This document shows, in pieces, positions 1 to 64,000 of a DNA stretch of 64,000 nt (position 1 is the stretch's first letter; every line of letters begins with the position of its first letter). Under the pieces are notes generated by a model that was given only the letters and a program-made list of their open reading frames with translations, was not told where the DNA came from and did no database searches. The position numbers were made by a program, and so were the translations under genes. Source of the stretch: an uncultured delta proteobacterium (GTDB taxonomy: Bacteria > Desulfobacterota > Binatia > UBA9968); contig CAVXEP010000014.1 in the NCBI GenBank assembly GCA_963760795.1, positions 1 to 64,000 on the forward strand, written 5' to 3'.

Positions 1-101
1 GTTTTGCCGTCGAAGGAGAGCGTTTTTTCTTGACTGTCTGTTTCAACCGGCTCTCGTAGCCACAGAGCACTGACATCTATCTTGGGAAGACCGGTTCGGC
101 G

Positions 102-1757
102 TTAAAATTGATAACGCATCTTGAGAAACACCGAATCCTTCTCGTCGAAAAAACCGAAGGACTTGAACTTATTGCGGCCGCCGTAGATCACTGCCGTCAG
201 AGTGAAGCGGAGTTTTTCGTTGCCCGGCGGGGCGTAGCTGAGCGCCGGATTGACCGCGTAGTAACCCGCCGGGTCGTAGGCGAGAAAGACATCCGGCAGG
301 AGCGTGTCGCCCAAGTAGCCGGTGCCGGCGCGAAACGTCAGCGTCGTCGATATTCGTTTGATCCGCTCCATGCTGGAAAACGGCCGAATGCCGTCCTCGT
401 GATTGAAAATAACGCTCTGAAAAAGTTGCACTGACAGATTGAACGCGCGCCAGGGATCGTCGGGGTGGAGTAGTGGAATGAGCGTCGTGCGATCGAGACC
501 GAGAGCATAGCGTAGCGTATGTTTCTCAACGACGCCGTCGGGATATCGGCAGCTCGGCCCGGCGCCTAGCCCGGTGGCGGCGCCGGTCTGGCAATTGCGC
601 CCAGGATAATCCGCAATGTTGTAGGGCTTATGCGGCAAAACAACCACTTCGCCGCGCAGCGTCGAGTTGACCGGCAGCTGCATCAGGGTGCCGATCGGAT
701 AGTTGAACTGTCCGGCGACGCTATGGCCGCGGCCGTTGATCAGGTCCAAGTTGATCTTTGTGCCGTTGGGCGGGCAGCGCGGCGGCCCACACAGCACCGG
801 CTGCCCCTTCATCTTGAAAACCATGTCGGCCCCTTGGGGGTTGTAACCCCAGATATAACCCAAGGCGAAATTGAGCTTGCCTAAATTATGCGTCAGCCGG
901 CCGCCGAGTTTCCACGAATCCGCCGACTCCGGCAGCTCGCGCTGGGTAAAGGGCACGACCACCGGCGCCGCACCCAGCGGATTGGCAAACAGCCGGCCAA
1001 AGGCGATGCGCGTCTCGGGATGGCTCGACCAGCGACCGTATTTGATGGTGCGATCGCTGGTGTCGTTGCTGCCGACCACTTCATCGACTCTTTGTCTGGC
1101 CCGGTCGAGCGCCCCAGGCAGGACAAAAACATCGAGGATCGTATTGGACTCGGGTTGAATCGTGTAGAGCCCGCGCAATCCCCAAGATGGGATTCGGGTC
1201 TCGTCCAGGTTGAAAAGATTGGGCGCCGCCGGCGGGGCGAACATCCCGTCTTGCGGGTTGATTATATCGAGCAGCCGAATTCCGTCGGTCTCGCCCCAGG
1301 AAATAAACTGCCGCCCCCAGCGCAGCACCAACCGGTCGCTCGGTTTGTAATCCAACACCGCTTCCCACGGCACCGGACTATATTCGTCGTAATATTTATT
1401 CGACAGGCCGCTCACGCCGGCGCTCGGCTGCACCGACTGCTTGCGGCTGGTGCTTTCCATTGCATAGCGCGGCTCCTTGACGAACTTCCACGCCAAGAAG
1501 AGCTTCCAGTCATCGCTGAACTTGAGGTTGAGCTCCGGCTGGATGGTCAGCCGGTTCATGTCGAAACGGTTCGAAGTATCGAAGAAGCGGCTGCCATGGC
1601 TTATCGCCAGCCCCGTCGCGTTTTCGATAAAACCGCCGAATCTCACGTTGTTCTCAATGAACTGCTCGAATCCGCTGCCGCGGAGCGGCGCCGTGGACGT
1701 CATCGTCGCCAACCAAACTAACCCCACCCATAAATGACATGTCGACCGCCGATTCAT
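102..1757 (-). CDS. DUF1302-like outer-membrane beta-barrel protein
   Basis: 551 aa; signal peptide; RWGRQFISWGETDG/DIINPQD motif typical of DUF1302; C-terminal aromatic beta-signal (MRYQF); divergent from a DUF1329-like gene. Confidence 0.75.
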   Translation of the reverse strand: MNRRSTCHLWVGLVWLATMTSTAPLRGSGFEQFIENNVRFGGFIENATGLAISHGSRFFDTSNRFDMNRLTIQPELNLKFSDDWKLFLAWKFVKEPRYAMESTSRKQSVQPSAGVSGLSNKYYDEYSPVPWEAVLDYKPSDRLVLRWGRQFISWGETDGIRLLDIINPQDGMFAPPAAPNLFNLDETRIPSWGLRGLYTIQPESNTILDVFVLPGALDRARQRVDEVVGSNDTSDRTIKYGRWSSHPETRIAFGRLFANPLGAAPVVVPFTQRELPESADSWKLGGRLTHNLGKLNFALGYIWGYNPQGADMVFKMKGQPVLCGPPRCPPNGTKINLDLINGRGHSVAGQFNYPIGTLMQLPVNSTLRGEVVVLPHKPYNIADYPGRNCQTGAATGLGAGPSCRYPDGVVEKHTLRYALGLDRTTLIPLLHPDDPWRAFNLSVQLFQSVIFNHEDGIRPFSSMERIKRISTTLTFRAGTGYLGDTLLPDVFLAYDPAGYYAVNPALSYAPPGNEKLRFTLTAVIYGGRNKFKSFGFFDEKDSVFLKMRYQF

Positions 1758-1794
1758 ATCACTCCCGTATGGACCTGTTTCTTTCCACTCATGG

Positions 1795-1809
1795 GCAAGC
1801 CAAATGCCA
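1795..1809 (-). promoter_or_regulatory. sigma54 (-24/-12) promoter for DUF1302-like gene
   Basis: minus strand TGGCATTTGGCTTGC = GG-N10-GC, about 40 nt upstream of the ATG at 1757. Confidence 0.7.
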
Positions 1810-1882
1810 CTGTGATTACCGAGCTAATTCATTGGCGACCCATCATAAACGTCAATAGCCTGTATCAAATTCTCCATAGGGA

Positions 1883-1900
1883 TGTGTAAAAAAATACTCA
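1883..1900. promoter_or_regulatory. candidate bEBP upstream activating sequence
   Basis: imperfect 18-bp palindrome TGTGTA-AAAAAA-TACTCA between two divergent sigma54 promoters; similar site at 8889-8906. Confidence 0.45.
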
Positions 1901-1995
1901 CCCGACTCGTCTGATTGAACCGCACTAACCTCAATTAGGCTGACCATCAGGAAGTTACGACAGTAGAGCTTGCCTTTGCTGAAACCAGCCTACCA

Positions 1996-2011
1996 TGGCG
2001 CATGGATTGCT
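1996..2011 (+). promoter_or_regulatory. sigma54 (-24/-12) promoter for DUF1329-SBP-HK-RR operon
   Basis: TGGCGCATGGATTGCT = GG-N10-GC, about 80 nt upstream of ATG 2093. Confidence 0.7.
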
Positions 2012-2092
2012 AATATAATTCGCTTGCGATAGTGGGTCGATTGGACGAGACGACTCTATCACTCAGTTCCGATTTGCGGGAGCTGGCATTCA

Positions 2093-3334
2093 ATGAGGTT
2101 AACCACACAACAAAAAATACACAGGCTTTCCTGCTCGTTCGCGATTTTTGTTTTTTTCTTGCTTGGCGTACCGGCAACGGTTCACGCCGCCGATGCTGAC
2201 CTCAAACCGGGCGACACTATCGGCCCCAATAGTTGGGAGCGCGCCAAAGGCATGGTCGGCGAGAACCTGCTAAACCGCATTAAGTCGGGCTACAGTTTTA
2301 AGATCAAGCAAAGCCGATCCCTGGGCAATCCCAAGGAGTACGACGCCGCAACGAGCCTATATGCGGGTTCGGTCAAATTAGCAGCGAATGGCGAGCTGCT
2401 GAACTATGTCGCCGGATCGCCGTTTCCTGAAGTCGCTCCCAGCGATCCGCAAATCGCGCTGAAACTTATTTGGAACTTCTATTGGCGCTGGCTCGGCGAC
2501 GACTACAAAACCGGCGGCGGCACGGGGGAAGGCAAGATCATCCGCTACGCCATCGAAAAAGATGGCTCGGAAAGGCGCGCAGACGTGCTGCATCACACGA
2601 TCAGAACACGCGGTCGAGTCACCTTGGACGCGAAGCCATCGCTCCCAGGCTATGAACATATCGACTGGATGCAGCTGCGCGCCGACGAATACCCGCGCGA
2701 CACGGCCGGGACGACAACCCTGGAGATTCGCTACAGCGATGCCAAGAGAGAAGACGATCTTTATATCTATGTGCCGAGCATTCGCCGCATACGCCGCGCG
2801 CCACCGACCCAACGGTGCGCCACCATCGCCCCGAGTGAGTTCAATTTCGACGACATCAACAACTTTAATGCAAAAATTGCTGATTTTAACTATCGTTTTT
2901 TAGGCCGGACTAAAATGTTGGGCAATCTTGCTCAGGAACGCGTCCCTTTTGAACGCAAGAGCGGGGACTATCTGCCGTCAAAAGAAAATTGGGAAGTCGT
3001 CGAGTCCTATGGCGTTGAGATCTCTCCCAAGGATTCAGGTTACTGTTATCCACGCAAGGCGATCTATTTCGATACGCGAACCTTCGAAGTTCTATGGGCA
3101 ATGACTTGGGATGGCAAGGGAAACTATTGGAAGGAACAGTTCTCACTGCGAACACCGATAAAACTTGCCGACGGCCAAGAGACCCTGTCCATCGGCACCG
3201 CGGTCGTAACCAACGTGCAAAATGGCCGATCGACGTTGGTCGATGCCGTAAGAGCCTACAATCAAGGTTACCAGCCGACGCTTTTCACTCTGGCGACTTT
3301 GCAGACGGTCATGCGTGGAGGGTCGCTTCGGTAA
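2093..3334 (+). CDS. DUF1329-like periplasmic protein (LolA-like fold)
   Basis: 413 aa; signal peptide; NYVAGSPFP, IWNF, YVPSIRRIRR and WKE motifs recalled for DUF1329. Confidence 0.8.
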   Translation: MRLTTQQKIHRLSCSFAIFVFFLLGVPATVHAADADLKPGDTIGPNSWERAKGMVGENLLNRIKSGYSFKIKQSRSLGNPKEYDAATSLYAGSVKLAANGELLNYVAGSPFPEVAPSDPQIALKLIWNFYWRWLGDDYKTGGGTGEGKIIRYAIEKDGSERRADVLHHTIRTRGRVTLDAKPSLPGYEHIDWMQLRADEYPRDTAGTTTLEIRYSDAKREDDLYIYVPSIRRIRRAPPTQRCATIAPSEFNFDDINNFNAKIADFNYRFLGRTKMLGNLAQERVPFERKSGDYLPSKENWEVVESYGVEISPKDSGYCYPRKAIYFDTRTFEVLWAMTWDGKGNYWKEQFSLRTPIKLADGQETLSIGTAVVTNVQNGRSTLVDAVRAYNQGYQPTLFTLATLQTVMRGGSLR

Positions 3335-3402
3335 GCGGAACACCTGCCGGCGCGCTGAACCAAGGGAGTCGGGTCGCGGTAAATCCGCGACGGGGATTCG
3401 CG

Positions 3403-4386
3403 ATGAAAGTTTGCTGGGCACTGCCAGTCATTGTTTTGTTACTAACGGGCGCCTCAATTGCCGGGCAATCCCGGTCCCAGTTACCCCACATGGTGCTGAT
3501 CGGCATCGGTAAGCCCGGCATCGTGGTACCCCAAGTAAGGGGCCTGTTCGACGGCTTGGAGGAGGCGGGCTACATCGACGGTAAGAATCTTTTTGTTCAC
3601 CATCTTCGCAGCGAAAGCGCGGCGGAGCTTCGCGATCGTCTGACGGAACTGGTGCGGCGAAAAGTCGACATCATCGTCACTTCGAGCGCCAGCGAAACCA
3701 CCATCGCCCAGCAAGTCACCAGGGAGATCCCGATTGTCTTCGCCCCTTCGCTCGACCCCGTCAGAATGGGGTTCGTCAAATCGCGCGCTCGTCCCGATAC
3801 CAATCTCACCGGACTGAGCTATACCCGCAACCAGGCGGACAATGGTAAACAGCTGGCGGTGTTCAAGGAATTCGTACCAGGGCTGCGCCGGGTGACGCTA
3901 TTTTACGACGGGCGGCCGGCCATCGGCACCCCGGAGTCGATTCGCGCCTCGGTCAGGCGCATCGCTCAACATCTGAACATTCAACTGAGCGAACATCCCG
4001 TCACATCCAGCGCAGACGCAGTGAAAGTCCTCCAGCCCATGTCCAAAAGTGCCATCGACGGAGCGTTTCTCATCTGCACCGCGGTGTTCAGAGGGATAAA
4101 ACCGCTGGCCGATACCGCGGCGCAGATCGGCGTGCCGCTGTTCGGCTGCACGGCAGCCCAGGTCGCGGACGAAGGCGCTCTGATGACCTACACGCCCGAT
4201 ATCTATTTAATCGGCTACCGCGGCGCGTGGTACGTCGACCGCATACTCAAAGGCGCCAAGCCGGATCAACTTCCGGTCGAGGCGCCGCGCCAACTGGAAT
4301 TGGTGATCAATCTTAAAAACGCCAAAGCGGTCGGTCTAAAAATTCCGCCGGAGCGGCTGATCTTAGCGGACAAAGTGTTTCAATAA
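3403..4386 (+). CDS. ABC transporter substrate-binding protein (ABC_sub_bind/PF04392 type)
   Basis: start refined to ATG 3403 (signal peptide follows); DPVRMGFVKS..P..NLTG and YVDRILKGAKP.LPVE.P...ELVINLK motifs; stop overlaps next start (TAATG). Confidence 0.85.
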   Translation: MKVCWALPVIVLLLTGASIAGQSRSQLPHMVLIGIGKPGIVVPQVRGLFDGLEEAGYIDGKNLFVHHLRSESAAELRDRLTELVRRKVDIIVTSSASETTIAQQVTREIPIVFAPSLDPVRMGFVKSRARPDTNLTGLSYTRNQADNGKQLAVFKEFVPGLRRVTLFYDGRPAIGTPESIRASVRRIAQHLNIQLSEHPVTSSADAVKVLQPMSKSAIDGAFLICTAVFRGIKPLADTAAQIGVPLFGCTAAQVADEGALMTYTPDIYLIGYRGAWYVDRILKGAKPDQLPVEAPRQLELVINLKNAKAVGLKIPPERLILADKVFQ

Positions 4387-7334
4387 TGCAAAATCATTCT
4401 GGCCGCCTGGCACGGCAGTATTTTTTGGTCTTCGTCGTACTGCTCGGCGGCGGCTTGATCGTCAGCGGCGCCCTCGAGCTCTACTTCCGCTACGGCGAAA
4501 GCCGCCAGCAGATCGCCGTGGTGCAAGGCGAGATCGCCAGCAACGCGGCGCGGCGCATCGCCCAATTCATTCTTACCATCGAAGAGCACATGAAGGCAGC
4601 GACGGTAAGCAGCGTCGTCGCGCGCCAGGGCATCGGGCCGGCGTATCAGTTCGAACTAGCCAAACTGCTTATGATTGCACCGGCCATCAGCGAACTGCTC
4701 GCCATTGGCGCCGACGGCCGGGTGCGGGCTTTCGTCTCGCGCTTTAGGGTCGCGCAAGACGCCGACGAACAGAACCTCTCCAAGGCTGCGAGCTTCCTCC
4801 AAGCCAAACAGGGAGTCACTTTTTTTGGTCCGGTCAACTTCGTCGATGAATCTGAGCCATCGATCGCCATCGCGGTGCCCATTGAACAATTTCCCGGCCA
4901 TGTCATCGGCACACTGCATGCTCAAGTCGACTTGCGCCAGATCTGGGAAGTTGTGCGCGATCTCAAGTTCAGCGATACCGGTTACGCCTACGTCGTGAGC
5001 CGCGCCGGCGATCTGATCGCCCATTCCAATCCCGGTTTAGTTTTACAGCGCCTACGCGCGGCGCATTTGACCCAAGTACGGACCGCGTTTCAACCCAACC
5101 CGGTGGCGCCCACACCGAGGACGACCATGGCCAAGGACTTTGCCGGGCAGGATGTGCTGAGCTCTTTTGTCTTCCTACCCAACCTTGATTGGGCCGTCTT
5201 CGTCGAGCAGCCGCTCAGCGAGGCGCACAAGAGCTTGTATGGGTCGATTCTACGCACCTCCACCCTGTTGCTTATCGGTTTGGGCACGGCTCTGGTCGCC
5301 AGCGTCTTCGTCGCCCGGCGCGTGGTCCGCCCGTTGGAAGCTCTGCGCCGCGGCGTCGAAAGAATCGGTTCCGGCGACTTGAACCACCGTATCGAAATCG
5401 CAACCGGCAATGAGATCGAAGTGCTCGCCGATGAATTCAACAAGATGGCCGGCGAAATCAAAAACGCCTATCAAGGACTTGAAGATAAAGTGCAGCAGCG
5501 CACCAAAGAACTGACGGCGCTTCTCGACGTCGCCGCTACCGCGACTCAGTCCTTCGACATCGACGTGGTATTGCGCCAAGTGGCGGAGAAAATCTCTGAG
5601 ATCTTCGAACTTTATGCGGTGCTCATCTACCTCTATGAACCCAATCAAACGGATCTGCGGGTGCGCGCTCTGACCGGCTACGCGCCCCAAGAATTCGCGC
5701 AAAAATTATTCAAGCGCGGCCAAGGAATTGTCGGTAGGGTCGCCGACACCGGGGAGCCGCTTCTGTTCGCCGATGCGCAAAGCGATCCAGGCTACCTGGC
5801 AGCGAGCCAAAGCCAAGCGGCGAAAGAATTGGGCATTCATTTCTTTGCGGGCTTTCCGATCAAATCGAAGGGCCGGGTGTTGGGCGCCATTGTCTGCAAT
5901 GGCCGGTCGCCGCGCCAATTGACGGAACCAGAGCACCGGCTGCTCACTTCCATGGCGGATCAGATCGGCCCGGCCATCGACAACGTTAACCTGTTTGACG
6001 AAGCAAAAAGTAAAAGCGCAGAACTCGAACGGCGCAATCGCGAAGTGGTCGATGCCCTGGAGCGTCAAACTGCGGTGGCCGAGATGCTCCGCGCCATGGC
6101 GCACACCCTGAGCGACTTACAAAGTTTTTTCGACACCATGATCGCCGACACCGTCAGGCTGACTCGGGCCACCGGCGGTGTCATTCGCCTGGCGGACAAC
6201 ACCGGCGCGCTGCGCTATGTCGCCCACTATCACAATGGTGCGCATCGCCTGCGAGAGGTCGAGAAGCAGCCGCTACCGGCCGACGAGAACGGCGCGGCGA
6301 TGCAGGCGTATCGCCAACAGAGCCCGGTGCAGTTTAGCGATGTCTTGGAACAACCGCCGCCGTTGGGCCGGCCGAAATCGACCGCCACGCGCACCGTGCT
6401 GGCGGTGCCACTGCTCCAAGAGGGCGTCTCCATCGGCGTCATCGTGGTCTTTCGCCACTTCGTCGAGCCGTTCACCGAGCCGCAAGTGGAACTGGTCACC
6501 ACCTTTGCCGACCAAGCCGTGGTCGCGATCAAAAACATCAACCTGTTTCAGGAACTTGAGGCGCGCACGCGCGAGCTGGAGTCGGCCAACGATCGCCTTA
6601 AAGAGCTCGACAAACTCAAATCCGGTTTTGTCTCGAATGTCTCCCACGAGCTCAGAACTCCGCTCACAGCCATCGGCAGTTTGGTCGACAATATGCTCGA
6701 CGGTCTAACCGGGCCGCTCAACACCAAGCAAGCGCACTACATTAGCGGCATCAAGGACAGCACCGAAAGGCTGGCGCGGCTGATTCACGATCTGCTCGAT
6801 CTCTCGGTCATCGAATCGGGCCGCATGGAGATCAAACCCAGCACATTTCAATTATCGTCGCTGATAACCGAGGTTGTCGAGAATCTTCGGCCGGTGGCTC
6901 GGGACAAGGCTATCGAACTGGACGGCGGTTCGCCCAACCGCGATGATCTTGCCTGGGCCGATCGCGACAAGGTCACCCAGGTGCTCACCAATCTAGTGAC
7001 CAACGCCGTCAAATTCACGCCCAATGGCGGCAAAGTCAGAATTTTTGTCGAACCCGTCGAGAGTGGTTACTGGCTCCAGGTCGGCGTCAGCGATAACGGT
7101 CCGGGCATTCCACCCGAAGAAGCGGGGAGAATCTTCGACGAGTTTTACCAAATCGGTCAGCCCGGGGGAGAAAAGGCCAAAGGGGTTGGCCTCGGTTTGG
7201 CTATATGTAAAAAATTGATCGACATGCATGGGGGCCAGATACGCGTGGAGAGCACCCCTGGGGCCGGCAGCACGTTTTATTTCACCGTTCCTGCGCATGT
7301 CGAACAGTCGTCAGTACAAGCTGCGCTGAATTGA
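4386..7334 (+). CDS. sensor histidine kinase (TM-Cache-TM-HAMP-GAF-GAF-HisKA-HATPase)
   Basis: 982 aa; two TM helices flanking a Cache-like domain (GYAYVVS..G.LIAH); HAMP; two GAF domains; H-box SHELRTPL; N box NLVTNAVKF; G boxes DNGPGI, GVGLGL. Confidence 0.93.
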   Translation: MQNHSGRLARQYFLVFVVLLGGGLIVSGALELYFRYGESRQQIAVVQGEIASNAARRIAQFILTIEEHMKAATVSSVVARQGIGPAYQFELAKLLMIAPAISELLAIGADGRVRAFVSRFRVAQDADEQNLSKAASFLQAKQGVTFFGPVNFVDESEPSIAIAVPIEQFPGHVIGTLHAQVDLRQIWEVVRDLKFSDTGYAYVVSRAGDLIAHSNPGLVLQRLRAAHLTQVRTAFQPNPVAPTPRTTMAKDFAGQDVLSSFVFLPNLDWAVFVEQPLSEAHKSLYGSILRTSTLLLIGLGTALVASVFVARRVVRPLEALRRGVERIGSGDLNHRIEIATGNEIEVLADEFNKMAGEIKNAYQGLEDKVQQRTKELTALLDVAATATQSFDIDVVLRQVAEKISEIFELYAVLIYLYEPNQTDLRVRALTGYAPQEFAQKLFKRGQGIVGRVADTGEPLLFADAQSDPGYLAASQSQAAKELGIHFFAGFPIKSKGRVLGAIVCNGRSPRQLTEPEHRLLTSMADQIGPAIDNVNLFDEAKSKSAELERRNREVVDALERQTAVAEMLRAMAHTLSDLQSFFDTMIADTVRLTRATGGVIRLADNTGALRYVAHYHNGAHRLREVEKQPLPADENGAAMQAYRQQSPVQFSDVLEQPPPLGRPKSTATRTVLAVPLLQEGVSIGVIVVFRHFVEPFTEPQVELVTTFADQAVVAIKNINLFQELEARTRELESANDRLKELDKLKSGFVSNVSHELRTPLTAIGSLVDNMLDGLTGPLNTKQAHYISGIKDSTERLARLIHDLLDLSVIESGRMEIKPSTFQLSSLITEVVENLRPVARDKAIELDGGSPNRDDLAWADRDKVTQVLTNLVTNAVKFTPNGGKVRIFVEPVESGYWLQVGVSDNGPGIPPEEAGRIFDEFYQIGQPGGEKAKGVGLGLAICKKLIDMHGGQIRVESTPGAGSTFYFTVPAHVEQSSVQAALN

Positions 7335-7345
7335 GGTCTGTCCCT

Positions 7346-8701
7346 ATGACTGAACCGCAAGAAACCATTCTAGTCGTCGACGACGATCCCTACATCCAAG
7401 AAGCGCTCAAAGACCGGCTGGTATCCCTCGGCTATCAGGTCACGCAAGCCAGCGATGGCAAACAGGCTTTAGAGATGATCGGCCGACAAACCCCGCAGAT
7501 GGCTTTCCTCGATATCGAGATGCCCGGAATGAAGGGCATGGAAGTTCTCAAAGAGCTGCGCCGCCAGGAGAAAGATTTTCCGGTGGTCATGATCACCGCC
7601 TACGGCACCATCGACATCGCCGTCGAGGCGATGAAAGAAGGCGCCGCGGATTTTGTCGCCAAACCGTTTAAAGGCAGCCATATCGCGATGGTGGTGCAAC
7701 GGACGATGGAGCAACAGCGCTTGCGCCGCGGCATTGAAGTGCTGACCCAAGAGGTCGACAAACGCTACCAAATGGTTCCTGGCAAGAGCGAGAGAATGGC
7801 CCAAGCGACCCAAGCCGCCAAGAAAGCCGCGGCGACCCGCAGCACCATATTGCTGCTCGGCGAAAGCGGCGTCGGCAAGGAGCTGTTCGCCCGCGCCGTG
7901 CATAACTGGAGCGAGCGCCACGACCTGCCGTTCGTGGCGATCAACTGCGTCGGCCTGTCGAAAGACTTGTTGGAAAGCGAATTGTTCGGTTACGAACGCG
8001 GCGCCTTTACCGGCGCCCAGCAAAGAAAGAAGGGGAAGATCGAGCTGGCCCAGGGCGGCACGGTATTTCTCGACGAGATCGGCGATATCTCTGAGGAGAT
8101 TCAGGCCAAGCTGCTGCGCTTCTTGCAAGAACGGGAGTTCGAGCGGGTCGGCGGCACCGAGCTGATCAGCGTCGACGTGCGCATCATCGCCGCGACCAAT
8201 CGCAACCTGGAGGCCGCAGTCAAGGACGGTAGATTCCGCGAGGATCTATTTTACCGGATCAACGTCGTGCCGATCACCTTGCCGCCGCTCCGCGAGCGCA
8301 AGGAAGATATCCCAGAGTTGGCCGAGTTTTTTCTCCGGCGCTTTTCCCAGGAATCGAAAAAGGATTTCCTGCGGATCGCCGACGACGCCCTGGTCAAGCT
8401 GTCCGCCTTCGACTGGCCGGGCAACGTCCGCGAGCTCGCCAATGTCATCGAGCGCGCCGTGGTTTTAGGCGAACCGCCATCGATCCAAGCCGACGATCTG
8501 CCGGTGGAAATATTAGCTGTGCTCCGATCCAGTCCGGCAAAAACGTCCCTCAATTATCAAGAGACCGTCGACGAATACCGCCGCGAAGTGATCGTCAAAG
8601 CGTTACAACAAACCAATGGCAACCGCACCGCCGCGGCTAAAATTTTAGGCCTCGAACGCGCCTACTTACAAAAGCTGCTCAAGTCCTTCTGCATCAAGTG
8701 A
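7346..8701 (+). CDS. sigma54-dependent response regulator (NtrC family, REC-AAA+-Fis HTH)
   Basis: REC (VVDDD, LDIEMP); Walker A GESGVGKE; GAFTGA; FLDEIGD; WPGNVREL; C-terminal HTH. Confidence 0.95.
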
Positions 8702-8754
8702 TATATCTCTCGATGATGGTGATACCCATCACCTTCGAGCGCAGCCAAATCACT

Positions 8755-8830
8755 CATACCGGCGAACGCCGGTATCCAAGAGCGGGTGGCGGCCGGATAA
8801 AACCTATAATCCGGCCTTCGCGGGAATGAC
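8755..8830. repeat. REP-like GTCAT..C/GAATGAC-family palindromic element
   Basis: TCATACCGGCGAACGCCGGTATCC...TCCGGCCTTCGCGGGAATGAC; relatives near 26245-26295 and 37675-37731. Confidence 0.55.
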
Positions 8831-8888
8831 AGACGAGAAATCAAGTCACCGCTCAGATGGTTTCTACTAGTAGCTCACTCGATTGACG

Positions 8889-8906
8889 TGAGTGGTTTCC
8901 CACACA
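8889..8906. promoter_or_regulatory. candidate bEBP upstream activating sequence
   Basis: TGAGTGGTTTCCCACACA matches reverse complement of 1883-1900 (TGAGT-N8-ACACA); about 120 bp upstream of the sigma54 promoter at 9023. Confidence 0.45.
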
Positions 8907-9022
8907 GGTCTGTTTTCTTTTAGACACTTCGCCACCGCGATTTAATCCAATCGCAATCATCGCGCGATTAGATTTTTCTTATATTTCAATAGCGTGGAGC
9001 AGCTGGAAAGAAAAATTCGGCT

Positions 9023-9038
9023 TGGCACGAGCCATGCT
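9023..9038 (+). promoter_or_regulatory. sigma54 (-24/-12) promoter
   Basis: TGGCACGAGCCATGCT = GG-N10-GC, about 30 nt upstream of ATG 9069, which has a GAGG RBS. Confidence 0.7.
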
Positions 9039-9068
9039 GTAGAAATCGCTCATCCTGAGGAAAAATCG

Positions 9069-9560
9069 ATGCGCTGCCAAATTCTCGTGCCTATCAAGGG
9101 CCGCGATCACATCGAAGAGTTTCTGCCCTATCTCGAAGATATGGCTCGACCCGACACCAAGATTGTCTTCTTGGTTCACTTGAACGTTGACCGATTCAGC
9201 GAACTTACCCGTCAACTTCTTACGATCCAAAGCGCTAAGCCTGGCGATTTTTCCGGCGCCTCCGTGGCACCGCATGATTCCAGCGAGCCGCCGTCGAACC
9301 TCGCGCGCCGAATCGAGCGCGCCACCCGGGAACTAAGCGATCATGGGGCGCAGATCGATGTGAAGTTTTACAGCGGTCGAGTCAAGCCAATCCTGCGCCA
9401 GTACAACGAGGTTGAAGCTACAAGTCTGGTAATTATGCGCCCGGCGATAAACCGGGCAAGGCGCTGGCTGCGTAGTCTGATTGCAGCTTTAGGAATTGTC
9501 AGACCGGCCATGCCGGTGCGCCTGTGTCACCCGGCCGATTTCACCAGTAGGGACTTATAA
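9069..9560 (+). CDS. universal stress protein (USP)-like hypothetical protein
   Basis: ATG 9069 after GAGGAAAAATCG; N-terminal ILVPI..., IVFLVH and C-terminal G....IL.......LVIM pattern resemble the USP fold. Confidence 0.55.
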   Translation: MRCQILVPIKGRDHIEEFLPYLEDMARPDTKIVFLVHLNVDRFSELTRQLLTIQSAKPGDFSGASVAPHDSSEPPSNLARRIERATRELSDHGAQIDVKFYSGRVKPILRQYNEVEATSLVIMRPAINRARRWLRSLIAALGIVRPAMPVRLCHPADFTSRDL

Positions 9561-9773
9561 AATATCGTTTGCCGTGATTGCGGTTCTATCCCCAGCATAA
9601 CGAATATGCCGCGGGGGGCGACCAGAGCCGGTAATTTTTTTAAAGTTGTCTAATTTTGGACGGAATTCCGGCTAACCGAAGGCGTAACATGCATGAGCTT
9701 ATTACCAAACCGTAAATCATAATCGCCCTGCTACAGCTGCGCCAGCCGCACATCACTCAATTGAAGGAGACAG

Positions 9774-10223
9774 ATGGTGACCAACGATCGCTTCCTATAC
9801 TGCTGCGGTTGCAACGAAGTGCACAAGGTCACACCCTTCGATAAAGCGCCGACCTACGACCTGCAAGGCTCAAGCGTGCGCGAGATTCCGACGGATGACC
9901 GGCGCCGCTTCATGGAACGGCACGCGGGTCATGCCATCGAAGAGCTATCGAGCGTGGCCGAAGATTGGTTGAAGCCGCAAAGCGCCATCGATCCCATGGC
10001 CGAGAGCTACGTTTTTGTTGCCAACGAACGCTACTTTTTCCTCCTGCACCGTTCGCGCCGCAGCATCGCCGAACCGATCGTCTACCAGGTGATGCCGCGC
10101 CAACTCTTGCCTTCGGCCCTCAATCTCGAGGCCCTGAGCCAGTGGACGCGCAGCCTGCGCGCCCATTGGCTGCTTGGCAAAGCCCGGCTACGCCGCAAGT
10201 TCGTAGGCGGCCAGTTCAATTAG
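9774..10223 (+). CDS. hypothetical protein, possible Zn-binding
   Basis: 149 aa; AAGGAG RBS; CCGC...H and RHAGH motifs. Confidence 0.6.
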   Translation: MVTNDRFLYCCGCNEVHKVTPFDKAPTYDLQGSSVREIPTDDRRRFMERHAGHAIEELSSVAEDWLKPQSAIDPMAESYVFVANERYFFLLHRSRRSIAEPIVYQVMPRQLLPSALNLEALSQWTRSLRAHWLLGKARLRRKFVGGQFN

Positions 10224-10329
10224 CTCACGCTGTTTACCCCAGCCGAATCGACGCGCTAAAAAATAATCTTATCCGCCGCACGGCGGAGGTTTTGCCCCTC
10301 GCCTTACGGTTTACTATCAACTGCGTAAG

Positions 10330-10725
10330 CCGGGATATTCGTCCCGTCGCCACGTAGCTGGTCCCTTGGGCTAAAGCGGAAAAATCTTTGATGGGAAACT
10401 TGCCGCTCACATAACAGGTCACGCGCTGGTCCATCTCGACGTCGTCGAGCGTGACTTTCGACTTGGCGGCTAATCGCTAAAACTGCTGCGCCTGCAGAAA
10501 CCGCTCGAAGCGATGAAATATTGCAGCGGCGGCGGCTTGCCATGCTGGTTTTTTCAGTCTTCATCTTCGCAATAGACCGTGCGGCGTCGCGCTGTTCGAG
10601 TTTGACCAGCGCTTAGTTGAGGCGAACGACGGCGCGTTGCCGCAGAAGATAGCCGTCCGCAGCATCGGACGGCGCTCCCGCTCTTCTTCATAAACGACCC
10701 GAAACTTTCCGAGATCGATGGTTCC
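10330..10725 (-). pseudogene. degraded OsmC-like gene remnant
   Basis: fragments in different frames: RQRAVVRL*, TVYCEDE, PPPLQYFIASSGFC, KVTLDDVEMD..SGKFPIKDFS; in-frame stops; boundaries approximate. Confidence 0.35.
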
Positions 10726-10743
10726 CGGAAACGACACCGTGCA

Positions 10744-12969
10744 TCACTTCGCGCCGTGCAGCGCTTGGTAAATCTTCTCCGCCGTGATCGGCAGGCTGGT
10801 GATACGCACACCGCAGGCGTCTGCCACCGCGTTGGCGATGGCTGCCGCCGTGGGAATATTGCCGGTCTCGCCGATCGGCATGCTGTCATAAGGGCCCGCT
10901 CCGTGCGGCGCTTCCGAAACCGAGCCTTTGAATACCGGAACATCCTTGATGGTCGGGATCTTGTACTCGCCGAAGTGGGTCGTCGCAACTTTACCGTCGT
11001 TGATGATCACTTCTTCCATCAGCGTGTAGCCGATGCCGGTCATGCTTGCGCCCTCGATCTGTCCCTGGTGCATCAGCGGATTGAGCACAGTGCCGGTGTT
11101 ATGCGTCGATGTGAATTTCTTGAGCTCCACACGTCCGGTATCGGGGTCGACCTCGACTTCCGCGACTTGGACACACATGGATGCCGCGTGGATCTTGGCA
11201 TTATCGTTAAAAGTCGCCTCGACTGTGATCGGCGCCCCTTTGGCCTTGACGATTTCACCGTAGGTGAGTCGTCGTTCCATACGCGGATGCAAAGCCGCGC
11301 CTTTTGCCAGGACGACTTGATCCGGTGAAGTGCCCATCTGCTCGGCCGCCGCCTGTTTGATCGCAGCAACGGCCTTCAGCGCCGCCTCATAACCGGCGTT
11401 GCCGTAGACTCGCGTCGCCCGGCTGCCACCGACACCGGTATCTTTAGTTCCTTGCTGCGTGTCCAACTGTTGCACTTTGACCTGGCTCAAGGGAATCTTG
11501 AGTTCCTCGGCGATGATTTCACTCAACACCGTGTACGTGCCCGCGCCTTGATCGGCCATGGCGGAGGAAATCGTCGCCACGCCTTTTGCATCCAGCGAGA
11601 TCGCAACCGTGCCGATACCGCCGGCGGGCGTCCACTGCACCAGCGCGATACCGCGCCCAACGTTTTTCGCCTTGGGTTTTTGATAGCCCGAATCGTCCAG
11701 CGCTTTCTTGAGCGTCTCGTCGGTCTTGATATAGCTGTACTCCTCGCCGGTCGGATCGATATCGCCGTCGTGCATTAAGTTTTTCTGGCGCAACTTGATC
11801 GGGTCCATGCCCAGCTTTTTGGCGATCATGTCCAACTGGCTCTCATTGGCGAAGAATCCCTGGGGGTCGCCGGGCGAGCGCATATGGCCGCAGGGAATTT
11901 TGTTGGTGTAGACCATATGTTCCTCGATAAATACGTGAGGAATCTTGTACGGCCCAGCGGACAGGTGCGGGCCGTTGAGAAAGGCGTTGGGCTTAAATGC
12001 GCCGTAGGCGCCGCTGTCGAAGGTAAAGCTCATGCGGTGCGCAACCAGGGTGCCGTCTTTTTTTACGCCGGTTTTGACGTGGATGATCGACGCATGGCGC
12101 GGATTGCCGGCGATGAATTCCTCTTCGTAGTCCATCACCAGCTTGACCGGCCGTCCGGCTTTTTTAGACAAGAGATAAACCACGGCAAGATCCATGAAAT
12201 CGCCCTTGCCGCCGAAGTCGCCGCCGATGTAGACGGGATTGAAGTTGAGTTTTTCTTGCGGCAGCTTGAGCGCGTTGGCGACTTGTTCGCGCACGCCGTA
12301 GGGCACTTTGCTGCACGACCAGAACTCCGCCGAGCCGTCGGCCGCCGCGCTGACGACGCAGGAATGGGGCTCGATATAACTCTGATGCACCACCGGCGTG
12401 GTAAAAGTGTTTTCGACGATCACGTCCGCCTGGCGAAAGCCGGCCTCAGGATCGCCTTTGCCCCAGGTGACGTAGACAAAATCGTTGGTCGGCTCCTTGA
12501 GCGGATTGGGCAACCCTTTGTAGTTCATGACATCGGGATGAAGGAGTTTCGCGCCCGGCTTGAGCGCCTCCACGGGATCGAGCAACGGCTCGGTTTCCTC
12601 GTATTCGACTTCGATCAGATTCACCGCCTCTTCGGCGATGTCTTCGCTGTCCGCCGCCACCGCCGCGACTTTTTCACCGATGAAGCGCACTTCGCCGTCG
12701 GCCAGGATCGGCATGTCATAGAGTCTGCGGCCGATTTTTAGGCCCGAGCAATCCGCCCCCGTGATAATCGCGCGCACGCCCTTGAGTTTTTCCGCCTTGC
12801 TGGTATCGATGCGCTTGATTTTGCCCGAAGCGATCGGGCTGCGCAGCAACTTGCCCCAGAGCATACCGGGCAAGGTCACGTCCACCGCATACTTGGCCTG
12901 ACCGCTGACCTTGAGCTCGCCTTCGATTCTTGGGGTTGGATTGCCGACGACTTGTTTCGTTGATGCCAT
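10744..12969 (-). CDS. xanthine dehydrogenase family molybdopterin-binding (large) subunit
   Basis: 741 aa; KVSGQAKYAVD, QSYIEPH, IGGDFGGK, DQGAG, GQIEG, GETG..PTAAAIANAV motifs. Confidence 0.92.
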   Translation of the reverse strand: MASTKQVVGNPTPRIEGELKVSGQAKYAVDVTLPGMLWGKLLRSPIASGKIKRIDTSKAEKLKGVRAIITGADCSGLKIGRRLYDMPILADGEVRFIGEKVAAVAADSEDIAEEAVNLIEVEYEETEPLLDPVEALKPGAKLLHPDVMNYKGLPNPLKEPTNDFVYVTWGKGDPEAGFRQADVIVENTFTTPVVHQSYIEPHSCVVSAAADGSAEFWSCSKVPYGVREQVANALKLPQEKLNFNPVYIGGDFGGKGDFMDLAVVYLLSKKAGRPVKLVMDYEEEFIAGNPRHASIIHVKTGVKKDGTLVAHRMSFTFDSGAYGAFKPNAFLNGPHLSAGPYKIPHVFIEEHMVYTNKIPCGHMRSPGDPQGFFANESQLDMIAKKLGMDPIKLRQKNLMHDGDIDPTGEEYSYIKTDETLKKALDDSGYQKPKAKNVGRGIALVQWTPAGGIGTVAISLDAKGVATISSAMADQGAGTYTVLSEIIAEELKIPLSQVKVQQLDTQQGTKDTGVGGSRATRVYGNAGYEAALKAVAAIKQAAAEQMGTSPDQVVLAKGAALHPRMERRLTYGEIVKAKGAPITVEATFNDNAKIHAASMCVQVAEVEVDPDTGRVELKKFTSTHNTGTVLNPLMHQGQIEGASMTGIGYTLMEEVIINDGKVATTHFGEYKIPTIKDVPVFKGSVSEAPHGAGPYDSMPIGETGNIPTAAAIANAVADACGVRITSLPITAEKIYQALHGAK

Positions 12970-13024
12970 GGCTGAACCTCCTGCTGCCGTAAATACGTAT
13001 GTTAGTCATCTATGGACAGGCGGA

Positions 13025-13068
13025 CTCCGCTTCGGCCGGCCATGTTGCATGGAGCGCTCGAAGCGGAG
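13025..13068 (-). terminator. hairpin downstream of tRNA-Asn
   Basis: CTCCGCTTCG...CGAAGCGGAG inverted repeat just 3' of the tRNA; no clear U-tract. Confidence 0.35.
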
Positions 13069-13077
13069 CATGAAATC

Positions 13078-13153
13078 TGGCTCCCCGGGAGGGACTCGAA
13101 CCCCCGACCCGGTGATTAACAGTCACCTGCTCTACCAACTGAGCTACCGGGGA
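13078..13153 (-). tRNA. tRNA-Asn (GTT)
   Basis: 76-nt cloverleaf TCCCCGGTAGCTCAGTTGGTAGAGCAGGTGACT-GTT-AATCACCGGGTCGGGGGTTCGAGTCCCTCCCGGGGAGCCA with encoded CCA. Confidence 0.98.
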
Positions 13154-13203
13154 AGCAAAAGAACAGGGACATTTTTTAGCATACGATCTTCGCGAATTCT
13201 AGT

Positions 13204-13671
13204 TCATTGGATAGCAATTTTCCCCAGCGCGTCGAGCATTTTCTGCTGATGCGTGGCCGGCCAGTACAGCCGCTGACAGCGGCCGCACCAAGAGAAGCGC
13301 TCCTGGGTGGCGAAGACGTAGGGCGGCACCAGTTTTTCCACCGATTCCTTGGATCGCGGTTGCAGCTCGGAGTTGCACACCAAACAACGGCTAAAAAGGC
13401 CCGCTCCGGGATTCAAATTGCACGCGCCCATGACCTGGCGCAACTGTTCGACATAGTCGTTGCTTTCAATGAACAGAAACGGCGGCGGCTGTTTGCGCGC
13501 CAAGCTGCGATCCCGCGTCAAAATCAACCGGCCATCGGCGCGCGCCGCGCGGATCAGGCCATGGCCGGAGAGATGGCGGCCATAGATGACATCGTAGCCG
13601 AGGATGCGCAGCCACTTGGCGAGGCGGCCCAACATCCGATCGGCGGCGAAGGCGATCGGTTTATTACTCAT
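13204..13671 (-). CDS. Mut7-C RNase domain protein (DUF82)
   Basis: FAADRMLGRLAKWLRILGYD, LILTRD, SRCLVCN...CGRCQRLYW..TH. Confidence 0.9.
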   Translation of the reverse strand: MSNKPIAFAADRMLGRLAKWLRILGYDVIYGRHLSGHGLIRAARADGRLILTRDRSLARKQPPPFLFIESNDYVEQLRQVMGACNLNPGAGLFSRCLVCNSELQPRSKESVEKLVPPYVFATQERFSWCGRCQRLYWPATHQQKMLDALGKIAIQ

Positions 13672-13737
13672 ATTGCGAGATTTCTCGATTCACGTTGATT
13701 CACGAGCGCTGGGGCCTTACCATATACGTTCTACTCT

Positions 13738-15190
13738 ATGATTGTTAAGCGATCGATCTGGATTGGCATCGTACTTTTCTGGGCTGTGATGAATTTTCTC
13801 CTCATCAAACGCCAGACTGTCGCGCCGCCGCCGCTGCTGACGCTGCGCGGCACGGAGAAGATCACCGAAGCCAGCGAAGAGTGGTGGGGCATCTTTTACC
13901 GTGGTGAAAAGATCGGCTACGCTTCCCAGGCCATCGTGCCGAAAACCAAAGGCTACAAGCTCAACGATTTTTCCCGGCTCAATTTGAATCTCTTGGGCAC
14001 CGTCCAGCCCGCCGAGACCCGCTTGGAAATGGAAGCCAACGACGACTGGATCCTGGAGCGCTTCGATTTCGCCCTCAACTCCAAAGAAATCGGCTTCAAG
14101 GCGCGTGGCGCGGTGAAGGAAAACAAGCTGACCCTGGAGATTGACTCCGCCGGCCACCGCTCGGTCCGCGAGATTACCTTGACCCAGGCGCCTTACCTGC
14201 TCGCTGCGCTCAAGCCCTATGTCGTCACCCAGCAATTGGAAACCGGCAAGAAATTTTACTTTTCGACCTTCGACCCGTCGACCCTGTCCCAGCAGGTAAC
14301 CACCATCGTGATCGAAGGCCGCGAACAGATCCGCGTCGGCAATCGCCTCGAACCGGCGATCAAATTGCGCCAAAGCTTCGGCGGCATTTCTGTGCTCTCT
14401 TGGGTCGACGTCCATGGCCGGACGTTGAAGGAGGAATCGCCGGCGGGTATGTCGATGACCCGGCAGAGCCAGCAGGAAGCGAAAAATCTGCCCTCCCGCG
14501 CCGTGCCATTGGACATGATCGCGCAGTCCTCGATACCGGTGACCAAGCAAATCGCCGACGCCAAAACGCTCCCGGCAGTCGAACTGAAACTCGCCGGCGT
14601 CGACCTGGCGAATTTCGCGCTGGACGGCGGCCGGCAAAAACTCACCGGCGACCGGCTGGAGATAACCCGCGAAGATCTTACTAAATTCAGCGGCCACGGC
14701 GATTCCGGTCAAAGAGCCGCGTCTGCAAACGTTCTTGCAGCCGACCGCTTTCATGCAGTCGGATCATCCGAGCATCAAGACCCTGGCAGCGCGCATCGTC
14801 GGCGGCGAACAGAACGCCATGAAAGCAGCGGTGAAACTCAAAGACTGGATTTACCGCGAACTCGCCAAAGAGCCCACCGTGAGCATTCCCAACGCGCTGG
14901 AAGTCCTGCAAGCGAAAAAAGGCGACTGCAACGAGCACACCGTGCTGTTCAACGCGCTCGCCCGCGCCGCCGGCATCCCAGCGAAAACCGTTGTCGGCGT
15001 CGTCTATCTGCGCGGCGCGTTTTACTATCACGCCTGGTCCGAAGTCTGGCTCGGCCGCTGGGTCGCCCTCGATTCGGTGTTGAATCAATTCCCCGCCGAC
15101 GTCACCCATGTGAAATTTCTCGAAGGCGAGATCGACCGGCAGATCGATATTCTGCAGCTGATCGGCAATCTGAAAATCGAAGTCCTATGA
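13738..15190 (+). CDS. membrane-anchored transglutaminase-like domain protein (frameshift about 14690)
   Basis: N-terminal TM; C-terminal GDCNEH, YHAW.EVW, WVALD (Cys-His-Asp triad) in a second frame (14735-15190). Confidence 0.85.
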
Positions 15191-15222
15191 ATAGGTGCCA
15201 TTATTTTGGTCCGCTGGGCCAC

Positions 15223-15292
15223 TTTTAGATTCTGGATTACTGGCCAGCAACCCAGTCTGCAATCCAAAATCGGCAGATCGAAAATCCAAAAT
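15223..15292. repeat. 7-mer AATC(C/G)AA tandem array in inverted arrangement
   Basis: TTTTAGATTCTGGATT ... AATCCAAAATCGGCAGATCGAAAATCCAAAAT; near-identical copy at 55418-55449. Confidence 0.6.
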
Positions 15293-15294
15293 TA

Positions 15295-16053
15295 ATGATT
15301 CAACTCATCAATCTGAGCAAGCACTACGGCAAACTCGCCGCGGTGGATAACTTAAACCTTGAAGTCGCGCCCGGCGAGATCTTCGGCTTTCTCGGCCCCA
15401 ACGGCGCCGGCAAAACCACAACGATCCGCTGCATGATGGGTATTCTCAAATCGACCTCGGGACAAGTTCTGCTCGACGGCCACGACGTTGTCGCCGATGC
15501 GCAGAAGGCCAAAGCGATCTCCGGCTTCATTCCCGACCGGCCGTTCATTTATGAGAAGCTCAGCGGCCGTGAGTTTTTGCACTTCGTCGGCAAACTGCAC
15601 CGGGTCGACTCGGTGCGATTGAGCAAACGCATCGCGGAACTGCTGGAACTCCTGGAACTGACGCCGTGGCAGGACGAGTTGGTCGAAAGCTACTCCCACG
15701 GCATGAAGCAACGTCTGGTGGTTTGCGGCGCGTTGATTCACGAGCCCAAGATCCTGGTCGTCGACGAACCCATGGTCGGCATGGACCCCAAAGGCGCGCG
15801 CACCCTCAAGGATCTATTCTGCGCTCTGGCCAAAACCGGCACGACGGTGTTTCTTTCGACCCACAGCATCGCCGTCGCCGAGGAGATCTGCCACCGCATC
15901 GGCATCATCCGCAAAGGCCGCTTGATCGCCTGCGGCACCATGAGCGAGATCCACGCGCAAACCGATGGCGACGGTAAGGGCAATCTCGAAAGCGCATTCT
16001 TAGAACTCACCCGCGAGCAGGACATGGCAGTGCCGGCCGCCCAAGCGCTCTGA
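15295..16053 (+). CDS. ABC transporter ATP-binding protein (exporter type)
   Basis: Walker A GPNGAGKTT, signature YSHGMKQR, Walker B VVDEP, H-loop STH. Confidence 0.95.
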   Translation: MIQLINLSKHYGKLAAVDNLNLEVAPGEIFGFLGPNGAGKTTTIRCMMGILKSTSGQVLLDGHDVVADAQKAKAISGFIPDRPFIYEKLSGREFLHFVGKLHRVDSVRLSKRIAELLELLELTPWQDELVESYSHGMKQRLVVCGALIHEPKILVVDEPMVGMDPKGARTLKDLFCALAKTGTTVFLSTHSIAVAEEICHRIGIIRKGRLIACGTMSEIHAQTDGDGKGNLESAFLELTREQDMAVPAAQAL

Positions 16054-16054
16054 C

Positions 16055-17749
16055 ATGAGTTCCGTCGCCCTACTGCTCTCGCCGATGTGGCTCACGTGGA
16101 AAAACAGTTTTTTCCGCGGCACCCACTCTTGGACGAGAAGACTCTCGCTGGCGCTCCTCGCCGGCCTATTCTGGATCGGCACCTATCTGGTCGTGCGCCG
16201 GGTCCTGCGTTACTTCGAAACCGTCTACGAGCTCGGCCCCGCCCTTGCTTATCAATTGCTGTTGATAATCTTGCTGACCTTCCTGTCGATGTTGCTGTTC
16301 AGCAATTTGGTGGCGGCGCTGTCGACTTTTTTTCTCGCCCGCGACCTCGACTTGATCCACGCCACGCCGGTGGCGCCCAATTCATTTTTCTTCGCCCGCT
16401 TGATCGCCACGACGATCAATTCGTCGTGGATGGTGCTGTTCTTTTCGCTGCCGATCTTCGCCGCCTACGGCTCGGTATTCGGCGGCGGCATCGAGCTTTA
16501 TTTTTGGATCGCGGTGATTCTGCCGCTATTTTTGCTAATCCCCGCGGCCATCGGCGCATTAGTCACCCATCTGTTGGTCTATGCCATGCCGGCCAAGCGC
16601 ATCCGCGACCTGCTCTTTTTCATCGGCCTGTTCGCGTTTCTGATCATGTATTTCCTGTTCCGCTTTTCCCAACCCGAGCGCTTGGTGCAGCCGGAGTCCT
16701 TCGGCAACTTCATGCAGTTCCTGAGCGCCATGGAGACGCCGTCGTCGCCCTATCTGCCGAGCAGTTGGTTGGCGGAAATCCTCGCCGGGACGATTGTTCA
16801 AGCGCGACACCGACCAGGGTTTCTTCTTCGCCCTGTTGGCGAGCTACGCGATGTTTTTACCGGTGGCGGCCAGTTGGTGTTCCAGCGCGGTCTATCTCGA
16901 CGGCTGGTCGAAAGCCCAGGAATCGCGCCAGGGCCGGCGCAAACTCGCCTGGCTCGACCGCCTGCTCGAAGTGATAACCCGGCCGTTCCCGGCGATCACC
17001 CGCGCGTTAATGCTCAAGGACATCAAGACGTTCCTGCGCGACACCACCCAGTGGTCGCAGCTGTTTCTGCTCGCCGCCTTGATCGTCGTCTATCTTTACA
17101 ACTTCAAAGTTCTGCCCCTCGACCGCTCGCCGATGCCGGCGGGGACTATCCGAACGATTGTTTCCTTCGCCAACTTGGGCTTAGCCGGATTCGTCTTGAG
17201 CGCCATCGCCATCCGCTTCGCCTTTCCGGCGGTGAGTTTGGAAGGCAAAGCCTTTTGGCTGCTTCAGACCGCGCCGATTTCGCTGCGAGCATTGTTGTGG
17301 AGCAAGTTTTGGATGAACTTCATACCGCTCCTATTCCTCGGCGAAGTGCTAATATTTCTCCAGCAATCTCCTGCTCAAAGTGCCGGGCTGGATGATGGCG
17401 CTATCGCTCATCACGATGTTCTTGATGACCTTCGGCATCGCCGCCATCGGCGTCGGCTTGGGCGCGCTCTATCCCAACTTCAACTATGAAAATGCCGCCG
17501 AGATTCCCACCAGCTTCGGCGGCGCCGTGTGCATGATCTTCAGCATCGGCTTCATCGCCATCGCCGTCATGATCGTCGCCTGGCCGATCTACATCCTGGC
17601 GATGCGCACCTTTCACCGCGGGCGAATTTTTCTGCCCGAGTATACCGTGATTGCGCCGTCACTGCTTGATCGTGCTAGCTGTCACCGTCGTAACAGTCGT
17701 CGTTGCCTTACGCGTCGGCATCAAGCACTTGGAACAGTTGAAGGAATAA
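16055..17749 (+). CDS. ABC exporter permease (frameshifts about 16795, 17360, 17665)
   Basis: multi-TM protein across ORFs 16055-17395, 16794-17489 and 17380-17880; RFAFPAVSLEG..FWLLQTAP motif; reconstructed stop TAA 17747-17749. Confidence 0.8.
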
Positions 17750-17896
17750 ACTGGCGGCGATCGCTTTGGCAGTACTTAGCCTTCAGGTACCCTATCCCCT
17801 TGCGGAAGAGGGTTAGCATGAGGGGAATCACAGCAACCGCAGATAGCGAATTCGACATCGCAGTGAGTGCGACGATATAACTCAAAGGAGTATTCC

Positions 17897-18564
17897 GTGA
17901 ACCTCATCCACACCATCTACCAACCGCTCCGGCAACAGTCCGTTTCCAACTATTCTCACCCTGCATGGCCGCGGCGCCAACGCCTTCGATCTTCTCGGCC
18001 TCGCGCCCTATCTTTGCGGCGGTCAGTTCTTAATCATCTGCCCGCAAGCGCCGATGGAGACGCCCATCGGGCCGGACCAAGTCGGTTACGCCTGGTATGC
18101 CGCCAGCAAAGGCGGCGTGCCCGACACCGATGGCATGTTGGAATCCCAGAAAGCTTTGCAACTTTTTCTCGACGATTGTCTTAAACAGTATCCCATCGAC
18201 CCCAAGCGCTTCGCCGTGCTCGGCTTCAGCCAAGGCGGCGTGATGGCTTACAGCCTGGCACTGACAAATCCCGAGCGTTTCGCCGGTCTCGCCGCGCTCA
18301 GCACCTGGCTGCCGAGAGAACTGACGCCAAGATTGAACTATCAGCGACGCCGTGCAATCGCTGCCAACGTTAATTCAACATGGCACCCAGGATCCGCAGA
18401 TCGAAGTCGGCCGCGCCCGCGACTCGGTGGCGCGGTTACGCGAACTACAAGTGCCGCTAACTTTTAAGGAATACGAAATGGGCCACGAGATCAGGCCGAA
18501 GGGACTTTATGACTTGTCAACTTGGCTGGAAGAAAATGTCAGGGCGACCGGCCGGTCGCCCTGA
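17897..18564 (+). CDS. phospholipase/carboxylesterase (alpha/beta hydrolase; frameshifts about 17925, 18340)
   Basis: GTG start after AAGGAG; LHGRGAN, nucleophile GFSQGG, HGTQD, MGHEI. Confidence 0.85.
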
Positions 18565-18566
18565 CA
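18537..18566. repeat. perfect 30-bp palindrome (REP-like) between convergent genes
   Basis: TGTCAGGGCGACCGG|CCGGTCGCCCTGACA; core shared with 60130-60152 and 63857-63874. Confidence 0.75.
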
Positions 18567-18592
18567 AGCATAATCGCTAGGTACGACCTGCC

Positions 18593-19480
18593 TTAAGCCC
18601 GCAGGTAACTCATATCTTTCGCCATCGCTTCGAGACGAGCGACACGCTCTTCCATCGCCGGATGGGTGCTGAACAGCGACGCGAAGCTGCCGCCGCTCAG
18701 CGGGCTGACGATGAACATATGCGCTGTGGCATTTTGCGTCGCGTTATTCACTTCCAGCGGAATATTCTGCGCGCCCATATGCAACTTACGCAGTGCGCCG
18801 GCCAAGGCCAAGGGGTCACCGGAAATCTTCGCGCCACCGGCATCCGCCATAAATTCGCGCGAACGCGACACCGCCATCTGAATTAACATCGCCGCAATCG
18901 GCGCGACGATCATCATGAACAGAAGGCCAAAAATACCGCCGCCACCGTTGCCTTCACCTTCGTCACGGCTCCGACCGCCGCCAAAGATCATCCCCCATTG
19001 CGCCATCTGCGCCATGAAACTGATCGCACCCGCAAGGGTGGCGGCGATACTGCTGATTAAAATGTCGCGATTTTTTACATGGCTGAGCTCGTGGCCGAGC
19101 ACGCCGGCAAGCTCGCGCTTGTTGAGAATTCGGCGAATCCCTTGGGTCACCGCCACCGCGGCATGCTCTGGATTGCGCCCGGTGGCAAAAGCATTGGGGG
19201 CGTCTTCTGGAATCACGTAGACTTTCGGCATGGGCAATCCGCCCTTGGCCGCCAGCTCCTGCACCAAGCTATACAGTTCGGGATCGTCGTTGGCGGTAAT
19301 CTGTTGCCCGCCGTACATCTTGAGGACGATCTTATCGCTGAACCAATAGCTGAAAAAGTTCATGGCGCCGGCGAAAATCAACGCCATCACCGCGCCGTTG
19401 GGTCCACCGACCATCTGGCCGATCCAAACCACTAGCGCTGTCAAAACCGCTAGGAGAATTGTGGTACGAAAACCGTTCAT
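18593..19480 (-). CDS. htpX: zinc metalloprotease HtpX (M48)
   Basis: [29 protein letters not shown]. Confidence 0.95.
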
Positions 19481-19652
19481 ATCCTTTCCTCCCTTTCTGC
19501 GAGGTATCCTACGGAATGGTTAGGTTAAGTCAAGGTACAAAATTTGGCACACTGAGAATGTGCGCATGGCCAGGGGTTAATTCAAGCCCTGTGTTTCAAA
19601 ATTGCTATGAATTGACCTAATATCGCATAGTTGCCAATTGGAGGGATATGCC

Positions 19653-20526
19653 ATGCGAGTCGGAGTAGTGTTTCCGCAAACCGAAATCGGCGCTGATCCA
19701 TACTATGTCAAGGACTACGCTCAGGCCGCCGAAGAGCTGGGCTTTGCCCATCTCCTAGCCTACGACCATGTGGTCGGCGCCAACCCGGCGAGCCGGCCCA
19801 ACTGGAAAGCGCCCTACAGTCACTTAGACATGTTCCACGAGCCGTTGGTTCTTTTCGGCTACCTCGCCGGCGTGACCAGGAAAATCGAATTTTGCACCGG
19901 CATCGTCATCCTGCCGCAGCGCCAAACCGTCTTGGTCGCCAAACAAGCTGCCGCATTAGACGTCTTGAGCGGCGGTCGTTTGCGCTTCGGCATCGGTATC
20001 GGCTGGAACCCGGTGGAATATGAAGCCCTCGGCGAAGATTTCAAAAATCGCGGCCGCCGCTGCGAAGAGCAAATCGAAGTCATGCGCCAGCTCTGGACGA
20101 ATCCGACTGTGACGTTCGCAGGCCGCTGGCATAAGATCACTGACGCCGGAATTAACCCGCTCGCCCGTGCAGAGGCCGATCCCGATCTGGTTCGGCGGTA
20201 GCGACGAGCGCGCGTTACGCCGGCTCGCGAGATTCGGTGACGGCTGGTTTCCACTAGTCGGACCCGATGAAAAATGCCGGGCGATGATCGATAAGATTCG
20301 TGGTTACGCGCAGGAAGCCGGGCGCGACCCGCAAGCAGTCGGCATCGAAGGCCGCATATCCTACGGCCAAGGCGCATCGGAGGCTTGGCGCACAGATCTA
20401 GCAGCATGGAACACCCTTGGCGCCACGCATGTGAGCTTCAACACCATGAAAGCGGGACTGAAATCGCCGTCAGCGCATATCGAAGCGCTGCGGCGATTTG
20501 CCAAAGCTATTGCCGCGACTTCGTAA
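19653..20526 (+). CDS. LLM-class (probably F420-dependent) oxidoreductase (frameshift about 20165)
   Basis: YDHV, HEPLV, LPQRQTVLVAKQAA.LD.LSGGR..FGIGIGWN..EY; C-terminal PIWFGG..GDGW in a second frame. Confidence 0.88.
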
Positions 20527-20586
20527 ATCGAGAGGCGAGTTTAATACCCGCGCTCCAAGTCAGAATTTTTTTTGCGTTCTACGCAG

Positions 20587-21661
20587 CTAACTGTTCTTCG
20601 CTAACTGCCGCACCGCCTCGAATGGATCGCCGCCTTTCGCCGCGGCTCGCTGTAACAGCTCGATGGTTTTGGCCAAGTCCCTGTCCGCCGATTCGTACAG
20701 TGACTCGAACAAGTCGAAATCTTTCAAATAAACGACATAGTGCATCAGCACAGCGTTATTGAGCACTTGCTGGCTGAAACCGCGGAAGCGGTGCGCCGGC
20801 CGATCGGCGATGCGTCGCGCCCATTCGGCCTTGCTGCGGGTAAATACCTCTTCGCGCAGGCGCAGTTTGTCTTGGCGCGAGAGATCGCTCTTGTACAACA
20901 CCGTCAAGTCGCGCACGACTTCAGCGACAAAGGCGCCGAACTCGCGCTCTTCGGTCCACCACTGAAGCGCGCGCTTATGTTCAACGCTGTCGGTGCCGAA
21001 CTTGGCGCGAAAAAAATCGACGGCAGCGCGATGGCCGATGAAGTTGGCGGCGCTTTCGTTGAAAGCGCTCTTCCCCGCCAGGTACAGCGTGTTGTGAAAC
21101 AGTTCGTGAAAAACGATCTCGGCGAGGCCGACTTTGTCGTACTTGAGCAGATGGGATAGCAGCGGATCGTCGAACCAGCCAAGCGTGCTGAACGCCGCCG
21201 AGGTGCGCAGAACGGTGTCGTAGCCGTCGGCTTTTAAGCGCTCCATTTCTGCTTCTGCGTCAGGTTTCGAGAAGTAGCCTTTGTAAGGCACGTTGCCGAC
21301 GATCAGAAACCACCAGGTGTACGGTCGCAGCTCGGTCTTGGGCGCGGCAACAACAACATAAGTCAAATCGGGGCGGTCGACGTAGGAATAGCTCGCATAA
21401 CTGCCGCCGACGTTGAACTTGAGGACATCGCGCGCATATTCGCGCACCGCTAGAACGGTTTTCAGCTTCTCCTGAGTCTCGGCGGCTGACCTCCGGCTTC
21501 TGGATGTAATCGGCAATCGATTCGCGCCGCCAGAGAATTTTCCCCTCTTCATAGGCGGCGCGTATAACGTAGACGGGCGAGCAGGCGGAAAGCAAAGCCG
21601 AAAGAACAAGGGTCAGAACGAGCAAGATACTGACAGGCAAGAGTTTATACGGCGCAAGCAC
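20587..21661 (-). CDS. putative zinc aminopeptidase lipoprotein (frameshift about 21490)
   Basis: lipobox LSAC; VPYKGYF, AFSTLGWFDDPL, HELFH, FNESAA; start approximate. Confidence 0.8.
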
Positions 21662-21848
21662 AGGCGAAATTATACCACTCCATCGCAAAAGGAAAAATCT
21701 CTCTGATCCGATACCCATCCAGGAACGCAGCGGAGGACCCCTCGTAAGCGACCTTTGCCACTTTTTGCAGGCACACCATATCAGGCGTTGGTTATCTGCT
21801 TTCGTCTTTCGCCAACTCATTCATGGTCGGCACCGTATCGTTCTTCTC

Positions 21849-22965
21849 TTACTCCCCCAATTTATACAACCGCGCCGCATTTTCCCCAAGTATCCGTTTC
21901 TTCGCTACGGCAGTCATTTCCGCCTTCTGGATCGGCGCGACGGTGTTGGGCCATTTGCTGTCGGGGTGGGGGTAGTCGGAGGCGTACATGATGCATTGGT
22001 CGCCGACGGAACTGACGACATAGGGCAAGGTTTTTTCACCGGGCTCGCAGGAGACGATCATCCGGCCGGAGGTGAAAAGATCGCTGGGCTTGGTTCTCTT
22101 TCCCAGATATCTTCCGCCGCAGCAGACCGTCGTAAATCGCCGGTTCATGCTCGCCGCGTTCGTGCAGATCGTCGAGCCGTTCGAGCCAATAGGGCAGCCA
22201 GCCGCAGCCGGTTTCCAACAAACCGAAGCGCAACTTGGGAAACAAGTCGGCAATGCCGCCGGCGATGAGCGACACCAACGCCACCGTCAGTGTCAGCGGC
22301 ATAGCGACGGCCTTGGAGCCGAAGAAGTGATCGAACAAGTCTGCGCCCACCGTCGGATACATGCCGGTGACCGTGTGGATACCGACGCCGACGTCGCATT
22401 TCTCAACTCTTTCCCAAAACGGGTAGAGATCGGGATGATCGAGGGTGCGCGTGCCGACGGTGCCGGGCACCATGACGCCGACGGCGCCTAATTGGGTCGC
22501 GGCGTATTCGACTTCGTCGGCCGCGGCAAGCGGATCTTGCAACGCGACCACCGCCGCGTAACGCAACCGGCCTTGCGACTCGGCGCAGCGGTCCGACATC
22601 CAGCGGTTGTAAGCGCGCGCTACCGCCGTGGCGAGCGCGGCGTCGTCGAAACTATTGATCGACATCAAGACGTTGGGATAGATCACCTGAACGTCGATGC
22701 CTTCCCTGTCGAGATCGGCCAAGCGTCCGGCGATATTTTCCATGCCGAAGGACTGGCAACCCGCGAGCCGGCGACTGCCGATGCTCAGCGGTGTCCCCGG
22801 TCCCCAGCCCGACGGTTTGATGATCACCCGTCCTTCGATGATGTAAACCCCGCGCCCGTCGTCCAGTTCGACATAACGCGGCCGCTTGGCGCGAAACGCC
22901 GGATCGAGATATTCGTCGAACACGACATTAGAAACATGCGTATGGCCATCGGCATCGATAATCAT
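21849..22965 (-). CDS. amidohydrolase family protein (Amidohydro_2; frameshift about 22100)
   Basis: IIDADGH, QVIYP, YNRW, ETGCGWLP, YASDYPH.D. Confidence 0.88.
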
Positions 22966-22992
22966 TCTTCGCTCCCTTCGGTCGCTGAGATC

Positions 22993-23087
22993 GTAAGGGG
23001 TAAATCGTTAGGGGTGAGGTTCGATCCGGACTCCTGACTTCCGACCTCTGATTTCTGGCTCCTTACTCCTTACCCCTCACTCCTCAC
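22993..23087. repeat. inverted 7-mer arrays (GTRAGGR / YCCTYAC)
   Basis: GTAAGGG GTAAATC GTTAGGG GTGAGGT ... TCCTTAC TCCTTAC CCCTCAC TCCTCAC; related array at 55455-55491. Confidence 0.65.
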
Positions 23088-24064
23088 TTCTTAAGTTGAT
23101 CCAGCTCCCGCACCACTTCCGTGGTCACGCTCCAGTCGACGATATCGCTGGGCTTGATAGTGCCGGCTTTTTGTTTGGTGCTGCGCAACGTGGTCTCGAT
23201 GAAATCCACCACCGCTTCGTCGGTGGTTCGGCCGGTGTCGCGGAAGGATTTCACCATCTGCGTGATCGAAAGGCGCGCTTCCTTGTCATTTAAATTGAGA
23301 AACTGCTTGGCGAACGCCTCGGCTTCGCCGCGGTTGGCAGCGATGTAGCGGCGGATGCGTTCCAGGCCGCGCACGATCGCTTTCACCTCGGCGCGGTCCT
23401 GCGCCAGTTTTTTCTTGCTCGTCGCCAGGCCGGAGAACGGCATATCGAAAATCTCCGACGAATCGAACAAGCGGTTGGCGCCCTCCAGCTCGGCCTTGAT
23501 GTCGTAGGGCGGCCCCAAGATCGCGCTGTCGATGGTGCCGGCGGTGAGCGCGGAATAAAGTGTCCGGCTATCGCCGATCTGCAGCAGCGTCACCTGCTTT
23601 TCGGCATCGAGTCCGTGATGCTTGAGTATCAATCGAGCCGCCAGATCATAGGCGCCGCCGAACACGCTGATACCCACCGTCTTGCCCTTCAGATCGGCGA
23701 CCTGTTTGTACTTGGCCTGAGAGACTAAGTACATCTGCGCCTTGAACATCGAGTAGATGCCGATCACCGGCGCGCCGGCGATGGCGGCGCGCAGCGTGCC
23801 GCCCATGGCCGCGGAGTAATCGACGTCGCCGCTCATCAGCCCCTTGGCGGCGATGCTGGTCGACATGTAAATCATCTTCACGTCCAAGTTGGCTTCCTTG
23901 AAAAATCCCTTGCGGCTCGCCCAGGCGAACGGCATCTCGGCGATGGTCCGCCCGGAGTAGCCGATCACCGCGTCGCGCGCCTGCGTGTCATGGGAAAGCC
24001 CGAGCAACAAGACAAGAATGATGAGGAGCAGATCTCTTTGAGAACGAAAGCATGACACCTCCAA
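23084..24064 (-). CDS. ABC substrate-binding protein, NMT1/SsuA-like
   Basis: signal peptide; GFFKEANLDV, DLKGKTVGIS, DIVDWS. Confidence 0.85.
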   Translation of the reverse strand: MEVSCFRSQRDLLLIILVLLLGLSHDTQARDAVIGYSGRTIAEMPFAWASRKGFFKEANLDVKMIYMSTSIAAKGLMSGDVDYSAAMGGTLRAAIAGAPVIGIYSMFKAQMYLVSQAKYKQVADLKGKTVGISVFGGAYDLAARLILKHHGLDAEKQVTLLQIGDSRTLYSALTAGTIDSAILGPPYDIKAELEGANRLFDSSEIFDMPFSGLATSKKKLAQDRAEVKAIVRGLERIRRYIAANRGEAEAFAKQFLNLNDKEARLSITQMVKSFRDTGRTTDEAVVDFIETTLRSTKQKAGTIKPSDIVDWSVTTEVVRELDQLKK

Positions 24065-24099
24065 TGAGTAGTAGGTTACCGAATAATCTTCTCGGAGTC

Positions 24100-24230
24100 C
24101 TTCGACAAGTTCAGGACGATCGGCAATAGTCCTGAATTGACAAAAACCAGCCGTTCATGCTGACACCTCGACAGCTCGGGACAAAGGCTGTCGAGGGTGC
24201 CTGCCCTGAGGCCCCCTGAAGGGTCGAACC
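24100..24230. repeat. CTTCGAC..CTCAG-family palindromic element
   Basis: CTTCGACAAGTTCAGGACGATCGG...CCGTTCATGCTGA...GTCGAA; related copy about 26080-26160. Confidence 0.55.
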
Positions 24231-24343
24231 GTTCCAAGCTCCACTCATTTAGCAAACGGCCTGACAAGACTGCAAACCAAATCGCCGACGCGAGAGCGGC
24301 GCTGCAGCGATTGCCAAACCGTTGAATGATTCCACACTTCGCC

Positions 24344-24373
24344 TTGACAGTGGAAAAACCTCCCGTATAAGAT
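24344..24373 (+). promoter_or_regulatory. sigma70-like promoter
   Basis: TTGACA-N18-TAAGAT upstream of ATG 24466. Confidence 0.5.
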
Positions 24374-24465
24374 CGCGCCAACAAGAAAATTGGCATCGCA
24401 CTGAAAAACACTCTGATCGGTTCATTGCCAAGTATGCCTTTTAAAAAGTCGACGAAAGGAAAATC

Positions 24466-25620
24466 ATGACGAACCTCAGTGGCAAATGCGCCATCGTAGG
24501 AATGGGCGAGACCGTGGTGGGAAAGCGTCCCGACGCCACCACCAACTCGCTCCATCTTGAAGCGATCAAGGCCTGCCTCGACGACGCTGGCATCAAAGCA
24601 TCCCAGGTCGACGGCCTGTTGACCAACCAACCGCTCAACGACGCGCACCGCAGTTACGCCACCAAGCTCTCGCATATGGCCGGCATCGATCCGCTGTTCG
24701 CCACCGATCTCGCGCTCGGCGGCGCGACGCCCATCGCCATGGTCCAGCATGCGGCGATGGCGATCGAAGCCGGCATGGCGACCACCGTCGTCTGCGTCCA
24801 TGCGCGCAAGCGCTCCACCGCCGATCCGACGCCCGGTCATCCGATCCGGCGCGGCGACGAGCATTGGGAGGAGCCCTGGGGCCACTTCGCCGCCGCCGGC
24901 GGCCACGCCTTTGCGGCGCAGCGCCACATGTATGAGTTCGGCACCACCAGCGAAGACCTCGCCCATGTCGCGGTGTCGACGCGCTACCACGCGAGCCTCA
25001 ACAAGAACGCCACGCTGCGCAAACCCATGACCATCGAGGAGCACCAGCAGTCGCGCATGATCGTCGCGCCGCTGCGCTTGTTCGATTGCTCGCTGGAATC
25101 CGACGGCGGCGGCGCCGTGTTGGTGACCAGCGCCGAGCGGGCGCGGGATTTCCCCAAGAAAGCGGTGGCGATCTTGGGCATGGGGCAGCATCACCCGCAC
25201 TTCAGCCTGCTCGATGCGCCGACGCTGACGACTCTCGGCGGCAAGAAATCTTCTGAGGCGGCTTACCGCATGGCGGGGATGAAACCTAAAGATATGCAGT
25301 TCGCGCAGATCTACGATTGTTTCACGATCACGGCGATGATCACGCTGGAAGATTACGGCTTCTGTAAAAAAGGCGAAGGCAAGGACTTCGTCAAGAACGG
25401 ACGGATTACTCTCGGCGGCCAACTGCCGCTCAACACCCACGGCGGCTTGTTATCGCAAGCCCATCTTGAAGGCCAGCTGCACATCACCGAGGCGGTCAAA
25501 CAACTGCGCGGCAACGAAGTCGAGCCGGAACGGCAGGTGGCAAACGCTAAAGTCGGCATCGTCAGCGGCCATGGCGGCAGCCTTTCTATGCATGCAACGA
25601 TGATCTTGGGGGCATTATGA
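24466..25620 (+). CDS. thiolase-fold protein, SCP-x/Ltp2-like
   Basis: AIVGMGET, PLRLFDC...DGG.A, IYDCFT, LNTHGGLLS; no Cys at the nucleophile position (LGGATP). Confidence 0.88.
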   Translation: MTNLSGKCAIVGMGETVVGKRPDATTNSLHLEAIKACLDDAGIKASQVDGLLTNQPLNDAHRSYATKLSHMAGIDPLFATDLALGGATPIAMVQHAAMAIEAGMATTVVCVHARKRSTADPTPGHPIRRGDEHWEEPWGHFAAAGGHAFAAQRHMYEFGTTSEDLAHVAVSTRYHASLNKNATLRKPMTIEEHQQSRMIVAPLRLFDCSLESDGGGAVLVTSAERARDFPKKAVAILGMGQHHPHFSLLDAPTLTTLGGKKSSEAAYRMAGMKPKDMQFAQIYDCFTITAMITLEDYGFCKKGEGKDFVKNGRITLGGQLPLNTHGGLLSQAHLEGQLHITEAVKQLRGNEVEPERQVANAKVGIVSGHGGSLSMHATMILGAL

Positions 25621-26048
25621 GCAAAGACGAACGCGGGCGCGCCGCGCGCCGAGGACAACCCTATCTCGAAGAGCCTGACGCCAAACCGTTTTGGGCCAAT
25701 TTGCGGGAACACAAACTAACCGCCCAACGCTGCTCGTCATGCCAGAAAATATTTGGCTTCCCGCCGCAGTCGCACTGTCCGCATTGCCTGGCGAACGACT
25801 ATGAATGGGTGCCACTGAGCGGCAAGGGAACAATCTATTCCCATATCGCCTACCACCGCGCTTGGCATCCGGCGTACCAGGACAAGGTTCCCTACAACGT
25901 GTCGCTGGTCGACCTCGACGAAGGCGGACGGCTGGTGACCAACGTGGTCGGCTGCCCACCGGAAGAAGTCAAGATCGGCATGAACGTCGAAGTGATCTTC
26001 GAGGACCTGCCGGACTATACGCTGCCGAAGTTTCAGCCGGTGAAATGA
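25617..26048 (+). CDS. DUF35 Zn-ribbon/OB-fold protein
   Basis: PFW, QRCSSC..PP...CPHC, SGKGTIYS, VPY...LVDLDEG; ATGA overlap with the thiolase-fold gene. Confidence 0.92.
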   Translation: MSKDERGRAARRGQPYLEEPDAKPFWANLREHKLTAQRCSSCQKIFGFPPQSHCPHCLANDYEWVPLSGKGTIYSHIAYHRAWHPAYQDKVPYNVSLVDLDEGGRLVTNVVGCPPEEVKIGMNVEVIFEDLPDYTLPKFQPVK

Positions 26049-26079
26049 GCCGAGTGGATTGCAGAAAAAAGTTCGGAAC

Positions 26080-26295
26080 GCATCGACAGCCTCAGCATGA
26101 TCGGAAAATCCACAAGGACATCAAAACCCTCCGTTCGTCCTGAGCATTGTCGAAGAATTCCGAGAGAGATTTTCAGCATCCTGAATGCTGGTTCAGCTGG
26201 TCTAGATTCCCTCTCGGAGTTTATCCCGGCGCAGCCGCAGGATTCGGGATGACGGCAACTCGCGATCTGTCATTTCGAGCGCAGCGAGAAATCTT
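26080..26295. repeat. composite REP-like region between convergent genes
   Basis: TCGACAGCCTCAGCATGATCGG...CCGTTCGTCCTGAGCATTGTCGAAG followed by GGGATGAC/TGTCATTTCGAGCGCAGCGAGAAATCT. Confidence 0.5.
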
Positions 26296-26354
26296 TCTTA
26301 CTGCCTGCAATCAAGTGGAACTCAATCTCAACCATGAACCCCATTGACGCAGGC

Positions 26355-27440
26355 TTACTTTCTCTCCTGCTCGATAAATTGCCTGATGAATTTGGCTAAG
26401 TCAGGAGAAATCCCCGTGGCGCGTTGATAAAGCCGTTCGCCGCTCGCGCCCATTTCAAACCTCGGGCGAAAGCGCATCACCTTCACCGCATCGGCGAGAT
26501 ATTCTTCGTCCTTCGATAGCGACGCAGCGGCTTGCTTCAGCGCGGCTACCGCCTCCTTGGGCGCGCCGGGCGGCAGTAATATCGCCCGGGTCATGTTGGT
26601 GCCGGCGATGTTGGCCGCCTTCAAAGCTTCGTACTTGATGCCGGAAGGCGGCTTGCCCAAGACTTGCGTGTAAAATTTCGTGAACGACAGCAGCTCTGGA
26701 ACATCCGGACTATCGGCGACACCGCCGTCAGCATCGATCAAGTCCGCGTGGTACAGCGCCGTCACTTGGCCGGGTTTTACCATGTTGGGCTCCACCTGCG
26801 ATCGGTACGCCGGCAGGGTTTCGTCATGATACTGCACTTCGTTGCGCTGCACCGCCAATCGGGCGTCGGCGCTGGAGTTGTAACCGGTCACATAGTCGTA
26901 CTGCAAACCGAGAAGATCGAACGATAGTCGAAACGCCACGTCCTTGAAACTATCGTTGCTCAGGCCGCCGGCTTTGAACCGTTGGGCCTTTAGAAGATCG
27001 CCGGGCTTCTTGATGCCGGGAGCGACATCCGAGCGAATATAAGACACGGTGACTCCCTGGATTCCCGAAATGAAAGCGTATTTCGACAGGTCGGTACGCA
27101 GCGCGGGGTTTTTCACCTGCTGATGAAACAGCGCGCCGGTGAAGTAGCCCATGGTCAGCCCGTCGGCTTTGGCGACTTGTCCCAAGAAGTTGGTGCCAAT
27201 GATGCCGCCCGCGCCAGAAATATTTTGCACGATGACATTCGGTTGTCCCGCCACATGTCTGCCAAGATGGCGCGCCAAGAGCCGGCCCTCGACATCGGTG
27301 GGCCCGCCGGCGGCATAATTGATCAAAACGATGAGGGTCTTGCCCTCGTAGAAGGGTTTCTCGGCGGCTAAACTTTGCGTAACCCACGCAATGTAAACGC
27401 CGATAACCAACAAGCGAAGACGTAATGAATGATGCTTCAT
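26355..27440 (-). CDS. Bug/TctC-family tripartite tricarboxylate transporter substrate-binding protein
   Basis: FYEGKT...YAAGG.TD..GR; QNISGAGG..G.N; DGLT; LPPGAP. Confidence 0.85.
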   Translation of the reverse strand: MKHHSLRLRLLVIGVYIAWVTQSLAAEKPFYEGKTLIVLINYAAGGPTDVEGRLLARHLGRHVAGQPNVIVQNISGAGGIIGTNFLGQVAKADGLTMGYFTGALFHQQVKNPALRTDLSKYAFISGIQGVTVSYIRSDVAPGIKKPGDLLKAQRFKAGGLSNDSFKDVAFRLSFDLLGLQYDYVTGYNSSADARLAVQRNEVQYHDETLPAYRSQVEPNMVKPGQVTALYHADLIDADGGVADSPDVPELLSFTKFYTQVLGKPPSGIKYEALKAANIAGTNMTRAILLPPGAPKEAVAALKQAAASLSKDEEYLADAVKVMRFRPRFEMGASGERLYQRATGISPDLAKFIRQFIEQERK

Positions 27441-27486
27441 TCCCTACTCCTCTTTTTTACGGGATCAATTCCCCGCAGCTCGCAGT

Positions 27487-28554
27487 TTATCGCACAGGCA
27501 GCGGCTCGACACCGGAGAACTTCTTCAACAAATCGACGACCTCGGCATCGCGAGGCATTTCCTGAATCACTTTGGCAAGCTCTTCGGGCATCAGCGGTGA
27601 AGCATCGTCGTTGGCGAGCTTCTTGAACTCAGCGCGAAACTCGGGATCCTTGAACACTTTGCGCATGGCGTCTTGCAGGATCTCCACGCGATCCTTCGGC
27701 GTCCCCGGCGGCAACACGAACGGCGACGTCGCCGTTCGAAAGCTGCGCCACATGGTCAGCAGCTTTCGCTCTCTATCGGTTTTGGCGAAACTCTCGATCT
27801 CCGGCAGTTGCGCCAGGCGCGGGTGCGGTGGCTTGTCGTCTTTCGGCACGGCGATGATCGCGTGAAAATCCATAATGCCCTTGTCGATCCAGTCGCGATT
27901 GCGGGTCAGGACCGAAGTCACGTTATTCGAGCGCGAATCGATCTCGCCGTTGCGCAACGCCACGTCCGCTTCCAGCGAACTATAGCCGGTGACGAACTTA
28001 GGCGCTTTAATATCGAGAAAGTACGCGAACAGCCGAGCCGAAACATACGCCACCGCGCCCACCTCCTGGGCGCCGAGGCGAAGCCCGCTCGCCGCGCGCA
28101 GCTTGTCCAGTGAATTGAGACCCAACTCCCGCCGCGTGTAGATGACGTTATGGTTCTCGCTCACCGGCGTGCCGAGATAGATAAACTTGTCGATATCATA
28201 CATGACACCGGTCTCTTTCATGACCTGAAGGCCGATCATCGCGCTGCTGAGCGCGCCGACGGTCAGACCGTCCGGCTTGGCGTTTTGAAAAACCTGGTTG
28301 GCCGCCCGGCGTCCGCCGCCGCCTTCGACGAACTCGATAAGCAACGTTGGATTGCCAGGAATATATTTGCGCAGGTAGGTCATCACGACCTTGACCCGCA
28401 GCCCCGCGGTGCCGCCGGGGTCGTTATTGATGATCTTGATTGTCTTGCCCTGAAAAAATGGCGCTTGGGAATGAACCGATGGCGGAGCAACCGCAAGCAG
28501 ATACAAGATGCCGAAAAAGAATGTCGGAAACATTTTTTTCGATCTCATGCACAC
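27487..28554 (-). CDS. Bug/TctC-family substrate-binding protein
   Basis: FFQGKTI, IPGNP, KPDGLT, LPPGTPKDRVEIL. Confidence 0.85.
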   Translation of the reverse strand: MCMRSKKMFPTFFFGILYLLAVAPPSVHSQAPFFQGKTIKIINNDPGGTAGLRVKVVMTYLRKYIPGNPTLLIEFVEGGGGRRAANQVFQNAKPDGLTVGALSSAMIGLQVMKETGVMYDIDKFIYLGTPVSENHNVIYTRRELGLNSLDKLRAASGLRLGAQEVGAVAYVSARLFAYFLDIKAPKFVTGYSSLEADVALRNGEIDSRSNNVTSVLTRNRDWIDKGIMDFHAIIAVPKDDKPPHPRLAQLPEIESFAKTDRERKLLTMWRSFRTATSPFVLPPGTPKDRVEILQDAMRKVFKDPEFRAEFKKLANDDASPLMPEELAKVIQEMPRDAEVVDLLKKFSGVEPLPVR

Positions 28555-28650
28555 CTCCGGGATTCAAGAATCATCTGAATCATCACGGGTCAACCAGCCT
28601 CACCGGACAAAGCCAGTCGCTCCGGTGGATTATCGAGACGATGGGTTCGA

Positions 28651-29667
28651 CTATCTTCCGCCGTACAACTTGGCTATGAAACCCTCGCCTTCCAGCTCGC
28701 CGATCAGACTACGGTCGATAAAATCTTCCGCCCTCAGTTGGCCGGCCTGGGGGACCGTGGCAGCGAGTTGTTTCAACGCCACGGCCATTACCTTTGCGTC
28801 CGGTGCGGGAATCTTCTCTTGCACGTCTTTGTAAACCTCAAAGGTTCGGTCGAGGATATCGCGGTCGGCCGTCTTGAGAAATTTTTGCAGCACTCTGACG
28901 GTGAGCCCTTTGTCAGTGCGCGCCGTCTTGATACCCTCGATCCAGCCGCGCAAAAATCTTTTCAGCACTTCGCGCTTCGCCTGAACAAACGCTTTGCTCA
29001 CCACGATGGTGCTGCCGGGATATTGAATCGGCAGCTGGCTAAGATCGATCACCGTATGGAAGCCCAACTTTTCTGCGTGAAACGCCGTGTCGCCGGTAAG
29101 GATCGCGCCGTCCACGGCGCCCGCTTTCAACGCGCCGAGCCTTTCGGGAAGACCGCCGGTCTGCATGATCGCGACATCGCGGTCGGGAGTTAAGTTGAAG
29201 TGACGCAACGCATCCCGCAGCACTAAATCGGAGAGCGATCCGTAGCGGTCGCTACCCACCCGTTTGCCTTTCAGATCCTCCGGTTTCTTGATCGCCCCGC
29301 GGCTCATGACGACATGGAGTAGGCGATTGGAAGTCACACCCACCGCCACCAGCTCGGCGCCGCGCGCCCAGGCGGTGAGGGCGGGGGCTGAACTCATGTT
29401 GGCGATCTCCACCTGCCCGGATAACAGCGCCGGCACGATGATTGACCCCGCGGAGATATAAACCGGCTGGATTTCCAGGCCGTATTTTTTGAAATAACCG
29501 GCCTGCTCGGCAATCCACAGTGGCGCATAGGTCGGTGACAGCGCCGCATAGGGCACTTTCATGCTCTGCGCAAAGAGCGACGGCGGCGCGGAAACAAACA
29601 GGTATGAAACCAGAACGGTGAGTAATTCGAGCTTGCGTCGCGGCCCCATGATCGATCGAGCTTTCAA
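28651..29667 (-). CDS. ABC substrate-binding protein, NMT1/SsuA-like
   Basis: PLWIA..GYFKKYGL, DLKGKRVG, FIDRSLI.EL..EGF. Confidence 0.87.
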   Translation of the reverse strand: MKARSIMGPRRKLELLTVLVSYLFVSAPPSLFAQSMKVPYAALSPTYAPLWIAEQAGYFKKYGLEIQPVYISAGSIIVPALLSGQVEIANMSSAPALTAWARGAELVAVGVTSNRLLHVVMSRGAIKKPEDLKGKRVGSDRYGSLSDLVLRDALRHFNLTPDRDVAIMQTGGLPERLGALKAGAVDGAILTGDTAFHAEKLGFHTVIDLSQLPIQYPGSTIVVSKAFVQAKREVLKRFLRGWIEGIKTARTDKGLTVRVLQKFLKTADRDILDRTFEVYKDVQEKIPAPDAKVMAVALKQLAATVPQAGQLRAEDFIDRSLIGELEGEGFIAKLYGGR

Positions 29668-30308
29668 GCCCCGGCAGTCCTAAGCTGCGCGACTGGCGCG
29701 TCTACGAATAATTGCAGCTGGTCGGATCGCGACACCGTCACGTTGAAGTTGTACGCGTTGGAGCGGAACTGCGCCAACGCGAAAGGCTGGGAGTGCGCGG
29801 CGACGCCGTGGATGCAGTCTTCCGGCACGATCGTGTAATAATTGCGGATGTGAAATCCGATCACCGCGTGATAGACGCAGTTGCTCGAACCGATGCCGGT
29901 GACGATCACCGTGTCACGGCAGGCGCGCAGGTCAAGCTTGTCGAGCACCGTCTCCATGCTCGTCTTGTAGAAACAGTCGTGCGAAGTCTTCTGCACCACC
30001 GTCTCGCCCGGCAGCGGTCTTAATTCCTCGACGAAATCGGCGCCCGGGCTGCCCAAGATCAAACCATAGGGCCGGCCGAATACGGTAAACTCCGGATGAT
30101 CCTTGGTCCGCACCGATTGGACATGAATGATCTTGCCGTTAATCGCGCGGAAGCGGTCGAGCAAGGCGCGAATATTGGCGATGACCGGTTTCATCTCTGG
30201 GCCATGGCGTTCGCAGCCTTCCACTTGCATGTCGACGATCACCAATCCGGTGGATTCGGGATTTAAATCGATCATTTCTTCGATCCTCCTGGCGCGCTCT
30301 ACGGACAA
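29664..30308 (-). CDS. isochorismatase-family cysteine hydrolase
   Basis: Asp-Lys-Cys triad: VIVDMQ, VQKTSH, TGIGSSNCV; start uncertain. Confidence 0.85.
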   Translation of the reverse strand: MSVERARRIEEMIDLNPESTGLVIVDMQVEGCERHGPEMKPVIANIRALLDRFRAINGKIIHVQSVRTKDHPEFTVFGRPYGLILGSPGADFVEELRPLPGETVVQKTSHDCFYKTSMETVLDKLDLRACRDTVIVTGIGSSNCVYHAVIGFHIRNYYTIVPEDCIHGVAAHSQPFALAQFRSNAYNFNVTVSRSDQLQLFVDAPVAQLRTAGA

Positions 30309-30320
30309 TCTGTCTTGAAA

Positions 30321-30461
30321 CTATTCCACAGCCGGGTCCGTGTCGACGGCGCCCACCGCTTCGAGCCAAGGCCGCGTCAAACCGAAGCGGGCGACCTCGC
30401 AGTCAATGGCGCCGGAACCGTAGAAGATGACTTTGATTTTGTCGCTGCGCTCCGTGCTCAT
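30321..30461 (-). pseudogene. truncated N-terminus of a DapB-like/diaminopentanoate dehydrogenase-like Rossmann protein
   Basis: 46-aa ORF MSTERSDKIKVIFYGSGAIDCEVARFGLTRPWLEAVGAVDTDPAVE*, below the ORF-track cutoff. Confidence 0.5.
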
Positions 30462-30525
30462 GGCAACGCCGGGTCTCGCCAATTGAACTTCCTGGTGCGT
30501 AAAACCAACCTCAGCGCTACCAAAG

Positions 30526-31485
30526 TCACGCTGCTTTCTTGTTCTGCCAGAGCGCCATTAACCGATCGCGCTCGTTTTTGTCTAGATGGCTAAGCGCCTG
30601 ATCGACGATATCCATCCCCACCATCTGGTTCCACGCGCCAATGAGCCGTAGCGTTATCGGCCCCGGCGCGCCTTTGCCGATCTTGGCGCCATTGACCGTG
30701 CGGACCGGTACAAATGTCGGGCTGGTACTCGCTAGAAAAGCCTCTTCCGCGGTGTAAAGGTCGTAGGGCGTGAAATTTCCTTCGACGATTTCTAGGCCCA
30801 ATTGCCTCGCCAGGCCGAAGACCGCCTCCTTGGTAATGCCGCCGAGCACGTTGCGGTCGGACGGCGTGCACAACTTGCCGTTGACCACGAGGAAGAAGTT
30901 ATGCGCGCTGGTCTCGCTCAGGTTGCCATCGATATCAAGCATCAGCGGGATCGCCCGCGGGTCCACCTGCTTGGCCTCGAAGGATGCCATGTTATGGTTC
31001 ATCTTGTTGGTAATCTTGGCTTTGGACTCAAGGCACTCTGGCGGTATGCGGCGTGTCGATGGAATGACGATGGGCGCGCCCTCGACATAAAAGCTTGCGA
31101 ACTCGGGAAAATTTACGATCACCGAATAGACCGTCACGGTGGCCCCGCCGGCCACACGATTGCCCCTGGAAGAACGCACGCCGCGGCTCACCACTTGCCA
31201 AAGCGCGAGGTCTTCATTGGCGCGCAACTGCGGCTTATTGCGATCGAGCACTTGCAAGGTAATTTTTTCCATCTCTTCACAGGATAGGCCGCAGTCGATG
31301 CGCGTGTACTGCAGCGAGCGGAACAGCCGCTCGGTATGCTCGCGCAAGCGAAAGGGCCTTTGATCAAACGTACGCGTAACGTCATAGACTCCGTCGCCCG
31401 CGTTGAAGCCGCTGTCCAAAACCGACACCTTCGCCTGGCTCTCCGGCACAAAGGCACCATTCAAATAGACGATCCGTTCTTCCAT
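30526..31485 (-). CDS. aminotransferase class IV (BCAT/D-amino-acid aminotransferase-like)
   Basis: VYLNG..VP, GDGVYD..R, H.ERL..S, catalytic Lys in AKITN, E....NFF, LGGITK, EAFL.ST. Confidence 0.9.
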   Translation of the reverse strand: MEERIVYLNGAFVPESQAKVSVLDSGFNAGDGVYDVTRTFDQRPFRLREHTERLFRSLQYTRIDCGLSCEEMEKITLQVLDRNKPQLRANEDLALWQVVSRGVRSSRGNRVAGGATVTVYSVIVNFPEFASFYVEGAPIVIPSTRRIPPECLESKAKITNKMNHNMASFEAKQVDPRAIPLMLDIDGNLSETSAHNFFLVVNGKLCTPSDRNVLGGITKEAVFGLARQLGLEIVEGNFTPYDLYTAEEAFLASTSPTFVPVRTVNGAKIGKGAPGPITLRLIGAWNQMVGMDIVDQALSHLDKNERDRLMALWQNKKAA

Positions 31486-31617
31486 CGCTGATCTCCCTTC
31501 GAGCCGCGTCATTCAAAGCGGCGACCAAGCTATTTTCTACTGCCCAGCCATCGTCACTGTCAAGCCATGCCCGACTATTCAGCAGGATCTCGTCCAAGTC
31601 GTGCCGAGCAGGATGCA

Positions 31618-31682
31618 AAATCCCTCTAAGTCTCCCTTTACAAAGGGAGACATTCAAATGCCCCCGTTGGGCAAAGGAGGGA
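31618..31682. repeat. REP-like hairpins
   Basis: GTCTCCCTTT-AC-AAAGGGAGAC plus an adjacent CCCCC...GGGG hairpin. Confidence 0.5.
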
Positions 31683-31747
31683 ATTGAACAAGCGATACTC
31701 GTGAAATTCAATTACTAAGGTGGAACTGACTGTGATATTGCCGCGGC

Positions 31748-32755
31748 CTATTTGGCGAAAAATATCTGGCGAAATTCGTTGCTCAGACTCTTCGCCTCCT
31801 CCGCGCTGGGATTGTCCATGATCACCATGTTGGGGGCGACTTTCTCCGCACCTTGAATCGGCGGGTAGACGCCGGGGAAGAGCACGAACTCGCCGTCCTG
31901 GGCAATCAATTTTTGGCCGTCCGGCGAAGCCGCGTATTCGATGTAGAGACGTGCGGCGTTGGGCCGGGCCGCCTTCGCGGCCAACGCCAAATGGTTGGGA
32001 TCGGAAAGGTACTTGTCGAGAATGGAATAAGACACTGGCCCTTTGTACTGCTTGACGAACTTGATGTAAGCGATCCCGACATGAGCCTCGCCTTTGATGA
32101 CTGCCGGTGTCACCGGTGCCAGCGACTCGACCAACAGCGGCTGCTGTTTGGCGAGATTCTTTACGTAGTCGCGCCACTTTGCGCCCATGAGTTTTTCCAG
32201 GTTCCAGAGAAATTTCGCTGTCGTCGTATGCCGCGATGGGTCGGGCATGCTGATCTTGCCCTTCCACTTGGGCGCCAGCAGTTCCTCCAGTGATTTCGGC
32301 GCTTCGGCGGCCTTCACCAGATCGGTGTTGTAAAGAATGCTGATCGGCAGCAGGCGCCAGGGTGTGATCAGCGCATCCTTCTCCTTGAACTGTTCGGGGA
32401 ATTTCTCCGACGAGGGAGGAATGTAACGGGCAAAGAGCCCTTCTGTTTTCATGATCGCCATCACGTCCCAACTCGACTCCACCACGTCGAAAGCCGGACG
32501 GCCGGCGCGCCACTCCGACTGCGCCCGCTCCGCCACGGCCGTCGAGGAACCGCGCCAGTAGTCGACTTTGACGTCGTATTTTTTCTCGAAGTTTTTATGC
32601 AGCTCCTCCATCGCCTGAGGCACCACAGAGCCATAAACAACCACCCTGCCCTCTTTTTTTGCCGCCACAATATCGACGGGCTGTGACCGCGCGATCGCCG
32701 TGTTCAACAGGATCGATATGAGGAACATAAGCATAAAGCTGCCAGCGTTTTTCAT
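31748..32755 (-). CDS. ABC substrate-binding protein, Fbp/AfuA-like
   Basis: AKKEG.VV.Y, YNT.LV..P.S...L.PKWKG, A.PNAARL. Confidence 0.87.
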   Translation of the reverse strand: MKNAGSFMLMFLISILLNTAIARSQPVDIVAAKKEGRVVVYGSVVPQAMEELHKNFEKKYDVKVDYWRGSSTAVAERAQSEWRAGRPAFDVVESSWDVMAIMKTEGLFARYIPPSSEKFPEQFKEKDALITPWRLLPISILYNTDLVKAAEAPKSLEELLAPKWKGKISMPDPSRHTTTAKFLWNLEKLMGAKWRDYVKNLAKQQPLLVESLAPVTPAVIKGEAHVGIAYIKFVKQYKGPVSYSILDKYLSDPNHLALAAKAARPNAARLYIEYAASPDGQKLIAQDGEFVLFPGVYPPIQGAEKVAPNMVIMDNPSAEEAKSLSNEFRQIFFAK

Positions 32756-32860
32756 CGGTATGACCTTTCTTGCAAGTAACTAACCTCAGCTATCACAAAA
32801 CCTCGGCGGCTGCCCTGGGCAATGAACGGTTCGAAATACTTTCACTCATCCATCGGCGAG

Positions 32861-33874
32861 CTACTTCACCCCATGCGCGGCAAACAGCTTGTCGATATAG
32901 CCGCTGTCGTCGAGGCGGCGCAGGATTTGGTCGTCGACTAAGTCTTCCAACTTGATGTTGGCCAATTTTGGATTGCGCTGTTTCATCAACCTCTGGATAT
33001 TGCGCAAGCCTTCCATGGACGGAAACGGCTTCTTGTCCATGCCGATGAGCATATCGACGAAGCCCTCTTCCGCCTCCCGCTCGCTCACGTGCAGACGCCG
33101 CTGTAGCAACTTGATCGTCGCTGCTTTGTTCGGCGCGCCAAGCACGAAGGCGATCCCCTCCATCACCGCCTTCATAAAATTCTCCATGAGCTGGGGATTT
33201 TTCTGGATGTAAGCCTGGCGCGCAACGATGCTCGTGCTGGTGATCGGCAGGTTGGTCTTGTGCAGCTCGGCCAGAATCGGAAATCCCTTTTGGGCAAGCC
33301 GCTTGCTAAAAACCATATCGAGCACCGTGGCGTCGATGCGGTTATCTTCCAGCGCTTGACTGAGGACCACCTGGTCGCCGAGAACGAGAAATCGGATATC
33401 GTCGCGGCTGGTGTCGATTCCCAACTTTTCCAAGCCGAGCACACCACCCATCCACAACGTGCCGCCGATGCTGGTCACGCCGAAGCGTTTGCCGCGTAAA
33501 TCTTCGGCGCTTTTGATGCCCGGCCGCGCCACCAAGTCGTAAGTCACACGGTTGGTCAGTACCGCGAGAATTTTTAGATCTATGCCCGCTGCCGAAGCGC
33601 CGAGCACCGCGGTGCCGCCGGTGTAGCCGATATTCATGTCGCCCGAAGTCAGCGCCGCCACCAACGTCGGCGCGCCGCGCACGAAGATCACTTGCGGCTC
33701 GATGCCATATTTTCGAAAGATGCCGTATTCGTCGGCGGCCCAGAGCGGCGCCGAGCGCGGCCCGATGGAAGCGTAAGCGATCGTCATCTTGTTGGGCGCC
33801 ACCGCCGCATGACTGACAATCGCGCCGGTAAGAATCGCTAAAACAACCAGGATCAGCACTCGCAGGTCAAGCAT
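32861..33874 (-). CDS. ABC substrate-binding protein, NMT1/SsuA-like
   Basis: signal peptide; PLW...GIFRKYG, DLRGKRFGV, LDDSGYID. Confidence 0.87.
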   Translation of the reverse strand: MLDLRVLILVVLAILTGAIVSHAAVAPNKMTIAYASIGPRSAPLWAADEYGIFRKYGIEPQVIFVRGAPTLVAALTSGDMNIGYTGGTAVLGASAAGIDLKILAVLTNRVTYDLVARPGIKSAEDLRGKRFGVTSIGGTLWMGGVLGLEKLGIDTSRDDIRFLVLGDQVVLSQALEDNRIDATVLDMVFSKRLAQKGFPILAELHKTNLPITSTSIVARQAYIQKNPQLMENFMKAVMEGIAFVLGAPNKAATIKLLQRRLHVSEREAEEGFVDMLIGMDKKPFPSMEGLRNIQRLMKQRNPKLANIKLEDLVDDQILRRLDDSGYIDKLFAAHGVK

Positions 33875-34012
33875 TTTTTCTTCTCCTTTCGCGATGCTGG
33901 CAGTGACGCTGGAAATCGATTACTTGGAGACTGCGCAAGCCGACGAAACTTAACTTAGAAGAAGCAACGGAGACCCGTCAAGGGCAAACCTGGGTAAGCA
34001 GAACGATTCCAA

Positions 34013-34042
34013 TTGACAGGATTTTTACCTTTCCTATACACT
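34013..34042 (+). promoter_or_regulatory. sigma70-like promoter
   Basis: TTGACA-N18-TACACT upstream of ATG 34079, which has an AAGGAG RBS. Confidence 0.5.
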
Positions 34043-34078
34043 CCACGGCCTGTTAACCGTCATCTCAAGGAGCACGGC

Positions 34079-35086
34079 ATGAAATTGATCCAACGAATCT
34101 TACGAGCGATCCGAAGATCAAAACCGAGACCATTGATCGTTTTCGCCGCTCTAAGCTGGCTCGGCGTTACCTGGACCGGCGAAGCCGCGGCACAAAAAGT
34201 GCGCATCGCCATGCCGGCCAAAAGCATGACATTCTTGAATTTCTACGTCGGCGATAAGTTCGGCATCTACAAAGCCGAAGGGTTCGAGGTTTCCTTGGAA
34301 GTCATCAAGCCCGACGTCGGCGTCGCCGGCATGGTGGCCGGCGAAATCGACTATACTTCAGCCATCGGCACCGCTATGCGCGCCGCCGCCACCGGCGTGC
34401 CGACCAAGGCCGCCATGTTCACCATGGACAGGGTGGTGGTCTACATGTATGCGAAGCCATCGATCAAATCGATCGAAGAACTTAAAGGCGGCAAGACCGT
34501 CGCTTCCACCGGTCTGGTGGCAACTCCGACCTACGCCGCCAAGGCGATGGCGCGCGCCCATGGACTCAATCCCGACCGCGATCTCACTTTCGTTTTCACC
34601 GGCGATGCCGGCAATTCGCTCACGTCACTGCTCAGCGGGGCGACCGATGTGGCAATGCTGTCCATGCCCTTCAACGTCAAAGCTGAGGAGATGGGCTTTC
34701 GCAATCTCGGCAACGCCATCGACTATCTGCAAACTCCCTTTGCCGGACTCGGCGTCACCGAAGCGAAGATCAAAAACAACCCGGCGCAAGTAAAGCGCAT
34801 GATCCGCGCCACTCTCAAGAGCGTGGAATTTACCAGGGACCCGGCGAATCAAGATAAGGTGGTCGCCCTACTGATCGACGAGTTCAAACTCGAACGCAAA
34901 GCCGCCACGGCGGCGCTGCGCGATCTCATCAAAGCCTTCAGCAAAGACGGCACGACTTCGGAAGACGCGGTGAAGTTGGAGATTAGAGACATCCGCGAAC
35001 AAGCCAAGATCAAAGCGGAGGTGCCGGTAAGCCAGTTGGTCGACTACAAGCTGCTCGAAGAGGTGCTGGCGGAAATGAAAAAGTGA
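34079..35086 (+). CDS. ABC substrate-binding protein, NMT1/SsuA-like
   Basis: signal peptide (AAA-Q); GIYKAEG, GEIDY, VKRMIRA, LVDY. Confidence 0.87.
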   Translation: MKLIQRILRAIRRSKPRPLIVFAALSWLGVTWTGEAAAQKVRIAMPAKSMTFLNFYVGDKFGIYKAEGFEVSLEVIKPDVGVAGMVAGEIDYTSAIGTAMRAAATGVPTKAAMFTMDRVVVYMYAKPSIKSIEELKGGKTVASTGLVATPTYAAKAMARAHGLNPDRDLTFVFTGDAGNSLTSLLSGATDVAMLSMPFNVKAEEMGFRNLGNAIDYLQTPFAGLGVTEAKIKNNPAQVKRMIRATLKSVEFTRDPANQDKVVALLIDEFKLERKAATAALRDLIKAFSKDGTTSEDAVKLEIRDIREQAKIKAEVPVSQLVDYKLLEEVLAEMKK

Positions 35087-36228
35087 AGGCACCGGCAATG
35101 ACTATTCATCTTTTTCGCGCCGTCCTCGCGCTGCAATTGCTTGTCGGAACAACTCACGCATATGCGGCCGAAGCCAAATCATCCTGGCAAGTCGAGTGGG
35201 AAAAACTCGTCAAAGCCGCCGAGGGCGAAGGCGAAGTCAACGTGTACGTCGTCGATTACCCGAGATTTGCCGTCAGCCAATTTCAAAAAGCATTTCCGAA
35301 GATCAAACTAAATATGATCGACGGCCCGAGCGGCCCGGCGCTGTCGTCGCGCTTGATGGCCGAACGGCGCGCTGGCAAGTACCAGGCCGATCTCTACATC
35401 GCCGGCCAGGGCACGCATGTTTCGGTGCTCTATCCGGCAAAGGCATTGGCGCCGATGCCGGCGGCGTTCATCCTGCCGGAAGTCAAAGACGAGTCGAAGT
35501 GGTTCAAGGGTAAGCATCGCTTCGTCGATCCGGAAACCCGCCACTCGTTTGTCTTCCAGGGCCATCGCGGCCTCTATGTTTCCTACAACACCGGCCAGGT
35601 CAAAGCCGACGAGATCAAGTCGTGGGCGGATCTGATCAATCCGAAATGGAAAGGCAAGCTGATCGGCTACGATCCAGCGGTCGCCGGCGTGGCGCGCAAC
35701 GTGCTTTGGTACGTCTACAAGAATAAATTTCTCGGCCCGGACTTCATGCACAAACTCTACGGCGACATGGAAATCACGATCGCCCGCGACCAGCGCCAAC
35801 TGGTCGACTGGCTCGCCACCGGCAAAGCCGCGCTCTGCATCGCCTGCGACGACGCTGACATCAACGGCGCCAAGGAGAACAAGCTACCAGTGGAAACCTT
35901 CACCCAGACTTTGAAAGAAGGCGACTATGTCGCCGCCGGCCAAGGCGCCATCAGCATGCTCGCACCCCCACCCCACCCAAACGCCGCGCAAGCGTTTCTC
36001 AACTGGTTTCTCTCGAAGGAAGGCCAGACGATTTATCAGGAACAGTCGGTGAAAGCAGGCCAGCGAAACGCCAACTCCCGGCGCATGGACATCGCCAAAG
36101 ACGTGATCCGCCCGGAATACCGCCTGAAAGATAGCGCCGAAGTCTGGGAGAACGGCCCCGAAGTCGACAAGGAAACCGCGGAGGCGACCAAGCTGTTGAA
36201 AGAAATCCTCGCCAAGCGGTCGAAGTAA
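35083..36228 (+). CDS. ABC substrate-binding protein, Fbp/AfuA-like
   Basis: WEKLVKAAEGEG, AERRAGKY..D, YNT..V, DL.NPKWKG, PHPNAA..FLNWFLS.EGQ; start could be ATG 35098. Confidence 0.87.
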   Translation: MKAPAMTIHLFRAVLALQLLVGTTHAYAAEAKSSWQVEWEKLVKAAEGEGEVNVYVVDYPRFAVSQFQKAFPKIKLNMIDGPSGPALSSRLMAERRAGKYQADLYIAGQGTHVSVLYPAKALAPMPAAFILPEVKDESKWFKGKHRFVDPETRHSFVFQGHRGLYVSYNTGQVKADEIKSWADLINPKWKGKLIGYDPAVAGVARNVLWYVYKNKFLGPDFMHKLYGDMEITIARDQRQLVDWLATGKAALCIACDDADINGAKENKLPVETFTQTLKEGDYVAAGQGAISMLAPPPHPNAAQAFLNWFLSKEGQTIYQEQSVKAGQRNANSRRMDIAKDVIRPEYRLKDSAEVWENGPEVDKETAEATKLLKEILAKRSK

Positions 36229-36244
36229 TTGGATTCAGGAACGT

Positions 36245-36340
36245 GTTCCAGTCGTTCAAATCGTTCAAGTCGTTCCAATCGTCACAGGAAACGTAGGGAA
36301 CCAGAAAATTAACCGCAACGAACGCAATGGGCGCAAAAAA
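36245..36340. repeat. 9-mer tandem arrays (GTTCMARTC x4; GCAA-type)
   Basis: GTTCCAGTC GTTCAAATC GTTCAAGTC GTTCCAATC, then AACCGCAACGAACGCAATGGGCGCAAA. Confidence 0.65.
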
Positions 36341-36379
36341 TGTCCCTTATGGTAACTAAAATGTCCAAAGGAAATCTAT

Positions 36380-37606
36380 ATGCTCTCCCGTGAAGACAAT
36401 GAACTGCTAACACGAATCGAACCGGGCACACCGATGGGCAGCCTGTTTCGCCGCTATTGGATTCCCGCGCTGTTGGCCGAAGAGATCCCTACACCCGACT
36501 GCGCGCCGGTGCGGGTGCGCCTGCTCGGCGAAGAGCTGGTCGCGTTTCGCGCCAGCGACGGCAAGATCGGCCTGTTGGGCGAGCACTGCGCCCACCGCGG
36601 CACGTCGCTATTCTTCGGCCGCAATGAAGATTGCGGCTTGCGCTGCATTTACCACGGCTGGAAATATGACGTCGACGGCCACGTGCTGGAGACGCCGGCG
36701 GAGCCGGCCGGCAGCCAGTTAAAAAGTAAAGTGCGCCACACCGCCTATCCCTGCGTCGAAGCCGGCGGCATCGTCTTCGCGTACATGGGCGGCAGAGAAA
36801 ACCAGCCGCAATTCCCCAACTATCCTTGGCTCGGCGTGCCGCAACAACAGCGCTATATCGCCAAGAGTTTTCTCGAGTGTAACTATCTCCAAGGCCTCGA
36901 AGGCGACTGCGACTCGGCGCACCTGAACTTTCTCCACAAAATGTTCAAACCGGATGCTCGCCGGGAGTTTTTGAGTCTCGTCGATCAAGCGCCGGACTTC
37001 GAATTCGACGAACTGGACTGTGGGGTAAGGGCGGCCGCCATTAGAAGGTTGGACAAAGGCGCCACCTATGCGCGCGTCTCCCATTTCATCATGCCGTTTA
37101 TCGGCGCGGTTCCGGTGGGCTCCATGGTCGACGGGAGATTGGACGGCTTCAAAGCGGTCTATCAGGTGCCCGCCGACAACCGAAACACCTGGCGCTACGA
37201 CTTCTTTTTCAAATGGTCGCGACCGTTCAGTAAAGAAGACTCCTCCAAGCGTGATTTCGTCGACGCGAGCTATAAGAAACTACGCAACCAGCGCAACAAC
37301 TACCTGCAGGATCGCGAGCGGCAGAAAACGGTAAACTTCACCGGCATCACCGAGTTCTTGAACCAAGACGCCTGCGCCACTGAAAGCATGGGGGCGGTTG
37401 TCGACCGCAGCAAAGAACATGTCGGCGCCAGCGACGCATTCATTTTGCAAGTGCGCCGCTTCCTGCTGCGCGCCGTCAAGGACGTTCAAGCCGGTAAATT
37501 GCCGCCGGGATTGATCTTCGAACGCGAGCAAAACGACCTGGCCCATCTGCGCTGCGAGGCCGCGCATCTGCCGGCGGGCGTCTCATGGCGCTCGCTCTAC
37601 GAGTAA
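36380..37606 (+). CDS. Rieske non-heme iron oxygenase alpha subunit (phthalate dioxygenase/VanA-like clade)
   Basis: Rieske CAHRG...CIYHGW; mononuclear Fe EG..DSAH..FLH; QD....ESMG. Confidence 0.92.
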   Translation: MLSREDNELLTRIEPGTPMGSLFRRYWIPALLAEEIPTPDCAPVRVRLLGEELVAFRASDGKIGLLGEHCAHRGTSLFFGRNEDCGLRCIYHGWKYDVDGHVLETPAEPAGSQLKSKVRHTAYPCVEAGGIVFAYMGGRENQPQFPNYPWLGVPQQQRYIAKSFLECNYLQGLEGDCDSAHLNFLHKMFKPDARREFLSLVDQAPDFEFDELDCGVRAAAIRRLDKGATYARVSHFIMPFIGAVPVGSMVDGRLDGFKAVYQVPADNRNTWRYDFFFKWSRPFSKEDSSKRDFVDASYKKLRNQRNNYLQDRERQKTVNFTGITEFLNQDACATESMGAVVDRSKEHVGASDAFILQVRRFLLRAVKDVQAGKLPPGLIFEREQNDLAHLRCEAAHLPAGVSWRSLYE

Positions 37607-37654
37607 CGGCGAGAGATAAATTTAAGCTTGGTTAATCCGAAAAATTCCCGCGCA

Positions 37655-37835
37655 CAGGCGGGACGGCCCAGACCCGTCATTCCGAGAAGTACGAGGATCT
37701 CAGAAAATTTCTCCACTCGAGCGAAATGACAGGCCACCAATTTCCCCCTGCGTCTTGGCGGGAAATAATCCGAGACTGACCGGTGCGCGGAGCGCACCCG
37801 ACGAAACTTTGTGTTCTTTGCGTTCTTTGCGGCCA
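37655..37835. repeat. cluster of REP-like and 9-mer repeats between convergent genes
   Basis: GTCATTCCGAG...GAAATGAC; GGTGCGCGGAGCGCACC; TTTGTGTTCTTTGCGTTCTTTGCGGC. Confidence 0.55.
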
Positions 37836-37865
37836 ATTATCCGCTCGTCCCGCCGATCCGAAATT

Positions 37866-38918
37866 CTACCGATTCAAATATTTTTTCATCAGGCCGTTGA
37901 TGTAACCTTGGATCGACGGCGACACGACCAGGAGTTGGCGCAGCAGTTGCTCAGTTTCGCCGGCTGAAAGTATTTGCGCATCTTCACCGCTCACCCGCTT
38001 CAACTCCAGTTTGAACTCGGCGTCATCCTTCATGCGCGTAAAGCCGTCGCGCAGTTGGTGCAACAAGTGCGCCGGCGTCTTTGGCGCCGCATGCAGGGGC
38101 CGACCAACGCTGTCAGTGCCGGCAAATATGGTATAGGCCTGCCACGGCACACCGCTCGGCCGTTGCTCCTTGGCCACATCTTCGAACACCGGCACATCCG
38201 GGAACTCGCTGCGCCTTTGGAAGCCACCGTTCGCGCCCAACATGCCCTGCTGCACAAACGGATAGAAACCCTGGCCGATAAACTTCTGCAAGGTTGGTAA
38301 AGTCGCGGTTGGATAAATATCGGTTTCGTTGCGTTCAAAGGCGAGCTGAATCTCTCCGCCGCCGGGATAACCTTGCACCCACCGGACATTCCATTTGAGA
38401 AACTCCGCGCCCCAGAGAAAGATCGCGTTCCAACTTTCGTCGCCCGAGCGGACACCGACTTTGAGCGGCTCGCCGGCGCCGGTCAGACGCTCCAGGCTTT
38501 TTTTTCGGATCAGCGCCACCGACGTGCCGCGCCGCACGCTGCCGAGCGCCGGCCAGCGGGTCAGATCATGCTTGGCCTCTTTAACGCTCATGGCCTGCTG
38601 ATTGATCGTCGTCGTGCTGGTGTAGTGCAGCGTCAAGCCATCGGGCTTGGCGAATTGCTCGAACCAATTGCTCGCTACCGTTCCTCCCGCCCCCGGCATA
38701 TTTTGCACCATCATCGTCGGATGGCCCGGAATATAACTTCCCAAGAAGCGCGCCATCATGCGCGCCTCGGCATCGACTCCGCCGCCGCCGGGAAAGCCGG
38801 CGATGATGCGAATGGTCTTGCCCTTGAAATAGGCTTCCTGGGCGGACAAAAGATTTGTCTCAGGAAATAGAAGAATACATACGAACGAAACCACGCTATA
38901 GCTGAATTTAATCCGCAT
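37866..38918 (-). CDS. Bug/TctC-family substrate-binding protein
   Basis: GGAGG RBS before ATG 38918; YFKGKTIRII.GFP.GGG.D..AR; QNMPGAGG; GYPGG. Confidence 0.87.
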   Translation of the reverse strand: MRIKFSYSVVSFVCILLFPETNLLSAQEAYFKGKTIRIIAGFPGGGGVDAEARMMARFLGSYIPGHPTMMVQNMPGAGGTVASNWFEQFAKPDGLTLHYTSTTTINQQAMSVKEAKHDLTRWPALGSVRRGTSVALIRKKSLERLTGAGEPLKVGVRSGDESWNAIFLWGAEFLKWNVRWVQGYPGGGEIQLAFERNETDIYPTATLPTLQKFIGQGFYPFVQQGMLGANGGFQRRSEFPDVPVFEDVAKEQRPSGVPWQAYTIFAGTDSVGRPLHAAPKTPAHLLHQLRDGFTRMKDDAEFKLELKRVSGEDAQILSAGETEQLLRQLLVVSPSIQGYINGLMKKYLNR

Positions 38919-39101
38919 CGATGAATCCTCCGCGGCATATTTGAGCTGCACCGAAAACTCAGTCGGCGCAGCACCGAACCCCGGATGGGGAGAAACACAA
39001 CGTCATCGCTCCGGTTCGGGTTCCACGTCATGTCTTTAATGAGTTGATCTCCGACTTGTCAACACAACTACTAAACTTTTCGTTCCGCGATACAATTGCA
39101 A

Positions 39102-39130
39102 TTGACAGAAATTTTGCACTTCCATAGACT
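39102..39130 (+). promoter_or_regulatory. near-consensus sigma70 promoter
   Basis: TTGACA-N17-TAGACT, about 260 nt upstream of the next convincing CDS. Confidence 0.6.
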
Positions 39131-39136
39131 CCGCCT

Positions 39137-39305
39137 GATTCCTAAGGAACGAGCAACGCGAGCGGTAGGACAGCGGATGAGAATGGGTAGGACGGCAACG
39201 AGCCATAGTCAGCGTTTGGAAGACTATTCTGGCGCTAACCGGTAAAGCGAGAAAGTCGACTCGGGTGCGTTGTTAATGTGACCGCTCAATTGCATCGCGC
39301 TCGCT
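39137..39305 (+). ncRNA. candidate structured ncRNA or 5' leader (unassigned)
   Basis: directly after the promoter; ends pair (GAGCGGT/ACCGCTC, GCAA/TTGC); internal hairpin GCCATAGTC/GACTA..TGGC; no family recognised. Confidence 0.3.
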
Positions 39306-39390
39306 TTTGCGGGGGGCCTTTGCAGATATTAGTCTCGGCAAGAGACCCGGTCGGGCAGCATGCACCGCTAGCGGCCTCCAGAGTGTCATC

Positions 39391-39876
39391 GTGATAACGA
39401 TTTGTCGTGCGCAGATAGATGACATCCACGGAATCAAAGCTGTCCTGGCGGCAACTTGGACTGATACCTATTCATCATTTCTCTCGGAGTCATCCATAGC
39501 CAGCGTGACGGCTGAATGGCATTCACCGAGCGTTCTTGCAGCCGAGATCCACCGGCCTTCAACCTTCACTGGCGTAGCCAAAAGCGTTTCAAGCGAAATT
39601 GTCGGGATGATAACGGCACATTCACAGGGCGAGCTGTTACTCATCACTCGCTTGTATGTACTTCCCACGTATCAACGACAGGGTATAGGGGTAAGGCTGA
39701 TGGACGAAAGCTTCCGCGCATTCCCTCAAACACGGCGAGTGCAACTGGACGTTGAAGAAGAGAATCCTAAGGGGAGGGCTTTTTATAAAAAACTCGGATT
39801 TAACGAGGTCCGTGTCAAAATCGATGATCTCGCAGGCACAAAACTAAACTCCATCGTGTTGGAGAAGCATATTTGA
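39391..39876 (+). CDS. GNAT family N-acetyltransferase
   Basis: LYVLP..QRQGIG..LM, N..G..FYKKLGF; visibly more AT-rich than neighbours; start approximate. Confidence 0.88.
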   Translation: MITICRAQIDDIHGIKAVLAATWTDTYSSFLSESSIASVTAEWHSPSVLAAEIHRPSTFTGVAKSVSSEIVGMITAHSQGELLLITRLYVLPTYQRQGIGVRLMDESFRAFPQTRRVQLDVEEENPKGRAFYKKLGFNEVRVKIDDLAGTKLNSIVLEKHI

Positions 39877-40112
39877 CTACTATCTAACCTGCGCTGCGCT
39901 CGGCCGCGTCTGAAACGAAACGTTCAGCTCGAATCTATCTCTCCGACGTTTCCCATCGCATCGAACTAATCGATCGCATCCATTTTTCATCGTCGCGCCG
40001 CTAAATATTCCGGGAACGGCGGCGTAGAATCGTTTTTCTGAGGAAAGGCATCAGGCCCCTTCGTGGGATCAAACTTCACCCTCCGCCTTCATCCTTAATG
40101 CACCACTTCTCC

Positions 40113-40142
40113 TTGACAGCTCCGCTCGCCCGGAAATATGAT
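40113..40142 (+). promoter_or_regulatory. sigma70-like promoter
   Basis: TTGACA-N18-TATGAT; same flanks as 42352-42381. Confidence 0.55.
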
Positions 40143-40166
40143 CCGCCCAATCGAAGGAGGCCACCC

Positions 40167-41147
40167 ATGTTGAAAACCATCTTCGGCATAGCCGTTATCA
40201 TGGTGCTGTCGGTGGCAACTCACGTCGCCGCCCAGCCGATCAAGATGACCATCGGCCAGACCGGCATTAATCCCGGCACTGCGCCGTTTATCATTGCGCA
40301 GAAAGAAAACCTCTTCGCCAAGCATGGCCTGGAAGTGAAAATCATCGAGACGCAAACCACCGCGGCAGTGCAGGCGATGCTCGGCGGCAGCATGCAGTTC
40401 ACCATGGGCGCCGGCGCGGCATTTACCACCGCTACGTTGGAAGGCGCGCCGCCGTTCGTCAATGTCGCGTCCTGGATCAACGTCTTTCCCTATTATCTGG
40501 TCGCGCGCAAGGAGTTTGCCAAGGTCGCCGATCTCAAAGGCAAGCTCGGCCAGGTCGGTGGGCCGTTCGGCGCCGCGCCCGATGTCGCCATGCGTTTCGG
40601 TCTATCCAAGCTCGGCATCGATCCTGAGAAAGATGTGAAGTTCGTGCAGATGGGGCGGCCCGATTGGGCCAACGTGATCGTCCAACTTGAAAAAGGCGAT
40701 GTCCAGTTCTCCGTGCTACCGCCGCCCTTCGATCGTATCGCCGAGGCGCGCGGCATTCACAAACTCTACGCATTGCCGGACTTGGGCATTCAATGGCAGC
40801 AAAACGGCGAGTGGGTGCAAAAATCCTTTCTCGCCAGCAACCGCGATACGGTGGTGCGTGTCGAGCGCGCGCTGGCTGACGCGATGAAGTTCTATTTCAA
40901 TAATAAGGAGAAGACCATCGCTTATCTCGTCGACTTTCTCGGCACTAGCCGTGAGGACACCGAATACTCTTACAACGCCTACGCCAAATGGGCCGATAAA
41001 AATCCCCGGCCGAAACTGGATGCGATGAAAAACACCTTGCAGGCGATCAGCCGCACCACGCCCGCGGCATTGAAAGCCGATCCGGCGGCGTTTATCGATA
41101 CCACCATCATCGATCAGTTGCTCAAAGAAGGCTACTTTAAGTATTAG
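40167..41147 (+). CDS. ABC substrate-binding protein, NMT1/SsuA-like
   Basis: AAGGAGG RBS; LFAKHGLEV, DLKGK, GIDPEKDV, FIDTTII..L.KEGYF. Confidence 0.87.
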   Translation: MLKTIFGIAVIMVLSVATHVAAQPIKMTIGQTGINPGTAPFIIAQKENLFAKHGLEVKIIETQTTAAVQAMLGGSMQFTMGAGAAFTTATLEGAPPFVNVASWINVFPYYLVARKEFAKVADLKGKLGQVGGPFGAAPDVAMRFGLSKLGIDPEKDVKFVQMGRPDWANVIVQLEKGDVQFSVLPPPFDRIAEARGIHKLYALPDLGIQWQQNGEWVQKSFLASNRDTVVRVERALADAMKFYFNNKEKTIAYLVDFLGTSREDTEYSYNAYAKWADKNPRPKLDAMKNTLQAISRTTPAALKADPAAFIDTTIIDQLLKEGYFKY

Positions 41148-41259
41148 CCAAGCATGATGCATCCGCAGCGATGATCGGTCGCCGAACGATCTTGAACGGC
41201 GGCACCGCATCCGGCCGAAACCTCGCTCTCCGATCTCATCGGCAGAAAGGCCCGAGTGC

Positions 41260-42330
41260 ATGGGTAAAAAATCTATACCGCTCTTGGCAATCCTCTGCGC
41301 GGCTCTGCTGTATCACTCGCTCATGGCGAGCGCGCTTGCGCAGGAACCCTATTACAAAGGCAAGACGGTTCGCTTTCTCATCAACTTTTCCGCCGGCGGC
41401 CCGACCGATGTGTTCGGCCGCTTGATCGCTCGCTATTTTTCCAAGCATGTCGCCGGCAACCCCGCGGTCGTGGTGCAGAACATGAGCGGCGCCGGCGGCA
41501 TCATCGGCGCCAACTATGTTTATGAAATCGCCAAGCCCGACGGACTCACGGTGGGAGTCTTCTCGGGCATGTACCTGCCGCAAATCCTTGGCGGCGCCGG
41601 TGTGCGTTACGACCTCAATAAAATGCCGATCATCGCCGGCGCCGCCGAGACTTCGATCGTCTACATCCGTGCCGACACGGAGGTCAAAACTCCATCGGAC
41701 TTGCTCAAACCGGCAAAGCCGATCGTTCTCGGCGGCTTTACCAGGGAAAACAACAAGGATCTCGCGCTCCGGCTTGCCTTCGATCAACTGGGAGTTCCCT
41801 ACAAGTATGTCACCGGCTATGCCGGTGTCGCCGAACTCCGTATCGCAATTCAGCGTGGCGAGATCAATGTCACTTCCGAGAGTCTAACCGGATATAACAC
41901 CGGCGGCTCGCTCATGGTCAAAGAGGGCGTCGTCCTGCCGCTCTATCAAGAAGGCTTGCTCGGACCTGACGGCGATACGGTCGCCGACGCCCGCTCGGAC
42001 CTGCCGTCGTTCAAGGAATTTTATCGAAGAGTCAAAGGCAGCGATCCCAGCGGGCCGCTGGCCGAAGCCTACAAAATCTCCGGCGGCTCGCGCACCATGC
42101 TGCGCTTCATCACCATGCCGCCGAAAACCCCCGGCGAGTTATTGATGCTGGTGCGCAGGGCTTTTCGCGACATCTTTGCCGATCGGGAGTTTCGAGTGGA
42201 GTCCGATCGCTTGCTGCAGTTCCAGCTCTTGAGCTTTGTCGGTGAGGACGCGGAGCGTGTCAACGCCGCGGTGTTTCGCGCCGCCACCGGGCCGACCCGG
42301 GAAATCGTCAAAAAGATGGCGCGGCAATAG
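41260..42330 (+). CDS. Bug/TctC-family substrate-binding protein
   Basis: YYKGKTV...FSAGGPTD..GR; QNMSGAGG..GANY; KPDGLT. Confidence 0.87.
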   Translation: MGKKSIPLLAILCAALLYHSLMASALAQEPYYKGKTVRFLINFSAGGPTDVFGRLIARYFSKHVAGNPAVVVQNMSGAGGIIGANYVYEIAKPDGLTVGVFSGMYLPQILGGAGVRYDLNKMPIIAGAAETSIVYIRADTEVKTPSDLLKPAKPIVLGGFTRENNKDLALRLAFDQLGVPYKYVTGYAGVAELRIAIQRGEINVTSESLTGYNTGGSLMVKEGVVLPLYQEGLLGPDGDTVADARSDLPSFKEFYRRVKGSDPSGPLAEAYKISGGSRTMLRFITMPPKTPGELLMLVRRAFRDIFADREFRVESDRLLQFQLLSFVGEDAERVNAAVFRAATGPTREIVKKMARQ

Positions 42331-42351
42331 CCGGTAGCATGATTGGCTTCC

Positions 42352-42381
42352 TTGACATTCTTTCGCTTCGGGAAATATGAT
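42352..42381 (+). promoter_or_regulatory. sigma70-like promoter of the radical SAM gene
   Basis: TTGACA-N18-TATGAT; GGGAG RBS before ATG 42427. Confidence 0.55.
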
Positions 42382-42426
42382 CTAAGCGCAATCCGCGACA
42401 ATCCGAACCGCCACGGGAGTTGAAAA

Positions 42427-43821
42427 ATGGAAACGACCATCGAAGAAACCAACGCCAGGAAGTTAGACGAACTGGAAAACTATTTTCACAGCTACAATGA
42501 CCTGCCGCGGGAAATTATTTTGAAACACGACCTGCTCCGGGTCGGCCACTGGTTCACCGACGCCGCGCTGGAGTTGGCGTCCCAGGCTCTGGTGAAGTCT
42601 TACCGGTTGTTTTCCTACGACCTCATGGCGATGAAGGACATGAAGCGCAAGGAGCATCGCAAGACGCCCGAGTGGTTCACGATTCGGCGCGGCATGTACG
42701 GTCTCAGGCCGGTGAGCATTCAAACCTCGCTCGATTCAAACTCACCCTACGTCATCGACGTCGTCGACGGCCAGCCGAAGCTGTTACTCAACGGCAAAGA
42801 GATCTGCGAGGTCCATTTTCCCAAGCCGATGAAATACTACACGCGCAAGTTCGACGACGGCACGGCATATCACGAGATCATCGCCTTCGGCTATTTCGTC
42901 ACGGTGTTTCGCAATTGCCAGTACTGGGGCCCCGATGAAGAATGCCGCTTCTGCGACATCAATATCAACGCGCGCCAGATGAAGGAGTCGAAGGATTTCA
43001 CCTTCGACGCGCCGGTGAAGCCGGTCAAGTACATGGTCGAAGTCGCCCGTTCCATCGAACAAGACGCCACCGAGGAAGTCGGCTTCACCCCGCCGATGGA
43101 TTTTCTCATCACCGGCGGAACGATTTTGAAAACGCTGCACGGCAAGAACGAGCTCGACTTCTATTCCGAATATGTCTCGGCGCTCAAGTGGGGCGGCCGG
43201 CGGCGCTTCGTCAATCTGCAAACCAACGCCCAAGACAAAGACACCATGAAGCACTACCGCGCCGCCGGCGTGGACTGCCATCATTCGAACATGGAGGTGT
43301 GGGAAAAGCGCTTGTTCGAATGGATCAATCCCGGCAAAAACCGCCGGGTCGGCTGGGACGGCTGGGTGAGAAGCATGATCGACGAAGTCGATATATTCGG
43401 CGAAGGCAACGTGCGGCCGAATTTCGTCGGCGGTGTCGAGATGGCGAAACCGTACGGCTTCGAAACCGTCGCCGAAGCGGTCAAGTCGACTTCCGACGGC
43501 GTCGATTTCATGATGAGCCACGGCATCATCCCGCGCTTCAACCAATGGCGCCGCGAGCCGGGCTCCAACCTGGGCTCCCAGTGGAACCAACCGCCGATCC
43601 CGCTGGAATATTATCTTCAACTCATGGGCAACTATTACAACAGCTGGAAGAAATACAATTTACCGATGCCGCGACGCGAATGCGTCCATCCCGAACGGCG
43701 CATCGGCTCCGGCCATGGCACCTACGACGACATTCTTTTGTTGAACGAACTGCCGGACTACGAAGAGGCCTGGGACCGCGGCTACAACGAAGGGCTCAAG
43801 GGCTGCGTGACGAGACACTAA
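42427..43821 (+). CDS. radical SAM protein with atypical CX8CX2C motif
   Basis: 464 aa; CQYWGPDEECRFC; ITGG; NMEVW..LFEWINPGK; NFVGGVE. Confidence 0.8.
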   Translation: METTIEETNARKLDELENYFHSYNDLPREIILKHDLLRVGHWFTDAALELASQALVKSYRLFSYDLMAMKDMKRKEHRKTPEWFTIRRGMYGLRPVSIQTSLDSNSPYVIDVVDGQPKLLLNGKEICEVHFPKPMKYYTRKFDDGTAYHEIIAFGYFVTVFRNCQYWGPDEECRFCDININARQMKESKDFTFDAPVKPVKYMVEVARSIEQDATEEVGFTPPMDFLITGGTILKTLHGKNELDFYSEYVSALKWGGRRRFVNLQTNAQDKDTMKHYRAAGVDCHHSNMEVWEKRLFEWINPGKNRRVGWDGWVRSMIDEVDIFGEGNVRPNFVGGVEMAKPYGFETVAEAVKSTSDGVDFMMSHGIIPRFNQWRREPGSNLGSQWNQPPIPLEYYLQLMGNYYNSWKKYNLPMPRRECVHPERRIGSGHGTYDDILLLNELPDYEEAWDRGYNEGLKGCVTRH

Positions 43822-43827
43822 AAACCG

Positions 43828-43950
43828 GTTCCAAGGGTTCCAATAGTTCCACGGGTTCCAACCGTGTAACGCAATCCGATCCTCTCGCCCGCTCTGCGAG
43901 AGAGGGTTAGGGTACCCTGAAACTATTGGAACGACTGCAACCCGTGGAAC
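43828..43950. repeat. composite element: 9-mer x4, CCCTC/GAGAGGG hairpin, inverted 9-mer x4
   Basis: GTTCCAAGG GTTCCAATA GTTCCACGG GTTCCAACC ... CCTCTCGCCCGCTCTGCGAGAGAGGG ... CCCTGAAAC TATTGGAAC GACTGCAAC CCGTGGAAC. Confidence 0.7.
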
Positions 43951-43969
43951 AGTTTCGAATGAGGAAAGA

Positions 43970-45374
43970 ATGATCGGCACTGGCACCTTAACCAAGCAAA
44001 TCGCCGGCTATCTGGCGCGCACCGGCTTCGACGCGCTCGATGACGCTGCGCTGCGCGCGACCAAGGAGCATATCCTTTACACCCTCGGGACGATTCTCGC
44101 CGGCTCCAGCGCGCCGGGAATAAAGCAGGCGCTGGCCGGCGCGATTACACTGAGCGGCGGCGCCAATGAAAGTTCGGTGCTCGTCACTGGTGAGAAACTG
44201 CCGGCGGCTTCGGCGGCGCTGGTTAACGCCGCCATGGGCCATAGCCGCGAGCTCGACATCAACGACGACCGCATCGCCTACAAATCCAGCGTTACCGTCA
44301 TCCCGGCGGCCCTCGCATTGGCGGAGAAAACCGGCAATGTTTCCGGCAAAGATTTCCTTACCGCTGTATGCCTCGGCGTCGACTTAGGCATCCGTCTCGG
44401 CTTGGCGACCAATCCGAAACCTGTGCATGCCCGCGCCATCGCCCTCGGTCCATTCGCCGCCGCGGCAGGCTGCGGGAAAATTCTCAAACTGGACGAAGAC
44501 GGCATGCACAATGCGCTCGGCATCGCCTTCTGCCGATCCACCGTCGCCGGCAATAGCACCGTCGCGCCGTCGCTGACCAAACGGCTTGGCGTCGGCTTCG
44601 CCTCCCAGAGCGGCGTGGTCGCGGCAACTCTCGCTTCGGTCGGCTATCCAGCCGCCGGCGAAGTTTTGCAAGGCGCGGCCGGTTTCTTCCAGACTTTTTA
44701 TCAGCAAGAGGGCGACTATGCGCAGCTGCTCGATCAATTGGGTAGCCGCTTCGAAATCGTTCTGGTCGGTCCGAAGCCATTTCCCTCTTGCCGTTACACC
44801 CACTGCGCCGTCACCGGCGTCTTGGACCTCGTGCGCAAGCATGGGATCAAGGCCCGCGATATCCAGGAAGTCGGCGTGCAGATCGGCGAACGCGACATGC
44901 GCTCGGTGGGCGGTTGGACCGACGATGAGAAGAAAAAGAAACACCGCCCTGAAGGCGTGGTTGACGCACAGTTCAGCATTCCCTACACCGTCGCCGCCAC
45001 CCTCGTCAGCGGCGGGCTGTCGCTGGAAGAATTCACCGATGCGAGAATTCGCAGCGAAGAAATTCTCGATCTCGCCGCTAGAGTGAAAACCATTCTCACC
45101 CCGGAGTTCGACAAAGGCCCGATGGATGTAAAACCGCAAGTCGTCGAGATCGTCATGCGCGACGGCAAAGTATTCACGGCAAAAGTAATCTATCCGAAGG
45201 GCAACCCGAACAATCCCGGTGACATCGGATGAACTCGTCAACGCCTTCCGCGGCATGGCGAGCTACGCGGCAAAGCCGTTGGGCGGCGCGAAGATCGACG
45301 AAGCCATCGAGCTGGCGCTGCGGTTGGAAGAAGTGGACGATGTCGCGCTGCTCGCGAAATTGCTGACGGCCTAG
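43970..45374 (+). CDS. MmgE/PrpD family protein (frameshift about 45215)
   Basis: A.LVN..MGH..ELD, KPFPSCRYTH, AQFSIPY, PKGNP.NP; C-terminus continues in another frame to TAG 45372-45374. Confidence 0.88.
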
Positions 45375-45414
45375 GCAATGCCGACAGAATCGTTCGGTCA
45401 GCAATCTTACTTCT

Positions 45415-45495
45415 TCACCCTCTCCCGCTGGGAGGGCAGGGTGAGGGCTCTTGTCGCGCACGCCCTCACCTCAGTCCTCTCCCAGAGGGAGAGGA
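45415..45495. repeat. paired CCCTCACC/GGGAGAGG REP-like elements
   Basis: CCCTCTCCCGCTGGGAGGGCAGGGTGAGGG ... CCCTCACCTCAGTCCTCTCCCAGAGGGAGAGG; family also at about 46640, 56363, 56435, 60083, 62620, 63878. Confidence 0.7.
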
Positions 45496-45501
45496 AGTAA
45501 G

Positions 45502-46596
45502 ATGCCGACCATGAAATTCAACAAATCAACTAGTGTCTTCTGGTTCATTGCATTACTGGCATCGGCGTCAACGGAAATCACTTTCGCCGCCGAGCCTTTC
45601 TACCAAGGCAAAACTCTCCGGGTCATCGTCGCTTCGGCATCCGGCGGCGGCAGCGACATCGTCGCGCGCTTGATGATGCGTCATTTGCCGCGCCATATTC
45701 CCGGCAGTCCGACCGTCATCGTCGAAAATATGCCCGGCGCCGGCGAGATCGTCGGCACCAACTATGTTTATGGCAAAGCCAAGGCGGATGGGCTCACCGC
45801 TCTGTTCGCCACCGGTACACCGATCAATCAGTTGATCGAACTACCCGGTATCGAATTTGACGTGACGAAAATGCCGATCATCGGCGGCAGCTCCGAATCC
45901 GTCGCCGCCTTCGTGCGCAGCGACAAGACCGGCGTCAAATCGGCGCGCGATCTGTTGAACCCGAAAGGCGCCATCGTCATTGGCGGCTCCGGCTACGGTT
46001 CGATCAAGGATGTGTCGATGCTGGCGGCGATGAACCTGCTCGGCGTAAAAAGTCCGACTTACGTCACCGGCTACGGCAGCGCCGGCCCAATCCGTCTCGC
46101 CTACGAGCGCGGCGAAGTGAATTTCACCCAAGAAACCGCCGTCGGGATATCGCGCTCGGTGATGCCCTGGGTGCGTGAAGGCTGGACGTCCATGCTCTAC
46201 CAGGTCGGTTTTCTCGACGCCAAAGGCAACGTCGCCAAAGATCCAGTCTGGAAAGAGCTCGGCATCAACGCGCCGTCCATCGCCGAAGTCTACCGGACGA
46301 TTTACGGCCGGGATGCCGCGGGTCCCGCGTGGGAAGCGGAGAAGGCTTTGATCGGCGGCTACTCGCTGACACGGATGATGGCGGTGGCGCCCAAGACTTC
46401 CCCAGCATTAGTCACCGAGCTGCGCAAAGCGTTCCTCGCCATGGGCCAGGACCAAACCTTCTTGACGGAATGGAACAAGAGCCAAGGATCGCCGCCGCGC
46501 CTGGTGCCCGGCGAGGAAGCCGGCACGATCGCCGCGTCGATTCTGAAAGCACCGAGAGAAGCGGTGAATATTTTGAAAAAACTCTCGGCGCCGTAA
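45502..46596 (+). CDS. Bug/TctC-family substrate-binding protein
   Basis: FYQGKTL....GGG.D..AR; IPGSP..IVENMPGAG; DGLT. Confidence 0.87.
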   Translation: MPTMKFNKSTSVFWFIALLASASTEITFAAEPFYQGKTLRVIVASASGGGSDIVARLMMRHLPRHIPGSPTVIVENMPGAGEIVGTNYVYGKAKADGLTALFATGTPINQLIELPGIEFDVTKMPIIGGSSESVAAFVRSDKTGVKSARDLLNPKGAIVIGGSGYGSIKDVSMLAAMNLLGVKSPTYVTGYGSAGPIRLAYERGEVNFTQETAVGISRSVMPWVREGWTSMLYQVGFLDAKGNVAKDPVWKELGINAPSIAEVYRTIYGRDAAGPAWEAEKALIGGYSLTRMMAVAPKTSPALVTELRKAFLAMGQDQTFLTEWNKSQGSPPRLVPGEEAGTIAASILKAPREAVNILKKLSAP

Positions 46597-46609
46597 ATTA
46601 TGAAAGCCC

Positions 46610-46710
46610 GTTCCAATCGTTGAACTCCGAGTCCGAGTTCCCTCGCCCTTTGGAGAGGGTTAGAGTGAGGACGCCACTGGAACCGTTGGAACAGCTGGAA
46701 CGATTGGAAC
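46610..46710. repeat. composite 9-mer/hairpin element
   Basis: GTTCCAATC ... CCCTCGCCCTTTGGAGAGGG ... CACTGGAAC CGTTGGAAC AGCTGGAAC GATTGGAAC. Confidence 0.7.
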
Positions 46711-46729
46711 CTGTTCATTTATTAAAATC

Positions 46730-47705
46730 ATGACCAAACTCGCCACGCTAACATTTACAGTCTTGCTCCTTCTTACTCGCCCGGTTGCCGCCGCCGACAA
46801 ATTGCGCATCGGCTACGGCGCGCCGTCGGTGGCGATGTCGGTGCTGTGGATCACCAAAGAAGGAAGAGTTTTCGAGAAAAACGGCCTCGACGTCGAAGTG
46901 CTTTATCTTGAAAGCGCCTTGGTGCAGCGCGCTCTGATCGCCGGCAACATCGCCTTTGGCGAAATGACCGGCTCGTTGATGTCGGCGCCGAAGCTGCAAG
47001 GCGCCGATCTGGTCATGGTCGCGGGCTTTCTCAACAAGCTGCTGTACCGGCTGATCGCCCGTCCGGAAATCAGCTTCGCCCACCGACCTGAAAGGCAAAC
47101 GAGTCGGCGTGTCGCGCTTCGGCGCCGGCGCTGACCGGGCCACGCGCTTACTAATAACCAAGCTCGGCTTAAATCCGGAAAAGGATTTGACCTTGCTCCA
47201 AGTCGGCGGCGCGCCGACGCGCCTGGCCGCGTTAATCGCCAACAGCATCGACGCCACCATCGTCGAACCGCCGGATCATAAGAAAGCCCAGGAAGCCGGC
47301 ATGCGCCTGCTCGCCAACATGGAAGAGATGAACATTCCCTTCCAGCATACCGGCCTGGTGACGACGCGGGCCCAGCTGGCGAAATCGCCGGATGTTTCCC
47401 GGCGCGTGGTCAAATCCTTTGTCGAAGGCATTCATCTGGCCATGACCAACGCCGAAGTTTCCAAGCAAGCCTTTCGCCGCTACATCCGCTTGCAGCAGGA
47501 TCGCGAACAGGAAGAGTCGCTTGAGGTCCTGCGCAGTTTCCTGCCGCGCAAACCCTACCCGTCGATCGAAGGATTCAAAGCCGTCTTCGCCGAACTCGCC
47601 GAGCAAATTCCAGCGGCAAGAACCGCCGACCCCAAAGACTTCATCGACACGAGATTTTTGGAAGAGCTCGACCGCAGCGGTTACATCGACGGACTGTATA
47701 GGTAG
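46730..47705 (+). CDS. ABC substrate-binding protein, NMT1/SsuA-like (frameshift about 47080)
   Basis: FEKNGLDVE in the first frame; DLKGKRVGVSRFG, GLNPEKD, LDRSGYID in the second. Confidence 0.85.
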
Positions 47706-47715
47706 GCGGAAGGAG

Positions 47716-47993
47716 TTTTCACCACGAAGGAGGCAGCGCGGCAGACCCACAACCCAAAAAGCCACCGGGATTGCACCACAGAGGCGCGGTGTTCACAGAG
47801 CGCGGAATGTATCTTCATCAAGTACTCTGCGTCCTCGGCGTTTCTGCGGTGTGTCTTACCAACTTCGTGCCCCCGCATCGCTGGTAAGTCGCATTCGATC
47901 GATGCGGTTCGCCGACTCACCACATTCTACGGGTTCTGCCATTTTGATTTTCCGTGGATGTGCGTAAGCACATGAAACACTTCGTGGTGAATA
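47716..47993. repeat. MITE-like nested inverted-repeat element
   Basis: terminal IR TTCACCACGAAG / CTTCGTGGTGAA enclosing CACCACAGAGGCGC..CAGAG / CTCTGCGTCCTC..TCTGCGGTG. Confidence 0.55.
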
Positions 47994-48046
47994 CTCATTC
48001 ACACAAACCCCGGAAAGACCGTTAAGAGCCATTTGGAGGTTTCATC

Positions 48047-49141
48047 ATGATCTACCTCAGTAACCAAGACATCGCCAAACTCTTGACCGCGAAAGACTGC
48101 ATCGACGCTCTTGATGACGCGTTTCACGCGCTCGCGCGCGGCCAAGCGGTGTCGCGGCCGCGCACCGATGTCTGGATTCCTTGCGGGCGCGACGACGGCT
48201 ACTACCGCTGGGGCAGCATGGAAGGCGCCATCGAACCCTGGGGGATTTTTTGCACGCGCATGAAGTCCGATATCGTCACCTGGACGGCGCAAGGCACGGA
48301 CGAACTGCACTGCGTCGAGCCCGGCACCTTCAGCGGCTTTTTGATGTTGTTCAGCACGCGCAACGGCGCGCCGCTGGCGATGATGAACGATGGCATCCTG
48401 CATCACCTGCGCGTCGCCGCCGGCGCCGCGCTCGGGCTGCGCTACCTCGCCCGCGAAGATTCCTCGGTGATCGGCATGCTCGGCTCCGGCGGCATGGCAC
48501 GCGCCTACCTGCCGGCCTTTTGTGCCGTGCGAAATATAACCAAAGTAAAAGTTTACAGTCCGACCCGAGCGCACCGTGAAAGCTTCGCCGATGAGATGAC
48601 GAAAGAGTTAGGTATCCCGGTCGAACCGTTCGATCGCGCCGAACCGGTGCTGCGCGGTTCGGACATTGTCGCCACGTGCACGGACTCGAACAAGCTCGTC
48701 GTCACCGATCCGAACCTGATCGAAAAAGGCATGCACCTGGCGAATTGCAGCTCGAAAGAATTCAGCTGGGACATCGTCAAGCGCTGTGACATCGTCATCC
48801 AAGTCGGTACGGAAACCTTCGGCGCCAAAGGCGGCATGGCGGAGTCCGAGCGCCATCATGGTTGGGCCTCTTGGGTGGTCGGCAGCGCCGAACAGCAAGC
48901 GCGTATCCCCAAGCGGCCGGTGAGCAATCTCGACTTCGTCAACTATCCCGCGCTCACCGATCTATTGAACGATCCGGCTAAACGGCGCAGCTCGGCCGAA
49001 CAGATCACTTTCTTTCACAACCTGGGCTTGCTCGGCTTTCAGTTTGCCGCCGTGGCAGCCAAGGCGTACAACTTAGCCCGTGAAAAAGGCGTCGGTTTAG
49101 CAATGTCTACCGATCCGTTGTTGCAAGATATTCGCGATTAA
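48047..49141 (+). CDS. ornithine cyclodeaminase/mu-crystallin family protein
   Basis: G.PLAMMND..L...RVAA..ALG; Rossmann GSGGMA; DIV.TCT.S; R.SAEQITFF. Confidence 0.85.
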   Translation: MIYLSNQDIAKLLTAKDCIDALDDAFHALARGQAVSRPRTDVWIPCGRDDGYYRWGSMEGAIEPWGIFCTRMKSDIVTWTAQGTDELHCVEPGTFSGFLMLFSTRNGAPLAMMNDGILHHLRVAAGAALGLRYLAREDSSVIGMLGSGGMARAYLPAFCAVRNITKVKVYSPTRAHRESFADEMTKELGIPVEPFDRAEPVLRGSDIVATCTDSNKLVVTDPNLIEKGMHLANCSSKEFSWDIVKRCDIVIQVGTETFGAKGGMAESERHHGWASWVVGSAEQQARIPKRPVSNLDFVNYPALTDLLNDPAKRRSSAEQITFFHNLGLLGFQFAAVAAKAYNLAREKGVGLAMSTDPLLQDIRD

Positions 49142-49187
49142 GAAAGCCAATTTTGCCATGCTACAGCTCACAAGTTTGGAGGTTTCC

Positions 49188-50217
49188 ATGAAGCGCGTCG
49201 CCCTGGCACTGTTTTTTCTTTTGCTCTCGACGGTTCATCTTCACGCCCAAGCGCCATTCTATCAGGGCCAGACGGTGCGCATTATCGTCGGCTATCTGGC
49301 CGGCGACGCCTACGATCTTTGGGCGAGAATCTTCGCGCAATACATGGGCAAGTACATGCCGGGCAATCCCAGCTTCATCGTTCAGAACATGACCGGCGGC
49401 GGCGGCTTGATCGCCGCCAACTACGTTTATGGCGTCGCCAAACCGGACGGCCTGACTCTTGGCGCCCTCGGTCCGTGGATCTATTTCGATCAACTCGCGG
49501 GGCGCAAAGAAGTTCAATTCGATTGGTCGAAGTTCACCTGGATCGGCACGCCGGAACAAACCGACTCGATCCTAGTCATGAGAATGGATAGTCCATACAA
49601 ATCTATCGAAGCTATCCGCAAAGCCGCCGAGCCGCCCAAGTGCGGCGCGCCGGGAACCAGCACGACCAGTTACTACGTCCCCAAGTTTTTGGAGGAAAAC
49701 ATTGGATCGAAATTTAACATCGTCACTGGCTATCCCGGCGGCAACGAAGTGGACCTCGCCATCGAACGCGGCGAGCTGCACTGCCGTACCATGACGATCA
49801 GCACTTACTTTGCCCGGGAGCCTTACCTCACCTGGCACAAAAACGGATTCGTCCGACCGACTCATGCAAACGCCAAAAAAGCGCGACGGGCGCATTCCCG
49901 ATGTCCAGACCATTCACGAAGTCATGGATCAATACAAAGTTTCCGAGGCCGGTCGCCGTCTTGCCACTGTCCTGCTCGCGCCCGCCGTCTTCGGCCGGCC
50001 CATGGTAGCCGCCCCCGGCGTGCCGCCGGCGAGAGTAAAAATCCTGCGCGATGCCTATCATCGATCGCTCAAAGACCCTGGGCTGCTGGAGGAACTGAAA
50101 AAGCGCCGCTGGGTCGTCGATGCCATCGGCGGCGAGGAGATGGCGGCTTTGGCAAAAGAAGTTATTGCCCAGCCGCCGGAGATCATCGAACGCATGAAAA
50201 AATTGTTGGGCAGTTGA
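49188..50217 (+). CDS. Bug/TctC-family substrate-binding protein (frameshift about 49858)
   Basis: GGAGG RBS; FYQGQTVRIIVGY, QNMTGGGG..AANY, GYPGG.E..LAIERGE, FGRP...PPGVP. Confidence 0.87.
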
Positions 50218-50233
50218 TTTAACCCGGCAACTA

Positions 50234-51292
50234 TTAGGATTGCTTTTTGCCGATCTCCCTGAGCAATTTCTCCCAGCGCTCGGCGGCCTTGTCGTACTGC
50301 ACCGTCGACATTCCCGCCTCGGGATACCAGAGTTTGTAGGACACCGGTTTGAACACGCTGCCGTATTCCAGGTCGCCGAGGATTTTTGCCGCTTCCGGCC
50401 CGAGGAGATAGTCGGTGAGCAAAACCGCCGCATGGGAATGGGGCGCCAGAGCGACGATCACCACGCCGCCGGCGTTTGTCGGCACCACTTCCATCGCCGC
50501 CCAATCGATGGGACCGCCCTTGGCTTTCATCTCCAGCGCGTGATCGCGGAAAATGGTCGGCGAGAGCGGGACTTCGCCCGACAACACCAAATCGGCCATG
50601 GCCCGGCCCGAGACGTTTTGCAGAGTGATATCCTGGCCTCTGAGCTTCTTAACGAACTCTTCGCCTTTGACATTGAGTATCGAGCCAAGGGTGCGCGTAC
50701 CGGTCTCGTTGGAGACAAAGCCGATCTTGCCTTTGAGCTCCGGCTTCAATAGATCGCCATAATTTTTCGGGACCGCCGTGGCCGGGATGACGTTGGTATT
50801 GTACCCCACGCCCATGTAGGTCTCGCGGTCGATGCCCCAGTAGACCAAACCCTTCGTGGCATTTTCCTTGGCATGCGCCGGATACTTGGCGAGATGCACC
50901 GAAGTGTAGGGAATCAGCAGCTTGCTTTCGCGCAGAAAACGCAGTGTCGGCAGCGTCGTCTCGATCACGTCGGCGATGACCTGCTTGGCCTGCGCCTCGG
51001 CCGTGACCTTGGTCATGATATCGGTGCTGGTGGCGCGGTACGGTTCGATCTTGATGCCGTATTTGGTCTCGAAGCCCTTGGCGAGGTCTTTGTACGAGCT
51101 GCCGGCGAGCGAAGTGTACCAAACCACCTTGCCTTCGACCTTTGCCCCGGCGATCAGCCGCTGCTCGCGGTCGGCGCCGGTGTACGCGGCGAGCTCGGCG
51201 AGCGAAATGGCTTTCTTCGCCTGCGCCCAACCATCGGAACAAAATAACAGAGCCGCAATCGCCAACATCGAATATCGAAAGAATTTGTTCAT
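50234..51292 (-). CDS. ABC substrate-binding protein, Fbp/AfuA-like
   Basis: LIAGAKVEGKVVWYTS, YNT..I...P..Y.DLL.P.LKG, APHSHAA.L. Confidence 0.87.
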   Translation of the reverse strand: MNKFFRYSMLAIAALLFCSDGWAQAKKAISLAELAAYTGADREQRLIAGAKVEGKVVWYTSLAGSSYKDLAKGFETKYGIKIEPYRATSTDIMTKVTAEAQAKQVIADVIETTLPTLRFLRESKLLIPYTSVHLAKYPAHAKENATKGLVYWGIDRETYMGVGYNTNVIPATAVPKNYGDLLKPELKGKIGFVSNETGTRTLGSILNVKGEEFVKKLRGQDITLQNVSGRAMADLVLSGEVPLSPTIFRDHALEMKAKGGPIDWAAMEVVPTNAGGVVIVALAPHSHAAVLLTDYLLGPEAAKILGDLEYGSVFKPVSYKLWYPEAGMSTVQYDKAAERWEKLLREIGKKQS

Positions 51293-51321
51293 CGTCGCCT
51301 CCGACTGCCTACGATTGTGGG

Positions 51322-53010
51322 TTAAGTTATCGCCTCGGCTGGAAAGGCCTGCGGATAATTTTTACGGGCGTTCTGTTGCGACGAATAACCGAGTTCGACG
51401 TCCCGCGCCACCGCCGCCGCTTTGCGCTCACCAGGCGCGCCATAGCCGCCACCGCCGGCGGTGAAAAAGGTTACCGTCTCTCCAGGATGAATTTGCATCT
51501 GGCTAAACTTGCCGGGCAACTGTTCGTCTTTGCCGCCGCGCTCGATGCGCGTCTCATTGACCATCGCCGCGGCACCGCCGAGCAGTCCCCATGGCGGGCA
51601 CTTAGTACGGTCGGTGTTGCGGCTCAGGAAACAATTCTCCAGCGGCTTGAGCCGCACTTCGACGCCGTTGCCGCCGCGAAACTTGCCGGCGCCACCGCTG
51701 TCGGTGCGAAAGGCGTGGCACTCGTAGAGCAGTGGATAGTAAAGTTCCTGCAACTCGATAGGCGTGTTTTTGACATCGCCCTGGCACATCGACACCGCGG
51801 AGGAAACGCCGTCTTCGAAGGGCCGCCCGCCCCAACCGCCGCCGATAATATTCTGGCAGACGTAACGGCGGCCGGTTTTGGAGTTCATGCCGAAAATCGC
51901 ATAGCCGCCCATGTCGCCTTTATGCGCCGCCGGCACGCGTTCCGGCAGCGCCGGCGCTAGAGCGCAAAAGATCGTGTCGAGCACCGTCGGCAACGATAGA
52001 CTCCAGCCGCCGATGGGGGCGGGCCGGCGCGCACTGAGTAATTTTCCCGGTGGCAGGATCACTTTCAACGCGAGAAACGATCCTTCGTTCACTTCACGTT
52101 GCGGCGACGTCAGCGCCTTGAAAGCGACCCGCGCGGCGGCCATGCCGCCGGATTCGCCGCAGTTGATAAAGCCCGGCACTTGATCGGCGACTTCAGAATA
52201 GTCGATGGTCAGCTCATCGCCGCGCACGACGACTTTGATCTTGAGCGGGATCGTCTTGTTCATCACCCGGCCGTCGTCGTCGAGAAACGATGCCGCTTCG
52301 TAGACGCCGTCGGGAATCGCCCGCACCGACTCGCGCACCAGCTTATCGGTCTGAGTCCAGATCGCTTGCACGGCTTCTTGAAAGCGCGCGCCGCCGTATT
52401 TGCGGCAGATCTGCTCCAAACGGTCCTCGCCAGTGCGGCAGCAGGCGATCTGCGCCCGCAGGTCGCCAAGCGAAGATTCGGGAAAGCGAATATTATCTTC
52501 GATCAAGCGCAGCACTTCCGTATTTGGCTTGCCGCGCTTGTAAATTTTCACCGAGCGTACTTGCAGCCCCTCTTCGTAAACGTCGCGGGTATTGCTCGAC
52601 CCAAAACCGGTGCTGCCGCCGCCGACATCGATCCAATGGGCGCGCACGGCGAGAAAGCTAACCAGCTCGCCTTCCCAGAAAAACGGCGTGTACACCGCCA
52701 TGTTGTTCAAATGCTGGCCGCAGATCTCGGGGTGATTGACGAGAAAGACGTCGCCGGGATGAATATCGTTTTTGCCGTAGACTTCGATGCCATCCTGGAC
52801 AGCAACCCCCAGGTCGGCAAGAAAAATCGGCAGCGCGCCCTCGTTCTGCGACATTGTCCGCCCCTCATGATCGAGCACCGCGACGCAGTAATCCTGCACC
52901 TCATAGATCATCATGTTATAAGCGGTCTTCTTCAAAACAGCCGACATTTCATTGGCGGCGGCTTTCAAGGCGCAGCGAATAATTTCTACAGTGATGGGAT
53001 CGACGGACAT
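51322..53010 (-). CDS. hydantoinase B/oxoprolinase family protein
   Basis: DPITVEII, PGDVFLVN.P...GQHLN, HWIDVGG, EEG, GGWGG, SGGAGKFRGG, AGGGGYG. Confidence 0.93.
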   Translation of the reverse strand: MSVDPITVEIIRCALKAAANEMSAVLKKTAYNMMIYEVQDYCVAVLDHEGRTMSQNEGALPIFLADLGVAVQDGIEVYGKNDIHPGDVFLVNHPEICGQHLNNMAVYTPFFWEGELVSFLAVRAHWIDVGGGSTGFGSSNTRDVYEEGLQVRSVKIYKRGKPNTEVLRLIEDNIRFPESSLGDLRAQIACCRTGEDRLEQICRKYGGARFQEAVQAIWTQTDKLVRESVRAIPDGVYEAASFLDDDGRVMNKTIPLKIKVVVRGDELTIDYSEVADQVPGFINCGESGGMAAARVAFKALTSPQREVNEGSFLALKVILPPGKLLSARRPAPIGGWSLSLPTVLDTIFCALAPALPERVPAAHKGDMGGYAIFGMNSKTGRRYVCQNIIGGGWGGRPFEDGVSSAVSMCQGDVKNTPIELQELYYPLLYECHAFRTDSGGAGKFRGGNGVEVRLKPLENCFLSRNTDRTKCPPWGLLGGAAAMVNETRIERGGKDEQLPGKFSQMQIHPGETVTFFTAGGGGYGAPGERKAAAVARDVELGYSSQQNARKNYPQAFPAEAIT

Positions 53011-53028
53011 AAACACCTCGGAATTTTA

Positions 53029-53236
53029 AACACAAAGAGCACAAGTTCACATATATGAAATTTCAGAATCGGAGATGTAGCCGCAAAGAACGCAAAGCGC
53101 ACAAATGAGACTTCCCAACTGTAAGAACGACCGGTTGGTTGCCCATAGATCCCTTTTGCGCCCTTTGCGCTCTTTACGGTTAAACAATCCGATTCCGATT
53201 CTTCTTACTTTGTCGCCTATGTGCTCTTTGTGGTTA
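53029..53236. repeat. nested inverted 9-mer arrays forming a roughly 210-bp hairpin
   Basis: ACACAAAGAGCACA / TGTGCTCTTTGTG outer pair; CCGCAAAGAACGCAAAG / CTTTGCGCTCTTTACGG inner pair; GAATCGGA / TCCGATTC between them. Confidence 0.65.
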
Positions 53237-53252
53237 AACCTCTTCTGTCGCC

Positions 53253-54275
53253 TCACAACCCCTTGCTGCCCTGCAGCCGGGCGAAGAATCCTTCTTTGCG
53301 CAACTCTTGCAACAGACTATTGTCGAAAAACTCTTCCGCTTTGGCGCTCTTAGCACCGGCCCCGCCCGGCTGGGTGGCGAGAAATTTGAGCACCACGCCG
53401 ATTGCTTTCTCGTCGGTCAACGGCGGCAATGAAAACAGCTTGGAGTAGTATTCGTAACTGCGCTTGGCGATGACCTCGTCGGTGATGCGCATATACTTTT
53501 TCATGATCGGCAGGCTGGTCTCGACATCGGTCTTGAGGACGTGAATCGCCTCGACATATGCAATCAACATGCGCTTGACCAGATCGCGGTTACTACGCAG
53601 CAGTTCCTTGCGCACGACCAAGCCGGATTGGGGAAAAGGATCAGAACCGGTGGCGAAGTCCGCCAACGGCGTCAGATTGTACTTTTCCGCTTCGAAGCTA
53701 AACGGCGGCGCCAACACCGTTGCATCGATGGTGCCGGCGACCACCGCGGCAAGCCGCGGCTGGGTTCCTGGAATAGCCAGGACCGTCACCGATTTCGGAT
53801 CGATGCCCCAGCGTTCCAGCGCGTTGAGAAAAAAGAAAGTGTTCATTTCGCCCGGACCGACGAGGCCAACGGTCTTGCCAATCAGGTCCTGGGGTTTCTT
53901 AACCGTCTTCGGCTGGCCGACGATACTCACCGTCGGCCGATTGGTCGAAGTCGCGATAATCACCAGATCGCCGCCAGCCAAGTTCGCCTGCACCGGCGCC
54001 ACGCCGGCGCTCTGCGACAGTTGCAGCGCGTTAGCCAGCAACGCCGCCGTGCTGCGCGCCCCGCCGGCGATGCGCACCAGTTCTGAAGTCATGCCATGCT
54101 TAGCGAACAACTTCAGCTCATGAGCCACCCAAAGCGGCGCCTGATAACCCAGCTCGCCGCCGTAACCCGCCGTGATCTTGACTTGCGCTCCAAACGCAAC
54201 CCCATGCAGCGCGATAAATAACCCAAACAGTGTCGCAATAAGTTTTCCGAACACGCCTAACCCTTTACCCTTCAC
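53253..54275 (-). CDS. ABC substrate-binding protein, NMT1/SsuA-like
   Basis: PLWVA...LFAKHG, DLIGKTVG, FFDNSLL.EL.KEGF. Confidence 0.87.
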   Translation of the reverse strand: MKGKGLGVFGKLIATLFGLFIALHGVAFGAQVKITAGYGGELGYQAPLWVAHELKLFAKHGMTSELVRIAGGARSTAALLANALQLSQSAGVAPVQANLAGGDLVIIATSTNRPTVSIVGQPKTVKKPQDLIGKTVGLVGPGEMNTFFFLNALERWGIDPKSVTVLAIPGTQPRLAAVVAGTIDATVLAPPFSFEAEKYNLTPLADFATGSDPFPQSGLVVRKELLRSNRDLVKRMLIAYVEAIHVLKTDVETSLPIMKKYMRITDEVIAKRSYEYYSKLFSLPPLTDEKAIGVVLKFLATQPGGAGAKSAKAEEFFDNSLLQELRKEGFFARLQGSKGL

Positions 54276-54339
54276 TTCTTACTGCCTCTTCTTCATTGCG
54301 CCGCTTCGACGTAGCTCGACGACGAGCCACTAACCACGA

Positions 54340-55404
54340 TCATCGAATCACCTTCTGCGCCCGCGCCAGCACGGTCGGCGGAACCGTCAAGCCGATCTGC
54401 TTCGCCGTTTTTAGATTGATGAAGAGATCGATGTTATCGACTCCCTCCACCGGCAAGTCCTTAGGATTAACACCAGTGAGAATGCGCTGGACGTACTTCG
54501 CTGACAGGCGACCAATTTCGTGGCGGCTCACGCTATAGCTGGCGAGACCTCCCATGATGACAGAACTTTGGCTCTGGAACATAGTCGGAAACTTCTTGAC
54601 ACTTGCCGTGTCGATGATCAGTTGATTCTGGAGAGCCACATGCGGGTCCGACACTTCGAAGAACGCATCCATCTCCTTGGCGCTAAGCGCTCGTATACGC
54701 GCCTGAAGTTCCTCGACGGAAGCGAAATGCCGTTCGAGTAGCTCGATCCCCAGAGGTCGCGCGACTTCCCGCACCAACTTGGCGGCCTGGCTGCCAACAG
54801 GACCGCGAGGATCGTAGAACGTCACTACCCGGCGGAGTTTCGGGACCATCTCTTTCAAGATCTCCAGTCGCTTCGCGGTCAGGTCGGTGTCCCGGTAGAA
54901 CACGCCTGTGAGTCTTCCCCCCGGTTTTGCGAAGCTGTCCACGAGCCCAAGATCAACCGGGTCGGCCCCGGCACAGAATACGATGGGAATGTCTGCCGTC
55001 GCCCGCCTGGCTGGCATGGTTACGGAGGATTGCGTTGTATAGATCAGGTCGACTTTCTCTTGTTCGAGATTCCTCGCCGCCTCCTCTGCCACCTTGGTAT
55101 CGCCCTTCGTATCTCGGATTGTCAGAACAAATTGTTTTCCCTCTTCAAACCCCAACTTCCTTAGTCCGACCCGGAGCCCGTCGATTACCTCGTACCACGG
55201 GCCGCCTGAAGTGATGACACCGACACGGTAGACCTTTGGCTGCTGGGCCTGAGCCACAGCCCCAGCCATCACGAGCACGAAAGCGATTAACGAAAACCAT
55301 GGCCATTTTAGTCCGCGGGGCAGCTTTTGGTCCGCGGGGCCGCTTTTCGATTTTAGATTGCCGGAACAAGAATGGGCAACTCGCCTCCAACATCTTTTGT
55401 TCAT
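54340..55404 (-). CDS. ABC transporter substrate-binding protein (ABC_sub_bind/PF04392 type)
   Basis: AQAQQP.VYRVG, DPV.LGLV.S.AKPGG..TG, KRLEILKE, FINLKTAKQIGLTVP. Confidence 0.88.
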   Translation of the reverse strand: MNKRCWRRVAHSCSGNLKSKSGPADQKLPRGLKWPWFSLIAFVLVMAGAVAQAQQPKVYRVGVITSGGPWYEVIDGLRVGLRKLGFEEGKQFVLTIRDTKGDTKVAEEAARNLEQEKVDLIYTTQSSVTMPARRATADIPIVFCAGADPVDLGLVDSFAKPGGRLTGVFYRDTDLTAKRLEILKEMVPKLRRVVTFYDPRGPVGSQAAKLVREVARPLGIELLERHFASVEELQARIRALSAKEMDAFFEVSDPHVALQNQLIIDTASVKKFPTMFQSQSSVIMGGLASYSVSRHEIGRLSAKYVQRILTGVNPKDLPVEGVDNIDLFINLKTAKQIGLTVPPTVLARAQKVIR

Positions 55405-55491
55405 CCTTTTTTCCCCGAATCGAAAATCGGCAATCGAAAATCCAAAATTGGGTCGCCTAACCCCTTACCCTTCACGCCTTACTTCCCTCAC
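55343..55491. repeat. 7-mer arrays (AATC(C/G)AA and YCYTYAC)
   Basis: TTTTCGATTTTAGATTG; AATCGAAAATCGGCAATCGAAAATCCAAAAT; GCCTAAC CCCTTAC CCTTCAC GCCTTAC..CCCTCAC. Confidence 0.6.
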
Positions 55492-56270
55492 TTCTTCTCC
55501 GGCTCATCCTTCCCCACATACGACTGCCGATAAGTTTGCAGCGTCTTACCGCGCAGTTCATAGAGGAATTGAATCACCCGCTCGTTGCTCATGAACTTAT
55601 CCTGCTCGTAGCGATCGTGATGAACAATCTCGTCCAGCGGCCGGCGCACGCCTTCGGACGGCTGCACGGCCGGATAGCCGATGGGAATGATCAGATAGAG
55701 CATCATCAGATCCGGCACGTCGAGAACTTTCTTGAACGGCTCCTGGACGTGAATCGTCACCCACTGGGTCGCCAGACCGAGCGACACCGCGGCGAGATGC
55801 ATGAACGTGCAGGTGTTCGCCAACCCATCGGTGAGATGAGATTGATCGCGGCCGAAAGTGTGCGCCCCTTGCACCGTGCCCCACTGGCGCCGGCCGTCGC
55901 CGACCACGACGATCAACGCCGGTGCCTCGGACCAGCCGGCGCCGCGTCGCTGGCGCTCCACCGCCGCATCGGCGGTCATTTGATAGGCCGGATGGCGCAG
56001 CTCGAAGACACGCTGCTGCTCCATCCAGTAAATAAAGTCGGTGTTGTCTTCCGAGTAACAACGGAAGAGATCCTTTTTCACTTTAGGATCTTTGACGACG
56101 ATATACTCCCAGGGCTGCGAGTTCGCCCCCGACATCGCCCAGCGCCCGGCTTCGAGAATCTTGCCGATATATTCGTCTGGAATCGGATCGGGCTTCAACT
56201 TGCGCACGCTCGAGCGGCGCCGGATGATGTCATAGAGTAGATCGTAACCTGAGGTGGTATCTGCACTCAT
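55488..56270 (-). CDS. nitroreductase family protein
   Basis: IIRRRSSVR, A.SGANSQPW.YIVV, LAAVSLGL.T.W, IPIGYP; GGAGG RBS. Confidence 0.9.
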   Translation of the reverse strand: MSADTTSGYDLLYDIIRRRSSVRKLKPDPIPDEYIGKILEAGRWAMSGANSQPWEYIVVKDPKVKKDLFRCYSEDNTDFIYWMEQQRVFELRHPAYQMTADAAVERQRRGAGWSEAPALIVVVGDGRRQWGTVQGAHTFGRDQSHLTDGLANTCTFMHLAAVSLGLATQWVTIHVQEPFKKVLDVPDLMMLYLIIPIGYPAVQPSEGVRRPLDEIVHHDRYEQDKFMSNERVIQFLYELRGKTLQTYRQSYVGKDEPEKK

Positions 56271-56484
56271 GTTGGAACCTCCAAAGTGTATGGACAAGTG
56301 ATTTGAAACTCAGTTCTTATAGCCGACAACACCGTGCCGCTTCAATCGTCGTCGGGTCTTATACCCTCGCCCTTTGGGAGAGGGAAGGGTGAGGGCTCTT
56401 TCAAGGGCGCAGTCCAAGCCGGTCGTCCATCGGAGCCCTCATCCTAGCCTTCTCCCTGAGGACGAAGGAACCTGATCCGCAACG

Positions 56485-57858
56485 CTACTCTGATAACTTG
56501 AGCGCCGCCAGCAGCGGAGCCATCGAATCCCGCGTATCCAACAAGGTAACTTGATCAATCACCGCTCGCGTTTTCTCTTCGCCCAGTACCGGCGCAGCCA
56601 AGCCGAGAAACTTCGCTTCGACATCTTGCCGCGTCATCGGATTCTCAACCTCGCCTTTGGGTGCGATAATCTCCCCGCTACGCACCTGACCGTCCGCAAG
56701 CGTCACCGTCACTCGTCCCGCCCAATATTTCGGGAAATGCCGATCGAGCTCCGTGCTGGCGCGGACCGTCACTTTAGTCATCAACTGGCGAACTGGCACG
56801 CTCTGTAAATACTCGTCTTCGAATGATGCCAAATCGATTTTTCCTCTGAGCGCCGTCACCGCCATTACATATTGCCCACTCCCCAACGTCGCCGCCCGCA
56901 GCGTCGGCGTCGCCGGGCGGTCGATCATGCCGGCGTTTTGCGTCGGCACCGCCAGTTCGATCGCGCGAATCGCTTCCGCGCCAATCGAATATTCGCTTAT
57001 CAGCCTCAGCAGCGCTTCAACCCCGGCATGCAACTGGCGCGCGCAGGGGTAAGGCTTGAACGCGACATCGAGCAAATGAAACTGTTTGAAGTCTTGAAGA
57101 AACTCGAACTTCGGTTCGGCACAAAGGGTGAAACAAAAGCCGCGCGGATCTTCCAGCGCGCGCTTCGGCCCCGTGAGCCCTTGCTCGGTGGCGAGCAAAG
57201 CGAGCAGGCCATTTCGCGCCGCGGACCCAAAAGCGAGATGACGCGCCGTCGCGCCTTCCTGTCCGCCGGTGAGCATGCCGCCGGTGTGAAGAGAAGCGAT
57301 GCCGAGGGCGTTGGTCGTCTTGTCGACCGGCCAGCCGAAGAATTTCGCTCCCGCCGCTGCCACACCGAAGGCGCCGCAAACCGTACTCGGCCACCAGCCG
57401 CGGGCGAACAGCTTCGGCGCATCGATGCTCAAGCCGATGCGAGCGGTGGTTTCGTAGCCGGCAATTGCCGCTTCGAGAAACCGCCGGCCGCTGCCGCCAT
57501 GTTTTTCCGCCAGCGCCAGGAGCGCGGGAACGATCATGCCGCCGATGCAGGTCGCGGCGCCGCCATGAATGTCATCGAGCTCGCCGCAGTGCGCCGCAGT
57601 CGCCATCGCCTGCACGGCGTCGAGATACCCGGCGCGTCGAGCCGTTCCAAAGAGCGTCGAATCGGCATTGCCAACGCTCGCCTCGACAGCCAGATTGTAC
57701 GCCAGCCGTCCCGGCTCCAAGCGCGAACCGGCAAGAATACAACCGAGGGAATCGAGGATGTGGAGCTTGGCGGCGTCGATAACGTCGTGCGGAAATTCTT
57801 CGTAGCGTAGCGCTAGGCAATGACGTGCGAGCTGCTCGCTTACAGTGTCGTCGGGCAT
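56485..57858 (-). CDS. MmgE/PrpD family protein
   Basis: LDSLGCILAG, H..ELDDIH, AIAGYE, FKPYPCAR..H, PKG..ENP. Confidence 0.9.
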   Translation of the reverse strand: MPDDTVSEQLARHCLALRYEEFPHDVIDAAKLHILDSLGCILAGSRLEPGRLAYNLAVEASVGNADSTLFGTARRAGYLDAVQAMATAAHCGELDDIHGGAATCIGGMIVPALLALAEKHGGSGRRFLEAAIAGYETTARIGLSIDAPKLFARGWWPSTVCGAFGVAAAGAKFFGWPVDKTTNALGIASLHTGGMLTGGQEGATARHLAFGSAARNGLLALLATEQGLTGPKRALEDPRGFCFTLCAEPKFEFLQDFKQFHLLDVAFKPYPCARQLHAGVEALLRLISEYSIGAEAIRAIELAVPTQNAGMIDRPATPTLRAATLGSGQYVMAVTALRGKIDLASFEDEYLQSVPVRQLMTKVTVRASTELDRHFPKYWAGRVTVTLADGQVRSGEIIAPKGEVENPMTRQDVEAKFLGLAAPVLGEEKTRAVIDQVTLLDTRDSMAPLLAALKLSE

Positions 57859-57901
57859 TGTCCGTATTACTTGTATCGTCTTTTGCGCGATAAACCAGGA
57901 C

Positions 57902-57968
57902 GGCGGGTTTCAAACCCGCCCCTACCTATTCTGAGTCTTTTTGTGAGACCTTTGCGTTCTTTGCGGCC
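57902..57968. repeat. GTAG-type REP plus 9-mer array
   Basis: minus strand GTAGGGGCGGGTTTGAAACCCGCC; CTTTGCGTTCTTTGCGGCC. Confidence 0.6.
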
Positions 57969-57994
57969 AACATTCCGAATCCGAATCTCACTCC

Positions 57995-60031
57995 TCAGCT
58001 CCCCACCTCGATCACCAGCTGGCCGAGTTCGTTCACCTCCATGGTGTCGCCGGGATAGACGAGGATCGTCGCGCCCAACTCTTCGATCACGGCGGGACCT
58101 GCTAATTGGTCGCCAGCTTTGAAACCGCTGCTTAGATAAATCGGACAGTCCACCGGCTGGGTGTCGAAGATCACCGGCCGCCGGCCCCGTTCGCCGCGGT
58201 CTTCGGCGCGGGACGCCGTCGCCAGGGGTAATTTGTTGTCAAATTTTCCTAACGCGGAAAGACGCAGATTGACCATCATCACCGGCTCTTTCGGCGCCGA
58301 GTGGCCATAGTGATCTTGATGCATTTGATCGAAGCGCGCGCGGATCGCGCTGAAGTCGGTGAGCGTGCGCAGATCTTCAGTCACCGGCACCGGCAACGTG
58401 TACTCCTGGCCGCGGTAGCGCATGTCGAGAAAGCGCCGCAAGACCATCTGCTCCGGCTTGCAGCCCTCTTCGCGCAGCGTATCTGTGGCGGATTTTTCCA
58501 GCACCGCGAACGCGTCGGCGATCTGTGCGCCGCTGGTGTCGGCCAACTCGCGCACGAAAGTCTGCACATAATCATGCTTCAAATCAGCCATCAGCATGCC
58601 GAGGGCGGAAAAATGCGCCGGCATCGGCGGGATGATCACCCGCGGCACCGACAGCTCCCGGGCGATGGCGATGGCGTGCAGAGCGCCGCCGCCGCCGCTC
58701 GGCACCAGCACGCAATCGCGCGGGTCGTAACCCTTCTCGACCGACACCGCGCGCACCGACAGCGACATATTGAAATTGGCGATGGTGAGAATTCCCAATG
58801 CCGCCTCTTCCAAAGAAAGTCCGAGCGGCTTGCCGACCTTTGCCATGATCGCCGCCGCCGCTTGGTCGCGCTGCAAGCGAATGCCGCTGCCGAGAAAATA
58901 TTCCGGGTCTATTCTGCCCGCGATCAAATTAGCATCGGTAACGGTCGGCTCGACGCCGCCTTTGCCGTAGCAAGCCGGCCCCGGCGCCGCGCCGGCGCTC
59001 TGCGGTCCGACTTTCAAACCGCCGGCGGGATCGATCCAGGCGATGCTGCCGCCGCCGTTGCCGACCTCGACGATGTCGACCACCGGCAGCATCATCGGAT
59101 GGCCGGTGACATAACCGCCGACGTAATAGCTGCTGGTCACCTCGGGATGAAAGTCCTTGATCAAGCTCGACTTCGCCGTCGTGCCGCCCATGTCGAAGGA
59201 AATGATATGGCGGCAGCCGAGCGCTTCGCCGAGCCGCGCCGCCGCGATGACGCCGGCCACCGGCCCCGATTCCATCATCGTCACCGGCATTTTCTTCGCC
59301 GTCTCCGCCGACATCACGCCGCCGTTGGACTGCATGACGCGAAAGGTGCCGTGAAAACCGGCGGCGCCGAGCATTTTTTCCAGCGAGACTAAATAACGGC
59401 GCACCAGCGGCCCGACGTAGGAATTTAGCGCCGTCGTCGAAGTGCGCTCGTACTCGCGGAACTCGCGCAGAATCTCGTGCGACAGCGACACGTAGGCTTC
59501 GGGAAACTGTTGGCGCAGCAGCTCGCCCAGCCGCTGCTCATGCGCCGCATTGGCATAGGAATGGAGCAAACACACCGCGACGCTTTCGACGCCGGCTTTT
59601 TTTAACGCGTCAATCGCCGTCGCCGCCGAAGTTTCGTCGAGCGCGGTCAGCACTTCGCCGCTAGCATAAAGCCGTTCGTCCACTTCCAGGCGCAAGTCGC
59701 GCGGCACCAGCGGCACCGGCCGTTTGAAAAACAAATTGTAACCTTCCGGCCGGTTGCCCCGGCCGATCTCGTAAACGTCGCGAAAACCTTTGGTGGTGAT
59801 CAGACCGGTGCGCGCGCCCTTGCGCTCGAGCACGGCGTTGATGGTCACCGTCGAGCCATGGACAAAAAAGTTCGCGCCGGCGACGGCGACGTTGGCGCCT
59901 GTCAAACAATCGCCGATGCCGCGGGCCAAATCGTCCGGCGTGGTCAGCGCTTTACTACGCGACACCCGCCCGTCGTCATCGACGGCAACTAAATCGGTAA
60001 ACGTCCCGCCTATGTCAACTGCGATTCTCAT
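57995..60031 (-). CDS. hydantoinase A/oxoprolinase family protein (ATP-binding subunit)
   Basis: VDIGGTFTD, HGSTV..NA, REYERTSTT, ESGPVAG, DMGGTT, GPQSAGA.PGPACY. Confidence 0.94.
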   Translation of the reverse strand: MRIAVDIGGTFTDLVAVDDDGRVSRSKALTTPDDLARGIGDCLTGANVAVAGANFFVHGSTVTINAVLERKGARTGLITTKGFRDVYEIGRGNRPEGYNLFFKRPVPLVPRDLRLEVDERLYASGEVLTALDETSAATAIDALKKAGVESVAVCLLHSYANAAHEQRLGELLRQQFPEAYVSLSHEILREFREYERTSTTALNSYVGPLVRRYLVSLEKMLGAAGFHGTFRVMQSNGGVMSAETAKKMPVTMMESGPVAGVIAAARLGEALGCRHIISFDMGGTTAKSSLIKDFHPEVTSSYYVGGYVTGHPMMLPVVDIVEVGNGGGSIAWIDPAGGLKVGPQSAGAAPGPACYGKGGVEPTVTDANLIAGRIDPEYFLGSGIRLQRDQAAAAIMAKVGKPLGLSLEEAALGILTIANFNMSLSVRAVSVEKGYDPRDCVLVPSGGGGALHAIAIARELSVPRVIIPPMPAHFSALGMLMADLKHDYVQTFVRELADTSGAQIADAFAVLEKSATDTLREEGCKPEQMVLRRFLDMRYRGQEYTLPVPVTEDLRTLTDFSAIRARFDQMHQDHYGHSAPKEPVMMVNLRLSALGKFDNKLPLATASRAEDRGERGRRPVIFDTQPVDCPIYLSSGFKAGDQLAGPAVIEELGATILVYPGDTMEVNELGQLVIEVGS

Positions 60032-60082
60032 GGAGCCTTTCAATCTGCGGTAAAAGATTCTCGACGCGCTGTCATATCCGAT

Positions 60083-60152
60083 CCCCTCGCCCGCTTGCGA
60101 GAGAGGGCGAGGGTGAGGGTTTCATAGAAGGGCGACCGCCGGTCGCCCCTAC
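60083..60152. repeat. CCCTC/GAGAGGG REP plus GTAG REP
   Basis: CCCCTCGCCCGCTTGCGAGAGAGGGCGAGGGTGAGGG; minus strand GTAGGGGCGACCGGCGGTCGCCC. Confidence 0.7.
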
Positions 60153-61310
60153 GCGCCCACCAACGACTTCGCGCCGCTCGCCGTCACCTGAAAACTGTCG
60201 CCGTAAAGCACCACGCCAACGTCGGACTCGATGGTCACACGCAGCGCCACCGTCATATTCTCATTGAGCGTCGTCGCACCCACGGTCGACGGCACCGACT
60301 TCATGCGCGTCACTTTCATTCAAGAACGGCGCTTCCCATTGATTGAGACCGATGCCGTTGGCGAGACCATAGACGGCGGCTTTGGCGTAGAACTCGCCCA
60401 GCTCTTTGCGCGCGGTTTCGTCAATAGCAGTCACGGCGCCATTGGGCCGAAGCTGCTTGGCCATCGCCGCAACGATTTCTTGCGCTCGCTCATAGGCCGC
60501 CTGAATCTTGCCATCGCCGGTTAGAATAAACGTCCGCCCCGCCTCGGCCCAGTAGCGCTCATGCTGCACGGCGAGATAAAGCGCCCAATGAGAACCGATG
60601 CTCGCCGCCTGTTTGAAGCTCGGCGGATTGAGCCGCCGGTCGCCGGCGAGGATGCGAATATCTTCAGCACCCTTGTCGCGCGCCAAGCGATCGATATCGG
60701 CGACGATTTCATACTCCTTGCGCCCAGATTTAATAAACCGTGCGGCGCCGGCGCAGACTTCGCTAAGCAGGCTGCCGGCTTCAGACATGGCGCCGAGCTC
60801 GCGCGCCGTCTTCGCCACACGCAACGGCGCGACGATGTCATCGCAATCTAGCCAACTCACGTTGGGCAGCGCGGTTTTCATATCCTCCAACTGCGGCAGC
60901 GGAAATCCATGACCGGAATCGGCCAAACCGACCTTAGATTTCTCGAAGCCTTTTTCTTTGATCATCTTCGCGCCATCGCTGCCGACCTGATTGGACGCGC
61001 GCACGTCTTCGACCCAAGTTAGCGTCTTGGCGAACGGCACATCGCGGCTGCCGATATTGAGCAACATGGAAATCGCGCCATCGCGCGGCACCACGGCGAT
61101 GCCGCCGCGCACTTTGGGAAAGTAGTTGGTCAGGTAGCAAAGATCGGCGAAGGAATAGTTATCGCCGTAAATCACCAAAGCGTCGAGATCGCGCCGCGCC
61201 ATCTCCTTGCGCACGGCGTCAAGCCGCGCCTGAAACTCCGCCTGCGGCACCGCCGCCGGATCCCAAGTGGAACAACCACGCTTCAATACTGAATGTCGGC
61301 CAAAAATCAT
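60149..61310 (-). CDS. M24/creatinase-fold protein, degenerate active site (frameshift about 60285)
   Basis: creatinase N-domain (EFQARL..VR..M...LDALVIYG), R..KT..E, pita-bread domain lacking D/D/H/E/E; GAGG RBS before ATG 61310. Confidence 0.8.
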
Positions 61311-61340
61311 ATTGTCCTCATCGACTCCGACTCGATCGAC

Positions 61341-61430
61341 GACTTGAACGTCTTGAACGATTGGAACGAGAAGGGTCGCAAGCCGTTCAAATCGTGTCAC
61401 CTCGTTCAAACCTTTAAACCAGCTTGAACG
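61341..61430. repeat. 9-mer GTTCMA arrays in both orientations
   Basis: GACTTGAAC GTCTTGAAC GATTGGAAC ... CGTTCAAATC ... CGTTCAAACC. Confidence 0.6.
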
Positions 61431-61434
61431 GAAT

Positions 61435-62550
61435 TCATTCTTTAATATAAATATCCCAAGAAGATTTCATCAACGACTCCGCCTGGTTCTTACCCATCAC
61501 CACGGTATCGCCGAGCGTAAGATAACCGGTCTCCGGCACATATTGGTTGGGATGAATGATGAAAGTCATCCCTTCTTCCAGTTTGGTCTTGTTGTCATCT
61601 TCCAAACTGCCCGGCGCCGACGAACCGCAGCCGAGGCCATGGCCGCGCACGCGCATGAACGGCGGCCGGCAATACTCTGCGTAGCCATATTCAATGAACG
61701 TCCCGTTGATCGCCTTGGCCACGGCGCTCGCCGGCGCGCCGGTCTGCGCGGCGGCCATGCCCAAGCCCATCGCTTTGTGCAGGATCGCGTACTTCTCGCG
61801 CACCACCGGCGGCGGCTCGCCCAACACCACGGTGCGGCAGATCTGCACGAACAGACCGCCGATGCACGGCGTGATCTCGCCGATGATGATATCGCCCGGC
61901 TGGACGACGCGATCGGTGGGTGGATGGAGCGCTTGATTGTGATGGTTCGCCACCACCATGCCGAAATTATCTTCGGCGCCGAGCGAACGCATCTTATATT
62001 CGACGATGGCGGCGAGCTCATATTCTTTCAAGCCGGGCCGCGCGTCTTCGTGCAAGGCGCTGACGCCGGCATCGGCGATCGCCGCCGCGCGCCGCATGCG
62101 CTCCAGCTCGAACGGACCTTTGCAGCGCGCCATGGTCTCGATGATATCTTTGGCGTTCACCGGGGTCTGACCCAGCGCTTTGACGATCTCGTCATGCAGC
62201 CCGACATGCATCGCTTCCCGGCCGATAAGCCCAACCTTGCCCGCCAGCTTCGCCACGCGGTCGTGGAAATCCAGGAAAGGCCGAACATCGCCAACCCACG
62301 ATTCTTCTTGAGCGCGCGGGATGTCCCACGCCGGCGCCAGATAGAGCACCGGCGCATCGTCGAGCGGAACGACCAGCATGGTATCCGGACCGACGCTGAT
62401 GAAGTCGGTGAGATAGGCAACGTAGTTCATGCGCAAAAAATTATGCCGCCCGGCATCGTGCACCAGCAAAGTTTGCAACCCTTGCTCGCGCATGGCTTGA
62501 CGCACTTGGGTCAACCGACTTTCAAATACTTTTTGCTCATCCATACTCAC
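61435..62550 (-). CDS. M24/creatinase-fold hydrolase (non-canonical ligands)
   Basis: K...ELERMRRAA, RPG..EYE, GEITP..GG...QICRT, GHGLG, FIIHPN, LGDTV. Confidence 0.85.
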   Translation of the reverse strand: MSMDEQKVFESRLTQVRQAMREQGLQTLLVHDAGRHNFLRMNYVAYLTDFISVGPDTMLVVPLDDAPVLYLAPAWDIPRAQEESWVGDVRPFLDFHDRVAKLAGKVGLIGREAMHVGLHDEIVKALGQTPVNAKDIIETMARCKGPFELERMRRAAAIADAGVSALHEDARPGLKEYELAAIVEYKMRSLGAEDNFGMVVANHHNQALHPPTDRVVQPGDIIIGEITPCIGGLFVQICRTVVLGEPPPVVREKYAILHKAMGLGMAAAQTGAPASAVAKAINGTFIEYGYAEYCRPPFMRVRGHGLGCGSSAPGSLEDDNKTKLEEGMTFIIHPNQYVPETGYLTLGDTVVMGKNQAESLMKSSWDIYIKE

Positions 62551-62619
62551 CTCGTAAATTTCGCCGCTATTCTCATTAAGTGCACGTATCTAATCAGCTT
62601 GAAGAAAGTAGCAAAGTTA

Positions 62620-62780
62620 TCCCCGCTTCACCACCGCTTCGTGGAGGCTAGAGTGAGGGTGCCCGACTAGCGAATGTAGTCGTAGGGGCCGACCTGCGTG
62701 TCGGCCCTCCGAACGGGCGGACATTGGAGCGCGGACATTCTTGTCCGCGGTTAATCGCGGGTTGGAAAACCCGCGCTCCC
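62620..62780. repeat. cluster of REP-like palindromes
   Basis: GTAGGGGCCGACCTGCGTGTCGGCCC; GGAGCGCGGACATTCTTGTCCGC...GCGGGTTGGAAAACCCGCGCTCC. Confidence 0.65.
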
Positions 62781-62812
62781 TTATCCGCTCTACCATTGCA
62801 TAGTTGCCTTAT

Positions 62813-63811
62813 TCATCGAATCAGCCTACTCGCCCGCGCCAGCACCTCCGGCGCAATCGTCACGCCGATCTGCTTCGCCGTCTTGAGATTGATCACGAAC
62901 TCGAACTTCGTCGGCTGCTCCACCGGCAGATCGGCGGGCTTGGCTCCCTTCAGGATTCTGTCCACGAAATATGCGACGCGCCGGTAGCTGTCCGCTGAGT
63001 CCGCCCCGTAGGACATGAGCCCACCGGCATCTACAGCTTCTCTGTCTGGCGTACATCGACGGTAACCGGCTCTTTAACGCAAAGCCGACGATCCGTTTTT
63101 GGTTAGCAATCATTAGCGGGCCGCCGGAGCACGTAGAGTCCATCCGGGCGCTGCTTGTTTAGCGCAGCGAATACCTTGTCGAAATCGTCCGCAGCTCGTA
63201 CCTCCCAAGGCTGAAGAGTCAACTTCAGCGCACGCGCCGCGACTGGGAGAACCTCTTTCACCTCGAGTACACTGGCCCGGAATGGCCGGATCGTAGAGAA
63301 CCGCGACACGGGCAAGTTTGGGAACGGCTTCTTTGAGCAGCTCCAGCCGCTTCCCGCCTAGTTCTCTGTTAAGGTTTGTAATGCCGGTGACGTTGCCGCC
63401 GGGACGGGCAAGGCTTTCAATTAGGCCTGCCTCGACAGGATCGGCCCCACCGCCCATCATAACGATGGGAATCGTCTTGGTCGCATTCTTGGCCGCCCGG
63501 ATCCAGCGGGTCCCTCCTGCTACCACGATGATATCAACCTTGAGACGCACCAACTCGGCCGCAAGCTCAGGGACCCGATCGACGCTTCCCCTCCGCATAT
63601 CGGTACTCGATGGCGATGTTCTGTCCTTCTATGTAGCCACGCTCGCGCAGAGCCAGCCGAATTGCCTCGGCACGGGCGGACTCACTAGCTGGATCGCTCG
63701 CCGATAGATACCCTATCCGCGGGACTTTCTTCGGCTGCTGCGCCCGAGCTGAGACAAGGGAAGAGCCAAGAGCATCGAGCAAAAAGCTCGCCGAGTGATT
63801 TTTTTGTGCAT
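62813..63811 (-). CDS. ABC transporter substrate-binding protein (ABC_sub_bind type; several frameshifts)
   Basis: pieces in several frames: AQQPKKVPRIGYL, GYIEGQNIAIEYRYAEG, ESLARPGGNVTG, KRLELLKE, VDRILKGAKPADLPVEQPTKFEFVINLKTAK. Confidence 0.8.
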
Positions 63812-63856
63812 CAGTTTCGCCGTTTCTTCTTCCTCGGCCTCGGATTGGTGAGGCTC

Positions 63857-63916
63857 GGCGACCGGCGGTCGCCCTTGCCCTCACCCCTGCCCTCTCCCAT
63901 CGGAATGGGCGAGGGA
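63857..63916. repeat. REP pair
   Basis: GGCGACCGGCGGTCGCC followed by CCCTCACCCCTGCCCTCTCCCATCGGAATGGGCGAGGG. Confidence 0.65.
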
Positions 63917-64000
63917 GTTAAGATCGCTTGGCTCTAAACGATTCAGCCATATTTTTCGTGGGGCAAGTGGTTCCATCTGCTACCGCTCGTGGATTACCGT

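Follow-up and report, generated by a model that had tools for sequence, protein, structure and literature searches.

The locus analysed here raises the question whether three sigma-54-type promoters, a putative outer-membrane barrel and a sensor kinase with its activator form one regulatory circuit, and what such a circuit could handle. The window (i.e. the whole analysed stretch of 64 kb) comes from an uncultured soil-type Binatia bacterium (G+C 57%), and a first-pass annotation had described the locus as a positive-feedback import-and-sense loop. Judged from the sequence, the best reading is a sigma-54 circuit whose activator is the NtrC-type regulator encoded in the locus itself, and on this basis we take the circuit to be real and probably autoregulated. 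It appears to represent a sigma-54-dependent three-component signalling operon conserved among bacteria of the Binatia type, a reading to which we assign a probability of about 0.65. The circuit gives a handle on two protein families, DUF1329 and DUF1302, whose function is not understood.

Genes, promoters and candidate enhancers

The features of the locus are as follows (UAS, candidate enhancer site; PWM, position weight matrix).

102-1757, minus strand: DUF1302-family gene, putative outer-membrane barrel (Pfam PF06980, E 2.9e-11)
1794-1809, minus strand: P1, sigma-54-type promoter facing the DUF1302 gene, TGGCATTTGGCTTGCC
1861-1878 and 1883-1900, no strand: two adjoining candidate UAS between P1 and P2 (PWM)
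1996-2011, plus strand: P2, sigma-54-type promoter of the DUF1329-SBP-HK-bEBP operon, TGGCGCATGGATTGCT
2093-3334, plus strand: DUF1329 / LolA-like periplasmic protein, first gene of the operon (PF07044 1.3e-40, PF17131 5e-16)
3403-4386, plus strand: SBP, periplasmic solute-binding protein (Pfam PF04392 ABC_sub_bind, 2.5e-39)
4386-7334, plus strand: HK, membrane sensor histidine kinase (Pfam; H-box in the translation)
7331-8701, plus strand: bEBP, NtrC-type response regulator (Pfam REC-Sigma54_activat-HTH_8)
8911-8928, no strand: candidate UAS (PWM)
9023-9038, plus strand: P3, sigma-54-type promoter before a USP-like gene, TGGCACGAGCCATGCT
9069-9560, plus strand: orfU, the USP-like gene, conserved hypothetical of 163 aa (27 homologues, down to 42% identity)
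9774-10223, plus strand: orfV, hypothetical of 149 aa, downstream of orfU

The four genes behind P2 are separated, in order, by a 68-nt gap, a 1-nt overlap (HK start codon with SBP stop codon) and a 4-nt overlap or 11-nt gap, and no terminator-like site of the plus strand is intergenic in 2093-8701, the sole hit (3413) lying within the SBP gene. The DUF1329 protein has at least 120 homologues, 70-94% identical among the matches listed, and the few source names given for them include Candidatus Binatia; among proteins of solved structure the closest in sequence are lipoprotein-sorting ones of the LolA type (3bk5, 2.5e-6). The SBP gene most likely starts at 3403 and not at 3094, because the resulting N-terminus is signal-peptide-like and the length of 327 aa matches that of homologues. 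The nearest structures of this protein are 3lkv, 3lft and 6hni; assignment as a TrpX equivalog was rejected (NCBIfam 110 bits, cutoff 390), and the Pfam scan of the run revealed neither a permease nor an ATPase gene of an ABC transporter. The kinase has the layout TM-dCache_1-TM-HAMP-GAF-GAF-HisKA-HATPase_c, with both GAF domains missing in loci L006, L008, L009 and L013 of the comparison set described below. In the translated bEBP the GAFTGA and Walker motifs and the acidic pocket of the REC domain are all intact. The single NtrC-type activator noticed before is thus indeed a REC-AAA+-HTH protein, the only one with a Sigma54_activat domain among the 52 window ORFs scanned. Its best NCBIfam match is AtoC (480 bits, cutoff 714), and it was not assigned to any named equivalog.

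The DUF1302 and DUF1329 assignments of the first-pass annotation are both borne out by Pfam. The former match, scoring 43.5 bits (cutoff 23.2), covers profile positions 81-541 of 541 in a protein of 551 aa with a signal-peptide-like N-terminus; the AlphaFold2 model of this protein (pLDDT 32.7) is unusable. The label USP-like for orfU has fared less evenly, since Pfam and NCBIfam searches gave no match and Foldseek found weak USP matches only (E ~1e-3, TM ~0.4) with a moderate model (pLDDT 64.5) of an alpha/beta fold. A paralogue in L006 reaches 23.4 bits for Usp (cutoff 24), and in the Atlas the neighbours of orfU are Binatota clusters and a single cluster of which 17% of the members carry Usp. 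For orfV, Pfam, NCBIfam and the Atlas gave no lead and the window holds no threshold-level sigma-54 site of its own for it. It is possibly co-transcribed with orfU and its membership in the circuit is uncertain.

The three GG-N10-GC promoters reported earlier were found again at their positions, each ahead of a gene. All are intergenic and face a start codon at 20-85 nt, where a Shine-Dalgarno-like run is present. For P1 the expected start site is ~1784 (ATG of the DUF1302 gene at 1757, 38 nt from the promoter), for P2 it is ~2022 (ATG at 2093), and the ATG behind P3 is at 9069. The stringent pattern TGGCRY-N5-WTGCH has six matches in the 64-kb window, where 1.29 are expected and six were reached in 1 of 100 shuffles. 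According to the window ORF list only P1, P2 and P3 among these six are intergenic; the remaining ones (37936+, 41497- and 48215-) are inside ORFs. An rpoN gene is not visible in the 64-kb window.

A common motif occurs upstream of these promoters and of their counterparts in the related loci: the best common 18-mer of 20 promoter-upstream regions had a total of 250, compared with a maximum of 215 in 20 shuffles. With a matrix built from 14 instances of loci not close to the window, the pair at 1861-1900 ranks 1 and 5-7 (tied) in the 64 kb and 8911-8928 ranks 3; in a stricter rerun the ranks are 3 and 10 for the pair and 4 for 8911-8928, and some non-regulatory window sites outrank the candidates. 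The two regulatory regions (0.79% of the window) thus hold 3 of the top 7 hits (rerun: 3 of the top 10), corresponding to a binomial P of 5.7e-5, an enrichment equalled by 1 of 200 column-shuffled matrices. Relative to the inferred start sites the pair is centred at about -96 from P1 and -141 from P2, and 8911-8928 lies ~129 nt 5' of that of P3. The pair aligns with a long palindromic element of L002, L003, L004 and L007; the palindrome of L003, L004 and L007 is degraded in the clade of the window. L014 has a position homologous to 8911-8928. Both the motif and the intergenic DNA are A/T-rich.

Conservation in related genomes

The comparison comprised 14 related MAG loci (L001-L014), i.e. 15 regions including the window. 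The SBP gene directly follows DUF1329 in 13 of the 14 loci, the HK gene follows SBP in all 12 and the bEBP gene follows HK in all 10 whose contigs extend that far; L012 lacks the sensor genes altogether. The supposed synteny therefore stands for the order DUF1329-SBP-HK-bEBP but not for DUF1302, which is adjacent in only 6 of the 13 determinable cases (window and loci). On this sequence comparison the conserved core appears to be the DUF1329-headed sensor operon and not the DUF1302/DUF1329 channel pair. Orthologues of the DUF1302 protein with 54-96% identity are present in L001, L002, L011, L012 and L014. Behind this gene, on the side where a look for YCF48-like and RND partners had been suggested, L014 and L002 possess CoxG/SRPBCC and GMC oxidoreductase genes. 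Whether the latter two belong to the P1 operon in L002 is unsure because they are without signal peptides and spaced by gaps of ~120 nt.

Conservation of the promoters holds for two of the three. In 11 of 15 regions (0.055 expected per region) a threshold-level sigma-54 site is found within 250 nt 5' of the run, and all nine regions whose contigs extend far enough have one within 400 nt past the bEBP stop codon (0.092 expected per region). The binomial P is 2.8e-11 for the former and 4.8e-10 for the latter if related loci are treated as independent. In the alignment A3 of eight sequences GG, TTGC and part of the spacer of P2 are invariant; L011 has a weaker homologous copy, and L005 and L006 show TGGCAC-type sites with the -12 GC replaced. 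P1, however, reaches the threshold in two of the five cases with a divergent DUF1302 gene, namely the window and L014, its near-twin (9700, minus strand). In L001 the homologous site has lost the -12 GC and there is an insertion of ~260 nt, and L002 and L011 offer only weaker GG-N10-GC candidates.

Behind the activator, the orfU family (including relatives of ~30% identity) recurs in four of nine regions, with members in L014, L006 (two copies) and L007. Homologues of orfV are located downstream of bEBP in L004 and in L003, there directly behind the sigma-54 site 16851. Additional bEBPs occur nearby in L003, L004, L007, L009 and L013 and, because some loci hold such further activators, cross-regulation is possible.

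Proposed circuit and alternative readings

The observed promoters, domain content, conserved gene order and common upstream motif can be combined in the following way. The periplasmic PF04392 protein would load a small solute and dock on the dCache domain of the kinase, which, judged by its domain family, would phosphorylate the REC domain of the NtrC-type activator. The activator would assemble on A/T-rich enhancers of the TGT...ACA type, ~100-140 nt upstream, and remodel the sigma-54 holoenzyme at P1, P2 and P3. This would switch on the divergent DUF1302 gene from P1, the small USP-like gene from P3 and the DUF1329-SBP-HK-bEBP operon from P2. The feedback claimed earlier is likely because HK and bEBP lie in the operon driven by P2. 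The common upstream motif links the promoter regions. As to the role, we tentatively suggest that the circuit lets the cell take up or process, on induction, a hydrophobic or aromatic organic solute. In this view DUF1329, a carrier of the LolA type, would provide the constant periplasmic output, and DUF1302 would be its partner in the outer membrane in particular clades. Binding partners, ligand and direction of transport are inferred. Solved PF04392 proteins are described as binding L-Trp, L-Tyr or L-Phe (PMC10443332), ligands that by analogy do not obviously fit a hydrophobic substrate. Entry of the ligand through DUF1302/DUF1329, as claimed earlier, is not established; what the cited literature proposes for these proteins is that they export a cell-wall component (10.1101/072470) or act as esterases (10.1101/2020.07.04.188060), rather than import.

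In a genome of 57% G+C, GG-N10-GC sites could arise by chance, and with 33 matches in the window against 30.35 expected the loose consensus with two mismatches is in fact not enriched. Nevertheless, this explanation is extremely improbable in view of the excess of stringent matches, the correct orientation of the three intergenic ones and the positional conservation across the regions. More can be said for the idea that DUF1302 and P1 stand outside the circuit, their adjacency being a clade-specific accident, with only P2 and P3 under this bEBP and P1 either served by another activator or non-functional. Besides the patchy adjacency, which requires at least three changes on the DUF1329 tree, the confinement of P1 to the window and L014 and its degeneration in L001 point in this direction, as do the other bEBPs of several loci and a sigma-54-like site before the DUF1302 gene of L012, where local sensor genes are lacking. 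We still consider it unlikely: P1 is a strong match close to its start codon, the candidate UAS pair lies at a normal enhancer distance from it, no second bEBP was found among the 52 ORFs scanned in the 64-kb window, and DUF1302 and DUF1329 are partners elsewhere according to the cited reports (10.1101/072470, PMC13499233).

Two further alternatives accept most of the wiring. The SBP might be an orphan transport protein for an ABC importer encoded elsewhere and the dCache domain might sense directly, which would leave a plain two-component system. Indeed, orphan genes for binding proteins abound in the window (NMT1, SBP_bac and another PF04392 gene, 54340-55404) and the dCache domain is locally similar to the ligand-binding ones of the chemoreceptors PctA, PctC and Mlp. 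The predicted complex of SBP residues 24-327 with kinase residues 36-292 scores 0.54 (runs 0.56, 0.54 and 0.51), in the weak band of the tool. In its calibration 116 of 157 solved complexes and 2 of 215 mismatched pairs passed, and the passes at or below 0.60 comprise 18 of these solved complexes and both mismatches; a score of this size carries weight here only because SBP and kinase were likely partners beforehand. However, the best of three controls scored 0.00, the runs share at least 83% of their contacts with partner pLDDT of at least 87, and the SBP gene immediately precedes the kinase gene in all 12 loci whose contigs extend to it. Kinases stimulated by SBPs are known as a class, and an SBP gene adjoining signalling genes is described as their mark (PMC8050422), so that an orphan role appears decidedly unlikely. 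It is less doubtful, but still doubtful, that the same wiring serves envelope homeostasis and not import, with DUF1329 and DUF1302 as export and insertion factors for lipid or cell-wall components and with SBP and kinase watching periplasm and outer membrane in a ZraPSR- or Cpx-like stress response with a USP-like output. DUF1302, DUF1329, BNR/YCF48-like proteins and an RND exporter were proposed to export a cell-wall component (10.1101/072470), and L012 holds exactly this cluster in full, with a DUF1329 protein 60% identical to that of the window. The LolA-like domain of DUF1329, the ZraR precedent of a periplasmic-protein gene and an own operon under divergent sigma-54 promoters (PMC4987338) and outputs that differ by locus (USP-like genes in some, MtrC/MtrF-like outer-membrane cytochromes in L004) fit as well. 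On the other hand, sensor-linked DUF1329 is without adjoining RND or BNR genes in 13 of 14 loci, the GMC oxidoreductase and SRPBCC genes behind DUF1302 in L014 and L002 look catabolic, and a dedicated SBP suggests a defined small-molecule signal.

Comparison with known systems

The first-pass annotation had considered the divergent layout with a three-component sensor as not described so far. By analogy the wiring is of a known kind, and precedents exist in AioX-AioS-AioR and ZraPSR. In Rhizobium sp. NT-26 and Agrobacterium the former senses arsenite with a binding protein, a membrane kinase and a regulator encoded in one operon, and AioR is described as binding 5' of the RpoN promoter of a target operon nearby (PMC6011840, PMC7565993). 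In these accounts, however, aioXSR is constitutive, the operon is not headed by DUF1329 and the target is an oxidase, whereas the sensor operon of the window has its own sigma-54 promoter and DUF1329 at its head, its putative targets are DUF1302 and the USP-like gene, and its binding protein (PF04392) belongs to another family. The divergent, self-activating sigma-54 layout under a response-regulator bEBP resembles ZraP/ZraSR of Salmonella and E. coli, where ZraR is reported to drive both zraP, encoding a periplasmic protein, and its own zraSR (PMC4987338). But ZraP is not homologous to DUF1302 or DUF1329, ZraSR works without a separate solute-binding protein, the bEBP of the window scores 393 bits against a ZraR equivalog cutoff of 760, and a zinc or envelope-stress signal is not indicated for the circuit presented here.

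The DUF1302-DUF1329-BNR/YCF48-RND clusters of Shewanella, Pseudomonas and Kangiella share the two DUF families with the window, which differs, together with 13 of the 14 loci, by SBP-HK-bEBP behind DUF1329. The Pseudomonas DUF1302/DUF1329 pair is described with a LuxR-type regulator and not with sigma-54 (10.1101/2020.07.04.188060, PMC13499233). Finally, LuxP-LuxQ, TorT-TorS and HptA-HptS are presented as pairs of a kinase and a periplasmic binding protein that attaches to the kinase's extracytoplasmic domain, which is dCache-like in LuxQ and HptS (PMC8050422); these systems have other binding-protein families and output regulators, and for the window such docking is only weakly predicted.

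Genes and putative sigma-54 promoters of the locus

By comparison with its relatives, the locus is well supported as a putative self-contained and probably self-activating sigma-54 circuit. It comprises one leftward gene followed by a rightward run of genes with the features given here.

Features of the locus (window coordinates, strand, assignment)
102-1757, minus: DUF1302 family gene (PF06980), Pfam E 2.9e-11, 43.5 bits against a gathering score of 23.2, profile positions 81-541 of 541
1794-1809, minus: P1, putative sigma-54 promoter before the DUF1302 gene, TGGCATTTGGCTTGCC
1861-1878 and 1883-1900: candidate enhancer sites between P1 and P2
1996-2011, plus: P2, putative sigma-54 promoter before the run, TGGCGCATGGATTGCT
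2093-3334, plus: DUF1329 family gene (PF07044), 140.2 bits against 23.1, also LolA_like, 59.3 against 30
3403-4386, plus (ORF listed from 3094): solute-binding protein (SBP), PF04392 ABC_sub_bind by Pfam
4386-7334, plus: sensor histidine kinase with dCache_1, HAMP, two GAF, HisKA and HATPase_c domains by Pfam
7331-8701, plus: NtrC-type activator (bEBP) with REC (PF00072, 8.2e-32), AAA+ sigma-54 interaction (PF00158, 6.2e-71) and HTH_8 (PF02954, 7.9e-8) domains
8911-8928: candidate enhancer site upstream of P3
9023-9038, plus: P3, putative sigma-54 promoter before orfU, TGGCACGAGCCATGCT
9069-9560, plus: orfU, small ORF without Pfam or NCBIfam match
9774-10223, plus: orfV, small ORF without Pfam or NCBIfam match

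These Pfam scores bear out both the DUF1302 and the DUF1329 assignment, for which the first-pass annotation had proposed an HMM check, and DUF1302 orthologues reach 43-62 bits against the same profile. The AF2 model of the DUF1302 protein, built on a 6-sequence alignment, is unusable (pLDDT 32.7); its secondary structure is mainly strand. For a Pseudomonas member of this family an 18-stranded barrel is reported in an excerpt of PMC13499233.

The true start of the SBP gene is almost certainly 3403 and not 3094, since with this start an N-terminus resembling a signal peptide and a length of 327 amino acids matching its homologues are obtained. This protein remains below the NCBIfam TrpX cutoff (110 versus 390 bits) and has no named equivalog. 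In an alignment of 75 PF04392 homologues its cysteines 225 and 249 do not vary and may thus form a conserved disulphide. The activator has the REC-AAA+-HTH architecture, and the intact GAFTGA loop that had been claimed for it is read from the translation. It reaches the cutoff of no named NCBIfam equivalog (AtoC 480 versus 714, NtrC 417 versus 559, ZraR 393 versus 760), and a scan of 52 window ORFs revealed no other Sigma54_activat protein.

In the run the DUF1329 and SBP genes are separated by 68 nt, the SBP and kinase genes overlap by 1 nt, and the regulator gene either overlaps the kinase gene by 4 nt or follows it after 11 nt. No intergenic terminator-like site is present on the plus strand of 2093-8701; the single hit on this strand (3413) falls within the SBP gene. 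Therefore, kinase and regulator are most likely made from P2, and the regulator would activate P2 and hence its own synthesis. A search of window 1-10300 against Rfam with E up to 1 gave no match.

Sigma-54 promoters follow a TGGCAC-N5-TTGCW-like consensus with GG and GC doublets 10 nt apart. The three GG-N10-GC elements proposed before the DUF1302 gene, the DUF1329 run and orfU were found again in their places, and all of them match the stringent pattern TGGCRY-N5-WTGCH exactly. This pattern occurs six times in the 64-kb window (1.29 expected); P1, P2 and P3 are the only intergenic matches, each facing a start codon, and the other three lie inside ORFs. The distance from the -12 GC to the start codon is 38 nt for P1 (1757), 83 nt for P2 (2093) and 32 nt for P3 (9069). 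A loose consensus allowing two mismatches was discarded as uninformative because its count is near expectation (33 versus 30.35 matches, no enrichment). The IHF-like pattern WATCARN4TTR has two matches in the window (2.2 expected), neither within the locus, and the stretch CATCAGGAAGTTA at 1945-1957 does not fit it, so that no IHF site is claimed here.

Elsewhere in the window, the region 23084-55404 contains many orphan periplasmic binding-protein genes, at least seven of NMT1 type and three of SBP_bac type. Genes for hydantoinase A/B, MmgE/PrpD, a Rieske oxygenase and creatinase-like proteins are scattered among them. A second PF04392 gene lies at 54340-55404 and a PF04392 fragment at 63113-63598. 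At 16055-17880 the family PF16949 (ABC_tran_2) is split across two adjacent ORFs (profile 6-224 and 426-497), and the luciferase-like monooxygenase ORF at 19638-20201 covers just profile 9-162 of 314; frameshifting or gene truncation is a possible cause.

Conservation of the operon and its control elements

At least 120 homologues of the DUF1329 protein are listed at 70-94% identity, and the few named sources include Candidatus Binatia. An alignment of 25 of these homologues (A1) was used to retrieve 14 loci (L001-L014) from metagenome-assembled genomes labelled as Binatia, Thermodesulfobacteriota, deltaproteobacteria and, in one case, Verrucomicrobia. Gene order, called with tblastn and Pfam, was conserved as the first-pass annotation would have it: DUF1329 is followed by a PF04392 SBP in 13/14 loci, and, wherever the contig is long enough, the SBP by a dCache kinase (12/12) and the kinase by a bEBP (10/10). 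Variations concern tandem copies of DUF1329 (two in L004, three in L007), kinases without the two GAF domains (L006, L008, L009, L013), an extra stand-alone receiver (L006) and a soluble GAF kinase ahead of DUF1329 (L005, L006). DUF1329 frameshifts in L013 and L014 have the appearance of assembly errors. Identity amounts to 59-87% for DUF1329 and 44-90% for the SBP, typically ~70% versus ~47% in the same loci.

Promoters in these regions were scanned with a simple weighted consensus (weights set by us; background 116 hits in 528,992 strand-bases). A site at the P2 position, no more than 250 nt ahead of the run's first gene, is present in 11 of 15 regions (0.055 expected per region), and one at the P3 position, within 400 nt past the bEBP stop codon, in all nine regions that reach that far (0.092 expected per region). 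The corresponding binomial P values of 2.8e-11 and 4.8e-10 treat the loci as independent and are overstated because the loci are related. The whole 16-mer of P2 is almost identical in distant loci. The four regions lacking a P2-position site at threshold are L005 and L006, whose TGGCAC-type sites carry a substitution at the -12 GC, L011, with a weaker homologous copy (CGGC for TGGC), and L012. P1 is far less conserved than P2 and P3: among the five cases with a divergent DUF1302 gene it reaches the threshold in two, with a good counterpart in L014, a plausible one in L002, a weak one in L011 and, in L001, a GC to GT change plus an insertion of ~260 nt. The expected promoter conservation holds for P2 and P3.

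Some further elements near these promoters deserve mention. Just downstream of the DUF1329 promoter (window 2026-2040, L001-L004, L007 and L014), 7/8 aligned loci share a short element of the type GCGATA-N-GGGTCGC, possibly a small hairpin, that spans roughly +5 to +22 of the P2 transcript as inferred. In the window its stem has just 3 bp and Rfam gives no match; it may act as a 5' stabiliser or be bound by some factor. In L003 (1-9500), L004 (1-4800), L007 (1-4100), L009 (1-5200) and L013 (4000-9500) a divergent GAF-type bEBP is found upstream of the sensor operon together with several small ORFs without Pfam match, each behind a strong sigma-54-like site on the plus strand. Such a sigma-54-dense neighbourhood is unusual and absent from the window.

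A shared 18-mer was searched in 20 promoter-upstream regions, 11 before the DUF1329 promoter and 9 before the post-bEBP promoter. The best one is of TGT...ACA type and A/T-rich. It totals 250, and none of 20 shuffles exceeds 215; part of this signal is compositional since the motif is A/T-rich. A position weight matrix was built on 14 instances, all of them from loci that are no close relatives of the window. Scanned across the whole window, it ranked the candidate enhancer site at 1883 first, that at 8911 third and that at 1861 in a tie for ranks 5-7. In a stricter version, with the window and its close relatives left out also from the seed choice, these sites take ranks 3, 4 and 10, i.e. three of the top ten matches fall within 0.79% of the window (binomial P 5.7e-5), and one of 200 column-shuffled matrices did as well. 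Their distances from the inferred start sites (~96 nt for P1, ~141 nt for P2, ~129 nt for P3) are normal for enhancer-binding proteins. The element is a long near-perfect palindrome in L002, L003, L004 and L007 and degraded in the clade of the window. The second-best match of the first matrix (34023-34040, minus strand, 13.4 bits) sits where an NMT1-type gene begins, with no sigma-54 site nearby, drops to rank 11 in the stricter version and is probably due to chance.

The putative sensor pair and the genes behind P3

No ABC permease or ATPase genes were detected by Pfam in the run. An SBP gene that adjoins a kinase gene (1-nt overlap in the window) in the absence of transporter genes represents the gene layout of SBP-stimulated kinases. 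An excerpt of PMC8050422 treats these kinases as a well-known class whose SBP genes are, as a rule, neighbours of signalling genes. The three PF04392 proteins with known structures bind L-Trp, L-Tyr or L-Phe (excerpt of PMC10443332); the nearest solved sequences to the SBP described here are 3lkv, 3lft and 6hni. The large family to which residues 1-380 of the kinase (TM-dCache-TM-HAMP) belong has 808 cluster representatives that match at E 1e-30 or better, and the dCache domain of the kinase shows local similarity to the ligand-binding modules of the chemoreceptors PctA, PctC and Mlp. For SBP residues 24-327 (alignment A5, 75 rows) and kinase residues 36-292 (A4, 71 rows) complex prediction yielded a score of 0.54 (runs 0.56, 0.54 and 0.51) against 0.00 for the best of three controls, with at least 83% agreement of contacts between runs and partner pLDDT of at least 87. 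In the calibration of this tool 116 of 157 solved complexes pass the mark, compared with 2 of 215 mismatched pairs; passes at or below 0.60 comprise 18 of these solved complexes and both mismatched pairs, so that a score in this range is helpful only where the pairing is already likely. Here, it is likely beforehand owing to the strict gene adjacency, and the model lends weak support to the proposed binding of the SBP to the extracytoplasmic domain of the kinase. A literature search of limited scope found no paper on kinase partners of PF04392/COG2984 proteins.

The gene behind P3, orfU, is a real conserved gene with 27 homologues down to 42% identity, and its family follows the bEBP also in L014, L006 (two copies) and L007. 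Its earlier label as USP-like is weakly supported. Against Pfam no match at E 0.001 or better was found, Usp (PF00582) included, and the profile of orfU (alignment A2) gave only noise against PDB sequences (best E 0.048). A paralogue in L006 scores 23.4 bits against the Usp gathering score of 24, and a neighbouring cluster in the Atlas carries Usp in 17% of its members. The AF2 model (pLDDT 64.5, pTM 0.57) has a beta-alpha-beta layout and retrieves many USPs with Foldseek (E ~1e-3, TM ~0.4), the top match being a histidinol dehydrogenase. These weak but consistent leads point to a USP-like fold. For orfV the Atlas search gave no lead (best score 0.84).

In other loci the post-bEBP promoter faces different genes: L003 has an orfV homologue there, L009 and L013 have another small protein, and L004 has a multihaem cytochrome of MtrC/MtrF-like type along with a cytochrome c and an orfV homologue. 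As a side observation, in both L004 (16794-19733) and L003 (16851-20622) the bEBP is directly followed by genes for an MtrC/MtrF-like multihaem outer-membrane cytochrome and cytochrome c, plus an orfV homologue, and in L004 a sigma-54 site precedes them. In some lineages the same sensor may thus control genes of extracellular electron transfer.

Physiological role and relation to known systems

The outer-membrane and periplasmic families DUF1302 and DUF1329 are widespread, and we know of neither a solved structure nor an agreed function for them. Proposals in the literature for this pair disagree, at least in the excerpts considered: export of cell-wall components (10.1101/072470), an esterase role (10.1101/2020.07.04.188060), and a barrel resembling AlgE or carboxylate channels, which an AlphaFold-Multimer model pairs with DUF1329 and which adjoins LuxR-type regulators (PMC13499233).

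Our tentative reading for the locus described here is import or processing, at a probability of roughly 0.35. Its lean towards catabolism of hydrophobic or aromatic compounds comes from the neighbours left of DUF1302, where CoxG/SRPBCC and GMC oxidoreductase genes lie on the same strand in L014 and L002 (in L002 without signal peptides and with gaps of ~120 nt). In L001 a Cu-oxidase_4 gene lies left of DUF1302. The window ends 101 nt past DUF1302; reading window 1-101 as the start of a CoxG-like gene was rejected as the 25-residue translation is unlike the L014 protein, and the DNA aligns just loosely with an L014 intergenic stretch. A role in envelope homeostasis is a little less probable than import or processing; a lean towards lipid export comes from the LolA-like fold and from L012, the exception among the relatives in that its DUF1302, DUF1329, YCF48/BNR (PSII_BNR) and MMPL/RND genes form the canonical cluster. 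YCF48-like and RND partners, which the first-pass annotation had suggested to look for, are absent from window 1-13 kb, and among the relatives PSII_BNR and MMPL occur in L012 alone. At L012 8131-8146 a sigma-54-like site (TGGGAT-N5-CTGCT) is seen ~60 nt before the DUF1302 gene of that cluster, with no local bEBP.

A divergent DUF1302 gene beside the operon is restricted to the window, L001, L002, L011 and L014. Including the codirectional L012, adjacency is found in 6 of 13 determinable cases, L008 and L010 being excluded since their contigs start too near. On a DUF1329 tree of 16 sequences (frameshifted L013 and L014 omitted) it requires at least three changes, and its clustering is not clear because 43 of 500 shuffles are as low; the tree supports no claim on the order of these events. 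In L004 (5367-8452) IS110-family and rve-type transposase genes lie immediately upstream of the DUF1329 promoter and are a possible cause of the lost adjacency there.

An improbable reading is that DUF1329 is part of the sensor and not a mere output, acting as a periplasmic LolA-like carrier that would take up a hydrophobic molecule and pass it to the SBP or the dCache kinase. It would explain why DUF1329 stands first in the operon at every locus, at times duplicated or triplicated in tandem, and why it is far more strongly conserved than the SBP. If true, this would be a four-component pathway for sensing poorly soluble compounds and the first defined role for a dark protein family.

In this locus a DUF1329 subfamily is firmly linked to an SBP, a kinase and a sigma-54 activator, and promoters as well as a candidate enhancer can be recognised; this tie to a sensor operon makes its function testable. 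The ligand of the SBP would point to the condition in which DUF1329 and, in this clade, DUF1302 are needed, and P1, P2 and P3 are ready reporters. Additionally, SBPs of PF04392 type join the candidate partners of dCache kinases, and a probable sigma-54 regulon is documented in uncultured Binatia. Methylotrophy and alkane degradation have been described for Binatota. In a literature search of limited scope we found no paper that ties DUF1329 or PF04392 to a sigma-54 two-component system, and none on sigma-54 in Binatota.

The regulatory logic itself is not new. AioXSR comprises the same three parts and a sigma-54 target but differs in that its sensor operon is constitutively expressed, as described in an excerpt of PMC6011840. 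ZraPSR shares the divergent, self-activating sigma-54 layout, whereas it works without a binding protein and has no homologous parts in common with the window locus, as far as the excerpt of PMC4987338 describes it. The canonical DUF1302/DUF1329/BNR/RND cluster was described from fitness data (excerpt of 10.1101/072470), and its gene set is the one present in L012.
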